64,000 nt of DNA from a virus (IMGVR_UViG_3300042360_000330), one strand, 5' to 3'. Positions 1-64,000 are shown, counted from the stretch's first letter. A program made the numbers and translations. Notes: a model not told the origin generated them from the letters alone.

Positions 1-96
1 AAAGGTATTATGACTCGTTACGCTAAGAAAATGGTACGTCCTGAATTCTACGGTAAAGTATTCGTTAACGGTTTAAATGCATTAGGTATTAACTAA
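1..96 (+). CDS. Major capsid protein, C-terminal end (partial, T4 gp23-like)
   Basis: Frame 1 reads KGIMTRYAKKMVRPEFYGKVFVNGLNALGIN*. The G-x-MTRY motif is typical of gp23-like capsid C-termini, and a strong terminator follows. Confidence 0.8.
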   Translation, partial: KGIMTRYAKKMVRPEFYGKVFVNGLNALGIN

Positions 97-119
97 TAAC
101 TAATTACTTAGTAAAAATT

Positions 120-150
120 AGAGTCGAGCGCAAGCTCGGCTCTTTTTTTT
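120..150 (+). terminator. Rho-independent terminator after the capsid gene
   Basis: GAGTCGAGC-GCAA-GCTCGGCTC stem with GNRA loop, followed by a T8+ tract. Confidence 0.9.
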
Positions 151-181
151 CATATTTATACGAAACTAAAACGTTATATAT

Positions 182-787
182 ATGAGTTCAAACCATCACA
201 CTGATGAGGTTTTTATTTACTTATTAGAATTAGAAGATAATAAAGTATATATAGGTAAAACTGTTAATCCTTCTCATAGATTTTATTCCCATAAAAAATC
301 TAAAAATGTAATACAATTTACTATAATAGATAAAGTACCTAACTCTGAATGGAAATATTGGGAAAAATTTTATATAGAATTATTTAAAACTTGGGAATTT
401 AAATTAGATAATAAAAATAATGGTGGAGGAGGACCTTCAAAAGGTCGATATTTAAGAAGCAAAGACCAAAATTGGAAAAATAATTTAAGTAAATCTCATA
501 AAGGTAAAATTATTACTTCTGAAACACGTTTAAAAATGAGCAAATCTCATTTGAATAAACCATCACCATTTAAAGGTCAAACCCATACCTCTCAAACTTG
601 TAAAATTATTAGTAAATCATTATCAAAATCTGTATTACAATATGATATTGATGGTAATTTACTTAATACTTTTACTAGCATAAAAGAAGCAGCTTTACAA
701 ACCAAAACTAACAAAACCAGTATTTCGGGAGCATGCTCGGGAAAATATAAAAAAGTCGGAGGATATATCTGGAAGTATAATAACTAA
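182..787 (+). CDS. Free-standing GIY-YIG homing endonuclease with NUMOD3/NUMOD1-like DNA-binding domains
   Basis: FIYLLE...VYIGKT...R; NxxxGG; H(T/S)xETRLKMSKS repeats; C-terminal VLQYDIDGNLLNTFTSIKEAA...YKKVGGYIWKY. Confidence 0.85.
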   Translation: MSSNHHTDEVFIYLLELEDNKVYIGKTVNPSHRFYSHKKSKNVIQFTIIDKVPNSEWKYWEKFYIELFKTWEFKLDNKNNGGGGPSKGRYLRSKDQNWKNNLSKSHKGKIITSETRLKMSKSHLNKPSPFKGQTHTSQTCKIISKSLSKSVLQYDIDGNLLNTFTSIKEAALQTKTNKTSISGACSGKYKKVGGYIWKYNN

Positions 788-800
788 TTTAAAATTAAGT

Positions 801-1493
801 ATGGATCATAATAGAACATTAGAGGCACAAAAAGTGTTTAAAGAAAAAAGAAAACCCAAATCTCCTATAAAATTTAATTTAGTATTAAATGAAGAACAAA
901 AATTAGCAAAAGCACTTATCATTGAAAACCCAGTTGTCGTTTTAAAAGGAATGGCAGGTTCAGGTAAAACCCTAGTTGCTGTTCAAGCGGCACTTGATAT
1001 GTTGTTTAATAAAGAAGTAGACAAAATAGTAATTACTAGACCTACAGTTGCTAAAGAAGAATTAGGTTTCTTACCAGGCGATCTTAAAGAAAAAATGGAC
1101 CCATGGTTAGCACCAATCTACCACAATCTATACATGTTATATGGTAAAGATAAAGTAGATAAAGAATTAGAACGTGGTAATATAGAAATTGTACCATTCG
1201 CGTTTATGAGAGGTAGAACATTTGTTGATTCATTTGTCATTGTAGATGAAGCACAAAACGTTACTCAAGATCAAATGGAAACTGTATTAGGACGACTTGG
1301 TAAAAATTCTAAAATGGTGATTTGTGGTGACTTAGCTCAAATTGATTTAAAAGTAAAAAAAGAAACTGGTTTCTCTTTCTTAACAAGAATTGAAGAACAA
1401 GTAGCTGGATTTAAAATATTTGCTTTAAAACAAAACCACAGACATGACATAGTAGCTCCAATATTGAAAGTATACCAAGAGTTCAGAGATTAA
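801..1493 (+). CDS. phoH: PhoH-family ATPase
   Basis: Walker A GMAGSGKT; LGFLPGDLKEKMDPW; FMRGRTF; DEAQN; GDLAQID. Confidence 0.95.
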   Translation: MDHNRTLEAQKVFKEKRKPKSPIKFNLVLNEEQKLAKALIIENPVVVLKGMAGSGKTLVAVQAALDMLFNKEVDKIVITRPTVAKEELGFLPGDLKEKMDPWLAPIYHNLYMLYGKDKVDKELERGNIEIVPFAFMRGRTFVDSFVIVDEAQNVTQDQMETVLGRLGKNSKMVICGDLAQIDLKVKKETGFSFLTRIEEQVAGFKIFALKQNHRHDIVAPILKVYQEFRD

Positions 1494-1505
1494 TTAGGGT
1501 TTTTT

Positions 1506-1515
1506 AATATTTATA
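1506..1515 (+). promoter_or_regulatory. Putative phage late promoter motif AATATTTATA
   Basis: Intergenic, ~20 nt before the start. Similar copies at 152, 2524, 4134, 11472, 22925, 24765, 25367, 26411, 28725, 46753 and 55769. Confidence 0.5.
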
Positions 1516-1535
1516 GGTAGTAATTCTAACAATAA

Positions 1536-1913
1536 ATGGCAGCAGGTAAATATTCATTCACAATTGAACAAGGATCAACCGTAGACTTTGTAATAGTATA
1601 CAAAGATTCGTTTGGAGTCCCTGTCAATCTATCCACATATAATTCAAAAATGCAAATTAGGCTAACTTATGGTTCAGCACCTATTGTAACCTTAAGTAGT
1701 AGTCTTAATGCTGATGGTACTGGGTTAAATATGAGTAATGCTGCATCGGGAGCTATAGAAATATACATTGCATCTTGTACTTCTTCTATGTTTAATTTTG
1801 ACACAGCAATATATGACTTAGATATAATATCGGGAAGTGGAGATTGTCCTGTGGTTACTAGAATCCTTGAAGGTAAAGTTAAACTTAGTAAAGAAGTTAC
1901 TGTAATTAGTTAA
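1536..1913 (+). CDS. Virion structural protein, beta-sandwich (BppU/LtfC-like)
   Basis: IEQGST...NLSTYNSKMQIR...YDLDI...RILEGKV pattern; lies in the structural cluster. Confidence 0.55.
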   Translation: MAAGKYSFTIEQGSTVDFVIVYKDSFGVPVNLSTYNSKMQIRLTYGSAPIVTLSSSLNADGTGLNMSNAASGAIEIYIASCTSSMFNFDTAIYDLDIISGSGDCPVVTRILEGKVKLSKEVTVIS

Positions 1914-2518
1914 TGAGTCAAATTGAAGTTAACAATACTTTTAATAGTGTTAATGTAGAAAACACGATAAATACCGTTGATGTTGATAACAGCAATGGTA
2001 ATATTGTTATTGTACCTCAAGAAATAGTAAAAATAATTGAGATCAATACTCCTGGCCCTCAGGGATCTCCAGGACCAGCAGGTGACCCTAGTATATTTAC
2101 TAGCTCATTTGTTTCTACTTCATCATTTAATGCTTTTACTTCATCATATAACACAGGATCATTTACAGGTTCTTTTATAGGTGATGGTAGTGGATTAACT
2201 GGTTTACCTATATCAAAATGGACTGGATCTATTGATGGAAGTATTAGTAGAAACTCAGATGTATATGTAACAGGTTCATTTGGAGTAACAAATCAATCTA
2301 ATACATCATTATTTCTAATAAATGCTCAAGGAGCTGCAACAATAAAAAGCACAGCTGCTACTATATTTTTAATACAAAATCAAAATAACATAAATGTATT
2401 GACTGTAAGTCAAAGTGGTGTTATAGTAGTAGCAACTCAATCTGTAGAATTATCAAATCCGGCACCAAATGGAGGAATGTATTTTACCTCTAATTCATTT
2501 TTTGTAGGGCTCGATTAA
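1913..2518 (+). CDS. Virion/fibre-associated protein
   Basis: Short collagen-like GPQGSPGPAG stretch and GSFTGSF repeats. Confidence 0.55.
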   Translation: MSQIEVNNTFNSVNVENTINTVDVDNSNGNIVIVPQEIVKIIEINTPGPQGSPGPAGDPSIFTSSFVSTSSFNAFTSSYNTGSFTGSFIGDGSGLTGLPISKWTGSIDGSISRNSDVYVTGSFGVTNQSNTSLFLINAQGAATIKSTAATIFLIQNQNNINVLTVSQSGVIVVATQSVELSNPAPNGGMYFTSNSFFVGLD

Positions 2519-2552
2519 AAATAAATATTTATCAACATAAAAACAATATAAA

Positions 2553-3581
2553 ATGGCAAATTGGAAAAAAGTCGTTGTATCCGGTAGTAACGTCTCTCAA
2601 CTAAACAATGATGCAAACTATTTAACGGCAGGTACATTAATAACCCCTAACGCTTTTAGTACAGCATCGTTTGACGGTACATTATTATTAGCAGATTCAC
2701 CTTCAGGAAGTTTAAATTTTGCATCTTCGTCAGGACAAGGTTTAACTATTACAGCTAATGCTGGATCAGATACTTTAACATTTGGTTTATCCGCTATACC
2801 TAACAATAGTTTAGCCAATTCAGCTATCACAATAGCAGGTACATCAGTATCATTAGGTGGAAGTATTACACAAGCTACTATATTAGCAGGTTCAGGAGTA
2901 TTTTCAGGATCAGCTCAATTACCAGCAGGATTAGTATCAGGATCATCTCAAATTAACTATTCAGGAATAACAGGAGTACCAGCAAATATAATATCATCTT
3001 CTGTTTTATCTTCACCAGCTCAAGGTCAAGCTTTACTTACTACAAATGGTGTAGCAGGTTCTACAATTGATTTAGGATTAGAAACAGGAGATAGTCCATC
3101 ATTCGCAGGTGTAACAGCAGGTAATGTTACAGTAGGTGTTACAAATGATAATACAATTACTACAACAACTGGAGACTTAACAGTAACTTCAGCTGGAGGT
3201 AACGTAACTATATCAAATAATTTAGTTGTAACTAATAACTTAACAGTACAAGGTACAGCATCTTTCCAAAATACAACTAACTTAGAAGTAGCTGATAGAT
3301 TTATCTTAATGGCTTCTGGTTCGAATACAACTGGAGATGGTGGTATTGTAGTACAACAAGACACACAAAACATTGGTGAATTATTTGGATGGGATTCAGG
3401 AGCATCAAGATGGGCAGTAACAGGTTCATTTACAGCAAATAACTCTGCATTTACACCAGACGCTTATATGGCCGCCGTTGTAACAGCAGCAGGAACAACA
3501 CCAACACCAGCAACCAGATATAACGCAGTAGGTAATATTTACGTATCAAGTGGCGACGAAAGTATTTGGATATATTCATAA
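2553..3581 (+). CDS. Fibre-like virion protein
   Basis: G/S/T-rich beta-strand repeats; the N-terminus MANWKKVVVSGS is paralogous to that of the 4920 protein. Confidence 0.65.
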   Translation: MANWKKVVVSGSNVSQLNNDANYLTAGTLITPNAFSTASFDGTLLLADSPSGSLNFASSSGQGLTITANAGSDTLTFGLSAIPNNSLANSAITIAGTSVSLGGSITQATILAGSGVFSGSAQLPAGLVSGSSQINYSGITGVPANIISSSVLSSPAQGQALLTTNGVAGSTIDLGLETGDSPSFAGVTAGNVTVGVTNDNTITTTTGDLTVTSAGGNVTISNNLVVTNNLTVQGTASFQNTTNLEVADRFILMASGSNTTGDGGIVVQQDTQNIGELFGWDSGASRWAVTGSFTANNSAFTPDAYMAAVVTAAGTTPTPATRYNAVGNIYVSSGDESIWIYS

Positions 3582-3598
3582 AAAATAAAAAAATTGTT

Positions 3599-3805
3599 AT
3601 GAGCTTTAATGCACAAAACGTAGTTGTAAAAGACAAAACTACATCTAATATAGAAAATACTCTATCTCCTAATCAATTAAATGTGAAGGAGATAGAGATT
3701 TTACTTTCTTTAATAAGAAGATCAACTTTCCTTGGAGAAGACCTAGAACCTTTGTACAATATGGTTATTAAACTACAAAACCAATATTTAGAACAAACAA
3801 AATAA
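3599..3805 (+). CDS. Hypothetical protein
   Basis: Track ORF 3566..3805; the ATG at 3599 follows an A-rich initiation region and avoids overlap with the upstream gene. Confidence 0.55.
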   Translation: MSFNAQNVVVKDKTTSNIENTLSPNQLNVKEIEILLSLIRRSTFLGEDLEPLYNMVIKLQNQYLEQTK

Positions 3806-3813
3806 CATAAGTT

Positions 3814-4050
3814 ATGGATTTATTTGAAATCAACCTTACTTTTAATGAATTGACCTTTTTAAGATCTGCTTTAGATCCTATTTCTATTCAAGGTAGAGAT
3901 GCTCGTTTTGTAGCTTCACTACAAATGAAATTAGAGCAAGAAATTGAAGAAGTAAAACGTATGCTTCAAGACGCAGAAACTCAAAAAATGGAAAGTCTTC
4001 AAGACGCTATAAAAGAAGATCAAAAAATTAACAAAAGACCCACAAAATAA
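3814..4050 (+). CDS. Hypothetical coiled-coil protein
   Basis: Tightly spaced ORF with a helical heptad pattern. Confidence 0.55.
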   Translation: MDLFEINLTFNELTFLRSALDPISIQGRDARFVASLQMKLEQEIEEVKRMLQDAETQKMESLQDAIKEDQKINKRPTK

Positions 4051-4154
4051 CATAAATAAAATGCATTACATCAATGGTATCAACATTGGTGCGAGGTAAT
4101 ATACTTCTTATATTTTATTTGTTTAGATCGCATATATTTATATTATATATTATA

Positions 4155-4195
4155 GATCCCTAATGGGAAGTGGGCAGGCAATCCTGTAACCAATC
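4155..4195 (+). ncRNA. Candidate structured leader RNA
   Basis: GC-rich island with hairpins CCC-TAAT-GGG and TGG.GC.AGG-CAAT-CCT.GT.AA.CCA, closed by GAT/ATC. Confidence 0.4.
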
Positions 4196-4210
4196 ATAAT
4201 ACTACTTAAT

Positions 4211-4927
4211 ATGAATAACTTTTACGTGTACAGTCACATTAAAAAAACTGATGGAAAATGTTTTTATATAGGTAAAGGAACAGGAAATAGAGCCTTTACT
4301 TCTTCTTCTCGAAATAGATACTGGAATGAAATAGTTAATAAACATGGGTTTGTATCTATTATTTTAATTAATAATATATCTGAAGAAAAAGCATTTGAAA
4401 TAGAATCCCAATTTTGTAACCAAATTGGTTATAAAAATCTTACTAATATAAGAAAAGAAACTGGTTGGGGAGGTCATTCACACCAACCTGAAACTATATT
4501 AAAATTATCAAAGCCTATTTTTCAATATGATTTACAAGGAAATCTTGTAAAAAGATGGGAAAGTGCTACTTTAGCTTCCCAATTTTTTGGAAAAAATTCA
4601 CCAGCAGCCATTACGGAATGTTGTAGAGGGATTAGAAAAAGTATATATGGGTTTAAATGGAGACATATAGATAATCCTATAAATGAGTCTCCTAAACATA
4701 TAGTTAAAAAATTTAAAAAAGAAAAAATACCTCCTTATTATAATCCTATAAATCAATATGATTTAAAAGGCAATTTTATAAAAACATGGACTAATATAAA
4801 AGAAGCATCTCATATGTTAAAAATTAAAACTAGTTCTATTTCACAATGTGTAAATGGAAAATATAAAACATCTGGAGGTTTTGTTTGGTCAAAACTATTA
4901 AATAAGGAAGGAGGTCATTTTGCCTAG
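4211..4927 (+). CDS. Free-standing GIY-YIG-type homing endonuclease with two NUMOD1-like domains
   Basis: FYVYSH...CFYIGKG...RA; two copies of IxQYDLxGNxxKxW...YKxxxGFxW. Confidence 0.85.
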   Translation: MNNFYVYSHIKKTDGKCFYIGKGTGNRAFTSSSRNRYWNEIVNKHGFVSIILINNISEEKAFEIESQFCNQIGYKNLTNIRKETGWGGHSHQPETILKLSKPIFQYDLQGNLVKRWESATLASQFFGKNSPAAITECCRGIRKSIYGFKWRHIDNPINESPKHIVKKFKKEKIPPYYNPINQYDLKGNFIKTWTNIKEASHMLKIKTSSISQCVNGKYKTSGGFVWSKLLNKEGGHFA

Positions 4928-7900
4928 TTGGAAAAAAGTCATAATTAGCGGCTCGAATGCTGCTTTAAATTCTCTTAATGTTTCAAACGGAATTACAGGT
5001 TCTTTATTTGGGACCGCTTCATTTGCCTCTAATGGAGGTGTAACTCAATTATTAGCAGGACCAAACATAACATTATCACCAACAAATGGTAAAGGTCAAG
5101 TTACAGTTTCATCAACTAGTGGTGGAGGTGGCTTTAATACAGCAACAGGATCTTACGGTAGTTTTTACGATACTACAACTCAAACTAATGTAGCAGGTAC
5201 TGCTCGCTCAATGTCTTTCAATACGACAGATATTACAAATGGAGTATCAATATCAGGATCAACAAATCCTTTTAACACTTATATCAAGACTGAAAATGCA
5301 GGTGTATATGATATACAATTTTCTGCTCAAGTAGATAAAACAGATAGTGGTACAGATGAAATATGGATTTGGTTAAGAAAAAATGGAACAAATTTAACAG
5401 ATACTGCAACATCGATACAATTAGTTGGTAATGAAGCTCATTATGTAGCAGCATGGAATTTCTTTGTTAATTCAGCTGCAAATGATTATTATCAATTAAT
5501 GTGGTATTCACCGGATGCTAACGTACGCTTACACGCAGAACCTGAATTTGGAGTAGTACCAGGTATTCCTTCAGTAATAGTAACAGCAAATAGAGTAGAT
5601 CAATTCTTATCAAACACAGGTTCATTTACAGGCTCATTTACAGGAGTATTTACAGGTTCATTATTTGGAACATCTTCATTTGCTTCAACAGCACAAACAG
5701 CATCATTTGTAACAGGATCAAACGTATTTGGGCCATTTGGTTCTAACAGTGTAATAAGTGCTTCTTTTGCTCAAACAGCATCATTCTTAAACAGTACAAC
5801 AAATGCATTTATTCAAAACGGAAATTCATTTGGTACAACAGCATTATTAGGAACAAACGACAATCAACCACTTGCTTTAGAAACAAATGGAACAACTAGA
5901 ATGTTTATTTCTAGTAGTGGGGACGTAGGTATTGGAACGACAAGTCCAAATGGTAAGTTAGAAATTAGAGGAATTGAATCAAATACAAAAGATTTACTTT
6001 TAAATTTATCTAAATTTGCTTACGGAACAACACAATTTTATCAAAACTATTCAAATACATTTTACACTGCTGGAAAAAGTTTAGAAATTGAAGTTGAGGC
6101 TTTACCTTTATTACAATTAGCTGTTAACAATGCTGGTTCCCAAGGTAAAGTTATATTTCCAAACGGTAACGTAGGTATTGGAACAACAAGTCCTGGAGGT
6201 AAATTACATATTTCTGGTGCAGGTTCTGGCCTCGCATTAACTTTTGGTAATAGTGTTCCTAATAATCCTTTATTTATAAATACTTATGGGGATTGGAGTG
6301 GAATTGGTATGGATCAATCAAATGCTGGTCTTAGGCTTGTTGGAGATTATACTAGTGGAGCTTCATTAGTTGATATAGGATATTACTCATCAGGTACAGT
6401 ATCTCATGCTAATTGGGTTAGTAAGGTTAAAGTAATGCAGAGTGGTAACGTAGGTATTGGTACAACAAGTCCAACTTACAAATTTGAAGTAAGTGATGGT
6501 ACAAGAACAGGAGTAATAAACCCAAACTCAGGGTTAGACGCAATCTTTATAGGGGTTACTCAATCCAAACCATTAATTTTTGGAACTGGTGACACAGAAA
6601 GAATGCGTATTACTTCAGCAGGTAACGTACTAATAGGTACAACCACAGATGGTGGAAATAGGCTTGAAGTAGTTGGGACAGCAAATAATTGGGCAGGAAG
6701 CTTTACAGGAAATACAACAACTGGCCAATCTTATGGAGCAATTGTAAGAGGTGGAACAAATAGTTCAGATGTTGCTTTTAATGTAAATAACGCAGCAAAT
6801 TCAACAACCTACCTTAACGTAAGAGGAGATGGTAACGTAGGAATTGGAACAACTTCGCCTGATGCTCCATTAGATATTGAGAATACAAATGCAACATCTA
6901 TAATTTACCAAAGAACAGGTGTATCTGCTAAGAAATGGGGTTTTGTTAGTGATAATAGTAATACTTATTGGAGCAATATAACTGATAACACATTACCGTT
7001 TACATTAAGTAATAGCGGTAACGTAGGTATTGGAACAACAGGCCCTTCTCAAAAATTAGATGTAAGCGGAAGTGCTTATATTGCTGGTAATATTATTCTT
7101 CCTCAAAACCCTACAGGTACTACATATGGAAATGGTGTGTCTGCCTCTCCTCCATATATGATAAATCAAGGAGCAGGTGATAATGACGCTATACGATTCT
7201 ATGCAGAATCTGCTGCTACTAATCAGGTAAGTATGGTATTTGAGGTAAACGATGATATAGAAACTGCCGGTAGTGAATGGATATGGAGAAATAAAAAAAC
7301 TTATGGAGGCTATGAAGCTACTACTCCTATGCGCCTTAGTGGGGCAGGTGAATTAGAGGTTTCAAAAATTGTAGCTACATCAATAACAGGTTCTTTATTA
7401 GGGACAGCATCATTTGCTCAAACAGCATCATTCTTAAACAGTACAACAAACGCCTTTATACAAAACGGAAATTCATTTGGAACAACAGCATTATTAGGAA
7501 CAAATGATAATCAACCACTTGCTTTAGAGACTAATGGAACAACTAGAATGTTTATTTCTAGTAGTGGTGACGTAGGTATTGGAACGACAAGTTCATTAGG
7601 GCCATTAGAGGTATATAGAGGAAATTCTGGCGGATTAGGTGGACATATTATTGTAAATAATAATGGATTAGCAATTGGTAGTTCAACCGCTTTAATGTTT
7701 GGAGATGGTCCTATAAACGGTATTCGTGGTGCAATTTCAACAACTACAGAAGACTCTCCGTACTATGGGCAGATGGACTTTAAGACAGGTGCTGATATTT
7801 ATAGTAATTTGTTTACAAGAATGACTATAAAAGGAAACGGTAACGTAGGTATTGGAACAACAAGTCCATCTTATAAATTAGATGTTTTAGGAGATATTGG

Positions 7901-9503
7901 AGCTTATGCAAATGGAGACAACAACGGATTTATTGGTACGGCAGGAGGTACGCATATACTTTCTCTAACAAGGTCTACAAATAATGCAAAATTAGCAGGA
8001 TATGATGGAGTTATTTTTTATACAAATGCAACTACATTAGCAGGAGGTAGTGAAAGAATGCGAATCACTTCAGCAGGTGATGTAGGAATTGGAACAACAA
8101 GTCCTAACAGGCTATTAACAGTAGCTGGAACAACATCAGGATTAATAGCTCTAAATGCTTCAAGTTATAGAAATACAACAATAGGTTCGGATTCTGTAGG
8201 TAATTTTATTGTATATGATGATACTGCATCTTCATATAGAATGGTGATTAATTCATCAGGTAACGTAGGTATTGGAACGACAACACCGCAAAGAAAACTA
8301 GACGTAATATCAGGAGCTAATAATTTTGTTTCTGTGGGGATAGATGCTGTAGCAGTTGGACAATGGGCTGGTCTTCATTTTGGATATGCAGAAGGTGCTA
8401 ATAACTTGTATAGAAAATCTGCAATAGTCTTTGAAAGAACAGATTTAACATCAAATAACGCTCAAGGAAAAGTACACATATTAAACGGGCCTCAAGGAAA
8501 TGCAGATAGTGCTACTTTAGCTGATTCTAAGTTAACAATTGCAGAAAACGGCAACGTTGGTATTGGAACAACAAATCCATTATATAAATTAGATGTTAAT
8601 GGCACTGGAAGATTTTCAAGCGATCTATTAACAAATGCTAGATTTGGTGTTGGTAGTACAAATATAAACTCTAGAGTGTTTGCATCTGCTTTTTCAGGGG
8701 AACTTGCAACCGCTATCTTTACAACATTTGATAGTGCTCAAGGTACACAAGAAGCGGCTAGATTTTCAACATCTGACCTTACTACTGGAGCTGTAAGAAT
8801 TTACCCTCGTGTTGGGGTAGCAAATTTTAATGGAATAACTGTAGCAGATAGTGCAGTTATAGTTAATGCTACAACTAAACCAATACTTTTAGGAGTACAG
8901 GATGGTTCAGCTGTTCAATTTACAGAAACAGATATTCGCATTGGAACTAATAATTCAGAAAAAATGCGTATCACTTCATCTGGAAATGTAGGTATTGGAA
9001 TATCAACACCTACCTTAGGAACTTTACAAGTAAATGGAAATGTATTTGCAACTTCATTTACAGGTTCTTTACAAGTAACTAGTAGTCTTTCTTATAATAG
9101 CTCATTATCTACTTCTAACGTAAATGGAGAAATAGCATATTGGGGAGGAGGAACAGTAGCAGCAGGAACACTATACTATTATGATTCATCAGGAAACTGG
9201 ACAGCAGCAGATGCTGATGCTGAATCTACATCAACAGGAATGTTAGGAATAGCATTAGCAGCAGGAACAGCTTCAACAGTAGGAATACTATTAAGAGGAC
9301 ATGCTAGATTTACAGGAGTATCAAGTTTTACAGGAACTACTACAGTAGGAGCAAAATTATATGTATCGACAACAGCCGGAGCATTTTCACAAACAGCACC
9401 AACAGGTACAGGAGATGTCGTTAGAATAATAGGATATGTACAAAGTACAGCAAATGATCAAATTTATTTCTGCCCAGATACAACTTGGGTTACATTATTA
9501 TAA
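4920..9503 (+). CDS. Long tail fibre / adhesin with repeated GNVGIGTT modules (TTG start)
   Basis: 1527 aa with about 12 G(N/D)VGIGTTxP repeats separated by variable segments; overlaps the endonuclease stop codon. Confidence 0.8.
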   Translation: MPSWKKVIISGSNAALNSLNVSNGITGSLFGTASFASNGGVTQLLAGPNITLSPTNGKGQVTVSSTSGGGGFNTATGSYGSFYDTTTQTNVAGTARSMSFNTTDITNGVSISGSTNPFNTYIKTENAGVYDIQFSAQVDKTDSGTDEIWIWLRKNGTNLTDTATSIQLVGNEAHYVAAWNFFVNSAANDYYQLMWYSPDANVRLHAEPEFGVVPGIPSVIVTANRVDQFLSNTGSFTGSFTGVFTGSLFGTSSFASTAQTASFVTGSNVFGPFGSNSVISASFAQTASFLNSTTNAFIQNGNSFGTTALLGTNDNQPLALETNGTTRMFISSSGDVGIGTTSPNGKLEIRGIESNTKDLLLNLSKFAYGTTQFYQNYSNTFYTAGKSLEIEVEALPLLQLAVNNAGSQGKVIFPNGNVGIGTTSPGGKLHISGAGSGLALTFGNSVPNNPLFINTYGDWSGIGMDQSNAGLRLVGDYTSGASLVDIGYYSSGTVSHANWVSKVKVMQSGNVGIGTTSPTYKFEVSDGTRTGVINPNSGLDAIFIGVTQSKPLIFGTGDTERMRITSAGNVLIGTTTDGGNRLEVVGTANNWAGSFTGNTTTGQSYGAIVRGGTNSSDVAFNVNNAANSTTYLNVRGDGNVGIGTTSPDAPLDIENTNATSIIYQRTGVSAKKWGFVSDNSNTYWSNITDNTLPFTLSNSGNVGIGTTGPSQKLDVSGSAYIAGNIILPQNPTGTTYGNGVSASPPYMINQGAGDNDAIRFYAESAATNQVSMVFEVNDDIETAGSEWIWRNKKTYGGYEATTPMRLSGAGELEVSKIVATSITGSLLGTASFAQTASFLNSTTNAFIQNGNSFGTTALLGTNDNQPLALETNGTTRMFISSSGDVGIGTTSSLGPLEVYRGNSGGLGGHIIVNNNGLAIGSSTALMFGDGPINGIRGAISTTTEDSPYYGQMDFKTGADIYSNLFTRMTIKGNGNVGIGTTSPSYKLDVLGDIGAYANGDNNGFIGTAGGTHILSLTRSTNNAKLAGYDGVIFYTNATTLAGGSERMRITSAGDVGIGTTSPNRLLTVAGTTSGLIALNASSYRNTTIGSDSVGNFIVYDDTASSYRMVINSSGNVGIGTTTPQRKLDVISGANNFVSVGIDAVAVGQWAGLHFGYAEGANNLYRKSAIVFERTDLTSNNAQGKVHILNGPQGNADSATLADSKLTIAENGNVGIGTTNPLYKLDVNGTGRFSSDLLTNARFGVGSTNINSRVFASAFSGELATAIFTTFDSAQGTQEAARFSTSDLTTGAVRIYPRVGVANFNGITVADSAVIVNATTKPILLGVQDGSAVQFTETDIRIGTNNSEKMRITSSGNVGIGISTPTLGTLQVNGNVFATSFTGSLQVTSSLSYNSSLSTSNVNGEIAYWGGGTVAAGTLYYYDSSGNWTAADADAESTSTGMLGIALAAGTASTVGILLRGHARFTGVSSFTGTTTVGAKLYVSTTAGAFSQTAPTGTGDVVRIIGYVQSTANDQIYFCPDTTWVTLL
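5766..5945 (+). repeat. 180-bp direct repeat, copy 1 (inside the fibre gene)
   Basis: Matches 7413-7592 with 9 mismatches, all at third codon positions. Confidence 0.9.
7413..7592 (+). repeat. 180-bp direct repeat, copy 2 (inside the fibre gene)
   Basis: Encodes the same FAQTASFLNSTTNAFIQNGNSFG...GDVGIGTTS peptide as copy 1. Confidence 0.9.
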
Positions 9504-9504
9504 T

Positions 9505-10101
9505 ATGGCATATATAGAAAAAGAATTAGTATTTCAAGAAAGTAAAATATACTTCGCAGACGCTACATCACCTACTGGAGAGAAAGCAGTAATGATGGAT
9601 TGGGAAGATCCTATCATGTATGCTTCGGCACAGTACGTAGCAGAGAATGGAGGAAATATTCTAGAGATAGGATATGGTATGGGAATATCAGCAAATTACA
9701 TACAATCATTCAGACCTACCTCTCATACAGTAGTTGAAATACATCCTGAAATAGCTAGTCAAGCAAGAAGATGGTCAAAGGGAGGAGAAGGAATAACAGT
9801 TTTAGAAGGAGATTGGTATAAGATAAAAAGTCAAATAGAAGAAAGAGGTCCTTATGATGGAATCTTTTACGATGCTTATGGAGATGACAATGAAAAAAAA
9901 ATAGTAGATTTTTGTATATCGATATTAAATAAAGGAGGAAGATTTACCTTATGGAATCCGCTACCTTACCCATTCACAGGTCAGAGGAAAGTTGAAAACG
10001 AACAACTTACCTACGATATTATAGACCTATCAGGAATAAATGTACCAGATAACGATTACTTTAAACACGACGTTTACTACTTACCAAAAATACAGTTCTA
10101 A
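9505..10101 (+). CDS. Class I SAM-dependent methyltransferase, RMT2/guanidinoacetate methyltransferase-like
   Basis: VMMDWEDPIM; ILEIGYGMGISANYIQ; HTVVEIHP; LEGDW; YDGIFYD; LNKGGRFTLWN. Start moved to ATG 9505, just after the fibre stop. Confidence 0.75.
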   Translation: MAYIEKELVFQESKIYFADATSPTGEKAVMMDWEDPIMYASAQYVAENGGNILEIGYGMGISANYIQSFRPTSHTVVEIHPEIASQARRWSKGGEGITVLEGDWYKIKSQIEERGPYDGIFYDAYGDDNEKKIVDFCISILNKGGRFTLWNPLPYPFTGQRKVENEQLTYDIIDLSGINVPDNDYFKHDVYYLPKIQF

Positions 10102-10787
10102 TGCCAACAATAAATACAGCAACAAGTCAAGGAGGATACCTTATTCTGAATGCCGCCGCTTCTTTTAACATATGGGAAGACCTTATTTTAAATACTACAA
10201 ATGCCGGTACTAATGTTACAAGTCCTTCTACTATATTTTCATTAACCGGATATACATCAGCTAGAGGAGGAACATGGTTTAGTAGGAGAGGGTATTTAAC
10301 ATTTGACACATCTACAATCCCAGGAGCACTTACAGCTCTCTCGCTAAACATATATGTTGAAGCTGTATCAAATTTCCCAGATGCAATTATACAGTCCACA
10401 CCTTCTCCTAATACATCAACAGTTTTAGCTACTTCAGACTGGCAGTATGTAGACGAACAAGTTTTTTCAGATCCCTTTAGTCCTTCAGTAGGTTGGATGA
10501 ATATAGAGTTAAATGCAGCTGCAGTAACTACTGCTCAGGATGAAAATTATATCAATTTTGTGGTAAGAGACAATTACTACGACTACGACTATCTTAACAA
10601 CCTAACAGACCCAACTGTAGTAGTTTCTACAGAATATAGATATAACTACGCTAGTTTTATTCCATATCTAGATTATACAAGTTATGAATATGGACAAACA
10701 GTAAACGGAATAATTGCTGCCAATATGGCTAATGTAGACGGAGTACCAAAATTATATATAACTAGAGTATTAGGAGTATTCAATTAA
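10101..10787 (+). CDS. Putative virion (fibre-associated) protein
   Basis: RRGYLTFDTSTIPGA beta-rich pattern; translationally coupled to the upstream gene. Confidence 0.55.
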   Translation: MPTINTATSQGGYLILNAAASFNIWEDLILNTTNAGTNVTSPSTIFSLTGYTSARGGTWFSRRGYLTFDTSTIPGALTALSLNIYVEAVSNFPDAIIQSTPSPNTSTVLATSDWQYVDEQVFSDPFSPSVGWMNIELNAAAVTTAQDENYINFVVRDNYYDYDYLNNLTDPTVVVSTEYRYNYASFIPYLDYTSYEYGQTVNGIIAANMANVDGVPKLYITRVLGVFN

Positions 10788-10810
10788 AAATAAAATTAAA
10801 ACTAAATATT

Positions 10811-11131
10811 ATGATAAATTACACATGGACATTTCCCGCTTTCGATTGCGTAATCGATGAAGACGGACTACAAACAGTAGTAACAACAGTACATTGGATA
10901 CTAACAGGTACTGATGAAGACAACATATCAGCAACTATATATGGTGCTCAATCTGTTGGACAACCAAACCCAGAAGCATTTACACCATTTCCAGATATAT
11001 CAGAAGAACAAGTAATAGGATGGATGGAAAGCAGTATGGATGTAGATGCTTTAGAAGTAAATATAGCAACTCAAATTGATTTAATTAAAAACCCAGTAAC
11101 AGAAGTATTACCAGCTCCTTGGAGCAATTAA
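10811..11131 (+). CDS. Conserved small phage protein typically found after tail fibre genes
   Basis: MINYTWT...VVTTVHW...FTPFPDISEEQVIGW...LPAPW pattern. Confidence 0.6.
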   Translation: MINYTWTFPAFDCVIDEDGLQTVVTTVHWILTGTDEDNISATIYGAQSVGQPNPEAFTPFPDISEEQVIGWMESSMDVDALEVNIATQIDLIKNPVTEVLPAPWSN

Positions 11132-11142
11132 AATTAAATAAT

Positions 11143-11445
11143 ATGATACAAAAAATTCAACAAATACAACCTACCCAGGTAGGTAATAAAACAGCAGATC
11201 AGATTGTAGTAAATCTTAACACATCTGCTATGACTGAAACTCAATGTGAAATGTTTTGTTATTTAGTAGATACAACACAAACAACAAATTATGTATCTAA
11301 AAATAATACAAATGAAACTTTACCTTATACACTTTTAAAAGGTAATAAACATATACTTACAGGGAATGATCTTGATTTAGTAAAACAAGATGAAAACAAT
11401 GCTTTAAACATAGCTGCCAATATATTAAATGCAACTTTAATTTAA
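11143..11445 (+). CDS. Hypothetical protein
   Basis: Track ORF 11119..11445; ATG 11143 preferred. Confidence 0.5.
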   Translation: MIQKIQQIQPTQVGNKTADQIVVNLNTSAMTETQCEMFCYLVDTTQTTNYVSKNNTNETLPYTLLKGNKHILTGNDLDLVKQDENNALNIAANILNATLI

Positions 11446-11471
11446 TATACGCCTAGAAATAAGCATATTGT

Positions 11472-11481
11472 AATATTTATA
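11472..11481 (+). promoter_or_regulatory. Putative late promoter motif before the neck operon
   Basis: AATATTTATA in the intergenic gap. Confidence 0.5.
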
Positions 11482-11500
11482 CCCAACAATATGTAAAAAA

Positions 11501-12673
11501 ATGGCAGACATCCCAGTATATAATGGTTCATCTCAATTCTTTCCAGGAGATACAGCCTTTGGTTTCTACGATTATCAATATGATTTTCAAATAGATGCTG
11601 ATAAGATTGTAACTTTTGTTACTCAACGTTTAGGATGGCCTATAGAAGTAGTTGAATTACAACCAATTCAAATATATACTGCTTTTGAAGAAGCAGTTAC
11701 TGTGTATGGAAATGAAGTTTATCAATTTCAAATTAGAGAAAACATGCTTTCTCTTGAAGGAAACCAAACAGGTTCAGTTCCTTACAACCAACTATTATTA
11801 ACTCCTTCATTAGGAGGTGCTATTCGTATAGCAGAAAATTATGCTGAAGAAGCAGGAGTAGGGGGTAATGTAACTTGGTATAGTGGTTCTATTCTATTAG
11901 AAGGAGGTGTCCAAGAATACGACTTAAATAAGTGGGCACGCGAATCAGCTTCGCTAGCTTCTGGCGATTACATTGAAGTTAAACGCGTATTCTTTGAAGC
12001 GCCGCCAGCTGCGTTAAGATACTTTGACCCGTACGTAGGTATCGGTTATAGTTACGAAGGATTGCTAAATAGTTTTGGTTTTGGAGCATATTCTCCTGCT
12101 ATTACATTCTTATTAATGCCGTTGTTTTTTGACTTACAACGTATTCAAGCTATTAAATTAAACGATCAAATTAGAAGAGCACAATTTTCATTTGAAATCC
12201 ACAATAACCAATTAAAAATATTCCCAGTCCCATTACAAAAATATCCACTTTGGTTCCAATATATTAAAGGATCTGAAAGAGATAGCGCTATAGGTGGACG
12301 AAACTCTGAAGGTGTTCCACAAACTAATTTAATTACTAATACATCTAATGTACCTTATACAAATCCTAACTACAATTATATAAATTCTGTAGGAAGAATG
12401 TGGGTTTATCAATATACTTTAGCACTTTGTAGAGAAGTTTTAGGATATGTTCGAGGAAAATATTCAACTGTACCTATTCCTGGTTCAGAAGTAACATTAA
12501 ATCAAAATGATTTATTGACAGATGCTAGAAGTCAAAAAGAATCATTACTAGCTCAATTAAGAGAAACATTAGATCAAACAGGAAGACAAAAACAATTAGA
12601 AAAACTAGCAGCTAATTCTGAGAATTTATTAAAAGTTTTAAACGACGTTCCTATGGGACTATATATATTTTAA
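11501..12673 (+). CDS. Neck / head-tail adaptor protein (T4 gp13-like)
   Basis: RLGWPIEVVELQPIQIYTAFEEA; YTLALCREVLGYVRGKYSTVPIPGSEVTLN. Confidence 0.75.
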   Translation: MADIPVYNGSSQFFPGDTAFGFYDYQYDFQIDADKIVTFVTQRLGWPIEVVELQPIQIYTAFEEAVTVYGNEVYQFQIRENMLSLEGNQTGSVPYNQLLLTPSLGGAIRIAENYAEEAGVGGNVTWYSGSILLEGGVQEYDLNKWARESASLASGDYIEVKRVFFEAPPAALRYFDPYVGIGYSYEGLLNSFGFGAYSPAITFLLMPLFFDLQRIQAIKLNDQIRRAQFSFEIHNNQLKIFPVPLQKYPLWFQYIKGSERDSAIGGRNSEGVPQTNLITNTSNVPYTNPNYNYINSVGRMWVYQYTLALCREVLGYVRGKYSTVPIPGSEVTLNQNDLLTDARSQKESLLAQLRETLDQTGRQKQLEKLAANSENLLKVLNDVPMGLYIF

Positions 12674-12674
12674 C

Positions 12675-13007
12675 ATGGTATCTTTAGAAAAATTATTAAG
12701 TGAAGCAACATTTGAAACATTCTTCGTTCAAGTAATTATTAAAATGAAGAATGATTTTAATTTTACTGAAATTTATAATCAAGTTAGAGGTATAAGAGAT
12801 GTAATTGTTGTTAAAGTAATCGATAATGAACAATTAAATGCCGCTTCTAATGATTTGTATAATTATTCTTTATTAGAAATAAAATACATTTCTGAAGGAA
12901 ATGCAGTTGAAACGGCAAAAGGCATCAAATCAGAAGCTCTTAAAATACCAGGATTGGTAAAATTTGAGGTTAGAACAAAAACAATATTAAAAATTAGAAA
13001 TTACTAA
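12675..13007 (+). CDS. Hypothetical protein
   Basis: Coupled ORF in the neck operon. Confidence 0.6.
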   Translation: MVSLEKLLSEATFETFFVQVIIKMKNDFNFTEIYNQVRGIRDVIVVKVIDNEQLNAASNDLYNYSLLEIKYISEGNAVETAKGIKSEALKIPGLVKFEVRTKTILKIRNY

Positions 13008-13012
13008 CAACA

Positions 13013-16000
13013 ATGGCTTGTAAAAATTATAATATTAGAATTAGACAAGTAGATTTAGACAATGCTATAAACAATCCAGACCCAAATTTAGATGGAAAGG
13101 TATTTGTTAGCTTTACAGATTGTAATGGAAATCCTGAAAGTATCGCTTATTCCATAGCAGGAACATATTCTAATGCTTTTTGTGCTGATGATTCTGAAAT
13201 GATTGTTATTACTTATTCGTTTGAAGACATAGAAGTTATCACAGCTAACAGTACAGTAAACGCTGATGGGGAGTGCATTGCACCAACACCAACACCAAGT
13301 GTAACTCCAACAGTATCTATATCTCCTACACCATCTACAACACCGTTGTATCCATGTAATTGTATTAGTTTTACTAATATGTCACTATCAGAAGAAGCAT
13401 TTGTTTCATATACACGATGTGATAATGTATCATCAAATATTCTTGCTTTAGAACCTAGTGATTCTATAACATTATGTGGTAGTGATCCTGGAGTAGTAGA
13501 TGGTGATGTAGTTATTCAAATTTTAGGAAATTGTGTTGGTAGACGTTGTATTCCATTTACACCAACACCTACACCATCATTAAGTATTACTCCTAGTTTT
13601 AGTGTAACGCCAAGTAATACACCAAGTGTAACACCAAGTATTTCTATTACACCTAGTAGAACACCAAGTATTAGTATTACACCTACTATATCACCTAGTA
13701 AAACAATACCACCTACTATGACACCTACTCCAACGATTAGTGTGTCTAAAACTCCGTCTCTTACACCACTACCAAGTGTTAGTAAGACACCTAGTGTAAC
13801 GCCAAGTATTAGTATTACACCATCAAACGGAACTAGCCCTTCTCCAACACCATCTACTTCATTACCAATAGCTATACCAACTATAGCTGGTTTATGTATG
13901 AATGTTCAATTTGGAGCAGCACCATCTGTAACACCAAGTATAACACCAACTAGAACACCAAGTATAACACCAACTATTTCAGTTAGTGTAACACCAAGTA
14001 TTACTCCTTCTACTACTCCAAGTGTTACACCATCAATTACACCATCGATTACACCATCAGTTACACCAAGTAGTACTGATCCACCGCCTCCACCAAGTCT
14101 TACTCCTAGTAATACACCTAGTATATCTGTTAGTAATACACCTAGTTTAACACCAAGTAGAACACCAAGTAAAACACCAAGTATATCACGTACACCTAGT
14201 GTAACACCTAGTGTAACGCCAAGTATTACTCCAAGCAGAACACCTAGTATTTCTATTACTCCAACTCCATCTACTTCGAGACCTTGTACACCATGTGCTT
14301 TACCTGATGTTGTTATTGGAGCACAAACATGGACAGCATGTAATTTAGATGTTACTACTTATAGAAATGGTGACATAATTCCACAAGTAACTGATCTTAC
14401 TCAATGGGAAAATCTTACAACAGGGGCATGGTGTTACTATGATAATAACTCTATAAATGGTTGTACCTATAATAAATTATATAACTGGTATGCGGTGACT
14501 GATCCTCGTGGATTAGCTCCGGTTGGGTATCATGTACCAACAGAGGCTGAATTTAGAACATTAGCTAATTATTTAGGAGGTACAAATGTAGCAGGGGGTA
14601 AATTAAAATCAACAGGAACCACACTTTGGAACAGTCCTAATGCAGGTGCAACAAATGAAACAGGTTGGACTGGATTACCAGGAGGGGGGAGATCAAATGG
14701 ACAATTTAATTCAAAAGGTATATCTGGTCCTTATTGGACTTCTACACCTGATCCAAATCCAAATCCTGGGTTTACTAATTTAGCAACCTATATCGACCTA
14801 TATAGCTTCAATCAACTACTTGATTTTAAAGGCTTTAGTAAAACTAGTGGATATTATGTACGTTTAATTAAAGACGTTCCAAATCCACTTACATGTAATA
14901 CCATATTATATAAAACACAAGGAAATCAATATTATTTATATAATTTTTCAACTAATACATCTACATTATTAAATGTACCTGCTGCACCATTTGATAGTGT
15001 TGCAACTTCATTAGGTATTTCTATAGCACCACTAGCCCGTACTTCTAATAAATTATGGTCTTACACATGGAATGTTAACGGTGGAGGTTTAAATAATAAT
15101 AGTATAGTAGAATACAATACAACAAGTAACCCATTCACCGCAACTATTAACAGATATATTGCTTTACCCCAAGCACCAGAATCTACTTTTCCAGGGGGAA
15201 CAGAGTTCTATCCAGGAACTGGTTTATTTGCTATTAGTAATACAAAATTAATAGGGACTGTAAATAGAATAGGTGGTCTCCAATTACGTTCTATAGCATC
15301 GCAACAAGATGTAGTAGATAGCCCTTCAGCTAAATATGTTAATGGTGTAATGGTAGTAGAATATGATATTACATCAAATGTAGCTACTTGGACTCTTAAA
15401 GTTAAGTTACCTCCACAAGAAGATCCAGCAGGAGATTTACTATTAACTTCAGATAATAAACTTATAGTACTTACTAAATACCAAAATTATCATTTTTTAA
15501 ATCAATATAATTACAATACAGGAGTATTAGAATTTAGAAAACAAATATCACCTACTATAACAACAGATTGTGGTTTAGCTCAAGTAAATAATGAAATATA
15601 TTTAATGGGGTATAATGTGTATAAGTTTAATCCTACAACATTTGCATTAACATTAGTTCAATCACCGCAAACACAATTAGTAGCGGCTTCGCAATTAGCA
15701 AGTTGTATTAATGTAAATTTACCTACATCAAGTTGTTCTGAATGTTTAACATTACCTTTAAAACTATCAACTCCTATGAATTATAATGGAATTAATATAA
15801 TTCCTACATACACAGGACCAGTAGCTTCTGATAATTTTTTCCCATTAAGTACCTTAGGAATGCCAGTTTGTGAAGGAACTAATGTTACAACATATCCATC
15901 ATATTCTGCTTTTCTAGGAAACCTTTCTGGAGATTATACATATTCTTTAAATTTTAGCCAACCAGTAAATAATATTAAAATATCATATGGTGGAACTAAT

Positions 16001-17245
16001 AGTAATCCTAACCCAGGTGAATTATTTACTTGGAATACAAATGTAGGAGTTCCTAATATATCATTATGTAAAGGATGTTATCAAACAGTAAATGGAAATA
16101 CAGTAACCGGCTCTTCATCAGGGAATATTAATTTAGGTGAAATTCAACAAGCTGGTGGAGGAATAATAACAATATCAGCTCCATTAAATTACACAACATT
16201 AACTTTAACATCACCTGGAGGTAATCAGGGTTCAGTATTTAGTATATGCTCAGGAAGTATAATACCACAACCATCTAATGCTTTAGGATGTGTTTATATG
16301 AGTAGTTTTACAACAGGATTAACTTACTTATATAATGTTAATAATAATACATCGTCATCTGTTACTCTTCCTGTAGATCAACAACCAAATCCTAGTATTC
16401 AAGCTATTACAGATACTCATACTTCTACTAAATATTGGAGAGGTAATAGATGGGGTACTATTAAGGAATGGAATACCACTTCTACACCTAATGTGTTAGC
16501 ATTAAATAGAACAATAACAATACAAGGATTCCCGTTTCCATTTGGTAATGATCAAAAACAATGGAATAAAATGCAGGCTATAGATGATAATACATTGTTA
16601 GTTTGTGCAAACTACACTATACCTAATACCCCAGAAAATATATATTTTGGTAATTGGATAAATACTATAACATTATTTGATATAAGCAGCACTACTAATA
16701 TAGTTGGTTCTGCTCAACAAACACCATTATTTAACGTTTATGCACCTGCAGGTAATGTAGATGCACTTTTATTAACTACTAATAATAAATTAATAATCAT
16801 TGGAAGAAGAGGTAATGGAATTAATCCATTTAATTATAATAATTATTATTTATCTCAATATTCTTATCCTGATGGTGCTTTAGAATTAGAGGTAAGTTTA
16901 AATAATTATCTTCCCTCTTCAGGAGATGGAGGTACTACATACCTAGTTGCTTTATTTGAATCAGGTAATGGAAAAATTTATGCAAAAGTAGCAGCACAAA
17001 CTATTGGCGCACCAAGTATAACATATGAAGTTAATTTAAATTCTCCATATATATTTACTCAAGTTTGGAGTGGTATAGATCAACGAAATTTTTATTTTAA
17101 TTCATCAATTAACTGTAATACAGTAGCATTAAATCCAGCACCACCACCACCATCATTATCACCAACACCAACACCTAGTTTAACACCACCAGTGTCACCT
17201 AATGTAGGAGTTAATACAATTTACAAATATTTAGATATTTTATGA
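13013..17245 (+). CDS. Large mucin-like virion protein: Cys modules, TPS repeats, FISUMP (Fibrobacter major paralogous) domain and two repeated propeller-like domains
   Basis: Long TPS(V/I) tracts; IGAQTWTACNLDVTTYRNGD...GKLK...ATNETGWTGLPGG; duplicated LLLTxxNKLI...L(N/S)QYxY module. Confidence 0.75.
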   Translation: MACKNYNIRIRQVDLDNAINNPDPNLDGKVFVSFTDCNGNPESIAYSIAGTYSNAFCADDSEMIVITYSFEDIEVITANSTVNADGECIAPTPTPSVTPTVSISPTPSTTPLYPCNCISFTNMSLSEEAFVSYTRCDNVSSNILALEPSDSITLCGSDPGVVDGDVVIQILGNCVGRRCIPFTPTPTPSLSITPSFSVTPSNTPSVTPSISITPSRTPSISITPTISPSKTIPPTMTPTPTISVSKTPSLTPLPSVSKTPSVTPSISITPSNGTSPSPTPSTSLPIAIPTIAGLCMNVQFGAAPSVTPSITPTRTPSITPTISVSVTPSITPSTTPSVTPSITPSITPSVTPSSTDPPPPPSLTPSNTPSISVSNTPSLTPSRTPSKTPSISRTPSVTPSVTPSITPSRTPSISITPTPSTSRPCTPCALPDVVIGAQTWTACNLDVTTYRNGDIIPQVTDLTQWENLTTGAWCYYDNNSINGCTYNKLYNWYAVTDPRGLAPVGYHVPTEAEFRTLANYLGGTNVAGGKLKSTGTTLWNSPNAGATNETGWTGLPGGGRSNGQFNSKGISGPYWTSTPDPNPNPGFTNLATYIDLYSFNQLLDFKGFSKTSGYYVRLIKDVPNPLTCNTILYKTQGNQYYLYNFSTNTSTLLNVPAAPFDSVATSLGISIAPLARTSNKLWSYTWNVNGGGLNNNSIVEYNTTSNPFTATINRYIALPQAPESTFPGGTEFYPGTGLFAISNTKLIGTVNRIGGLQLRSIASQQDVVDSPSAKYVNGVMVVEYDITSNVATWTLKVKLPPQEDPAGDLLLTSDNKLIVLTKYQNYHFLNQYNYNTGVLEFRKQISPTITTDCGLAQVNNEIYLMGYNVYKFNPTTFALTLVQSPQTQLVAASQLASCINVNLPTSSCSECLTLPLKLSTPMNYNGINIIPTYTGPVASDNFFPLSTLGMPVCEGTNVTTYPSYSAFLGNLSGDYTYSLNFSQPVNNIKISYGGTNSNPNPGELFTWNTNVGVPNISLCKGCYQTVNGNTVTGSSSGNINLGEIQQAGGGIITISAPLNYTTLTLTSPGGNQGSVFSICSGSIIPQPSNALGCVYMSSFTTGLTYLYNVNNNTSSSVTLPVDQQPNPSIQAITDTHTSTKYWRGNRWGTIKEWNTTSTPNVLALNRTITIQGFPFPFGNDQKQWNKMQAIDDNTLLVCANYTIPNTPENIYFGNWINTITLFDISSTTNIVGSAQQTPLFNVYAPAGNVDALLLTTNNKLIIIGRRGNGINPFNYNNYYLSQYSYPDGALELEVSLNNYLPSSGDGGTTYLVALFESGNGKIYAKVAAQTIGAPSITYEVNLNSPYIFTQVWSGIDQRNFYFNSSINCNTVALNPAPPPPSLSPTPTPSLTPPVSPNVGVNTIYKYLDIL
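13560..14280 (+). repeat. Degenerate 12-bp tandem repeats encoding TPS(V/I/T)
   Basis: Recurrent acacc(a/t)agt(gt/at)a units. Confidence 0.85.
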
Positions 17246-18519
17246 TAACAAATAAAAAAATAGAAGAATTATACGAATCTACCCCAAACTATGTTGGGGT
17301 AGGTTTCGGTTTTAGACTTAAAAATAGAGAATATACAGAAGAACATGCTATTATTTTTACTGTAGATAAAAAACGTCCTATTGAAGAAATACCTGAAGAT
17401 GAATTATTACCTAAGGAAATTGAAATTGATGGTGTTATTTATAAAACCGATGTTGTTGAAATTGGAAAAATAGAATTAATGTCATGTAGTACTACTACTT
17501 TAAATACTTGCTATAATTGGAGAGCACCCTTTATATATGATGGAGTACAATATGGGTTAAATATACCACCAGGAAATAGAGGATACATTAGACCTTTAAA
17601 AGGAGGTATTTCTTCAATATCACAGAACCAATCAGGTTACATGGGTACATTAGGATTCATAGCAGTAGATAATACAAAGAATGCCTTAGTAGGAGTAACT
17701 AATAACCACGTTGTAATAGGAAATGCATTTTACACAGCATTAAGAAACGCCTCACCTGTAAATGAATATCAAGATATAGTATGGCAGCCTTCACCTTGGG
17801 AAACTAACCCGCCAAACACAAACTCAGCATATGTAATAGGAGAAGTAGCAAGATATGTTCCTATACATGCTAATGCTTATAATCAAGTAGATGGAGCATT
17901 AGTTACTATAGCACCTTCAACCGTAACTAATGCTGAATCATTTAAACAATATGGTTTAGCTTATAGTACTCCAATGCCTTTTGCTACAGCAGCAGAAATT
18001 GATCAATTGTTATACACTAATCCTCCTATATATAGTAGTGGAAGAACATCAGGAGTAAAATTTGGTGGGTTATGTGGGTTAACAACTTTTGCTTTAAATA
18101 TGACAGTACCTGTAGGATCATCAAGCCCACCACCACCATCTGGTTATAATTTAGATGGAACTAAGGTTCCTGTAACTTTTAGTAGAATTATAGGATTTAC
18201 TAGAACTAGTGTACAATGCCCTTTTCCTGTAGTAGGTGGAGACTCAGGATCAGCTTTAATAGCTGATTTTAATGGAGTTTACAAAATCATAGGGTTAGTA
18301 TTTGCTGCAAGTGAATATTATGGATTTGCTTGTAGAATAGATGAAGTAGCATCTCAATTAAATATATCAGCTTGGGATGGAACTACTAAAAACTATTTTA
18401 ATACAGGTTCAAGACAATTTAGAACAACACCGGGTGGTAGCTATGATAAAACAATAAATTGTAATGATAATATTTATTGGCAGGTAGGAACAATCAGCAA
18501 TACTAACCCTTGTAATTAA
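17242..18519 (+). CDS. Trypsin-like (S1/PA clan) serine protease with N-terminal prodomain
   Basis: GTLG...VTNNHV (His), VDGAL (Asp), GGDSGS (Ser), IIGLVFA. Confidence 0.8.
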   Translation: MITNKKIEELYESTPNYVGVGFGFRLKNREYTEEHAIIFTVDKKRPIEEIPEDELLPKEIEIDGVIYKTDVVEIGKIELMSCSTTTLNTCYNWRAPFIYDGVQYGLNIPPGNRGYIRPLKGGISSISQNQSGYMGTLGFIAVDNTKNALVGVTNNHVVIGNAFYTALRNASPVNEYQDIVWQPSPWETNPPNTNSAYVIGEVARYVPIHANAYNQVDGALVTIAPSTVTNAESFKQYGLAYSTPMPFATAAEIDQLLYTNPPIYSSGRTSGVKFGGLCGLTTFALNMTVPVGSSSPPPPSGYNLDGTKVPVTFSRIIGFTRTSVQCPFPVVGGDSGSALIADFNGVYKIIGLVFAASEYYGFACRIDEVASQLNISAWDGTTKNYFNTGSRQFRTTPGGSYDKTINCNDNIYWQVGTISNTNPCN

Positions 18520-18528
18520 AATATATAA

Positions 18529-19893
18529 ATGTTAAACATAAGCTTTACATTCACAGGATACTTAAATGGACGCCCATATTGGACATCAACTCAATATGGT
18601 ATGCAAATGATATGGACTGGACCTTATTGGGAAATTATAAATTGGCCATATGATGGGACACCTGTAAATTATACTGATACTGATATTCCATTAACAGGAT
18701 GGCAACTTATAGATAATACAACTATGACTGCTAATTTTACTGTTAATTTAGGTGAATGTTGTTTTAACTATTCATTTGTTAATAATGTAGGACGATCATT
18801 TTTAGATATAAGTTATGTAGATTGTAATGGAAATCCTCAAGAAATAATAGCAGGATTCGGATTTTCAGGATCATTTTGTGCTAAATCTATATCTTATGTA
18901 TCCAACCCAGGATCATTGAATTTAACTGGAAATTCATGCCCATCTAATACAAATTGTTATAACTGGGAATTAATAGGACCTGTAACAGTATATTACACAG
19001 ATTGTAACGGAGTATCAGGAAATATGGCTACTGTACCTAACGGAGAGTTTGGTCCTAGTATTTGTGCTCTTAGTATAGATATATGGGATAATGCAGGTAA
19101 TTTCTATATTCAAGGATATTGCGATGACCCATCAGTATCAACAACACCAAGTGTTACACCATCAATAACACCATCAATAACACCAAGTACAACACCAAGT
19201 AGAACACCATCAACTTCTCCACCACTTCAAATACATTCAGTTTATAGTTGTTGTAATAGTAGAAAAGAAGGAATGTTAATATCAGATGCATTTATAGGTT
19301 TGACTGTAATATCAACAACAGGTGAATGTTTCTTTGTAAATAGTTCTATTGAACCAACAGCAACTGTAACATGGGATGGTAATTTAGGATATGTGAATTG
19401 TAATGAATGTACAGCTATAAATCTATGTCCGCCACCATCACCAACACCTAGTATTAGTGTCAGTAGAACACCAAGTGTAACACCAAGTACAACACCTAGT
19501 ATTAGTATAAGTAAAACACCTAGTGTAACGCCTAGTGTAACACCTTCAATTTCGATTAGTAAAACACCTAGTGTAACACCAAGTGTAACACCAAGTATCA
19601 CTCCAAGTACAACACCACCAGGTATATCATATTCATTTTATGCTAATGATTGGACTCCTTTTGGCCCATGTAACACTCCTGCTTATAATATATTTTCAGG
19701 TAGTGACGGTAAATATTATGCTTCAGATGATGGTGGAAATACCTTTACATTACTGTATTCTATAGCTGAGAACTGGTATCAACTTGTAGGTTACGATCCA
19801 TTCTTTATGGAAGATGTTTATCAACAATATGTAGTAAATTCAACTTCTACAACGATAACAATTGGTGGAACATTATTTTCTACATGTTTTTAA
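18529..19893 (+). CDS. Mucin-like virion protein with Cys-rich modules and TPS repeats
   Basis: YxDCNG modules and two TPS(V/I) tracts. Confidence 0.7.
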   Translation: MLNISFTFTGYLNGRPYWTSTQYGMQMIWTGPYWEIINWPYDGTPVNYTDTDIPLTGWQLIDNTTMTANFTVNLGECCFNYSFVNNVGRSFLDISYVDCNGNPQEIIAGFGFSGSFCAKSISYVSNPGSLNLTGNSCPSNTNCYNWELIGPVTVYYTDCNGVSGNMATVPNGEFGPSICALSIDIWDNAGNFYIQGYCDDPSVSTTPSVTPSITPSITPSTTPSRTPSTSPPLQIHSVYSCCNSRKEGMLISDAFIGLTVISTTGECFFVNSSIEPTATVTWDGNLGYVNCNECTAINLCPPPSPTPSISVSRTPSVTPSTTPSISISKTPSVTPSVTPSISISKTPSVTPSVTPSITPSTTPPGISYSFYANDWTPFGPCNTPAYNIFSGSDGKYYASDDGGNTFTLLYSIAENWYQLVGYDPFFMEDVYQQYVVNSTSTTITIGGTLFSTCF

Positions 19894-19910
19894 AATATTA
19901 AATAAACAAT

Positions 19911-20411
19911 ATGGCTTTATACGGTTCATCTAGAGATATTTCATTTTTTCATGTTATTAACAGAGAGTTAATTCATAACATCATTGAACAAAACATAGGA
20001 TATTATCAAATATCACTAGATGAAACCTCTGTAAATGTATATGGTGAAGCAGCTAATGGTACTAAAATGTACTATCCGCCTGTTTTAATTCAATGTTTAA
20101 TTGACAGAGGTGATTATGAAGGTGATTATGATGCTCAAATCGGACCTGACTTTACTAGAAATTTTTCATTTAGATTTTTAAGAAGAGATTTAGTTGACCA
20201 AAACGTAGTACCTCAAATAGGTGATGTTGTTTTATGGAATAATGATTATTATGAAGTTAATTTAGTAAACGAAAACCAAGACATAGTAGGTAAAGTACCT
20301 CAATACAATTATGGAGGGGCTTACTTAGATGATTTTGGAGCAAGTTTTTCAATAATTTGTAATGCACATTATGTATCACCAGAATCATTAGGATTAACTC
20401 AAACTAGATAA
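19911..20411 (+). CDS. Head completion / neck protein (T4 gp14-like)
   Basis: MALYGSSRD...ELIHNIIEQ; VPQIGDVVLWNNDYYEV; position in the neck module. Confidence 0.65.
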   Translation: MALYGSSRDISFFHVINRELIHNIIEQNIGYYQISLDETSVNVYGEAANGTKMYYPPVLIQCLIDRGDYEGDYDAQIGPDFTRNFSFRFLRRDLVDQNVVPQIGDVVLWNNDYYEVNLVNENQDIVGKVPQYNYGGAYLDDFGASFSIICNAHYVSPESLGLTQTR

Positions 20412-22315
20412 TGGCAAATCAATTACCAATATTACCAAATACACCAGCTCGTGCTTTAAATGAATATATAGAACCGTACATACCAGGTACAAAACCTATA
20501 TTACCTGAAGATTTAATAACTAGAGCTAGTCAAATATCTGTTGATATTGAAAACGATGTTAAACCATTTTCAATTGGATTACAAGATATTGATGATGCTG
20601 TATTCTTTTACTTTAATAATATTATAAAACCAACAATAGTTCAAAATGGTAATCAAATACCTGTACCTGTTTCTTATGCTTCTGCTGAAAGATGGGTATC
20701 TGTTCAAAAAGATGGGTATTTTAGAGATAAGAATGGAAAAGCAATGCATCCATACATTATTGTAAGAAGAACTGGATTTGAAAAAAATAGAACATTAGCA
20801 AATAAATTAGATGGTAATAATGTAAATAACTTTGCTGTTGCTAGAGCTAGGTATAATTCTCAAAATCAATACACCAATTTTGATGTTTTAAATAACGTAA
20901 CACCATCTGAGAAATTCTATTTAACTCCTGTACCAGATTATGTTAATATAACGTACGAATGCGCCATTATTACCAATTTTATTCAAGAAAACAACAAAAT
21001 CGTCGAATCAGTAGAGTTTGCGTCAGATTCGTATTGGGGTGATAAAAATCGTTTTCAATTTAGAACATATATTGATAGATTTGACTCTACAAATGAATAT
21101 GGTGTGAGTGATCAACGTATAGCCAAAACAAGTATGAATTTAACACTTTATGGTTATATTATTCCTGACACTATCAATAGAGATATGGCTACAAATGGTA
21201 AAAAACAATTCTTCTCTAAATCAATTGTTTCCATTACCGCCGAAACTTCAGTTAATGCTGATGGGAGAATAGCAGCTCCTACTGCCCCAAGAGTTAGTCA
21301 ACCTTTACCTAGTGTAATACCAAGTATATCAATTACACCAAGTATATCAATTACGCCTAGTGTAACACCAAGTATAAGTATATCACCTAGTATTACACCA
21401 AGTACATCAATTATACCTAGTATATCTGTAACACCAAGTATTACTCCAAGTATATCAATCACACCTAGTGTAACACCAAGTATAAGTATATCACCTAGTA
21501 TTACACCAAGTACATCAATTGTACCTAGTATATCTGTAACACCTAGTGTTACACCAAGTAATACACCAAGTATATCAATTACACCAAGTGTAACGCCTAG
21601 TATAACACCATCACTAAGTTCAGCACCTACTACTGGGGGTAGTATAGATTTTGGGAATGAATTAGGTAGGTATGCTATTACAAATTTAACAAATAGTAAT
21701 TATTCATTAGGATATAATGATTTTACAATTGAATGGTTCCAAAAACTTACTACTTTCGATGATACCCTTAATAATATAACTCCATTTTCTATATACAATT
21801 CAGACTTAGATTTTTTATATTTTACTCTTCAAGATGACGGTGCTCCTAATATAAGGTGTTACATCAACCCAGTGGTAAATGATACATTCCAACAATATGT
21901 TTTTGATACTAACGTACCTCTTACAACATTATTAGACTGGACTCATATTGCACTTGTTAGAGTAGGAACCTCATTAAAAATATACATTAATGGTACTTTT
22001 GCTAACCCAAGTGATTATACTTTAGGAAATGTAAATTTACAACCATTATTATCAAAATTAATCATTGGAAATACAGGAAGAACTCCGTCAAGTTGGAAAT
22101 TCCCAGGAAAAATAACTAACTTTAATTTTGTTAACGGAACTGCCTTATATAACAGTGATTTTACACCACCAACAGCACCATTATCACCATCAGCTAACAC
22201 TAAATTATTGTTATTAGCTACAGATAATGCTGGATTATTAACAGACTCAAGTGGATTGAATATAGTTGTAAATAATATTAATGGGGTAACATGGAGTTCT
22301 GATACTCCTTTTTAA
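20411..22315 (+). CDS. Tail terminator (gp15-like) extended by a Pro/Ser/Thr linker and a C-terminal LamG/ConA-like domain
   Basis: IPVPVSYASAERW and TPVPDYVNITYEC in the N-part; S/T/P tract; DFTIEWF...WTHIALVR...LKIYINGT...FPGKITNF (LamG). Confidence 0.7.
   Translation: MANQLPILPNTPARALNEYIEPYIPGTKPILPEDLITRASQISVDIENDVKPFSIGLQDIDDAVFFYFNNIIKPTIVQNGNQIPVPVSYASAERWVSVQKDGYFRDKNGKAMHPYIIVRRTGFEKNRTLANKLDGNNVNNFAVARARYNSQNQYTNFDVLNNVTPSEKFYLTPVPDYVNITYECAIITNFIQENNKIVESVEFASDSYWGDKNRFQFRTYIDRFDSTNEYGVSDQRIAKTSMNLTLYGYIIPDTINRDMATNGKKQFFSKSIVSITAETSVNADGRIAAPTAPRVSQPLPSVIPSISITPSISITPSVTPSISISPSITPSTSIIPSISVTPSITPSISITPSVTPSISISPSITPSTSIVPSISVTPSVTPSNTPSISITPSVTPSITPSLSSAPTTGGSIDFGNELGRYAITNLTNSNYSLGYNDFTIEWFQKLTTFDDTLNNITPFSIYNSDLDFLYFTLQDDGAPNIRCYINPVVNDTFQQYVFDTNVPLTTLLDWTHIALVRVGTSLKIYINGTFANPSDYTLGNVNLQPLLSKLIIGNTGRTPSSWKFPGKITNFNFVNGTALYNSDFTPPTAPLSPSANTKLLLLATDNAGLLTDSSGLNIVVNNINGVTWSSDTPF
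21339..21554 (+). repeat. 108-bp (36-aa) tandem duplication inside the P/S/T linker
   Basis: cctagtgtaacacc recurs at 21356 and 21464; SITPSVTPSISISPSITPSTSI(I/V)PSISVTPS occurs twice. Confidence 0.8.
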
Positions 22316-22320
22316 AAAAA

Positions 22321-22352
22321 TTTGGATATTTAAAATATTTTTCGTATAATAT
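22321..22352 (+). promoter_or_regulatory. Bacteroidota sigma70-like promoter
   Basis: TTTG-N20-TATAATAT. Confidence 0.5.
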
Positions 22353-22367
22353 AAAAAACGTTACGTT

Positions 22368-22610
22368 ATGTTAAGAAAATTTAAAGAAATAGCAAGCGCT
22401 TGGATAACAGCAGCCAACCCGACACCAGAAGAAAAAGAATTAGCTGAAAAAAGACTAAATGTGTGTAACGGGTGTGAATACAGACAAGAAAATGAAAATA
22501 TAATTGAATTTTATTATTGTGGTATATGTTTATGTCCACTAAATAAAAAAATATTTTCATTAAAAAACCCAGAAGTAAACCCATGTCCCGCAAATAAATG
22601 GGATGAATAA
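22368..22610 (+). CDS. Small Cys-rich, putative Zn-binding protein
   Basis: RLNVCNGC...CGICLCPL...CPANKW. Confidence 0.65.
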   Translation: MLRKFKEIASAWITAANPTPEEKELAEKRLNVCNGCEYRQENENIIEFYYCGICLCPLNKKIFSLKNPEVNPCPANKWDE

Positions 22611-22626
22611 ATAAAAAGTTATAATT

Positions 22627-22896
22627 ATGATAAAACAAACGGAAAAACAAACAGAAAACCAAACACATTTAACCCCAGAAGAGTTACAAGAATTTAGAGA
22701 TATTCATCAAGAATATCAAACAGCTTTATTTAATGTTGGATTAATTGCATTAGATTTAGAGAATTTAACTAAAGAGAAAAATCGTTTAGCTGAACATGCT
22801 TTTAAAGTAAATGAGCAGAGATTAGAAATAGTTAAAAATTTAGGTGATAAATACGGTGACAAACAAGTTAATTTAGAAACAGGCGAACTTGGATAA
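22627..22896 (+). CDS. Hypothetical coiled-coil protein
   Basis: Helical ORF ending KYGDKQVNLETGEL. Confidence 0.6.
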   Translation: MIKQTEKQTENQTHLTPEELQEFRDIHQEYQTALFNVGLIALDLENLTKEKNRLAEHAFKVNEQRLEIVKNLGDKYGDKQVNLETGELG

Positions 22897-22924
22897 GATA
22901 AATGTTGTTTTACAGTTCTTTTAG

Positions 22925-22933
22925 AATATTTAT
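22925..22933 (+). promoter_or_regulatory. Putative late promoter motif before the sheath gene
   Basis: AATATTTAT in the intergenic gap. Confidence 0.5.
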
Positions 22934-22977
22934 TATTAGAACAAAACTCTATTAGAAATTAAAAACAATAACATAAA

Positions 22978-24762
22978 ATGGCAGAAGCAATTATTTCTCC
23001 TGGTGTTTACACCAATGAAAATGACCAGAGTGCAGTAACTCAAGGCCCAATCGAAGCTGGAGCAGCTATTGTAGGTCCTACAGTTAATGGTATTCCATAT
23101 ATTCCAACATTAGTTACTACATATAGTGATTATGTTGCAAAATTTGGAAGTACTTTTGAAAGTGGTGCTAACGGTAATTTTGAATATTTTACCTCATTAG
23201 CAGCTAAAAATTATTTTGACAATGGTGGAAACACATTGTTAGTAACAAGAATTACACATGCTGGGACAGGTTCATCAGCATTGCAATCATTTGCATCTGC
23301 AAGTATTCCGATAAGTGGTTCTACAGCATCAGAATTCCCAGCATCATCAAGTTTTGAATTAGAAACTTTAGCATGGGGTAACCAAATGAACAACTCAGGA
23401 AGTGTATTATCTTCAGGAGCTCTAGTAACAGGAAGTGCTACTAACGTTCGTTGGGAAATTAATCAAGTAGATTACTCAAGAGGTACATTTACTTTATTAG
23501 TTAGAAGTGGTAATGATAATGCTGCTCAACCAAATGTTCTTGAAACATGGAACAACCTATCAATGGATGTTAATCAACCTAACTATATTGCTAGAGTAAT
23601 TGGTAATACTAAACCAGTATATACTTACTCAGCAGCTGATGGTCAAGGATATATTGATGTTCAAGGTGATTTCCCGAATGCTTCAAGATATATAAGAGTA
23701 GCAGATGTTGCTCAAGCACAATATAATACATTTGACAATAATGGAAATTATATATCTGCTTCATTTAGTGGTAGTTTACCAAACTTAGGAAGTGGTTCAT
23801 TAGCAGGAGCATTTAATGGTGGTATTGCAGATACTAACTTAGGTAAATTTATGTTTGAAAACATAACAACAGCTGCTACAAATGCTCAAGGATTTACAGC
23901 TGCAGATTATGCTGTTGCTTTAAATTTATTAAACAACACAGACGAATATCAATTTAATTTATTAATGACTCCTGGTTTATTCCTTAATGCTGGTACTGCA
24001 CCTGCAATAGGTTCAAACGGAGCTGATCCAATCGCATTATGTGAAGGAAGAGCAGATGCTTTAGCAGTAGTTGACCCAGTACCTTATGGTGGTTCAATAA
24101 CAAGCGCTAAAACAGCAGCAAATGCTTCAAATTCAAGCTACGCAGCAACATACTGGCCATGGTGTCAAGTATTTAGCTCAGCAATGGGTAAATTAGTATG
24201 GGTTCCTTCTTCAGTATTAATGGGAGGTGTATTTGCTTTCAATGATGAAGTAGCTGCTCCATGGTTTGCACCAGCAGGTATTACTAGAGGTGGTATCCCA
24301 AATGTAACAAGAGTTGAAAGAAGATTGTCATTAAACGACAGAAACAACTTATATTTAGATAATGTAAACCCATTAGCTACATTCCCTGGAAACGGTGTTG
24401 TAGTATTTGGTCAGAAAACATTACAACAAAAAGCAACAGCTTTAGATAGAGTAAATGTTAGAAGATTGTTAATTGCATTAAAAGGATTTATTGGTGGTGT
24501 AGCTCGTGGATTAGTATTTGAACAAAACACTGCTACTACAAGAAATGCATTTTTAAATCAAATTAATCCATACTTAGACAGTGTAGTACAAAGACAAGGT
24601 TTATTTGCTTATAAAGTAGTAATGGATGAGTCAAATAATACACCAAGTGTAGTAGATAGAAATCAATTAATTGGTCAAATTTATATCCAACCAACTAAAA
24701 CTGCTGAATTCGTAATATTAGATTTCACAATTTTACCAACTGGTGTTGAGTTCCCATCTTAA
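22978..24762 (+). CDS. Contractile tail sheath protein (gp18-like)
   Basis: SPGVYTNEND; PWFAPAGITRG; VFGQKTL...LDRVNVRRLL; IQPTKTAEFVILDF. Confidence 0.95.
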   Translation: MAEAIISPGVYTNENDQSAVTQGPIEAGAAIVGPTVNGIPYIPTLVTTYSDYVAKFGSTFESGANGNFEYFTSLAAKNYFDNGGNTLLVTRITHAGTGSSALQSFASASIPISGSTASEFPASSSFELETLAWGNQMNNSGSVLSSGALVTGSATNVRWEINQVDYSRGTFTLLVRSGNDNAAQPNVLETWNNLSMDVNQPNYIARVIGNTKPVYTYSAADGQGYIDVQGDFPNASRYIRVADVAQAQYNTFDNNGNYISASFSGSLPNLGSGSLAGAFNGGIADTNLGKFMFENITTAATNAQGFTAADYAVALNLLNNTDEYQFNLLMTPGLFLNAGTAPAIGSNGADPIALCEGRADALAVVDPVPYGGSITSAKTAANASNSSYAATYWPWCQVFSSAMGKLVWVPSSVLMGGVFAFNDEVAAPWFAPAGITRGGIPNVTRVERRLSLNDRNNLYLDNVNPLATFPGNGVVVFGQKTLQQKATALDRVNVRRLLIALKGFIGGVARGLVFEQNTATTRNAFLNQINPYLDSVVQRQGLFAYKVVMDESNNTPSVVDRNQLIGQIYIQPTKTAEFVILDFTILPTGVEFPS

Positions 24763-24764
24763 TT

Positions 24765-24774
24765 AATATTTATA
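24765..24774 (+). promoter_or_regulatory. Putative late promoter motif before the tube gene
   Basis: AATATTTATA in the intergenic gap. Confidence 0.5.
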
Positions 24775-24802
24775 ATTAACAAACAATAAATACACAGAGA
24801 AC

Positions 24803-25294
24803 ATGCCGATATTAAACGCAAACCAGATGATGTTTACTCAATATGAACCTAAAGTTCCAAACAGGTTTATAATGTATGTAAACGGTATCCCATCATATAT
24901 AATCAAAGGAGTAAGTGCCGTAAATTTTGATGATGGTGAAATTATTCTAGATCACATCAACACTTATAGAAAAATCCGTAGTGGAAAAAGATTATGGGGA
25001 GACATGACATTTACATTATTTGACCCAATTGCTCCATCAGGTGCACAGGTAGTAATGGAATGGGCTCGTTTAGCATATGAATCTATCACAGGTAGAGCAG
25101 GTTACTCGGATTTCTATAAAAAAGATATAACATTCAACGTATTAGGTCCTGTAGGGGATGTAGTATCAGAGTGGGTAATTAAAGGAGCTTTTATTAAAAC
25201 AGGAAACTTTGATGATTACGATTGGTCAACATATACCGAAGCCGTAAATCTTACTCTAACAATTGGAATGGATTATTGTATCTTGAATTACTAA
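24803..25294 (+). CDS. Tail tube protein (gp19-like)
   Basis: YEPKVPNRF; WGDMTFTLFDPI; YKKDITFNVLGPVGDVVSEW. Confidence 0.9.
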   Translation: MPILNANQMMFTQYEPKVPNRFIMYVNGIPSYIIKGVSAVNFDDGEIILDHINTYRKIRSGKRLWGDMTFTLFDPIAPSGAQVVMEWARLAYESITGRAGYSDFYKKDITFNVLGPVGDVVSEWVIKGAFIKTGNFDDYDWSTYTEAVNLTLTIGMDYCILNY

Positions 25295-25317
25295 TACAAG
25301 AATTATATTAAATATAA

Positions 25318-25346
25318 AGAACCCGATAGAAATATCGGGTTTTTTT
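25318..25346 (+). terminator. Rho-independent terminator after the tube gene
   Basis: AACCCGATA-GAAA-TATCGGGTT followed by a T tract. Confidence 0.85.
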
Positions 25347-25399
25347 ATGAGAAACATTCTTTCGTTATATTTATATATATAAAAATAAAATTTAAGTTT

Positions 25400-26161
25400 A
25401 TGACAGATTTCAAATTTCCAACCGAAATTATTACTTTACCCTCTAAAGGTCTTGTTTATCCTGAAACATCACTATTAGCTAAAGGTGAAATTGAAATGCG
25501 CTATATGAGCGCTAAAGATGAAGATATTTTAACCAATATTAACTTTATTAAACAAGGAACAGCAATTGATAAATTGTTAAAATCACTTGTAGTATCACCT
25601 GTTGATATTGATGATTTAGTAACAGGAGATAAAAATGCAATCTTATTTGCTGCTCGTGTATTAGGATACGGACACGACTACACATTCCAGTTTAGAAACC
25701 AAGCTACTGGAAAAGATGAAGATTACACTGTTGATTTAACTAAACTAGAAGAAAAACCAATAGACGAGGCATTATTTACTCAAGGTAAAAATGAATTTGA
25801 TTTTACACTTCCTAAATCAGGAAATAAAGTAACATTTAAATTATTAACAGGTAAAGATGAAAAATCTATTGATGCTGAAATTAAAGGTTTACAAAAAATA
25901 GATGCTAATGCTTCATATGAAAACATAACACGTTTAAAACATATGATTACATCTGTTAATGGAAAAACAGACAAGGTACCAATATATGATTTTATAGACA
26001 ATTATTTACTAGCACCAGATTCAAGAGCATTTAAAAAATATTACAACGATATTTCACCTGACATAGATACCACAGTCACTATTGATAAGGATGGATACGT
26101 ACAGGAGGGCGTAGTTATCCCTATAGGGATTAGCTTTTTTTGGCCTGACTTCCAAGTATAG
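25400..26161 (+). CDS. Tail/baseplate assembly chaperone (gp26-like; G component)
   Basis: LPSKGLVYP...IEMRYMSAKDEDILT...GDKNAILFAAR; ends ISFFWP at a T7 run; lies between tube and tape measure. Confidence 0.75.
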   Translation: MTDFKFPTEIITLPSKGLVYPETSLLAKGEIEMRYMSAKDEDILTNINFIKQGTAIDKLLKSLVVSPVDIDDLVTGDKNAILFAARVLGYGHDYTFQFRNQATGKDEDYTVDLTKLEEKPIDEALFTQGKNEFDFTLPKSGNKVTFKLLTGKDEKSIDAEIKGLQKIDANASYENITRLKHMITSVNGKTDKVPIYDFIDNYLLAPDSRAFKKYYNDISPDIDTTVTIDKDGYVQEGVVIPIGISFFWPDFQV

Positions 26162-26402
26162 AGAATACTTATTCACTAAAATCCATGAAATATGCTTTTA
26201 TGGACAGGGTGGTTATGATTGGGATACTATATACAATTTACCAATAATGTATCGTGAATTTATTTATCATAAAATTCGTGAACATTACGATAAACAAAAA
26301 ACGGATTCCGAAAAACAACAAAAAATGATGCAATCTAAAACAGCAACAACTGTTAAACCATCAACTAAACCAACATATACAGCAAAAGCCCCACGAAAGT
26401 AG
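26136..26402 (+). CDS. Frameshift extension (T component) of the tail assembly chaperone; absent from the ORF track
   Basis: The +1 frame is open from 26127 to 26402 with no ATG in its first ~40 codons: FFGLTSKYREYLFTKIHEICFYGQGGYDWDTIYNLPIMYREFIYHKIREHY...PRK*. Confidence 0.7.
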   Translation, partial: FFGLTSKYREYLFTKIHEICFYGQGGYDWDTIYNLPIMYREFIYHKIREHYDKQKTDSEKQQKMMQSKTATTVKPSTKPTYTAKAPRK

Positions 26403-26409
26403 GGCTTTT
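26384..26409 (+). terminator. Hairpin overlapping the stop of the frameshift ORF (terminator-like)
   Basis: AAAAGCCC.AC-GAAA-GT.GGGCTTTT. Confidence 0.55.
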
Positions 26410-26435
26410 CATATTTATCCATATAATACACTTTT

Positions 26436-28721
26436 ATGGCAGTAGGTACAAATAATGATGAATTAAACCAATATAATGATCTATTAAGAGAATCGATCAA
26501 TTATTCTAGACAACTATCTGATAATATTTTAGCTTTAGCAGGTAGAATGTCTAATTTATCTATAGCAGCTCGTGCTACTAGATCTGCTATGACTGATATC
26601 AATACAGATATTAAAAATACTTTAAAATTATCTGATAAATTAAATCAGGGAAAATTAAAGCAAAAAGATATTGAAACTCAAATAGCTAAGATTACAAACA
26701 CATATGCTAAGTATATTGAAGAAACTAATAATGGTGTTAATAACATTAATGAGGTATATCAAAAACAAAGAGATTTACTTGTTGATATAAACACCGAAAT
26801 ATCTCGCCAGAATACTTTACAAAGTGATATTAATAATTCATATAATAATCTTAATTCACTACAACAACAACTTGCTAATATAAATAGTCAAATAGTTGGA
26901 TCTAATCTTCAACAACAACAAAGTTTACAAAATCAAGCATCTATTATTCAAACTTTAATTAAAGATGAAACTGATACTTTAAATATAAAAGAAAGACAAT
27001 TAGATACTTCTAAAAGAATAAGTAGAGAATTAAATGAAGATATATCTAAAACTGACAGAGTTATAGAATCTCATGAAAGATTATTAGAAATATACGAACA
27101 AGAATTAGATAAAGCTAAGAAAATAAAAGAAGCTTTAGAAGCCCAAAACACCCCAGCATCACGATTAGTTCAAACTTTTAAAGATATACAAGGTGTATTA
27201 GGACCATTTACAGTTATATTTAACTTCTTAAGAAAAGTAGCATTTGATGTTTCTGCTCAAGTTACTCAACTTCAAAAAGGTTTGATGTTATCATCTGATG
27301 AAGCATATCAAGTAAGAAGTGAATTTAATGAATTAGCTGTTGCTTCTGGTAATGTTCTTATTACTACTAATGCTTTAGTAGCATCAAATGCTGCTTTAGG
27401 TAAACAATTAGGATTCAATGCTCGTTTTAGTAATGATGCTGTTGTTGAGTTTACAAAATTAACTAAACAAATTGGTTTAAGTGAAGAAGCAGCTGGTGGT
27501 TTAGCTAAATTTGCTAAAGCTAACGGCATGACTTTAGAAGAAACTAAAACCACAGCTTTAGGAGTATCACAACAATTATCTTCACAATACGGAATACAAT
27601 TAGACCAAAAAGAAGTACTTGAGGAAATAGGTAAAATATCTGGCCAAACATTAGCAATGTTTAAAGCTAATCCTGCTGCCTTGGCTCAAGCGGTTGCTCA
27701 AGCAAAACTTTTAGGAACTACTTTAGATATAGCTAAAAAACAAGCATCTGCTTTACTTGATTTTGAATCATCTATTGAAAATGAATTACAAGCAGAATTA
27801 ATAACTGGACAACAATTTAATTTAGAAAGAGCAAGATCTGCTTCATTAATGGGTGATTTAACAACGGTAATGAAAGAACTTAACAACCAAGGTGTTGATT
27901 TTAATAAGTTCTCTAACATGAATGTTATTGCTCAAGAAAAAATGGCAGCAGCATTAGGATTATCAACAGATGAATTATCAGATCAGTTATTAAAAGAACA
28001 ATATATGAACATGTCTAGAGAACAAGTAGTTGCTCTAGCAGGTGAAGAAGTTGCAAAACGTTTAGAAGCAGTTAGTGCTCAAGATAAATTCAACGCTGCT
28101 GTAGAAAAAATGCAAGATGCATTTGCAAACATAGCGGGTGGTCCTTTAGGACAAATAGCAGAAATGATGGCTAAAACACTTGAAAGTTCATTAGGATTGT
28201 ATGGTATATTAGTAGCTATTGGTGGAATATCCTTAGGAAAAACTTTAGCATCTGTAGCAACTTTAGCTTTAGAATTAGGATTTGCTGCTTCTGGAGCTAT
28301 TGCTACTGCATCTGCTATATCCTTTGGACTGGCTGCTGTTGGTATTGTAGCAGGTATTGCTGCAATGATGGGAGCGTTTGACGATGCTAAACAAGAAGCA
28401 ACACAAATGGGTGATGGATTCTTTTCTAAAGGTAAAACAATAATATCGACTAAAGAAGGAGGATTGTTTGAAACAAGTCCAAATGATGAAATAGCAGTAG
28501 CACCTGGTATAGGTGATATGATTAACAGATCTCAAAACCCGTCAACTACTGTAGTACAACAAGACAATAGTGCTTTATTAAGTGCAGTTAATACATTAAT
28601 TACTGAGACTAAAAACACAAATAGTGGTTTAGATAGATTGAATGCAAAACAAGCAGTAGTTAAAGTAGATAGTCAAAGTTTAGGAACAGCTCAAATTATA
28701 GGTAACTATAACTTGGCCTAA
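26436..28721 (+). CDS. Tape measure protein
   Basis: Ala/Leu/Gln-rich helical protein after the chaperone; FESSIENELQAELITG; C-terminal hydrophobic segments. Confidence 0.85.
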   Translation: MAVGTNNDELNQYNDLLRESINYSRQLSDNILALAGRMSNLSIAARATRSAMTDINTDIKNTLKLSDKLNQGKLKQKDIETQIAKITNTYAKYIEETNNGVNNINEVYQKQRDLLVDINTEISRQNTLQSDINNSYNNLNSLQQQLANINSQIVGSNLQQQQSLQNQASIIQTLIKDETDTLNIKERQLDTSKRISRELNEDISKTDRVIESHERLLEIYEQELDKAKKIKEALEAQNTPASRLVQTFKDIQGVLGPFTVIFNFLRKVAFDVSAQVTQLQKGLMLSSDEAYQVRSEFNELAVASGNVLITTNALVASNAALGKQLGFNARFSNDAVVEFTKLTKQIGLSEEAAGGLAKFAKANGMTLEETKTTALGVSQQLSSQYGIQLDQKEVLEEIGKISGQTLAMFKANPAALAQAVAQAKLLGTTLDIAKKQASALLDFESSIENELQAELITGQQFNLERARSASLMGDLTTVMKELNNQGVDFNKFSNMNVIAQEKMAAALGLSTDELSDQLLKEQYMNMSREQVVALAGEEVAKRLEAVSAQDKFNAAVEKMQDAFANIAGGPLGQIAEMMAKTLESSLGLYGILVAIGGISLGKTLASVATLALELGFAASGAIATASAISFGLAAVGIVAGIAAMMGAFDDAKQEATQMGDGFFSKGKTIISTKEGGLFETSPNDEIAVAPGIGDMINRSQNPSTTVVQQDNSALLSAVNTLITETKNTNSGLDRLNAKQAVVKVDSQSLGTAQIIGNYNLA

Positions 28722-28724
28722 TTT

Positions 28725-28734
28725 AATATTTATA
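28725..28734 (+). promoter_or_regulatory. Putative late promoter motif after the tape measure gene
   Basis: AATATTTATA in the intergenic gap. Confidence 0.5.
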
Positions 28735-28758
28735 ATAAACAATTAAAACAACATAATT

Positions 28759-29034
28759 ATGGGATTATTATCACTATTACAAAGTGGCGTAGGAAACTTA
28801 GGATGGGACGGAGGTCCAGTACCACCAGGACTACAACCTAACGTTAACCCAAACCCTCCAGGATCACGTCATGATCAGTACTCAATTAACGGAAACCCTC
28901 AAATTCAAGCTATTGGTGCTGGATTTGTACCTTTTATTCCAAAACCATCAATTTTAGAAGAAGGAGACCCAGCTAACACAGCTGCTTTTAGAAATGCACC
29001 TGGATTAAAATATCTAGACAATCCACCAACCTAA
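28759..29034 (+). CDS. Small tail/baseplate-region protein
   Basis: Pro/Gly-rich ORF ending KYLDNPP. Confidence 0.55.
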   Translation: MGLLSLLQSGVGNLGWDGGPVPPGLQPNVNPNPPGSRHDQYSINGNPQIQAIGAGFVPFIPKPSILEEGDPANTAAFRNAPGLKYLDNPPT

Positions 29035-29044
29035 AAATTAATTA

Positions 29045-31078
29045 ATGGCTATATTCCAACAAGCAACATTAACTAATTTAAGAAGTTTACAATACGGAAG
29101 TGATACAATAGGAGGAGGTAATAGTGGTGAACCATTTATCACCACTCCTATCCCTCCAGCTCTTCAACAACAAGTCGAATCTACAAACATATGGAACTCT
29201 GATAGTGGTCTAATACGTGGTGGATTTGCAGGAGCAACAAGAGCTTCTGTTACTGATTTTGCTCGTATAGGTAAGTTTCTTAAAGATCCACCAAGAGGTC
29301 CATTGTTTATTATTAAACAAGTTGGGCTACAGTTATCTAATCCACAGTTGGAAGCACCTAGAGGAGCTGGAGCTACTTTAAATAATATATTACAAGGAAA
29401 CTTTAGTACACTTTTTGGTGGTGGTGATAATTTTAATGCAAATATAGGTACTACTCGTATCTATAATGGTGGTATCAACACATTACTTCAAGTACCTGTT
29501 AATGCTTTTGGAGGTCACATTATTAGACATGGTCTATTACCTATCGAATCTGATAGTGCCAAATATGAAAATGTTGTTAGAAATAACGATCCTCTTAATG
29601 AAGATGAGGGAGGAAAAAATAATAGATTAGTTAGATTAAAAGCTAAATTAGAATCTGATGAAAATGCTAATATAGCTCGTTATATTAGTGGTCCTGATTC
29701 TCTTGATGGTATAGGAATTACTACTATTCCATATGTTTACAAAACATTAAAAAATAATACTAGGCCTTATATACCTTTAGATAAACCATTAATAATTGAT
29801 CAAGAAGGAAATAATTTAAATAATACAGATTATTCTAGTCTAGAACCATTATATATACGTCCTTCTTTAAACCCAAACTACTACAATGCTCAAGGAGTTT
29901 CACTTCAATACTTTGACAACATTGAAGCTGAAATAACATCAGAAAATAATATTCTCCCACCAGCGGAAGGCAGAACTAATAATTCTACAGAAAATAGTCA
30001 ATTTGATCAAAACGTTATTAACTATTCAGCTACAGGTAGAACATATAATACTTTACGTAAAGCTATTGATGATCAACAAGAAAAAAATCAAATTGGTGAT
30101 GTAACTTTACCTTATAACGATAGATTAGGAATAAAAACCCCAGAAGGAGGAATAGAATATACAGTAGTTAATTATCCAACTAAATTCTTTCCTAAAGGAA
30201 AATCAAAATATAAAAATAAAAAACATCCTCTTGGATTAGATTTATCTACAAATAATATAGATACTCGATTAGGGTTAGCCCAAGCTGAAGGATATGATGC
30301 TAAAGACAGTGTAAATTTAACACCTGTATTTTTATCTAATATCGCTCCTAATACTGCAATATTAATAAACGGAAAAAAATATGGTACTAGAGATATAATT
30401 AAATTTAGAATTGAAGCTGTAAATAATGACAACCCAACAGGTCCAAGTGCTTGGATGGTGTTTAGAGCATATCTTAAAGATATAACAGATACACCAAATC
30501 CAACATGGAACACCGTTAATTATGTAGGTAGAGGAGAACCATTTTACATTTATAAAGGATTTGAACGTAATTTATCTTTTACTCTTCAAGTAGCAGCAAT
30601 GTCTGAAGCAGAATTGCAACCAATGTGGCAAAAATTAAATTTCTTATACTCAAACACAATGCCTGATTATAGTAATAATGTAATGAGAGCACCATATATG
30701 AGGTTAACATTGGGTGACTACATGTTTAGACAACCTGGTATTATTAAAAATATGACATATACTATAGGTAACGATTCACCTTGGGAAATAGCATTAGATG
30801 AACCCGAATCTGGAAGTGCATTGTATGAATTACCACATGTAATGACTATACAAATGACATTCGCTCCTATACATGATTTCTTACCACGTAAGTTTCCAAC
30901 AGCATACCCCGACCCACTTAAAAATTGGAGCGGATTACCAGCATTTGTTGCTGACAGACAAACAAATCAGAAAAAACAAGAAGATAATCCTTGGTTAACA
31001 TCTATGTATAATACTTCTACAGTAGGTAGTATTAAAAATTTAGGTATACTTCCTGTTGGAAAACTCCCAACTAATTAA
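29045..31078 (+). CDS. Baseplate / tube-initiator-like protein
   Basis: C-part IKFRIEA...FRAYLKDITD...YVGRGEPFYIYKGFERNLSF. Confidence 0.65.
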   Translation: MAIFQQATLTNLRSLQYGSDTIGGGNSGEPFITTPIPPALQQQVESTNIWNSDSGLIRGGFAGATRASVTDFARIGKFLKDPPRGPLFIIKQVGLQLSNPQLEAPRGAGATLNNILQGNFSTLFGGGDNFNANIGTTRIYNGGINTLLQVPVNAFGGHIIRHGLLPIESDSAKYENVVRNNDPLNEDEGGKNNRLVRLKAKLESDENANIARYISGPDSLDGIGITTIPYVYKTLKNNTRPYIPLDKPLIIDQEGNNLNNTDYSSLEPLYIRPSLNPNYYNAQGVSLQYFDNIEAEITSENNILPPAEGRTNNSTENSQFDQNVINYSATGRTYNTLRKAIDDQQEKNQIGDVTLPYNDRLGIKTPEGGIEYTVVNYPTKFFPKGKSKYKNKKHPLGLDLSTNNIDTRLGLAQAEGYDAKDSVNLTPVFLSNIAPNTAILINGKKYGTRDIIKFRIEAVNNDNPTGPSAWMVFRAYLKDITDTPNPTWNTVNYVGRGEPFYIYKGFERNLSFTLQVAAMSEAELQPMWQKLNFLYSNTMPDYSNNVMRAPYMRLTLGDYMFRQPGIIKNMTYTIGNDSPWEIALDEPESGSALYELPHVMTIQMTFAPIHDFLPRKFPTAYPDPLKNWSGLPAFVADRQTNQKKQEDNPWLTSMYNTSTVGSIKNLGILPVGKLPTN

Positions 31079-31092
31079 TATATTCATAAATT

Positions 31093-31404
31093 ATGATATA
31101 CAATAATTCAGACATATTAACAACAAGTATTGATTCCCCATTTGGTGCTGGAAAACAATATTATAAGGCAAAAAAATTTCCTCCTATACCACCTACAGAA
31201 AGTGATATATATGTTGTTACTGCTGAAGGTGATAGATTAGATCTATTAGCCTTTACATATTACAACGATGCATCTTTATGGTGGGTTATATCAGGGGTAA
31301 ATAATGGGATTACATTTGGTTCTATGTTTCCTGAACCAGGCACACAACTTAGAATTCCTATTAGTATAAATGAAGTATTAAGTATCTTTAACAACGCAAA
31401 TTAA
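31093..31404 (+). CDS. LysM-like baseplate wedge protein (gp53/tail protein X-like)
   Basis: YVVTAEGDRLDLLAFTYYNDASLWWVI...PGTQLRIP. Confidence 0.8.
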   Translation: MIYNNSDILTTSIDSPFGAGKQYYKAKKFPPIPPTESDIYVVTAEGDRLDLLAFTYYNDASLWWVISGVNNGITFGSMFPEPGTQLRIPISINEVLSIFNNAN

Positions 31405-31410
31405 TAAGTT

Positions 31411-34400
31411 ATGTCTATATTTAGAGAAACGTTTGAACCTTTTGTCAAAGACGAATTAAAAAGAAGACAAGATGGGATGCTTACTCGTAACCCTAGTTTC
31501 TTACACCAACTAAATTCAAGATCAGCTTGGGTAAGAATGACATCTGGGGTTAACGTTAATAACAGTAATGATTTAGCAAAAAAATACGTTTTACAAGGCG
31601 GTATTTTAAACGTCGCTACTACTGGCCAAGGTGCTAATATAACCGATACTTTCGCGTTAAAATCGGGATTAGGCGGTGCTTCTAACACATATAGTAATTT
31701 AACTGTAGGAGGTGTCACTAATAGATTAGGTATAAGACCTATGCCTGGTATTACTAATGTTTCTATACAATCTAAAAGTGCTTACGGTTCACTTCAAGAA
31801 GCAACAGTATCATTTGTATGTTGGGATATCAAGCAACTAGAAGAACTAGAACTTCTATACATGCGCCCAGGATACACTGTATTGTTTGAAATGGGGTGGA
31901 ATTATGCTAAAGCAAAAGGTGAACTACCTCGATATGATATTCTTAATAAAACAAACTTAGTATTAAATGATGGTTTTAAACAAATATATGAATTAATAGA
32001 GGAAAGTAAAGGAAATTACAATGCTTTATTAGGATATGTAAAAAACTACAACTGGTCAGCTCGTGATGATGGTGGATACGATTGTACTACATCTATTATA
32101 TCTTTAGGAGAAATATTAGAATCATTAAAATGTAACTGGGTTCCTATTAATACTAAAGCATTTGATTTAGGTGGTGAAGGAATATTAGGTTTACCATATT
32201 CCCCACGTGTTCCTGAAAAAATTACAGAATCATATAAACAAGGTATTATTCCTGGTTTAATTAGAGAAATATACCAATGGGCTCAAACTAGAATTGGAAA
32301 TAATTTGGTAATAACTGATGGTAATGTAACCTATGATTTATTTAGAAAAAAAGTAGGTAATGCTAGAAAAGATGATAGAGGAGGTTTACCTAAACATCTA
32401 CAGCCAGGAAACTCAGATTATGAGTTATATATGACATTAGAAAGTTTATGTAATTTATTAAATAAACATGTTTTATTAAATGCTGGTAAAGATAATCCTT
32501 TAGTTCAAATTACTACTAATGAGCAAGCTCCTAATGGTGCTATAACTAATGTTCCTCTTAAATGTATTGCTAGCCCTTTATCATTATCTACAAATTTAGG
32601 AGTATGTTACATTGAAAACCCTAATTGGGAAAGTATAAAAGTACAAACACCTACAACAAATACACCGGCGGTAACATCCTCTTTACCTCCTGATATAGCA
32701 ATTGCTGTTAAACAAAAAACTTTTGGAAATCCTTCTAACTCTTATCCTAATAATGTATTTAAACGATTTGTTAAAAATATAACTAAATTTGAAGCGGGTA
32801 CAAATTCTGTAGCAGCTATTTTTATACCTGATTATTTTTATACTTATAATTCACCATTAGGACTTCAAGGAGATATAGATAAATTAGCCTCAGATTTAAG
32901 TGGGTCATTAACTAAAGTAGAACTTGTCCCAGGCACAAACTCAGCGGGAAATGCTATTTTAACTCCTAAATTTTTCTTTCCCGATGGATCTTCTTTTTTA
33001 TCATCAGATCCATCTAATACTCAAACAGTTAATTTTTTAGATTATTTTGGACCAGCAGCAGATATATATGACGATCTCTTTTATTATAATTATGATCCTA
33101 CACCTCCTGGAAAATACACGTTTACTGGTTTTACTGAAGATCCTTTTGCAGAAAGTGAATTTGATGTAAAAGATAATATAGGAACATTATGGAGAAAAAA
33201 TAATACTTCTAGTGCTAAAGGTGTTGTTGAAGCTCTTCAAACAGCCTTATCTAAGGTACCTTTAAATAATGCTTTACAAACAAGTCTTACAAATCAACTA
33301 CCTCAAGTAGCTCAACAAGTTGCGGGAGCTGCTACACAAGCTGGGGTTAATGAAGCTAATAAAAAATTCTTAGTACCTGTAACAGGAAATAGTCAAAGAC
33401 AATTAGGAAATATAGGAAATATATATGTTAATTTAGAATACATCTATGATAAAGCTATATCTAGAAATTTAGCATCTAATGATACCCAAACTAAAAATGT
33501 TATTTCTGTTAGAGATTTTTTACAAGATATATTAAGAGAGGTTCAAAATAGTATAGGTAACTTAAATACATTTGATATACAAGTAGATGATAGAAATTCT
33601 ATAGGAAGAATAATAGATATTAATTCAACTCAAACCCCATCAAGTGTAAAAGATCCATTATTTGAATTACAAATTCATAATTTAAATTCCTGTGTAAGAA
33701 CATATAATTTTCAATCCAAAATATTTCCAGAAATGGGTTCAATTATAGCTATTAGTGCCCAAGACCCAGAAGGTATAGGAACATTAGGGTATGATAATGC
33801 TACATTAGTTGCTTGGAATAATGGTATTTCTGACCGGTTAATTCCTAAAAAATTAACAAACCCTGACGATTTATTATCTGCAGCTAATAGTCCTGTTTCT
33901 TACCTTTTACCATTTTTAACTCAAATGTTAAAATATTTTAGTGTTATAGCAGGTACATCTTCTGGAGATGATATAAATTTAGTTTATGGAGGTTTAAATT
34001 TTGCCTTTAGAGATTTTTTAGCTCATTTAGATAGAACAAATGGTGGTAATAATAATTTTAAAACTATAATCCCAACTGAACTAAATGTAACTTTAGATGG
34101 TATTGGAGGTATTATAATAGGTAATTTATTTAAAATTAATGAAGATATAGTACCTAAAGGATACACAGGAGTAGTAGGGAGAAAATTAGCATACATTGTT
34201 ACTAAGTTAGGACATAACATATCAAATAATGACTGGACTACAGAATTAAGTGCATACCCAATAGTATTTGAACAATCTACAGGAACTAGTGTATGGAACC
34301 AATGGAATAACCAACAATACCCTGGAACTATAATCAGTGTAGGAGGAAGAAACTTTAATGTAAGTGGAGCTAGTGTTCAGAATTTTAGTAATCAATCTGA

Positions 34401-34914
34401 TATTGATAAAGCATTTAAATTCTTTATAGACAACGGGTATAGTAAAGCGGCAGCTGCTGCTTTAGTAGGATCATTTCTTCAAGAATCTGCATTAATACCA
34501 AGTATAGTTAATTATAATCCTAATCTAGCATTTAACGCCTCTGGACAAACATATGCTGCTGGTATTGCTCAATGGGTAGGTCCTAGAAGAGTAGAGTTAT
34601 TAAAATATGCTAAAGGTAAAGGAATTACTATTTCTAATTATGATAATGCTGTTAAAATAGTTAATAATTCAACTAAAACTACTAATTCTAAAAACACTAT
34701 AACAAATGCATTTACTAATATAGATTTAAATACTCAATTAGAATTTGTAAATAAAGAAGCAGCCAAATATCCTGGATTTAGTTCATTTAAAGCATCAACC
34801 GATCTTTCTCAAGCTGTGTTGTGGGTATATGAAACATATGAAGGTGGAAATTATACTACTGGTGCTGCTTTAGGTAATAGAGAAATATATGCTAGTGAAT
34901 TATATAATAAATAA
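31411..34914 (+). CDS. Baseplate hub protein with C-terminal phage-tail-lysozyme-like domain
   Basis: RPMPGITNVSI...ELELLYMRPG (hub); GYSKAAAAALVGSFLQES...GIAQW...LNTQLEF (lysozyme-like). Confidence 0.75.
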   Translation: MSIFRETFEPFVKDELKRRQDGMLTRNPSFLHQLNSRSAWVRMTSGVNVNNSNDLAKKYVLQGGILNVATTGQGANITDTFALKSGLGGASNTYSNLTVGGVTNRLGIRPMPGITNVSIQSKSAYGSLQEATVSFVCWDIKQLEELELLYMRPGYTVLFEMGWNYAKAKGELPRYDILNKTNLVLNDGFKQIYELIEESKGNYNALLGYVKNYNWSARDDGGYDCTTSIISLGEILESLKCNWVPINTKAFDLGGEGILGLPYSPRVPEKITESYKQGIIPGLIREIYQWAQTRIGNNLVITDGNVTYDLFRKKVGNARKDDRGGLPKHLQPGNSDYELYMTLESLCNLLNKHVLLNAGKDNPLVQITTNEQAPNGAITNVPLKCIASPLSLSTNLGVCYIENPNWESIKVQTPTTNTPAVTSSLPPDIAIAVKQKTFGNPSNSYPNNVFKRFVKNITKFEAGTNSVAAIFIPDYFYTYNSPLGLQGDIDKLASDLSGSLTKVELVPGTNSAGNAILTPKFFFPDGSSFLSSDPSNTQTVNFLDYFGPAADIYDDLFYYNYDPTPPGKYTFTGFTEDPFAESEFDVKDNIGTLWRKNNTSSAKGVVEALQTALSKVPLNNALQTSLTNQLPQVAQQVAGAATQAGVNEANKKFLVPVTGNSQRQLGNIGNIYVNLEYIYDKAISRNLASNDTQTKNVISVRDFLQDILREVQNSIGNLNTFDIQVDDRNSIGRIIDINSTQTPSSVKDPLFELQIHNLNSCVRTYNFQSKIFPEMGSIIAISAQDPEGIGTLGYDNATLVAWNNGISDRLIPKKLTNPDDLLSAANSPVSYLLPFLTQMLKYFSVIAGTSSGDDINLVYGGLNFAFRDFLAHLDRTNGGNNNFKTIIPTELNVTLDGIGGIIIGNLFKINEDIVPKGYTGVVGRKLAYIVTKLGHNISNNDWTTELSAYPIVFEQSTGTSVWNQWNNQQYPGTIISVGGRNFNVSGASVQNFSNQSDIDKAFKFFIDNGYSKAAAAALVGSFLQESALIPSIVNYNPNLAFNASGQTYAAGIAQWVGPRRVELLKYAKGKGITISNYDNAVKIVNNSTKTTNSKNTITNAFTNIDLNTQLEFVNKEAAKYPGFSSFKASTDLSQAVLWVYETYEGGNYTTGAALGNREIYASELYNK

Positions 34915-34916
34915 TA

Positions 34917-35378
34917 ATGAGACCAATACCAAAAAGTAGAATCCAAGAAAATTTATACACTAATGGAACAGGTCTGGGAAACAACATCAGATTACGATTC
35001 CCAGATACTAAGACACCATATGTTGGGTTTTATGTAGTAATAAACGGAAACAAATATTATGGTGGTAAGACATATGATGAAAATTCTAAATTATTAGAAC
35101 AATATACATTACCTATAAATCCTAGTGCTATAGCTTCTGCTGGTTCTATTCCTTTAAATTCATTAACATCTAATGCAAATAGTGGTAGGTCTAGATACTT
35201 TTATAAAGATCTAACTTCACCTGATAACTCAATTAAAGAAATTGATAAAAAAGCATATGATCAATTATCAGGCCAATTAAGTAACACTTACCAAGTATTA
35301 CCATATAACAGCAATATCCAAACTCTACTAGAAGCAAATCAACAAATGCCAGGATTGGCTGCTTTCTTGGGTGCCTAA
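34917..35378 (+). CDS. Hypothetical baseplate-region protein
   Basis: IPKSRIQENLYTNG N-terminus; coupled to the hub gene. Confidence 0.55.
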   Translation: MRPIPKSRIQENLYTNGTGLGNNIRLRFPDTKTPYVGFYVVINGNKYYGGKTYDENSKLLEQYTLPINPSAIASAGSIPLNSLTSNANSGRSRYFYKDLTSPDNSIKEIDKKAYDQLSGQLSNTYQVLPYNSNIQTLLEANQQMPGLAAFLGA

Positions 35379-35397
35379 AATATTATTCGTATATTTA
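35366..35397 (+). promoter_or_regulatory. Bacteroidota sigma70-like promoter
   Basis: CTTG-N20-TATATTTA upstream of the polymerase gene. Confidence 0.55.
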
Positions 35398-35418
35398 GAA
35401 TAATAAAAAAATAAGGTT

Positions 35419-36696
35419 ATGTTTTATATAATTGAAAAAGAAGATCAATTACCCCACTTACCGCACTTCGATAAATGTTTTATTCATATTATAACGAATA
35501 ATGACAATTATCACCCTGCTATTGCTGATGTATCTTTAATTTATGTTAAGCCGTTTGATGATAAAGGATATATACTTTGTGTAAATCACACTGAGTCTTT
35601 AGGTTTAAAATGGCAACCTCTCAAAAAATTCTTATCTGAAAAAGAATTATATGCTCTAGATGCAAAACACGCTAGATACTTCCTTACAGGAAATATAAAT
35701 GATGTAACCTTTAATTATATAGAAAAACATGGTTGTAAACCTGATTTATCGTCTTGTTTACCTTCAATTAATTTTAATTTTTACACTAAATATGGTGAAT
35801 TAAAAAATATAAATACATTAATTCCTATTTCTAAACATTATGAGTATTGTGAGAATTTATATAATTCTTTACAAAACTATATGGTTAAAAACACTGATTA
35901 TCTTTACAAACTAACTAAAGTGTTCTTTAAAATAGAAAAAGAAGGTATTAAATTAGATAAAGCATGTTTTATAAAATACCATCAAACCCATCCTACTCCT
36001 CAATTTTCAATTAGTAAAGGAAAAGTTTACACTCAATATAATTTATATACATTAACTGGTCGTCCATCTAATTCATTTAATAATGTAAATTATGCTGCTT
36101 TAAATAAAGAAAATGGTGAAAGAACTTGTTATATTCCTAATAATGACTTATATTTAGAGTTTGATTTTAATGGTTACCATCCACGCTTATTAGGTGCGCT
36201 AACAGGATATGAATTTGATAAAGAAACAAATGTCTATACCCAAATTGCCCGAATATTAGAAACTGAAGATATACCTAAAGTTAAAGAAACAACATTCCAG
36301 AATTTATATGGTGGTATTAGATACGAATTACAAAGTAAACCATTTTTCAAAAATGTACATATGTTTACTGAGAATTTATGGGAAACAATTCAATATGGTG
36401 GTTCAATAACAACACCGTCAGGAAAAATATTTCGTTTAAAGGATATTGATAATCCTAATCCTCAAAAAGTATTAAATTATCTTATACAAAATTTTGAAAC
36501 ATCACAAAATGTTGAACAAATATTTGATCTATATAACGATTTTCGTTCATTAAAATCAAGAATTGTGCTTTATACATACGATGCTATATTAATAGATGCA
36601 GTACAAGACGAAGTAAATCAAATAAAGGAAATTATAAGTAAATTAAAATATCCAACCAAAGTAAAAATAGGAATTAACTATAACGAATTAACATAA
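35419..36696 (+). CDS. Short family A DNA polymerase-like protein
   Basis: TGRPSN; motif A EFDFNGYHPRLL; motif B KETTFQNLYGG; motif C LYTYDAILID. Confidence 0.75.
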   Translation: MFYIIEKEDQLPHLPHFDKCFIHIITNNDNYHPAIADVSLIYVKPFDDKGYILCVNHTESLGLKWQPLKKFLSEKELYALDAKHARYFLTGNINDVTFNYIEKHGCKPDLSSCLPSINFNFYTKYGELKNINTLIPISKHYEYCENLYNSLQNYMVKNTDYLYKLTKVFFKIEKEGIKLDKACFIKYHQTHPTPQFSISKGKVYTQYNLYTLTGRPSNSFNNVNYAALNKENGERTCYIPNNDLYLEFDFNGYHPRLLGALTGYEFDKETNVYTQIARILETEDIPKVKETTFQNLYGGIRYELQSKPFFKNVHMFTENLWETIQYGGSITTPSGKIFRLKDIDNPNPQKVLNYLIQNFETSQNVEQIFDLYNDFRSLKSRIVLYTYDAILIDAVQDEVNQIKEIISKLKYPTKVKIGINYNELT

Positions 36697-36770
36697 GATA
36701 CCCAATGGTTATGACAGAAAGCCCGATATTTATCACCAGTTATGAATTTAATGATATCATTATAAATGAC

Positions 36771-37166
36771 ATGGTAGGAAATAAACTTTTTTGCACATTT
36801 GTTGCACCCTCTAAATTAGACGAAACTTTAAATATACTTACAAATAAATATTCTATATTGTATGATAAAATATTTGTATTGGAATCAACCGATACAGATG
36901 AATTAATCTTAACATATAATATAGACGTGGTAAATACTAATTCTAAAAACGCTTTACCTAATACTATTTTACTTCACAGAAAAAAAGAATCTAACACATT
37001 ATATACTATTAATGCTCTTAATGCTCTTATAAAAGAATTAAACGGAGGTGTATTAGATACGAATTATAAAGTTAAATGGGAAGATCATCGTAATGTTATA
37101 TTACTTACCCAAGAAGGAGGACTAAGAAAAGTTCACACTAAGATTCACAATATCGTTAAAGTATAG
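36771..37166 (+). CDS. Conserved hypothetical protein
   Basis: Track ORF 36705..37166; ATG 36771 (MVGNKLFCTF) preferred because an ATATTTAT motif lies at 36726. Confidence 0.55.
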   Translation: MVGNKLFCTFVAPSKLDETLNILTNKYSILYDKIFVLESTDTDELILTYNIDVVNTNSKNALPNTILLHRKKESNTLYTINALNALIKELNGGVLDTNYKVKWEDHRNVILLTQEGGLRKVHTKIHNIVKV

Positions 37167-37198
37167 TTTGGATACCCCAAACATCTTTATTATATTTA
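37167..37198 (+). promoter_or_regulatory. Bacteroidota sigma70-like promoter
   Basis: TTTG-N20-TATATTTA upstream of the SSB gene. Confidence 0.65.
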
Positions 37199-37233
37199 CC
37201 CAAAACAAGTTATAAACAAATTTAAAAAACGTT

Positions 37234-38067
37234 ATGGATTTATCTTTAATCAAACAGACGTTGGCCACCTTTAACAACAAAGGCCAGTCTAAGGAAAAAA
37301 CTGATTACACAAAAATTTTCTGGAAACCAAAAGTAGGGAAACATCAAGTTCGTATTGTTCCTTCTAAGTTTAACAAGTCTACACCATTCCGTGAAATTTA
37401 TTTTCACTACGGGTATACTAAAGGACCTATTTTAGCATTAACTAATTGGGGTGAAGCTGATCCTATTGCAGAAGCAGCACAAAAACTTCGCAAATCAGAC
37501 AACCCAGATCATTGGCAAATGGCTAAAAAAATTACTCCTAAAATGAGAGTATTTGCACCAGTTATCGTTCGTGGTGAAGAAGACATGGGTGTTCGTTTAT
37601 GGGAATTTGGTAAAGAAATTTACACTCAATTAATGAACATTGCTATGAATGAAGATTACGGTGATTACACTGATATTCAGGATGGTCGTGACTTTATTGT
37701 AGAAGGCACTGATGATACAGTAGCTGGTCGTAAAGTAGTAAAATGTGTTCTTACACCAAGAGTAAAAACTACACCAATTACAGATGATGCTACGGCTTTA
37801 AAAACTTATTTAGAAGAACAGCCTGATATCTTTGCTATCAATAAGAAACATACTTATGAAAGCTTAAAAGAAATCTTTGAAAAATGGGCTAATCCTGAAG
37901 AAGAAGACGACAATGCCCCTATTGCTACTGCTTCTGATGAAGAAGAAACAGAAACACCGAGTAGAGGAGATTTACCTTGGGAAAAAGAAGAAAAACAATC
38001 TTCTTACACATTACAAACAAAACAACCAAAAGCGGACAAATTCGAAGATTTATTTAACGAAGCATAA
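37234..38067 (+). CDS. Single-stranded DNA-binding protein (gp32-like)
   Basis: FWKPKVGKHQVRIVP; VRLWEFGKEIYTQL; DGRDF; acidic tail ending FEDLFNEA. Confidence 0.85.
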   Translation: MDLSLIKQTLATFNNKGQSKEKTDYTKIFWKPKVGKHQVRIVPSKFNKSTPFREIYFHYGYTKGPILALTNWGEADPIAEAAQKLRKSDNPDHWQMAKKITPKMRVFAPVIVRGEEDMGVRLWEFGKEIYTQLMNIAMNEDYGDYTDIQDGRDFIVEGTDDTVAGRKVVKCVLTPRVKTTPITDDATALKTYLEEQPDIFAINKKHTYESLKEIFEKWANPEEEDDNAPIATASDEEETETPSRGDLPWEKEEKQSSYTLQTKQPKADKFEDLFNEA

Positions 38068-38069
38068 TT

Positions 38070-39170
38070 ATGGCTAAAAGGAACAATATAAATGACGCAG
38101 CATCTACTGCTATAAAAAGTTCTTCTGGAAAATCCTTCGATTTAGATAATTTTAAAAAATCTAAAAACCTATCAGAATCATCAAAGTTCAAAAAACAAAG
38201 ATGGATCCCTTTCTCACCAGCTGTAGCTGACGCACTCTCTATCCAGGGAGTGCCGATGGGACAAGTAACTATTGCTAGAGGAGGATCAGATACTGGAAAA
38301 ACTACATTAATGATTGAAGCAGCAGTGTCTGCTCAACAACTTGGAGTATTACCTGTGTTTATTATTACTGAGATGAAATGGGATTTCTCTCATGCTAAAA
38401 AGATGGGATTAGAAGTAGAAGTAGTATCTAATGCTGAAACTGGAGAAGAGGTTGATTATAAAGGATTTTTCTTATATGTTGACAGATCTTCATTAAACAC
38501 AATCGAAGATGTATCTGCTTTTATAGCTGACATTTTAGATGAACAGAAAAAAGGTAAATTACCTTATGACTTACTATTTCTATGGGATTCAGTAGGTTCA
38601 ATACCTTGCGACATGAGTGTTAAACAAGGAAATAACAATCCTATGTGGAATGCTGGTGCTATGGCTACTCAATTTGGTAACTTTATCAATCAACAGTTTC
38701 CATTATCGCGTAAAGAAAAATACCCTTACACAAATACATTCTTTGTAATTAATAAAACGGGAGTACAACCAGCATTAACACCAATGTCACAACCTAGAAT
38801 GACAAATAAAGGTGGAAACGCAATGTATTGGGATGCTGCTATTGTGATTACATTTGGAAACGTTACAAATAGCGGTACTTCTAAAATTAATGTACAACAC
38901 AAAGGTAAAAAAGTTGAATTTGCTAAACGTACTAAAATAGCGATTGATAAAATTCATGCTGATTGTGGCATTGCTACAGCATCAACTGTGATTGTAACTC
39001 CTCATGGATTTATTCCTGATACACCTGAAGCTATAAAAGAGTATAAAAAGACGTATGCTCACGAATGGTTTGAAGAAATTACAGATATAGATAGCCTACA
39101 GATTACTGAAGATGCTAGTGAATGGAATGAAAGTCAAAGTATATCACCAATGTTAGAAATTGAAGAGTAA
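38070..39170 (+). CDS. recA: RecA/UvsX-like recombinase
   Basis: Walker A RGGSDTGKTT; FLWDSVGS; TNKGGNAM. Confidence 0.85.
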   Translation: MAKRNNINDAASTAIKSSSGKSFDLDNFKKSKNLSESSKFKKQRWIPFSPAVADALSIQGVPMGQVTIARGGSDTGKTTLMIEAAVSAQQLGVLPVFIITEMKWDFSHAKKMGLEVEVVSNAETGEEVDYKGFFLYVDRSSLNTIEDVSAFIADILDEQKKGKLPYDLLFLWDSVGSIPCDMSVKQGNNNPMWNAGAMATQFGNFINQQFPLSRKEKYPYTNTFFVINKTGVQPALTPMSQPRMTNKGGNAMYWDAAIVITFGNVTNSGTSKINVQHKGKKVEFAKRTKIAIDKIHADCGIATASTVIVTPHGFIPDTPEAIKEYKKTYAHEWFEEITDIDSLQITEDASEWNESQSISPMLEIEE

Positions 39171-40198
39171 TGTTTGATAAAAAATTTCTTCTTCAAGTAC
39201 TAGATTCAATAGTAGAAGATAAACCTACTAAGAATAGTCGTATTCTTATTATAGATTCTATGAATACTTTCATGAGAAATTTCTCATCAGTTAATACACT
39301 TAACCCAGCGGGCCACCATATAGGTGGTCTCGTAGGTTATTTACGAAGTATCGGATATGCTATTAAAACATTCCGTCCTACTAGAGTAATATTAGTGTTT
39401 GACGGACATGGAAGTACAGTCAATAAGAAAAATCTATATCCTGAATACAAAGGTAATAGAAGTATATCTCGTATTACAAATTGGGATATATTTGATGACA
39501 AAAATGAGGAAAGTGAAGCAATGAGTAATCAAATGACTCGCCTTATCCAATATTTAAAGCAACTTCCTGTATCTTTAGTATCAATAGATAAAATTGAAGC
39601 TGATGATAGTATAGGTCTTATAGCAAATCATTATGCTGCTGAGGAAGATTGCAAAACAGTAACAATAATGTCTGCTGATAAAGATTTTTATCAATTAATT
39701 AGCGATAAAATTCAAGTTTACTCACCAATTAAGAAAAAAGTATATAAAGTTAATGATGTTCTTGAAGAATTTAATGTGCATCCTAATAATTTCTTAATCT
39801 ATAAAGCATTACTAGGTGATAATTCAGATAATCTCCCAGGAGTTAGAGGATTAGGTCCTAAAAAAATAGTTAAGTTGTTTTCTTTAGAAAGTGCAGATGA
39901 ATACAAATTAGAAGATATTTACAAGATAAGCGCAGATAACGCAAAGAAAAGTCCAATGTACGCGAGTATATTAGAAACGAAAAATCAATTAAATATCAAC
40001 TATCAATTAATGAATATACGCGAACCCAATATATCAGACGATAGCAAAGAAGATATAATTAATTTATTAAATGAAGAGATTACTTCATTAAATGTTGGTG
40101 GATTTATGGTATTATATGAGTCAGATGGACTAGTAAATTCTATACCAAATACTCACGGATGGTTATCAGAAAATTTTGGCTCTCTCATATTAAGATAG
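39170..40198 (+). CDS. 5'-3' exonuclease / flap endonuclease (T4 RNase H-like)
   Basis: LIIDSMN; VFDG; YKGNR; IEADD; MSADKDF; LLGDNSDNLPGVRGLGPK. Confidence 0.9.
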   Translation: MFDKKFLLQVLDSIVEDKPTKNSRILIIDSMNTFMRNFSSVNTLNPAGHHIGGLVGYLRSIGYAIKTFRPTRVILVFDGHGSTVNKKNLYPEYKGNRSISRITNWDIFDDKNEESEAMSNQMTRLIQYLKQLPVSLVSIDKIEADDSIGLIANHYAAEEDCKTVTIMSADKDFYQLISDKIQVYSPIKKKVYKVNDVLEEFNVHPNNFLIYKALLGDNSDNLPGVRGLGPKKIVKLFSLESADEYKLEDIYKISADNAKKSPMYASILETKNQLNINYQLMNIREPNISDDSKEDIINLLNEEITSLNVGGFMVLYESDGLVNSIPNTHGWLSENFGSLILR

Positions 40199-40206
40199 TA
40201 TATTTA
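40175..40206 (+). promoter_or_regulatory. Bacteroidota sigma70-like promoter
   Basis: TTTG-N20-TATATTTA upstream of the helicase gene. Confidence 0.55.
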
Positions 40207-40242
40207 CAAAAATAGGTTATTAACAATTAAATAGGTTATATA

Positions 40243-41604
40243 TTGACAACTTTATCAAAACTGTCCCAATACGGACCCGCATTTCAAATCAAAGTAATAG
40301 GCGCTCTATTAACAGATAGAAATTTCTTAATTACTATATCCGATGCTTTAACTGAAGATTATTTTGAAAATACTTCACATCAATGGATTATTAAGGAAGT
40401 TTTAAGTTATTTTCATAAATACCACACTGTGCCTTCAATGGAAGCATTAAAGGTAGAGATACAAAAAATTGAAAATGATGTATTACAAATAGCAGTTAAA
40501 GAACAACTAGTACAAGCATATCGAGATTCAGAACAGACAGATGCTCAATACATTAAAGATGAATTTTTAGGATTTTGCCGAAATCAGCAAATGAAAAAAG
40601 CTATTATTGCTTCTACAAATTTATTAAGTATTAATGACTTTGATTCAATTAGACAATTAATTCTTAATGCACTTAAAGTAGGTGAAATAAGATCTATTGG
40701 TCATGAGTATGAAAAAGATGTTGAAACTAGGTATCGTGATGATAATAGATCACCAATTCCATTTCCTTGGGATGTTATGAATAATATTACACAAGGTGGT
40801 TACGGTAAAGGTGAATTAGTTATTATATTTGGTAATCCTGGTGGTGGTAAATCATGGGCTATTATTGATATGGCAACACATGCTGCTAAATTAGGATTTA
40901 ATGTATTATATTATACTCTTGAATTAAGTGAAACTTATGTAGCAAGACGTATGGATGCTAATTTATTAAGTATTCCTGTAGATAAAATTACAATGCATCG
41001 TGAAGAAATTGAGCAAATGGCTCAAGAGATACCTGGTAAAATTAAAATTAAAGAATTTCCTGCAGGTAAAACTACATTAGATAATATTGAACAACATATT
41101 GAACAATTAAGAATGCAATATGAATTTGTACCTGATGTAATTTATATTGATTATATTGACTTACTTAAAAACTCATCACGAGATAGATTAGAAGGTACAG
41201 AAGATATATACACCAGTATTCGAGGATTAGCAACAGAATTAGGTATTCCAATTGTAACTCCATCACAAGCTAATAGAACAGGTGCTAAAAGTGATATTAT
41301 TGAAGGAGATAACATAGCAGGTTCATATTCTAAGTTAATGATTGGGGATATCGTTTTATCATTAGCTAGAAATAGAAAAGATAAATTAGAAAATACAGGA
41401 CGTTGGCATGTTATGAAGAATAGATTGGGAGGAGATGGTATGACATTTGCTTCAACCATCGATACTTCCATGGGTAAAATTGAAATATTCGAAGACTTCC
41501 TAGAAATCGATACATCTAGCACAGATAAAAAGCCAGGCGATTATAACGCAGTAGATAGAGAAGAAAAAGACTTTTTAAGAAATTTTATTCTTAATAGTGA
41601 TTAA
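40243..41604 (+). CDS. dnaB: Replicative helicase DnaB/gp41-like (TTG start)
   Basis: GNPGGGKSW; YYTLELSE; IYIDYIDLL; TPSQANR; MKNRLG. Confidence 0.9.
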   Translation: MTTLSKLSQYGPAFQIKVIGALLTDRNFLITISDALTEDYFENTSHQWIIKEVLSYFHKYHTVPSMEALKVEIQKIENDVLQIAVKEQLVQAYRDSEQTDAQYIKDEFLGFCRNQQMKKAIIASTNLLSINDFDSIRQLILNALKVGEIRSIGHEYEKDVETRYRDDNRSPIPFPWDVMNNITQGGYGKGELVIIFGNPGGGKSWAIIDMATHAAKLGFNVLYYTLELSETYVARRMDANLLSIPVDKITMHREEIEQMAQEIPGKIKIKEFPAGKTTLDNIEQHIEQLRMQYEFVPDVIYIDYIDLLKNSSRDRLEGTEDIYTSIRGLATELGIPIVTPSQANRTGAKSDIIEGDNIAGSYSKLMIGDIVLSLARNRKDKLENTGRWHVMKNRLGGDGMTFASTIDTSMGKIEIFEDFLEIDTSSTDKKPGDYNAVDREEKDFLRNFILNSD

Positions 41605-41655
41605 CCTTTATTTTAATGTATTTATAGACCCAACTTTTAAATTTTAAAAACACAC

Positions 41656-42636
41656 ATGAGAGACATTACAAAAGAAAGAGTGGTTTATAAGCCATTTGAA
41701 TACACTGAAGCGCATGACTTCTGGTTAAAACAACATCAAGCGCATTGGTTACACACGGAAGTTCCGATGATGTCAGATGTAAATGATTGGAAACAAAATT
41801 TATCAGAAACAGAAAAAAACATTATAGGTTCTATTTTAAAAGGTTTCGCTCAAACTGAAACAGTAGTAAATGATTACTGGACAAATTTAGTAACATCTTG
41901 GTTTAGAAAACCTGAAATTATTAAGATGGCTGTTACTTTTGGAGCATTTGAAACTATTCACGCTGAAGCTTATTCATTATTGAATGAAGAATTAGGATTA
42001 GATAATTTTTCTGAATTTTTAGAAGATGAAGCTACAATGGCTAAGATTCAAGGATTAATGGATGTAAGAGATTCACACAATGGTGAAGTTGATTGGAGTG
42101 AAAGAGCAAAATCATTAGCTATATTTTCAGCTTTTACAGAAGGAGTAAATTTATTTTCATCATTTGCAATTTTATTATCTTTTAAATTAAGAAATTTATT
42201 AAAAGGAGTAGGACAAATTGTAGAATGGTCAATTAGAGATGAATCATTACATTCTGAAGCAGGATGCTGGTTATTTAGACAATTAATGCTAGAAAAACCA
42301 GAACTAAACACACCAGAACTAAAAAAATCAATTGAAGAAGCAGCTTTATTATCTTTAAAATTAGAATTAGACTTTATTGATAAAGTTTATGAAATGGGAG
42401 ATTTAGATGGTTGTTCAAAATACGATTTAGTTAGCTTTATTAAATATAGAGTTAATACAAAAATGCAAGATTTGGGTTACGAGTCTATAGTAAATGGAAT
42501 TGATGATGCTTCAATTAAAAGAATGAAATGGTTTGACAGTTTATCAGCTGGTAAACAACATACAGATTTCTTCGCATCAAGAGTAACAAATTATTCAAAA
42601 GGAGTTCAAAACTGGGACGCAAACGATTTATTTTAA
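41656..42636 (+). CDS. nrdB: Ribonucleotide reductase class Ia beta subunit
   Basis: FETIHAEAYS; FTEGVNLFSSF; RDESLH; HTDFF. Confidence 0.95.
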   Translation: MRDITKERVVYKPFEYTEAHDFWLKQHQAHWLHTEVPMMSDVNDWKQNLSETEKNIIGSILKGFAQTETVVNDYWTNLVTSWFRKPEIIKMAVTFGAFETIHAEAYSLLNEELGLDNFSEFLEDEATMAKIQGLMDVRDSHNGEVDWSERAKSLAIFSAFTEGVNLFSSFAILLSFKLRNLLKGVGQIVEWSIRDESLHSEAGCWLFRQLMLEKPELNTPELKKSIEEAALLSLKLELDFIDKVYEMGDLDGCSKYDLVSFIKYRVNTKMQDLGYESIVNGIDDASIKRMKWFDSLSAGKQHTDFFASRVTNYSKGVQNWDANDLF

Positions 42637-42639
42637 TAT

Positions 42640-44355
42640 ATGGACAACAACAGCTTAATATCAGATTACACCCAATGGGAAAGAGGTAAAGACTATCCTG
42701 AATATTTCGACGAAATATCATTAGCAACAATTAGCAAGGGATACTTGCTACCTGGAGAAACACCTAAAAAAGCATACAGAAGAGTATCAATAGCAGCATC
42801 TACAAGATTAAACAGACCAGATTTAGAAAATAAATTCTTTAAAATATTATGGAATGGTTGGTTAGGTTTAGCATCACCTGTGTTATCAAACATGGGTACA
42901 GATAGAGGTTTACCTATTTCATGTTTTGGTGTAGATACACCAGATTCTATACGAGGAATAGGCTTAACTAACGCTGAACTGATGAAATTAACATCTGTTG
43001 GTGGAGGAGTAGGTATTGGTTTATCTCGCATTAGACCACGTGGGAAAGAAATTAAAGGTAATGGTAAATCTGAAGGGGTAGTGCCTTGGGCTAAAATTTA
43101 TGATTCAACTATCATCGCTACAAATCAAGGTAATGTAAGAAGAGGAGCAGCATCTGTTAATTTAGATATTAATCATTTAGATATTGATGAATTCTTAGAA
43201 ATCAGAAGACCAAAAGGTGACCCAAATAGACAATGTTTAAATTTACATCAATGTGTTGTTGTAGATGATGCATTTATGAGAAAACTAGAATCAAGAGATC
43301 AAGCATCCATGGAACGTTGGGCTAAAATTTTGAAAGCTAGAATGGAAACTGGAGAACCATATATTATGTTTAAGGATAATGTTAATAAAGCAAATCCTAT
43401 TTCGTATATGATGAATAATCTTGATGTTTCTATGACTAACATCTGTACTGAGATTACTTTACATACAGATGAAGAACATTCATTTATTTGTTGTTTATCT
43501 TCATTAAATTTAGCTAAATATGATGAATGGAAAGATACAGATACTGTTCAATTATCAATTTACTTCTTAGATGGAGTAATGCAAGAATTTATTGAAAAAA
43601 CAAGTGGTAAAGAAAGTATGGTTAGAACAAATAATCACGCTAAAAAAGGTAGAGCATTAGGTTTAGGAGTAATGGGATGGCATACATTCTTACAACAAAA
43701 AGGATTACCATTTAATTCAATAGCTTCTACAGCTCACACACATAATATCTTTAGTAAGCTTAAACTAGAAGCAGAATCAGCATCTCGTCAATTAGCAGTA
43801 GAATACGGAGAACCATTATGGTGTCGTGGAACGGGTATGCGTAATACGCATTTACTCGCGATAGCTCCAACAGTATCTAATAGTGTCATAACAGGAGGAA
43901 TTTCAGCAGGAATTGAGCCATTACCAGCTAACATTTATACTTTTAATGGAGCTAAAGGTACTTTTATTAGAAAAAATAAAGTATTAGAAAACTTATTAGA
44001 AGAAAAAGGTCAAAATAAAGATCAATATTGGGACCAAATGTTAAGAGATAATGGTAGTGTTTTAGGTTTACCTGATACTATATTATCACCTGATGAAAAA
44101 GAATTATTTTTAACATTCCCTGAAATAAATCAGTTAGAATTAGTTAGACAAGCGGCCATCAGACAAAGATATATTGATCAAACACAATCTTTAAATCTAT
44201 CATTTGATCCTCAAGATTCACCAAAATGGATTAATCAGGTTCATATGGAAGCTCATAAATTAGGAATAAAAACATTATATTATTTAAGAACCGATTCAGT
44301 TATTAAAGGTGATTTAGGATCAAGACAAGCTGAATGTGTAAGTTGCGAAGGTTAA
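42640..44355 (+). CDS. nrdA: Ribonucleotide reductase class Ia alpha subunit (no N-terminal ATP cone)
   Basis: LPISCF; TNICTEI; CCLSSLNL; IAPTVSNS; KTLYYLR; C-terminal CVSCEG. Confidence 0.95.
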   Translation: MDNNSLISDYTQWERGKDYPEYFDEISLATISKGYLLPGETPKKAYRRVSIAASTRLNRPDLENKFFKILWNGWLGLASPVLSNMGTDRGLPISCFGVDTPDSIRGIGLTNAELMKLTSVGGGVGIGLSRIRPRGKEIKGNGKSEGVVPWAKIYDSTIIATNQGNVRRGAASVNLDINHLDIDEFLEIRRPKGDPNRQCLNLHQCVVVDDAFMRKLESRDQASMERWAKILKARMETGEPYIMFKDNVNKANPISYMMNNLDVSMTNICTEITLHTDEEHSFICCLSSLNLAKYDEWKDTDTVQLSIYFLDGVMQEFIEKTSGKESMVRTNNHAKKGRALGLGVMGWHTFLQQKGLPFNSIASTAHTHNIFSKLKLEAESASRQLAVEYGEPLWCRGTGMRNTHLLAIAPTVSNSVITGGISAGIEPLPANIYTFNGAKGTFIRKNKVLENLLEEKGQNKDQYWDQMLRDNGSVLGLPDTILSPDEKELFLTFPEINQLELVRQAAIRQRYIDQTQSLNLSFDPQDSPKWINQVHMEAHKLGIKTLYYLRTDSVIKGDLGSRQAECVSCEG

Positions 44356-44356
44356 T

Positions 44357-44539
44357 ATGGATACATCAAATAAAATGCTAAAATATTTGGAGACTGTCGA
44401 AAAAGATGTTAGATTTATAGAAGAACAGATAAAAAACAATCCAAATAATATAACAGAATATGAAGAACAACTAGATTCGCTTTTAGCGAATTTAGGTTCT
44501 GAATTGTTATCACTAAGTAAAGAAGAAGAAACAGAGTAA
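44357..44539 (+). CDS. Hypothetical protein
   Basis: Short helical ORF. Confidence 0.45.
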   Translation: MDTSNKMLKYLETVEKDVRFIEEQIKNNPNNITEYEEQLDSLLANLGSELLSLSKEEETE

Positions 44540-44542
44540 GTT

Positions 44543-45007
44543 ATGAAAAAATTTCAATCAACAAAAGTATTTGATGGATACTCTACAGTATTTCGTCAAT
44601 GGAGAGCAGAAGGAACTCACTGTAGTTTTCTTCATGGTTATGGTATTTCTTTCAAAATTGTATTTGAAGGAGAATTAGACGAAAGAAACTGGGTATGGGA
44701 CTTTGGAGGAATGAAAAGAGCTAAAAATACCATTGATGGTATGCCTCCTAAAGCATGGATGGACTATATGTTCGATCACACTTACATTATAGCTGAAGAT
44801 GATCCATTCTTACCATTAGCTATAGAAATGGATAAAAATGAAATAGCCCAAGTTAGAGTAATACCCGCTACAGGAGCAGAACAATTCGCTAAATTTATCT
44901 ATGATAAAGTATCTGAATTTATTAAAATAGAAACAGATAATAGAGTAAGAGTAGTAAGTGTAGAATTTAAAGAACATACTAAAAACTCAGCGATATATGG
45001 TGAGTAA
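44543..45007 (+). CDS. queD: 6-carboxy-5,6,7,8-tetrahydropterin synthase
   Basis: HCSFLHGY; WVWDFG; FDHT; TGAEQFA; VEFKEH. Confidence 0.9.
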   Translation: MKKFQSTKVFDGYSTVFRQWRAEGTHCSFLHGYGISFKIVFEGELDERNWVWDFGGMKRAKNTIDGMPPKAWMDYMFDHTYIIAEDDPFLPLAIEMDKNEIAQVRVIPATGAEQFAKFIYDKVSEFIKIETDNRVRVVSVEFKEHTKNSAIYGE

Positions 45008-45128
45008 ACCTAACTTAACAATGGATGAGTTCCATCAGTACTTACAAAATGTAATAGACTCTAAATTAGATCTAAGACAGAAAGTAGTAGCAGTAGAAAG
45101 ATATATAAAACAAATAACAGGAAGATGA
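44997..45128 (+). CDS. Small hypothetical protein (43 aa, not in track)
   Basis: MVSKPNLTMDEFHQYLQNVIDSKLDLRQKVVAVERYIKQITGR*; fills the gap between queD and the thioredoxin gene. Confidence 0.4.
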   Translation: MVSKPNLTMDEFHQYLQNVIDSKLDLRQKVVAVERYIKQITGR

Positions 45129-45373
45129 AAAAAGTAATTAGATACACAGCAGCATGGTGTGGACCATGTAAAATGTATGCACCAACATTTGAACAAGTAA
45201 GAACAAGTTCACCACTATCATTTGAAACTATAGATGTAGATTCAGGACACCCTTCAATTACAGAATATGGTATTAGAAATGTACCTACAACTGTTGTAGT
45301 TGAAATAGATGGTACTGTAAGAAAACAAAGCGGAAATATGAGTGCAGACGCACTGAGAACATTTATTGGATAA
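45125..45373 (+). CDS. trxA: Thioredoxin
   Basis: AAWCGPCK; IRNVPT. Confidence 0.9.
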   Translation: MKKVIRYTAAWCGPCKMYAPTFEQVRTSSPLSFETIDVDSGHPSITEYGIRNVPTTVVVEIDGTVRKQSGNMSADALRTFIG

Positions 45374-46161
45374 TGAAAATATCACACGAATTACCGTTAT
45401 CATTATTTCCTTATAGTTTTGGATGGAATGATTATGAATATTGTTTACCTCATTTGTTAGATAAACATGATGAATATAGACAATTCTTTTTAGATTCTCG
45501 AGAAAGAAACCGCTTTATTATAATGGATAATGGTTTATTTGAGGGTGTGACTCATACTACTCAAGACTTATTAGACAAAATCAATCTAATAGAACCAGAT
45601 ATCTTTATTGTACCTGACGAATGGAATGATAAAAATGCTACAGCTAAAAATGCAAAACATTGGAATCAATATGATTTACCTGAACGTACTAATTTAATGG
45701 TAGTAATGCAAGGTACAACTATTGGTGAAATGCATCAACTATACCAACAGTGTGTTGATTTAGGTTATACTCATTTCGCATTTAATCATTCTTCTGTATT
45801 ATATCAAGAATTATGTCCTACAGAAAATAAACTAGCTAATCAAACAGTTGGAAGGGTATTACTTTTAGAAAATATGAAAGATGAAAAATTAATCAAACCA
45901 CATCACTACATCCATTTACTAGGATGTTCGGTACCTCAAGAATTTACTCACTACAGAGATAATTGGGAACCAGGAATGATTAATTCAGTAGATACTTCAA
46001 ACCCAATTATATGTGGTGCCTTAGGTATTAGATATGATGAAGTAGGTTTATTAGAAAAACCATCAAATAAAATTGAAGAATTCATGGAATCTAATTTAGA
46101 TGAACAATTAGAAGACATCAAATATAACATACAATGCTTTAAAAACTTCTGCAATAAATAG
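45373..46161 (+). CDS. dpdA: TGT-fold transglycosylase, putative DpdA-like DNA deazaguanine transglycosylase
   Basis: IIMDNGLFE, IVPD, MQG, IHLLG and SVDTSNP motifs of the TGT barrel; embedded among que genes. Confidence 0.6.
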   Translation: MKISHELPLSLFPYSFGWNDYEYCLPHLLDKHDEYRQFFLDSRERNRFIIMDNGLFEGVTHTTQDLLDKINLIEPDIFIVPDEWNDKNATAKNAKHWNQYDLPERTNLMVVMQGTTIGEMHQLYQQCVDLGYTHFAFNHSSVLYQELCPTENKLANQTVGRVLLLENMKDEKLIKPHHYIHLLGCSVPQEFTHYRDNWEPGMINSVDTSNPIICGALGIRYDEVGLLEKPSNKIEEFMESNLDEQLEDIKYNIQCFKNFCNK

Positions 46162-46192
46162 TTGGAAAACTAATATAAATTTATTATATTTA
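46161..46192 (+). promoter_or_regulatory. Bacteroidota sigma70-like promoter
   Basis: GTTG-N20-TATATTTA. Confidence 0.6.
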
Positions 46193-46212
46193 CACAAATA
46201 AAATTAAACGTT

Positions 46213-46356
46213 ATGAGTAAAACATCTGCAAAAAACAAGTACGAGCAATTAATGGCTTGGTTACCAACTTTAGGACAATCTAAAAAGTCTAAAGTAGAAA
46301 AACAATCCACCAAATTCAGCAAAGCTGATTATTATAAAGAAAGAGGAGCAAAATAA
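46213..46356 (+). CDS. Small basic protein (47 aa, not in track)
   Basis: MSKTSAKNKYEQLMAWLPTLG...RGAK*, directly after a promoter. Confidence 0.45.
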   Translation: MSKTSAKNKYEQLMAWLPTLGQSKKSKVEKQSTKFSKADYYKERGAK

Positions 46357-46529
46357 TGGTAGAAGCATTAAGACATGCTTTTGGTCTTTGTGGAGAACAT
46401 TGGCACCCTAACGTACTAAATATATCAGCTGCTTCTTTAGGATTTGTAGGATTATCTTCATATATTAAATACAAGTTTAACATTTTAAAAAGTTATGTAA
46501 CATGGAACAAGAACAAAAACCGTACATGA
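46356..46529 (+). CDS. Small putative membrane protein (57 aa, not in track)
   Basis: MVEALRHAFGLCGEHWHPNVLNISAASLGFVGLSSYIKYK...; coupled by a TAATG overlap. Confidence 0.45.
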   Translation: MVEALRHAFGLCGEHWHPNVLNISAASLGFVGLSSYIKYKFNILKSYVTWNKNKNRT

Positions 46530-46729
46530 TGTCACTTTATGATTATCTAGGTAAAGCAGCTGGCTCAGAATTAGGTAAAGAAGTAGCAGAAACTGCTGTA
46601 AAATTAAAAGAAACCATACAAAAAAAGTATGTAACTAACACTCGTTATAAAGGTGAAATTTTAATGTATCGACGTGAATTTCTTGATCTTTATTTTGGGA
46701 ACATGGTATATGAAGGAGAACAAAAATAG
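46502..46729 (+). CDS. Hypothetical protein
   Basis: MMSLYDYLGKAAGSELG... Confidence 0.55.
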   Translation: MEQEQKPYMMSLYDYLGKAAGSELGKEVAETAVKLKETIQKKYVTNTRYKGEILMYRREFLDLYFGNMVYEGEQK

Positions 46730-46787
46730 TTGTGGTTTTTAATGGGGAGTGTAATATTTATTACCGCCATAAAATATCACAACTATG
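46727..46787 (+). promoter_or_regulatory. Hairpin sequestering the HNH endonuclease start region, with a putative late-promoter motif at its apex
   Basis: TAGTTGTG (46727-34) pairs with CACAACTA (46778-85, which includes the A of ATG); AATATTTAT at 46753-61. Confidence 0.65.
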
Positions 46788-47450
46788 CCTACTAAAGAAT
46801 ATTTCCAAGAATATAGAAGGAAGAATAATCCTAAATTAAAAGAAAAAGAAGAATTATCTCAACAACAAAAAAAACGTTGTACTAAATGTTCTGAAATTAA
46901 AGAATTTAAAGATTTTGTTCCTCAAAAAGCTGGGTTTATGGGTTTTAAAGCTCAATGTAAGTCCTGTGATTCAAAATACGACAAAAGTTATCAATCTCAA
47001 ACTAACCTTAGATCTAAAAGAGATAAAACCCCTAAATCTATTCAATATAGAAAAGATTATATTTCTAAAAACAAAGATTGGTGGAGGAAATATGAAAGGG
47101 GATATAGATACTCTAGAAGGCAAGAAGATATGTTCTTTAAAATAAAAGGAAATCTAAGTAGTAGACTCTCAGACTTGATACAAAATCGTGGATTGGGTAA
47201 AAGGACAGTAGAATTATTAGGATGTGATAAAGATACATTTTTAAATCATCTTGAATCTCAATTTACTGAAGGAATGACTTGGGAAAATTATGGTTTAAAA
47301 GGATGGCATGTAGATCATATAATACCTATTTCATCTTATGATTTGACTAACGAAGACGAAGTAAAAAAAGCCTGTCATTATTCCAACCTTCAACCACTTT
47401 GGTGGCAAGATAATTTGGAGAAAGGAAATAAAATTCGTACATTAAAATAA
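46785..47450 (+). CDS. Free-standing HNH homing endonuclease with Zn ribbon
   Basis: RCTKC...QCKSC; WHVDHIIP...HYSNLQPLWWQDN. Confidence 0.9.
   Translation: MPTKEYFQEYRRKNNPKLKEKEELSQQQKKRCTKCSEIKEFKDFVPQKAGFMGFKAQCKSCDSKYDKSYQSQTNLRSKRDKTPKSIQYRKDYISKNKDWWRKYERGYRYSRRQEDMFFKIKGNLSSRLSDLIQNRGLGKRTVELLGCDKDTFLNHLESQFTEGMTWENYGLKGWHVDHIIPISSYDLTNEDEVKKACHYSNLQPLWWQDNLEKGNKIRTLK
47414..47445 (+). promoter_or_regulatory. Bacteroidota sigma70-like promoter for queC, inside the HNH 3' end
   Basis: TTTG-N20-TACATTAA. Confidence 0.45.
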
Positions 47451-47505
47451 AGGTTTGAAGCTCCATAACCTGTAAATACCGGAGTAAAGTTTTAAATTTA
47501 ATAAA

Positions 47506-55770: not shown

Positions 55771-55843
55771 TATTTATTAACAAATGTTATATAATTTGTT
55801 TTGGAAGTAGGTTACACAATTTATTAACTTAACAAAAAATATT

Positions 55844-56095
55844 ATGGGATTTTTCAGTATTTTTAAAAAATCAAATGATTATAACGAAAAAGTTATAATT
55901 GGGTTTTTATCATTCACAGTAATGGTAGGAGCTATTGTAGTAGACCTAGTAACAGGTTACATGGGTAAAGCATTAGAATTAAACGAGTACATTTTTGACG
56001 CATTTATGTACATCACATTAGGATCATTCCTTCCAGATGTGTTAGAAAAATTTGCAGCAATGAAAAATGGAAATAAATCAAACAACGACGAATAA
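55844..56095 (+). CDS. Two-TM membrane protein (holin/antiholin-like)
   Basis: Two hydrophobic helices; directly upstream of the endolysin. Confidence 0.55.
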   Translation: MGFFSIFKKSNDYNEKVIIGFLSFTVMVGAIVVDLVTGYMGKALELNEYIFDAFMYITLGSFLPDVLEKFAAMKNGNKSNNDE

Positions 56096-56102
56096 TTAAG
56101 GT

Positions 56103-56714
56103 ATGAGTTTACAAAGTTTACAAAAGAAAATAGGAGTAGCAGCAGACGGAGCATTCGGTCCTGGTACTATGAAAAAAGCAATGGAGTTTTATAAATTAAC
56201 TCCTGTAAGAGCAGCACATTTCTTTGCTCAAACAGCTCATGAAACAGGAGGTTATAAATTGTTCTCTGAAAACCTAAACTATTCAGCACAAGGGCTTCAA
56301 GGTATCTTCGGAAAATATTTTCCAGGTAACTTAGAAGAGTCTTATGCTAGAAACCCTGAAAAAATCGCTAACAGAGTTTACGCATCTAGAATGGGTAACG
56401 GAGACGAAAAATCAGGAGATGGTTGGAAATATAGAGGTAGAGGAGCTCTACAATTAACTGGAAAAGATAATTATGCAGCATTTGCTAAATATCTACAAAA
56501 ACCAGAAATCATGACTAATCCTGACTTAGTAGCTACAGAATATTCATTTGAATCAGCAATGTTCTTCTTTGATAAAAATAAATTATGGGAGATATGCGAC
56601 AAAGGAATCAACGATGCAGCTATTTTAGCTCTTACGAAAAGAATTAACGGTGGTACTCACGGATTAGAGGATAGAAACCAAAAAACTAAAAAGTACTACG
56701 AATACGTTAAATAA
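56103..56714 (+). CDS. Endolysin, glycoside hydrolase family 19
   Basis: AHFFAQTAHETGG...ENLNYS; GDGWKYRGRGALQLTGKDNY; INGGTHGLEDR; short N-terminal PG-binding-like segment. Confidence 0.9.
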   Translation: MSLQSLQKKIGVAADGAFGPGTMKKAMEFYKLTPVRAAHFFAQTAHETGGYKLFSENLNYSAQGLQGIFGKYFPGNLEESYARNPEKIANRVYASRMGNGDEKSGDGWKYRGRGALQLTGKDNYAAFAKYLQKPEIMTNPDLVATEYSFESAMFFFDKNKLWEICDKGINDAAILALTKRINGGTHGLEDRNQKTKKYYEYVK

Positions 56715-56725
56715 TTAAGTATAAG

Positions 56726-57142
56726 ATGAAAACTTCACTTTTAATTACATTATCATTGACAACAGCATGCGCATTTATAGGTTCATACTTTATGAATCTA
56801 ACAGCAGATAACATCGAACAATACCTTTCAGTAGCATTTGTAATATTTGCTGACGGGTTCTTTGGGGTGTGGGCTGGAGTTAAAAGAGAAGGATTCAGAA
56901 CATATAAAGCATTAAGTGTACTAAAAACATTTATATTTTGGACAGTAATGCTTTCAGCTATATTAACAATAGAAAAAGGATTCACTGGAACATCATGGTT
57001 AAGTGAAACGATTATGGCTCCATTTTTAGTATTCCAGTTAATCTCTATTCTAAAAAATGCATCAATGGTAGGAGTAGTAAAAAACGAACTACTAACACAA
57101 ATCCTAGATAAGTTAGATAAACATAAAGGAGAAAGAGAATAA
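56726..57142 (+). CDS. Holin (phage lysis/toxin secretion type)
   Basis: Multiple TM helices; FQLISILKNA...LDKLDKHK. Confidence 0.7.
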   Translation: MKTSLLITLSLTTACAFIGSYFMNLTADNIEQYLSVAFVIFADGFFGVWAGVKREGFRTYKALSVLKTFIFWTVMLSAILTIEKGFTGTSWLSETIMAPFLVFQLISILKNASMVGVVKNELLTQILDKLDKHKGERE

Positions 57143-57167
57143 AGTCACAAAAATAGAATAATATTAG

Positions 57168-57199
57168 GTTGGATAATTCCCAACCTTTTATTATCTTTA
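57168..57199 (+). promoter_or_regulatory. Bacteroidota sigma70-like promoter
   Basis: GTTG-N20-TATCTTTA; the -33 box lies within the palindrome GTTGG-N7-CCAAC. Confidence 0.6.
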
Positions 57200-57222
57200 C
57201 AAAAATTTAAAGTTATGAAACA

Positions 57223-57462
57223 ATGAAACCAATCTTTGTAATCCAAATGCCATTAGGCACTCCTGCTGAGATTTTAGAAAAAGCATACGATCAAGTACAT
57301 AGTAATGGTATAAGTGAAGATTATCACGTACTTCTTACTATAGGTAATGATTCAACAGCAACTTTTAAATGCTTTAATTCTTCATATACTAAAGAAGAGT
57401 ATGCTAAATTAGAACAATTAATAAACGAAATAAATAAAGATTATGTCTCTAAAGAGAATTGA
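57223..57462 (+). CDS. Hypothetical protein
   Basis: ORF following a promoter. Confidence 0.5.
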   Translation: MKPIFVIQMPLGTPAEILEKAYDQVHSNGISEDYHVLLTIGNDSTATFKCFNSSYTKEEYAKLEQLINEINKDYVSKEN

Positions 57463-58222
57463 AGATTATAACAAAACACTTCCAATTGTAGAGCTTTATA
57501 CAGCAGTACAGTCAGAAGGAAGTAGAGCAGGTTATCCAACAGTAGTAATCAGAACAACAGGTTGTACTCACAGATGTTGGTTCGGAGATGGTGGATGGTG
57601 CGATTCTTGGTATACAAGTATTCATCCTGAAAAAGGACATATTAGTTTCCAAGACATTATTAACATGTACGATAAAAATCCTCACATCACAGAGATGATG
57701 CTTACAGGAGGATCACCCACAATGCACCCTGCATTAGTAAATGAATTAACACATTTTGCACATGAAAGAAATATTTTCATTACAATTGAGACCGAAGGAA
57801 GTCATTTTCTTGAAACAGATTACCCGATTAATCTACTATCAATCTCCCCTAAGTTCAGCAATTCTGTCCCTAAAGTTGGCATTGCAACACCTCAAGGAGA
57901 CATTACAGATGAAAGAATGATTAAACAACATAATAAGTTAAGACTTAATTATGATGCAATTTCTAAATCAATTGCTTACCATTCTGATTATCACTTAAAA
58001 CCAGTATGGGATGGTGAAGATCAAGACGCATTAGAAGAAATAATGGGTTGCATTAAAATATTAGATATACCGCAAGACAAAGTATGGTTCATGCCAGCTG
58101 GTGATTCAAGAGAGGCTTTATTTAAATCATACCCTAAAATGTTTGATTGGGTGAGAGATAACGGTTATAGATTGACCTGGAGACCCCATATTATTGCATT
58201 TGAAGATCAAAGAGAAGTATAA
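57443..58222 (+). CDS. queE: 7-carboxy-7-deazaguanine synthase (radical SAM)
   Basis: VQSEG; RTTGCTHRC...WCDS; LTGGSP; ITIETEG; SISPK. Confidence 0.9.
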   Translation: MSLKRIEDYNKTLPIVELYTAVQSEGSRAGYPTVVIRTTGCTHRCWFGDGGWCDSWYTSIHPEKGHISFQDIINMYDKNPHITEMMLTGGSPTMHPALVNELTHFAHERNIFITIETEGSHFLETDYPINLLSISPKFSNSVPKVGIATPQGDITDERMIKQHNKLRLNYDAISKSIAYHSDYHLKPVWDGEDQDALEEIMGCIKILDIPQDKVWFMPAGDSREALFKSYPKMFDWVRDNGYRLTWRPHIIAFEDQREV

Positions 58223-58425
58223 TGACATTAAGAGAAGCCCATTTAAACGAAATAGATGTACTAAACACCCTATGGTGGATGTTGAGTAATCAAAAAATTA
58301 ATCTAGGTGATGTAAAATTTCATGCCCAAAGTTTGGATCTTGAAATAGAATTTATTACATTTGAAGGATATAGATTTACAAATAAAGATAAAACAATTAT
58401 TTATTCTTATGGCAGACAACAATAG
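58222..58425 (+). CDS. Hypothetical protein
   Basis: Coupled small ORF. Confidence 0.45.
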   Translation: MTLREAHLNEIDVLNTLWWMLSNQKINLGDVKFHAQSLDLEIEFITFEGYRFTNKDKTIIYSYGRQQ

Positions 58426-59107
58426 AAAGAAAATCCACAACGATTTAGAAGTGGTACAAGTAGGTTTTGCAAATGGTGTTGCACCTGGTTTTCCTTTAAC
58501 TGATCTTCAAAAACAGCATATGATTGAAGAGGCAACTGAAGCATACGGCCAGTTTTTAACAGCATTAGGTTGTGATTGGAAAAATGATCCAAACAGTTCT
58601 GATACACCAAGACGTGTAGCTAAAGCATACGTTAATGATTTATGGAAAGGTAGATACACAGAAATGTCTGAAATTACTTCATTCCCATCAGACGGTTATG
58701 ATGGTATTATAATTGAAAGAAACATTCCATTAACTTCAATGTGTTCACATCACCATCAAACAATTGGAGGAGTAGTTCATATTGGTTATATAGCTGGAGA
58801 ACATGGTCAAGTAATTGGTTTATCTAAACTAAACAGAATTGTTGAATTATTTGGTCGTAGAGGAGCTATTCAAGAACAATTAACATCAGCTATTCATAAC
58901 GCTGTAAATAAGATTACTGAAGGTAATTTAGGTGTTATTGTTACTATAGTTGGAACTCATAACTGTGTATCTTGTAGAGGTGTTAAACACCAAGGGGCAG
59001 CAATGGTTACTACTAAAGCATCAGGTGCTTTTAGAGATGATACTAATAATGCTCGTAAAGAGTTCTTTGATTCATTAAAGATTAATAACGGTGGACATAA
59101 TATCTAA
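58409..59107 (+). CDS. folE: GTP cyclohydrolase I
   Basis: DTPRRVAK; SMCSHHH; GLSKLNR; IQEQLT; HNCVSCRGV; ATG 58409 preferred. Confidence 0.95.
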   Translation: MADNNRKKIHNDLEVVQVGFANGVAPGFPLTDLQKQHMIEEATEAYGQFLTALGCDWKNDPNSSDTPRRVAKAYVNDLWKGRYTEMSEITSFPSDGYDGIIIERNIPLTSMCSHHHQTIGGVVHIGYIAGEHGQVIGLSKLNRIVELFGRRGAIQEQLTSAIHNAVNKITEGNLGVIVTIVGTHNCVSCRGVKHQGAAMVTTKASGAFRDDTNNARKEFFDSLKINNGGHNI

Positions 59108-59110
59108 AAA

Positions 59111-59512
59111 ATGGCTTTAAAAATAGGAAATAAAATTTACTTAAGTTGGGATGATATATCCCAACTAGTAGACACATTATGTGAAAAAATTATTACTGAA
59201 CAACCTAACATTGATTCAGTATTTGGTTTAAAACGTGGTGGACTTATACCTGCGGTAATGGTATCACATAAATTAGGTTTACCTTGGTCTGACGTAATGT
59301 TACCTAATACTTTAGTAATAGATGACATTTGTGACACAGGAATAACATTAAAAAATACAATTGGTGTTTACTCAGCAGTACTTCATCATAAACCACATAC
59401 TTCCTGTTATACACCTAATATTTATGCACAAATACATGAAGGTAATGAATGGATTATTTATCCATGGGAGCGTAAAGACTCAGAACAAATACAAGATTAT
59501 TTAAAAAAATAA
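59111..59512 (+). CDS. Type I phosphoribosyltransferase (xanthine-guanine PRT-like)
   Basis: GLKRGGLIPAVMVSHKL; LVIDDICDTGITL; WIIYPWE. Confidence 0.85.
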   Translation: MALKIGNKIYLSWDDISQLVDTLCEKIITEQPNIDSVFGLKRGGLIPAVMVSHKLGLPWSDVMLPNTLVIDDICDTGITLKNTIGVYSAVLHHKPHTSCYTPNIYAQIHEGNEWIIYPWERKDSEQIQDYLKK

Positions 59513-59516
59513 AGTT

Positions 59517-60023
59517 ATGATAACAGAACCAAAAGTACCTTTTATAGATGAGGTAGAAGAATTTAACGCCGTAATGGGTAAACCAAACAGTTATGAACCA
59601 AACATACCCCAAAGAAAAGAATGGGAATTTGTATACAATTTCATCCTTGAAGAACTTGAAGAATATAGAGACGCTTGCGAAAGAGGAGACATCGTTGAGG
59701 TTTTGGACGCTCTTTGCGATATTACTTATGTTGCCACTGGGAACGGTACTATGTTACATGGCCTTAAGGATAAGATATGGCCAGCCTATCAAGAGGTTCA
59801 AGCGTCAAATTTATCTAAAGCTTGTAAAACAGAAGAAGAAGCTCAAGCAACGGTCGCTAAAAGAAGCATCGAACAAGATGAAGCATGTCATTACGAAAAA
59901 GTTGGAGAGTATTTTATTGTTTATAGAACAAGAGACAAAAAAGTAATGAAAAATGTAAATTACTTCCGTCCTAATTTAAGACAATTCTTTACTGAAGAAG
60001 ACATTTACCAAAACAAAATTTAA
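59517..60023 (+). CDS. MazG-like / dimeric all-alpha NTP pyrophosphatase
   Basis: ILEELEEY...VEVLDALCDITYV...VQASNLSK. Confidence 0.8.
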   Translation: MITEPKVPFIDEVEEFNAVMGKPNSYEPNIPQRKEWEFVYNFILEELEEYRDACERGDIVEVLDALCDITYVATGNGTMLHGLKDKIWPAYQEVQASNLSKACKTEEEAQATVAKRSIEQDEACHYEKVGEYFIVYRTRDKKVMKNVNYFRPNLRQFFTEEDIYQNKI

Positions 60024-60053
60024 CCAAACTATTAACATTTAAAACAAATTATT

Positions 60054-60371
60054 ATGAGTGGATTTGATATTATCATCCTAATTATTGCTATTGTAATTAT
60101 AGCAGCGGTTGTAGGAGCCTTTGTTACAAACGAACAAAAATCCTTAAGTGAAATGACTAAAAAGTATTATGTAAATGAAGAACTAGGAGAAAAACCAAAA
60201 GAAAAATTCCAACCTAGAAAAGTTACTGTACAAACTCCATCACGTCAAGTAAATGAAGTTGTTAAAGAAGCAGTAGGTATTACAGAACCTGAAGTTAAAA
60301 AAGAAACAAAATCAGAATTTCCTATTGACAAACCAAAGAAAAAAAGAAAATATTATCCAAAGAAAAAATAA
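60054..60371 (+). CDS. Membrane-anchored basic protein
   Basis: N-terminal TM helix; Lys-rich C-terminus. Confidence 0.55.
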   Translation: MSGFDIIILIIAIVIIAAVVGAFVTNEQKSLSEMTKKYYVNEELGEKPKEKFQPRKVTVQTPSRQVNEVVKEAVGITEPEVKKETKSEFPIDKPKKKRKYYPKKK

Positions 60372-60385
60372 TATAAATCCTAGTT

Positions 60386-61663
60386 ATGTCTAAAAAAAAG
60401 GTTTCCGACGAAACTATATTCGTACAAATTGCTTCTTATAGAGATCCGGAATTGCTTCCTACTTTAGAAAGTTGTATATCTAATGCAAAATACCCAGAAA
60501 ATTTACATTTCTGTATTGCTTGGCAACATTCTGAAGAAGATGAATGGGATACTTTAGACCAATATAAAAATGATCCTCGTTTTAATATATTGGATATAAA
60601 CTACAAAGATGCAAAAGGCGTATGTTGGGCTAGAAATAAACTTCAACGACAGTATAACGGAGAAAAATACACATTACAATTGGATTCTCATCACCGATTC
60701 GATAAGAATTGGGATGAGACTCTGATTAATATGTTAAAAGGTCTTCAAGTTAAAGGTCATAAAAAACCCTTATTAACTGCATATTTACCTGGATATTTCC
60801 CTAAAAATGATCCTGAAGGTAGAAATGTAGAAGTATGGCACACAAATTATGACAGATTTATGCCTGAAGGTCCTATATTTATTACTCCTGACTATGTACC
60901 AGATTGGAGAGAAATTAAAGAACCAATTCCTGCTAGGTTATACTCCGGACATTTTGCATTTACTTTAGGTAGCTTTGTACATGATGTACCACATGATCCT
61001 GATTTATATTTTCATGGAGAAGAAACATCAATAGCTGCTCGTGCTTATACTCATGGCTACGATTTGTTCCATCCTCATATTCCTGTTATATGGCATGAAT
61101 ACACTAGAGAAGGAAAACAACGCCATTGGGATGATCATCAATTTTCACCATTAGATAAACGTTCATTTAAAAAATACCGAGCATTATTTGGTATAGATGG
61201 TGAAAGTAGAGAAGACTTTGATTTTGTAGGTTACGATTTAGGTACTGAACGTACTTTAGCTGAATTTGAACGCTATATAGGTGTTGATTTTAAAGGTAAA
61301 CGAGTTCACATTCATACATCTCAACATAAATTACTACCAGTACCTTATACAACTGAAGAAGATTGGGAAGCTAATATGACTCGACGTTTTAAATATTGTA
61401 TTGATGTTTATAAAGGTTCACTTCTTGACGAAGACTATGACTGTTGGGTAATAGCATTTAAAGATAAAGATGGAGTAGAAATTTATAGACAAGATGCAGA
61501 CGCCGAAGAAATAAACCAAATTAAACTTGGAAACTCAGGACAATTTTACAATATTTGGAGAGAATTTGACTGTATTGAATATCCAAAAACATGGTTACTG
61601 TGGCCTCACAGTCCATCTAAAGAGTGGAATCACGAAGTTATACAAAACGAAATACCTTATTAA
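60386..61663 (+). CDS. GT60-like polypeptide GlcNAc-transferase (copy 1)
   Basis: IFVQIASYRDPEL; GVCWAR; LQLDSHHRF (DSH motif); SGHF; YFHGEE...R.YTHGYD; WH.Y. Confidence 0.8.
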   Translation: MSKKKVSDETIFVQIASYRDPELLPTLESCISNAKYPENLHFCIAWQHSEEDEWDTLDQYKNDPRFNILDINYKDAKGVCWARNKLQRQYNGEKYTLQLDSHHRFDKNWDETLINMLKGLQVKGHKKPLLTAYLPGYFPKNDPEGRNVEVWHTNYDRFMPEGPIFITPDYVPDWREIKEPIPARLYSGHFAFTLGSFVHDVPHDPDLYFHGEETSIAARAYTHGYDLFHPHIPVIWHEYTREGKQRHWDDHQFSPLDKRSFKKYRALFGIDGESREDFDFVGYDLGTERTLAEFERYIGVDFKGKRVHIHTSQHKLLPVPYTTEEDWEANMTRRFKYCIDVYKGSLLDEDYDCWVIAFKDKDGVEIYRQDADAEEINQIKLGNSGQFYNIWREFDCIEYPKTWLLWPHSPSKEWNHEVIQNEIPY

Positions 61664-62949
61664 TGAAAAAAGCAGAAAAAAGAAAAATATTTCTCCACTT
61701 ACCAGCGTATAGAGAACCAGAACTTATTCCAACAATACAATCTGCATTAAATAATGCAAAACATCCTGAAAGATTAGTATTTGGTATATGTCGTCAATTT
61801 AATCCTGAAGATGGGTTTGATAATATTGATGAATATAGAAAAGATAAGCGTTTTAAAATTATTGATATACCATACGAAGAAGCTAAAGGATTACCATATG
61901 CTCGTTATCAAATTAACACCTTGTTAACTAATGAAGAATACATATGTCAATTAGATTCTCACCATAGGTTTGCACATCATTGGGATGTAACTTTAATTGA
62001 GATGCATGATCAATTAAAAGCTAAAGGACATAAAAAACCTATACTAGCTGCTTATTTACCCTATTATAATCCGTTTAATGACCCTGCTGAGCGTACTATG
62101 GAACCATGGCAACAAACGTTTGCCTCGTTCTACCCACACGGAACAATATTCATTAGACCAGGATTATTACACGGGTGGCAAGACATGGAAGAACCAGCAC
62201 CCTCAAGATTCTTATCAGGACATTTTTGCTTTGCTGATAGTCATTGGGCTAAAACTGTTCTCCATGATGCTGATATATATTTTAGTGGTGAAGAATTAAA
62301 TTTAACTGTACGTTCATATACTCACGGTTATGATATGTTTCATCCACATAAATTAGTTGTATGGCATGCTACTATGAGAGAAGAACGTAGTGGTAAATTA
62401 GTGTGGGATGATCAGTCTAAACGTGGAGAAGATTGGTGGACTCAACAAAATGTAGCAAGAGCTAAAATTAGACAATTACTTCAAACAGAAGATAACGGAT
62501 TTGATTTAACTGGTTATGATCTAGGTACTGAACGTACATTAAGAGAATATGAAAAATACGCTGGTATTCATTTTAAAAAACGTGCAGTACAAAAATATAC
62601 ATTAGAAAATCACTATCCTCCGAACCCGGTTATTGAAGATGACCAAGAATGGGAAAATTCATTTATGTTTTCATTCTATCATCTATTACAATTTAATAAA
62701 TCTACTTTCAAACATAATGATTATGACTTTTGGGTTGTAGCCTTTGATGATGAAAATGGAAACCAAATTTGGAGAGAAGATTATAATGAATATCAAATAA
62801 AACAAATCATAGAAACTCAAGGTGATTGGTATAATGAAGAAAAATTCTTCTTAACAGATAAAGTACCATCAAAATGGGTTATATGGGCTCATAGTAAATC
62901 TCAAGAATGGGCAGAACGAATAGAAGGACCAATTAATTACGGAAATTAA
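61663..62949 (+). CDS. GT60-like polypeptide GlcNAc-transferase (copy 2)
   Basis: LPAYREPEL; GLPYAR; QLDSHHRF; SGHF; YFSGEE...R.YTHGYD. The ATG at 61663 is coupled to the stop of copy 1. Confidence 0.78.
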   Translation: MKKAEKRKIFLHLPAYREPELIPTIQSALNNAKHPERLVFGICRQFNPEDGFDNIDEYRKDKRFKIIDIPYEEAKGLPYARYQINTLLTNEEYICQLDSHHRFAHHWDVTLIEMHDQLKAKGHKKPILAAYLPYYNPFNDPAERTMEPWQQTFASFYPHGTIFIRPGLLHGWQDMEEPAPSRFLSGHFCFADSHWAKTVLHDADIYFSGEELNLTVRSYTHGYDMFHPHKLVVWHATMREERSGKLVWDDQSKRGEDWWTQQNVARAKIRQLLQTEDNGFDLTGYDLGTERTLREYEKYAGIHFKKRAVQKYTLENHYPPNPVIEDDQEWENSFMFSFYHLLQFNKSTFKHNDYDFWVVAFDDENGNQIWREDYNEYQIKQIIETQGDWYNEEKFFLTDKVPSKWVIWAHSKSQEWAERIEGPINYGN

Positions 62950-62950
62950 T

Positions 62951-63880
62951 ATGTTACAAGTTTATTTTTTAGAAACCCAATATGCTTATATGGGTTGGAG
63001 TGATGTTTTTTTAGAATTAGTAAATACTTTAAGAGAAGAATTTAATGCTGAAATTATACATAAAAAAGGAGGATATCTTTACATAGAAAAGTTTGATTAT
63101 AACTTACCTGATTGTGAATTAGTAATATATGATGAAAAAAATGATATATTAAAAGCTATTACATGGTCTGAAAGTCCAACAGATTTATTTAAAATATTTG
63201 AAAAACGTGGTAATAAAAATGATATATTATTACTTACTCAACAAGTTCATTGGTTACCTCCAAACTATGATTTTTCAGTCCATACTTTTACAGTAAAACC
63301 AACAACGTTTTATACATTTACACCTCAAACTAACCATAACCATTTCTATAATTTAAGAAGATTTAAAGATTTTAACAGTTTAAAAGATCAATTATTTTGG
63401 TTATCTACAACTAGAAGAGAAGACCCATATAAACTATACGAATTAGGTCTATGCCCAGCACCTTTAGGAATGGGTAATCAACTTATGCCAATTGAAGATT
63501 ATTTAAAACAAGCTATAGAATATAAAGTAGGACTTTCTATATCTAGTAATGCTGAACTATGCTACAGAGATATAGAATACATGGCTGTAGGATTACCTAT
63601 GTTACGATTAGAATATTTTACTCCATTGGACCCACCTTTAATTCCTGACTACCACTATATATCAGTACCTAGAAATAATTTTATATGCAATGCTAGACAA
63701 GATAGAATAGGAGGGGATGAATATATAGAAGCATATAAAAAACGATTCTTTGAAGTAAAAGATGATAAAGAATTTTTAAATTTTATTACTAAAAATGCTA
63801 AAGAATATCATGATGCTTATTGTAGTCCTCAAAATAGAATTGTACATTTAATGGGTAGATTAGAATTAAAAAATGAGTAG
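62951..63880 (+). CDS. Putative GT-B glycosyltransferase (CgeB/GT90-like C-terminal domain)
   Basis: YKVGLSISSNAELCYRDIEYMAVG...LIPDYHYI...FITKNAKEY. Confidence 0.55.
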   Translation: MLQVYFLETQYAYMGWSDVFLELVNTLREEFNAEIIHKKGGYLYIEKFDYNLPDCELVIYDEKNDILKAITWSESPTDLFKIFEKRGNKNDILLLTQQVHWLPPNYDFSVHTFTVKPTTFYTFTPQTNHNHFYNLRRFKDFNSLKDQLFWLSTTRREDPYKLYELGLCPAPLGMGNQLMPIEDYLKQAIEYKVGLSISSNAELCYRDIEYMAVGLPMLRLEYFTPLDPPLIPDYHYISVPRNNFICNARQDRIGGDEYIEAYKKRFFEVKDDKEFLNFITKNAKEYHDAYCSPQNRIVHLMGRLELKNE

Positions 63881-64000
63881 TATAATTTCTGAACCTTTGG
63901 TTATAGGATATACATGTTGTGGTCCTACTTTTAGAAAAAGTGTATATGATAAATTAAAAAATTATTATTTTGATGATGATAATTTATTTTACTGTATTGT
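63873..64000 (+). CDS. Partial ORF running off the window end
   Basis: MSSIISEPLVIGYTCCGPTFRKSVYDKLKNYYFDDDNLFYCI..., overlapping the previous stop. Confidence 0.55.
   Translation, partial: MSSIISEPLVIGYTCCGPTFRKSVYDKLKNYYFDDDNLFYCI

Follow-up and report, generated by a model that had tools for sequence, protein, structure and literature searches.

Introduction

In animals and Toxoplasma, mucin-type O-glycosylation is initiated by GT27 polypeptide GalNAc-transferases, composed of a GT-A domain and a C-terminal ricin-type lectin domain, with several GT27 isoforms sharing the same densely spaced Ser/Thr tracts as targets. Chloroviruses and mimiviruses do not depend on the host's secretory glycosylation to decorate their structural proteins; they encode soluble glycosyltransferases, sugar methyltransferase domains, and nucleotide-sugar enzymes that do so in the cytoplasm. 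Within family GT60, Dictyostelium DdGnt2 and Trypanosoma cruzi TcOGNT-2 are polypeptide α-GlcNAc-transferases that initiate mucin-type O-glycosylation at Thr (PMC3769586). In mycobacteriophages, virion glycosylation is reported to modify the C-terminal ends of capsid and tail-tube subunits (Freeman et al. 2023, cited in PMC12619734). Known phage GT-A enzymes that glycosylate DNA resemble TarP/JGT and have R..DDD..EDY/F motifs; their genes are clustered with those for 5mYOX, ThyS, or C5-MT (bioRxiv 10.1101/2023.12.21.572611).

Here we describe a GT60 gene pair in a 64,000-nucleotide stretch of viral DNA, hereafter the window. Comparative analysis of sequences and gene neighborhoods suggests that this soluble pair probably starts O-glycosylation of the phage's own TPS(V/I) tail-appendage linkers, with the surrounding enzyme module extending the glycan.

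Results

The pair consists of two adjacent genes whose products are 43% identical:

60386 to 61663, plus strand: GT60 paralogue 1 (GT1-type), 425 aa; PF11397 E = 1.3e-68, phrog_24687 E = 9e-146
61663 to 62949, plus strand: GT60 paralogue 2 (GT2-type), 428 aa from ATG 61663; PF11397 E = 7.3e-56

As the first-pass annotation had proposed for two adjacent GT60-like paralogues, both are clear PF11397/GT60 members by sequence, scoring 232.5 bits (paralogue 1) and 190.6 bits (paralogue 2) against the PF11397 "GlcNAc" profile, far above its curated cut-off of 21 bits. Both match phrog_24687 end to end. GT27 membership was not detected by sequence, the only other Pfam match being a marginal one to Glycos_transf_2 (E = 2e-6). 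The motifs quoted for the pair (YR(D/E)PEL, QLDSHHRF, SGHF, YF(H/S)GEE...YTHGYD, and DYD.WV.AF.D..G) are all present and mostly invariant among 22 phage homologues, in which D100-S101-H102, containing the DSH metal-binding motif (D100/H102), and W236-H237 are invariant. The ATG at 61663 overlaps the TAA stop of paralogue 1 by one base (TAATG), and the two genes are translationally coupled; an upstream GTG at 61624 is likewise open for paralogue 2, with ATG 61663 the most likely true start. No TM segment was found in paralogue 1. The PF11397 family is likewise detected in GT60-positive relatives. The phage carrying the pair is large and Flavobacterium-type.

The AlphaFold model of paralogue 1 (pLDDT 76) adopts a GT-A glycosyltransferase fold with a DxH motif. 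Among Swiss-Prot folds it comes closest to Dictyostelium Gnt1 (E = 3.7e-15, 24% identity; runner-up 7e-8). The best PDB fold matches include ppGalNAc-T2, -T3, and -T10 (E about 1e-6) together with the wall-teichoic-acid glycosyltransferases RmlT and TarS, so the acceptor class is not fixed by the fold alone. No GT60 structure was detectable in the PDB by sequence. The C-terminal region shared by the paralogues, first estimated at ~85 aa, spans about 120–130 aa (residues ~296–425). Its model (pLDDT 88) matches FN3/Ig-like β-sandwiches (Z 6–7.5), with no β-trefoil lectin among the listed matches; the domain is more probably a generic FN3/Ig-like β-sandwich than a ricin-type lectin. Gnt1 appears to lack this extra domain, because its fold alignment reaches only residue 329 of the query and Pfam coverage only residue 302.

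The three proteins with long TPS(V/I) tracts reported for the window are all real, belong to the structural module, and are the predicted acceptors:

13013 to 17245, plus strand: predicted acceptor 1, 1410 aa; TPS(V/I) tracts (about 13280 to 14308), then Fib_succ_major (PF09603, E = 1.9e-35)
18529 to 19893, plus strand: predicted acceptor 2, 454 aa; two TPS(V/I) tracts (19111 to 19251 and 19408 to 19641)
20411 to 22315, plus strand: predicted acceptor 3, 634 aa; conserved N-terminal core, tract (21302 to 21646), and LamG/ConA-like lectin domain (PF13385, E = 7.7e-9)

A DNA pattern for (T-P-[S/T]-x)x3 has 23 matches in the window versus none expected, and 0 of 100 shuffles contain any. The acceptor 3 gene sits directly upstream of the tail sheath gene, and its product shows a weak match to T4 gp15 (8e-4, below cut-off); the homologues in relatives G001 and G002 measure only 291 aa, without the tract and without the lectin domain. 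In XacN1, the tracts are carried by ORF369-372, which adjoin the sheath stabilizer and sheath genes in the same arrangement as in the window. Gene position and weak family matches suggest that the tract proteins are virion proteins. A glycosylated virion "coat", as originally envisaged, does not describe them well: the tracts lie in tail-appendage linker proteins beside sheath genes, not in the capsid.

Co-occurrence of GT60 genes and TPS tracts among relatives, set beforehand as the test on which the proposal could fail, held in both directions. Tracts are present in all six GT60-positive phage records, with (TP[ST]x)x3 matches numbering 23 in the window, 7 in G002, 18 in Xoo-sp13, 19 in XacN1, and 15 in RAS14, and with 5 matches of the x4 pattern in G001. 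Eight PF11397-negative relatives (G006, G007, immuto, RsoM2USA, XbC2, Atu_ph07, Vibrio 2.275.O, and Phosso; 2.8 Mb) contain 0 matches. The complete-genome contrast between positive and negative phages draws on just two lineages that are independent of each other; with the pattern reversed as a control, 0 to 1 matches were obtained. In the opposite direction, when IMG/VR contigs (at least 60 kb) were picked solely by a (TP[ST][VIM])x4 tract, 14 of the 27 carried PF11397, as did five of the six that are at least 90% complete, against a background of tblastn matches in only 4 of 50,697 phage records. Exceptions are the near-complete, tract-bearing G022 (100%) and G030 (88%), which lack PF11397. 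GT60 genes alternate with tract proteins in six phage loci (L012-L016 and L025), and tracts lie within 10 kb of GT60 genes in L010, L018, and L020-L024; in the window, 38 kb separate the two.

Among bacterial species representatives, at least 192 encode full-length GT60 homologues, and the phage genes branch from within this set, making the earlier label "eukaryote-like" misleading. Across 80 bacterial loci with full-length homologues (36–57% identity), [TS]P-repeat tracts number 0.113 per flank-kb over the first kb and about 0.006 at 5–10 kb, a ~20-fold enrichment of (T/S)P tracts in the 1 kb nearest the homologue; 21 of these loci have a [TS]P tract within 3 kb. TP-tailed PqqD-domain proteins and RHS proteins bearing TP tracts are among the neighbors.

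Paralogue 2 falls in a separate clade (support 100 SH-aLRT). The GT1-type and GT2-type clades are both old and branch in parallel, and the duplication behind the pair is, judged from the tree, ancient. The GT2-type clade is found only in phages whose tracts are Ser-rich: tract S/(S+T) measures 0.28–0.54 at 13 loci of phages with this clade and 0.00–0.24 at 22 loci of single-copy phages. In G035, both GT60 types are fused in a single protein of 896–897 aa. The GT2-type clade is monophyletic, and a small number of evolutionary events may account for its association with Ser-rich tracts.

Shared descent or ecology could in principle bring GT60 genes and TP/TPS linkers together without any enzyme–substrate link, the tracts being plain flexible linkers. 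Many secreted bacterial proteins have TP linkers, and the two-lineage span of the complete-genome contrast, together with G022 and G030, is in keeping with such a history. We nevertheless consider it improbable, since the linkage in bacteria of many phyla is local and decays with distance from the first kb, GT60 and tract genes alternate in the six phage loci, the sheath relatives without GT60 (G006, G007, and immuto) have zero tracts, and tract Ser content follows the presence of the second paralogue. This explanation takes both GT60 genes and TP/TPS linkers to be common in certain large phages of water and soil and in their hosts.

The genes flanking the pair are as follows:

60054 to 60371, plus strand: conserved small protein; single TM helix at the N-terminus, tail rich in Lys (cluster c15, 8 loci)
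62951 to 63880, plus strand: ORF3, 309 aa, candidate elongating glycosyltransferase (Atlas features 0.96 to Glyco_trans_1_2/GT90/RXYLT1_C clusters)
63873 to 64000, plus strand: start of ORF4, which runs past the window end (translation matches L007:13485-14294; gene order in L004/L007)

The small protein, encoded directly upstream of the pair, has its TM-like segment at residues 1–19 and matched no family in Pfam or PHROG; its membership in the module is uncertain. The description of ORF3 as "GT-B-like" draws only on a language-model lead (the Atlas features); Pfam and PDB profile searches gave no match. The ORF3 cassette position varies, being of the c65/c31 type here (hhalign 98.7% to c31, 0.2% to c19) and of an unrelated c19 type in relatives whose GT1 is 92–93% identical. 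ORF4, already noticed as a further ORF, is a homologue of a 269-aa protein that the closest relatives encode just ahead of the carbamoyltransferase.

The pair stands at the head of a larger soluble-enzyme module that includes the carbamoyltransferase, a TylF-type sugar O-methyltransferase with a fused HtrL-like domain, and, beyond these, GT4, GT2, Gmd, epimerase/reductases, and a PglD-like acetyltransferase. This module is newly seen here, as are the ancient duplication, the restriction of the GT2-type to Ser-rich phages, and the two-copy fusion. None of 22 module proteins (window, L007, and L137) contains a TM-like segment, as would be expected if virion proteins are modified in the cytoplasm. 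The module showed nothing resembling Wzx/Wzy or an initiating phosphoglycosyl-transferase, and among its annotated proteins, which are all but three of 224–291 aa, no Pfam family of a membrane-embedded initiating transferase, flippase, or polymerase of an Und-P-linked polysaccharide pathway appeared.

These features bear on a second explanation, in which the module serves a polysaccharide, a host envelope glycan, or a secreted phage protein instead of the TPS tracts. The downstream block, read in a relative with GT1 93% identical, has a polysaccharide-like composition (GT2, GT4, Gmd, epimerases, and acetyltransferase), HtrL_YibB is named after an LPS-core-region gene, and RmlT and TarS are among the top PDB fold matches. 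We give this explanation little chance, as no TM segment and none of the polysaccharide-export and initiating proteins named above were seen in either block, and as it leaves unexplained the two-way GT60/tract co-occurrence, the interleaved gene order, and the ~20-fold bacterial enrichment. One example of a secreted target under this explanation would be the exported cohesin/dockerin set at 49896 to 55770.

The pair is flanked by 7-deazaguanine genes and, in relatives, by PolB, a nucleotide-metabolism/replication neighborhood that resembles phage DNA hypermodification systems (T4 α/β-GT; TarP/JGT-like; T4 β-GT-like) in placing a phage GT-A among nucleotide-metabolism genes. The GT60 pair and the carbamoyltransferase would then decorate a hydroxymethyl-pyrimidine or 7-deazaguanine base and so evade restriction. 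The module lies directly downstream of QueE/FolE/PRTase/MazG-like genes and upstream of PolB in relatives, and has DNA polymerase, RNase H, and NUDIX genes close by in Xoo-sp13 and XacN1; a carbamoyltransferase that modifies 5hmC is on record from metaviromes. DNA as the target is nonetheless very unlikely. The enzymes belong to a different GT-A lineage (PF11397, with DSH in place of the TarP/JGT-like R..DDD..EDY/F) and are neither TarP/JGT-like GT-A nor T4 β-GT-like GT-B enzymes. As for a partner that would make a hydroxylated base, the complete GT60-positive G002 lacks a ThyA-family (PF00303) gene, whereas GT60-negative G006, G007, and immuto have one, and five GT60-positive records gave no Tet/JBP (PF12851) match in a search run without a positive control. 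Bacterial chromosomal homologues adjoin TP-repeat proteins, the GT60 genes of L012-L016 and L025 lie inside the structural module, and immuto has the deazaguanine set but not these glycosyltransferases.

The slimmest chance falls to Skp1-type chemistry, with GlcNAc added to hydroxyproline rather than Ser/Thr of the TPS tracts after prolyl hydroxylation: the best fold match, Gnt1, is the Skp1-hydroxyproline GlcNAc-transferase and is soluble like the phage enzymes, and every repeat contains Pro, but the prolyl hydroxylase sought since the first-pass annotation (PF13640, P4H-type 2OG oxygenase) was not found in the GT60-positive G001, G002, Xoo-sp13, G020, and G021 with search controls that matched, so this route is not supported, and paralogue number tracks Ser/Thr content, not Pro content. 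A hydroxylase for this chemistry might be the host's.

Discussion

We favor initiation of O-glycosylation on the TPS(V/I) linkers by the GT60 pair. The original claim that these enzymes glycosylate the phage's own tracts gains from the co-occurrence in both directions, the interleaved gene order, and the bacterial linkage. Our data establish the family, the fold, the conservation, the co-occurrence, and the gene linkage; the donor sugar and acceptor residues, like the order of the steps and the biological benefit, are what we infer. Both paralogues would be soluble, cytoplasmic, Mn-dependent (DxH) GT-A glycosyltransferases, initiating on Thr and Ser of the repeat linkers ahead of virion assembly, with UDP-GlcNAc the most likely donor by analogy with characterized GT60 enzymes. 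As a working model of the division of labor, the GT1-type enzyme would act on Thr-Pro contexts, as in single-copy phages, and the GT2-type enzyme would make Ser-rich TPS tracts usable. Extension and decoration of the glycan may involve ORF3/ORF4, the O-carbamoyltransferase, and the TylF-type O-methyltransferase–HtrL-like fusion, then GT4, GT2, Gmd, the epimerase/reductases, and the PglD-like acetyltransferase. The outcome would be mucin-like extended linkers that present lectin-like distal domains (Fib_succ_major and LamG), with protease resistance expected of the glycosylated linkers.

A broader scenario is tentative and falls short of an even chance: cytoplasmic, GT60-started mucin-type O-glycosylation may operate in tailed phages and many bacteria, with an ancient duplication in the lineage of the window splitting Thr-Pro sites (GT1-type) from Ser-rich TPS(V/I) tracts (GT2-type) and a 20–30 kb phage pathway elaborating the glycan. 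If true, the fiber-linker sequence of a phage could be read from its GT60 paralogue set, and the chain would be methylated and carbamoylated and contain a deoxy- or amino-sugar.

The predicted pathway shares features with each described protein-glycosylation system. As in mycobacteriophages, phage-encoded glycosyltransferases would act on the phage's own structural proteins; the locus differs in its predicted targets, which are long TPS linkers in the interior of tail-appendage proteins, in its GT60 initiating enzyme, and in a far larger accessory gene set. Like chloroviruses and mimiviruses, the phage is predicted to carry an autonomous glycosylation machinery, whereas those eukaryotic giant viruses use unrelated initiating enzymes and different acceptor sites, in place of the mucin-type tracts of a tailed phage. 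With GT27, the phage enzymes share a related GT-A fold with DxH and a domain order in which an accessory C-terminal domain comes after the catalytic one. However, they resemble ppGalNAc-Ts at the fold level only, their C-terminal domain matches FN3/Ig-type β-sandwiches with no β-trefoil among the listed matches, and they are predicted to be cytoplasmic, whereas GT27 enzymes are Golgi-resident.

The closest likeness is to GT60 itself (Gnt1, DdGnt2, and TcOGNT-2), in PF11397 membership, in the GT-A fold with DxH, for which Gnt1 is the best match, in the predicted solubility shared with Gnt1, and in predicted acceptors that are Thr/Pro-rich repeats, as is the T. cruzi test acceptor KPPTTTTTTTTKPP. 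Unlike these enzymes, the genes described here are phage-encoded and nested among bacterial homologues, their products carry an extra ~125-aa C-terminal β-sandwich, the phage has an ancient paralogue pair, and its predicted acceptors contain as much Ser as Thr.

The GT60 gene pair

The window belongs to an uncultured myophage related to Flavobacterium phage vB_FspM_immuto (immuto), with 89% nucleotide identity limited to the QueE/FolE/phosphoribosyltransferase/MazG-like genes. These are followed by a small membrane protein (60054-60371) and four tightly packed genes.

Genes of the GT60 locus
60386-61663, + strand: GT1, 425 aa, PF11397 (CAZy GT60), E 1.3e-68
61663-62949, + strand: GT2, PF11397 (CAZy GT60), E 7.3e-56; its ATG and the GT1 stop overlap by one base (TAATG)
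62951-63880, + strand: ORF3, 309 aa
from 63873, + strand: ORF4, extending past the window end

The PF11397 matches bear out the first-pass annotation, which had read the adjacent pair as GT60-like enzymes; all the motifs it listed are present in GT1 and GT2, most of them invariant among 22 phage homologues. The two proteins share 43% identity, are covered over their full length by a single phage family (phrog_24687) and contain neither a signal peptide nor a TM segment. ORF3 returned nothing significant from Pfam (seven members) or PDB profile searches, leaving its annotation as a language-model lead only. Scanning 59400-64000 gave fewer promoter-like sites than the shuffled count and zero terminators, a result compatible with a single transcription unit and uninformative. 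Complex prediction for a GT1-GT2 heterodimer (score 0.01) counts neither for nor against such an assembly.

The small conserved protein at 60054-60371, which has a single TM helix at its N-terminus and a tail very rich in Lys, lies immediately upstream of the GT pair in eight loci and has zero family matches. Preceding it, 57443-60023 encodes a 7-deazaguanine precursor set (a QueE-like radical SAM protein, GTP cyclohydrolase I, a short phosphoribosyltransferase-like protein and a MazG/PRA-PH-like hydrolase) syntenic with immuto in a different gene order. DpdA comes after the hydrolase in immuto; the putative glycosylation module takes that spot in the window and its close relatives, where the stretches examined contained no DpdA.

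The AlphaFold model of GT1 (pLDDT 76) has Dictyostelium Gnt1, the Skp1-hydroxyproline GlcNAc-transferase, as by far its best Swiss-Prot fold match (E 3.7e-15, 24% identity, residues 7-329; runner-up 7e-8). The solved structures that match are generic GT-A enzymes, namely RmlT, TarS and ppGalNAc-T2/T3/T10 (E 1e-7 to 1e-5), and a family-profile sequence search detected no GT60 structure in the PDB. Residues ~296-425 fall outside the Pfam model and, modelled separately (pLDDT 88), form an FN3/Ig-like β-sandwich. VIA-align gave only generic FN3/Ig matches (Z up to 7.5), and Foldseek against the PDB gave none below 1e-3, the best hint being the Wzt carbohydrate-binding domain (E 0.017). Because the modelled β-sandwich has only these generic FN3/Ig matches, the domain appears to differ from the ricin-type lectin of animal ppGalNAc-transferases.

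Predicted acceptor proteins

The three proteins with long TPS(V/I) tetrapeptide tracts noticed at first pass are present in the late structural module.

Tract proteins
13013-17245: 1410 aa, Fib_succ_major domain
18529-19893: 454 aa, no other domain found
20411-22315: 634 aa, LamG/ConA-like domain and weak T4 gp15-like N-terminus

The tail sheath gene starts after them, at 22978. A three-unit T-P-[S/T]-x DNA pattern occurs 23 times in the window, with 0 expected and none of 100 shuffles containing any. Homologues of the 634-aa protein in two relatives measure 291 aa and lack both tract and lectin domain; by this comparison, the tracts appear to serve as linkers. No tract-protein orthologues were found near the sheath gene of two GT60-negative relatives (G006 and G007), which are too divergent for this comparison.

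Several features surround these genes. The protein encoded just upstream of the sheath gene has a modular make-up, with 291 aa in L048:3200 and L052:8488 and 592-634 aa in the window and L066/L067, where a TPS tract and LamG lectin domain are added. The sheath gene (22978-24762) spans 1785 nt, versus ~2136 nt in many relatives (L052, L056, L058, L066 and others), whose sheath proteins contain ~120 additional residues inserted after about residue 130. A protease-like protein (17242-18519; phrog_20754, E 6e-18) is encoded between two TPS-tract genes, and a weak methyltransferase-like ORF occupies 9436-10101 in the tail-fibre region.

Co-occurrence of GT60 genes and tracts

A correlation between GT60 and TPS tracts among relatives, on which the first-pass annotation had staked its reading, was examined both ways, from GT60 to tracts and from tracts to GT60.

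Tract-pattern matches in compared phage records
Window: PF11397-positive, 23
G002 (complete, 174 kb): PF11397-positive, 7
Xoo-sp13: PF11397-positive, 18
XacN1: PF11397-positive, 19
RAS14: PF11397-positive, 15
G001 (GT1 93% identical to that of the window): PF11397-positive, 5 with the stricter x4 pattern
G006, G007 (complete sheath relatives) and immuto: PF11397-negative, 0 each
RsoM2USA, XbC2, Atu_ph07, Vibrio 2.275.O and Phosso (jumbo relatives): PF11397-negative, 0 each

The correlation holds: tracts are present in 6/6 GT60-positive and 0/8 GT60-negative records, the latter covering 2.8 Mb together, with a Fisher p of ~3e-4 (our own arithmetic) that overstates the evidence because only two independent lineages are represented. 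With the pattern reversed as a control, 0 to 1 matches were obtained. For the reverse direction, IMG/VR contigs were selected by a (TP[ST][VIM])x4 tract alone, and the 27 of at least 60 kb were then searched for PF11397, which was found in 14, including five of the six that are at least 90% complete. By comparison, GT1 has tblastn matches in 4 of 50,697 deposited phage genomes. PF11397 was not found in two long-tract contigs, G022 (3300031853_000001, complete) and G030 (3300020165_000007, 88% complete), which may use another initiating enzyme or carry bare tracts. Their (S/T)P tracts extend over 258-320 aa.

Linkage in phages and bacteria

In six IMG/VR loci (L012-L016 and L025), GT60 genes are interleaved with proteins made mostly of TPS(V/I) tract, and in other phage lineages TP tracts lie within 10 kb of GT60. 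The tracts of XacN1, whose GT60 gene is ORF334, reside in four large proteins (ORF369-372) adjoining the sheath-stabiliser and sheath genes, a position matching that in the window.

Full-length bacterial homologues, C-terminal domain included, occur in at least 192 species representatives. For the 80 best of these loci, the density of [TS]P-repeat tracts drops from 0.113 per flank-kb within 1 kb of the gene to ~0.006 at 5-10 kb, and 21 of the 80 have a tract within 3 kb of the homologue. Recurrent neighbours are a PqqD-domain protein whose tail is TP-rich, RHS proteins containing TP tracts, and a partner of GT32/FkbM type. Shared ancestry or ecology alone can hardly account for this local distance decay across phyla.

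Immediately upstream of the homologue, 13 bacterial loci (L153, L156, L158-L166 and others; Gemmatimonadota, Acidobacteriota, Verrucomicrobiota and Pseudomonadota) encode a 210-270-aa protein in which a PqqD-like (RiPP-recognition-type) domain is combined with a hydrophobic segment and a tail rich in T/S/P. Its role could be that of a dedicated substrate or of an adaptor that binds peptides.

An ancient paralogue pair and tract serine content

In a tree of homologues from phages and bacteria, two old clades are resolved, one of first-position copies (GT1-type, support 97) and one of second-position copies (GT2-type, support 100, long stem). Internal branching is identical in both, so the duplication is older than these phage lineages. 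Adding genes of the contigs selected by tract places G039's second gene in the GT2-type clade, along with the C-terminal half of a G035 protein (L347, IMG/VR 3300045911_000062, 37300-41300). This G035 protein is a single 896-897-aa ORF with two GT60 catalytic domains, and it represents a natural fusion of both types, since its N-terminal half is GT1-like. Tracts on that contig are near-perfect (TPSI)n.

Single-copy phages carry the GT1-like type in all cases. In phages with the GT2-type clade (13 loci) the S/(S+T) fraction of tracts ranges over 0.28-0.54, against 0.00-0.24 in single-copy phages (22 loci), without overlap, although few independent events underlie this correlation because the GT2-type clade is monophyletic. 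As a lead, the second paralogue may enable the use of Ser-rich tracts.

The wider glycan module and its possible targets

As the window ends inside the module, the part beyond base 64000 was taken from relatives with a 92-93% identical GT1 (L003/G001, L004 and L007). There, ORF3 and ORF4 are followed by an O-carbamoyltransferase (PF02543 and PF16861), a 337-aa protein without assignment, a TylF-type O-methyltransferase-HtrL_YibB fusion and then PolB. The order of GT60, carbamoyltransferase and two of the same unassigned families is conserved in Xoo-sp13 and XacN1. In the 93% relative, the replication block is followed by a second glycan block made up of two GT4, three or four GT2, Gmd, two additional epimerase/reductases, a DegT fragment, a methyltransferase and a PglD-like acetyltransferase. 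Gene content at the ORF3 position varies by cassette exchange: relatives with 92-93% identical GT1 have there either the 309-aa type (with a 269-aa ORF4) or an unrelated 305-aa protein; this exchange may provide alternative glycan structures inside one phage population. The 305-aa type (L003:12554-13471) is present in Xoo-sp13 too.

No protein of either block contains a TM-like segment. A cytoplasmic pathway acting on proteins fits this module better than an undecaprenyl-linked surface polysaccharide, which would call for membrane components that the module lacks and would leave the tract association unexplained. Decoration of phage DNA, for which the neighbouring 7-deazaguanine genes and PolB speak, is weakened on several counts: immuto has deazaguanine genes without GT60 enzymes; a ThyA-family gene is absent from the complete GT60-positive G002 and present in GT60-negative relatives; a search of five GT60-positive records, run without a positive control, gave zero Tet/JBP matches; and the bacterial and structural-module contexts fit poorly. 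The GT-A enzymes known to glycosylate phage DNA form a different, TarP/JGT-like lineage with its own motifs (bioRxiv 10.1101/2023.12.21.572611). Transfer of GlcNAc onto hydroxyproline of the tracts is not supported, as the prolyl hydroxylase proposed for checking at first pass was sought and no P4H-type gene (PF13640) was detected in the GT60-positive relatives searched (G001, G002, Xoo-sp13, G020 and G021).

Discussion

Co-occurrence and gene linkage support the core of the first-pass interpretation, GT60 enzymes acting on TPS tracts, and we consider it fairly probable from these genomic patterns that the tracts carry protein O-glycosylation. If these enzymes glycosylate the TPS/TP linkers, phage tail appendages of a widespread class would be glycosylated, with bearing on protease resistance, stiffness, polysaccharide-matrix adhesion, host range and immune recognition of phages, and the family would be a sign of unrecognised cytoplasmic O-glycosylation of TP-repeat proteins in many bacterial phyla. 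The system is directly testable because four cultured phages (XacN1, Xoo-sp13, RAS14 and CM1) carry it, and the Ser/Thr split between paralogues yields a simple in-vitro prediction.

To our knowledge, phage-particle glycosylation is documented for a few mycobacteriophages only, and mucin-type initiation by GT60 enzymes is known from protists only. Our literature search found no publication tying GT60 to phage particles. GT60 enzymes are the initiators of Thr-linked mucin-type O-glycans in T. cruzi and Dictyostelium (PMC3769586), and Dictyostelium Gnt1 modifies Skp1 hydroxyproline, according to its Swiss-Prot name. Virion glycosylation in mycobacteriophages is reported in work cited in PMC12619734. 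Particular to the window are the ancient paralogue pair with its Ser-content correlation, the tetrapeptide TPS(V/I) tracts, the separation of enzyme genes from predicted substrate genes and the embedding in a large decorated-glycan pathway.
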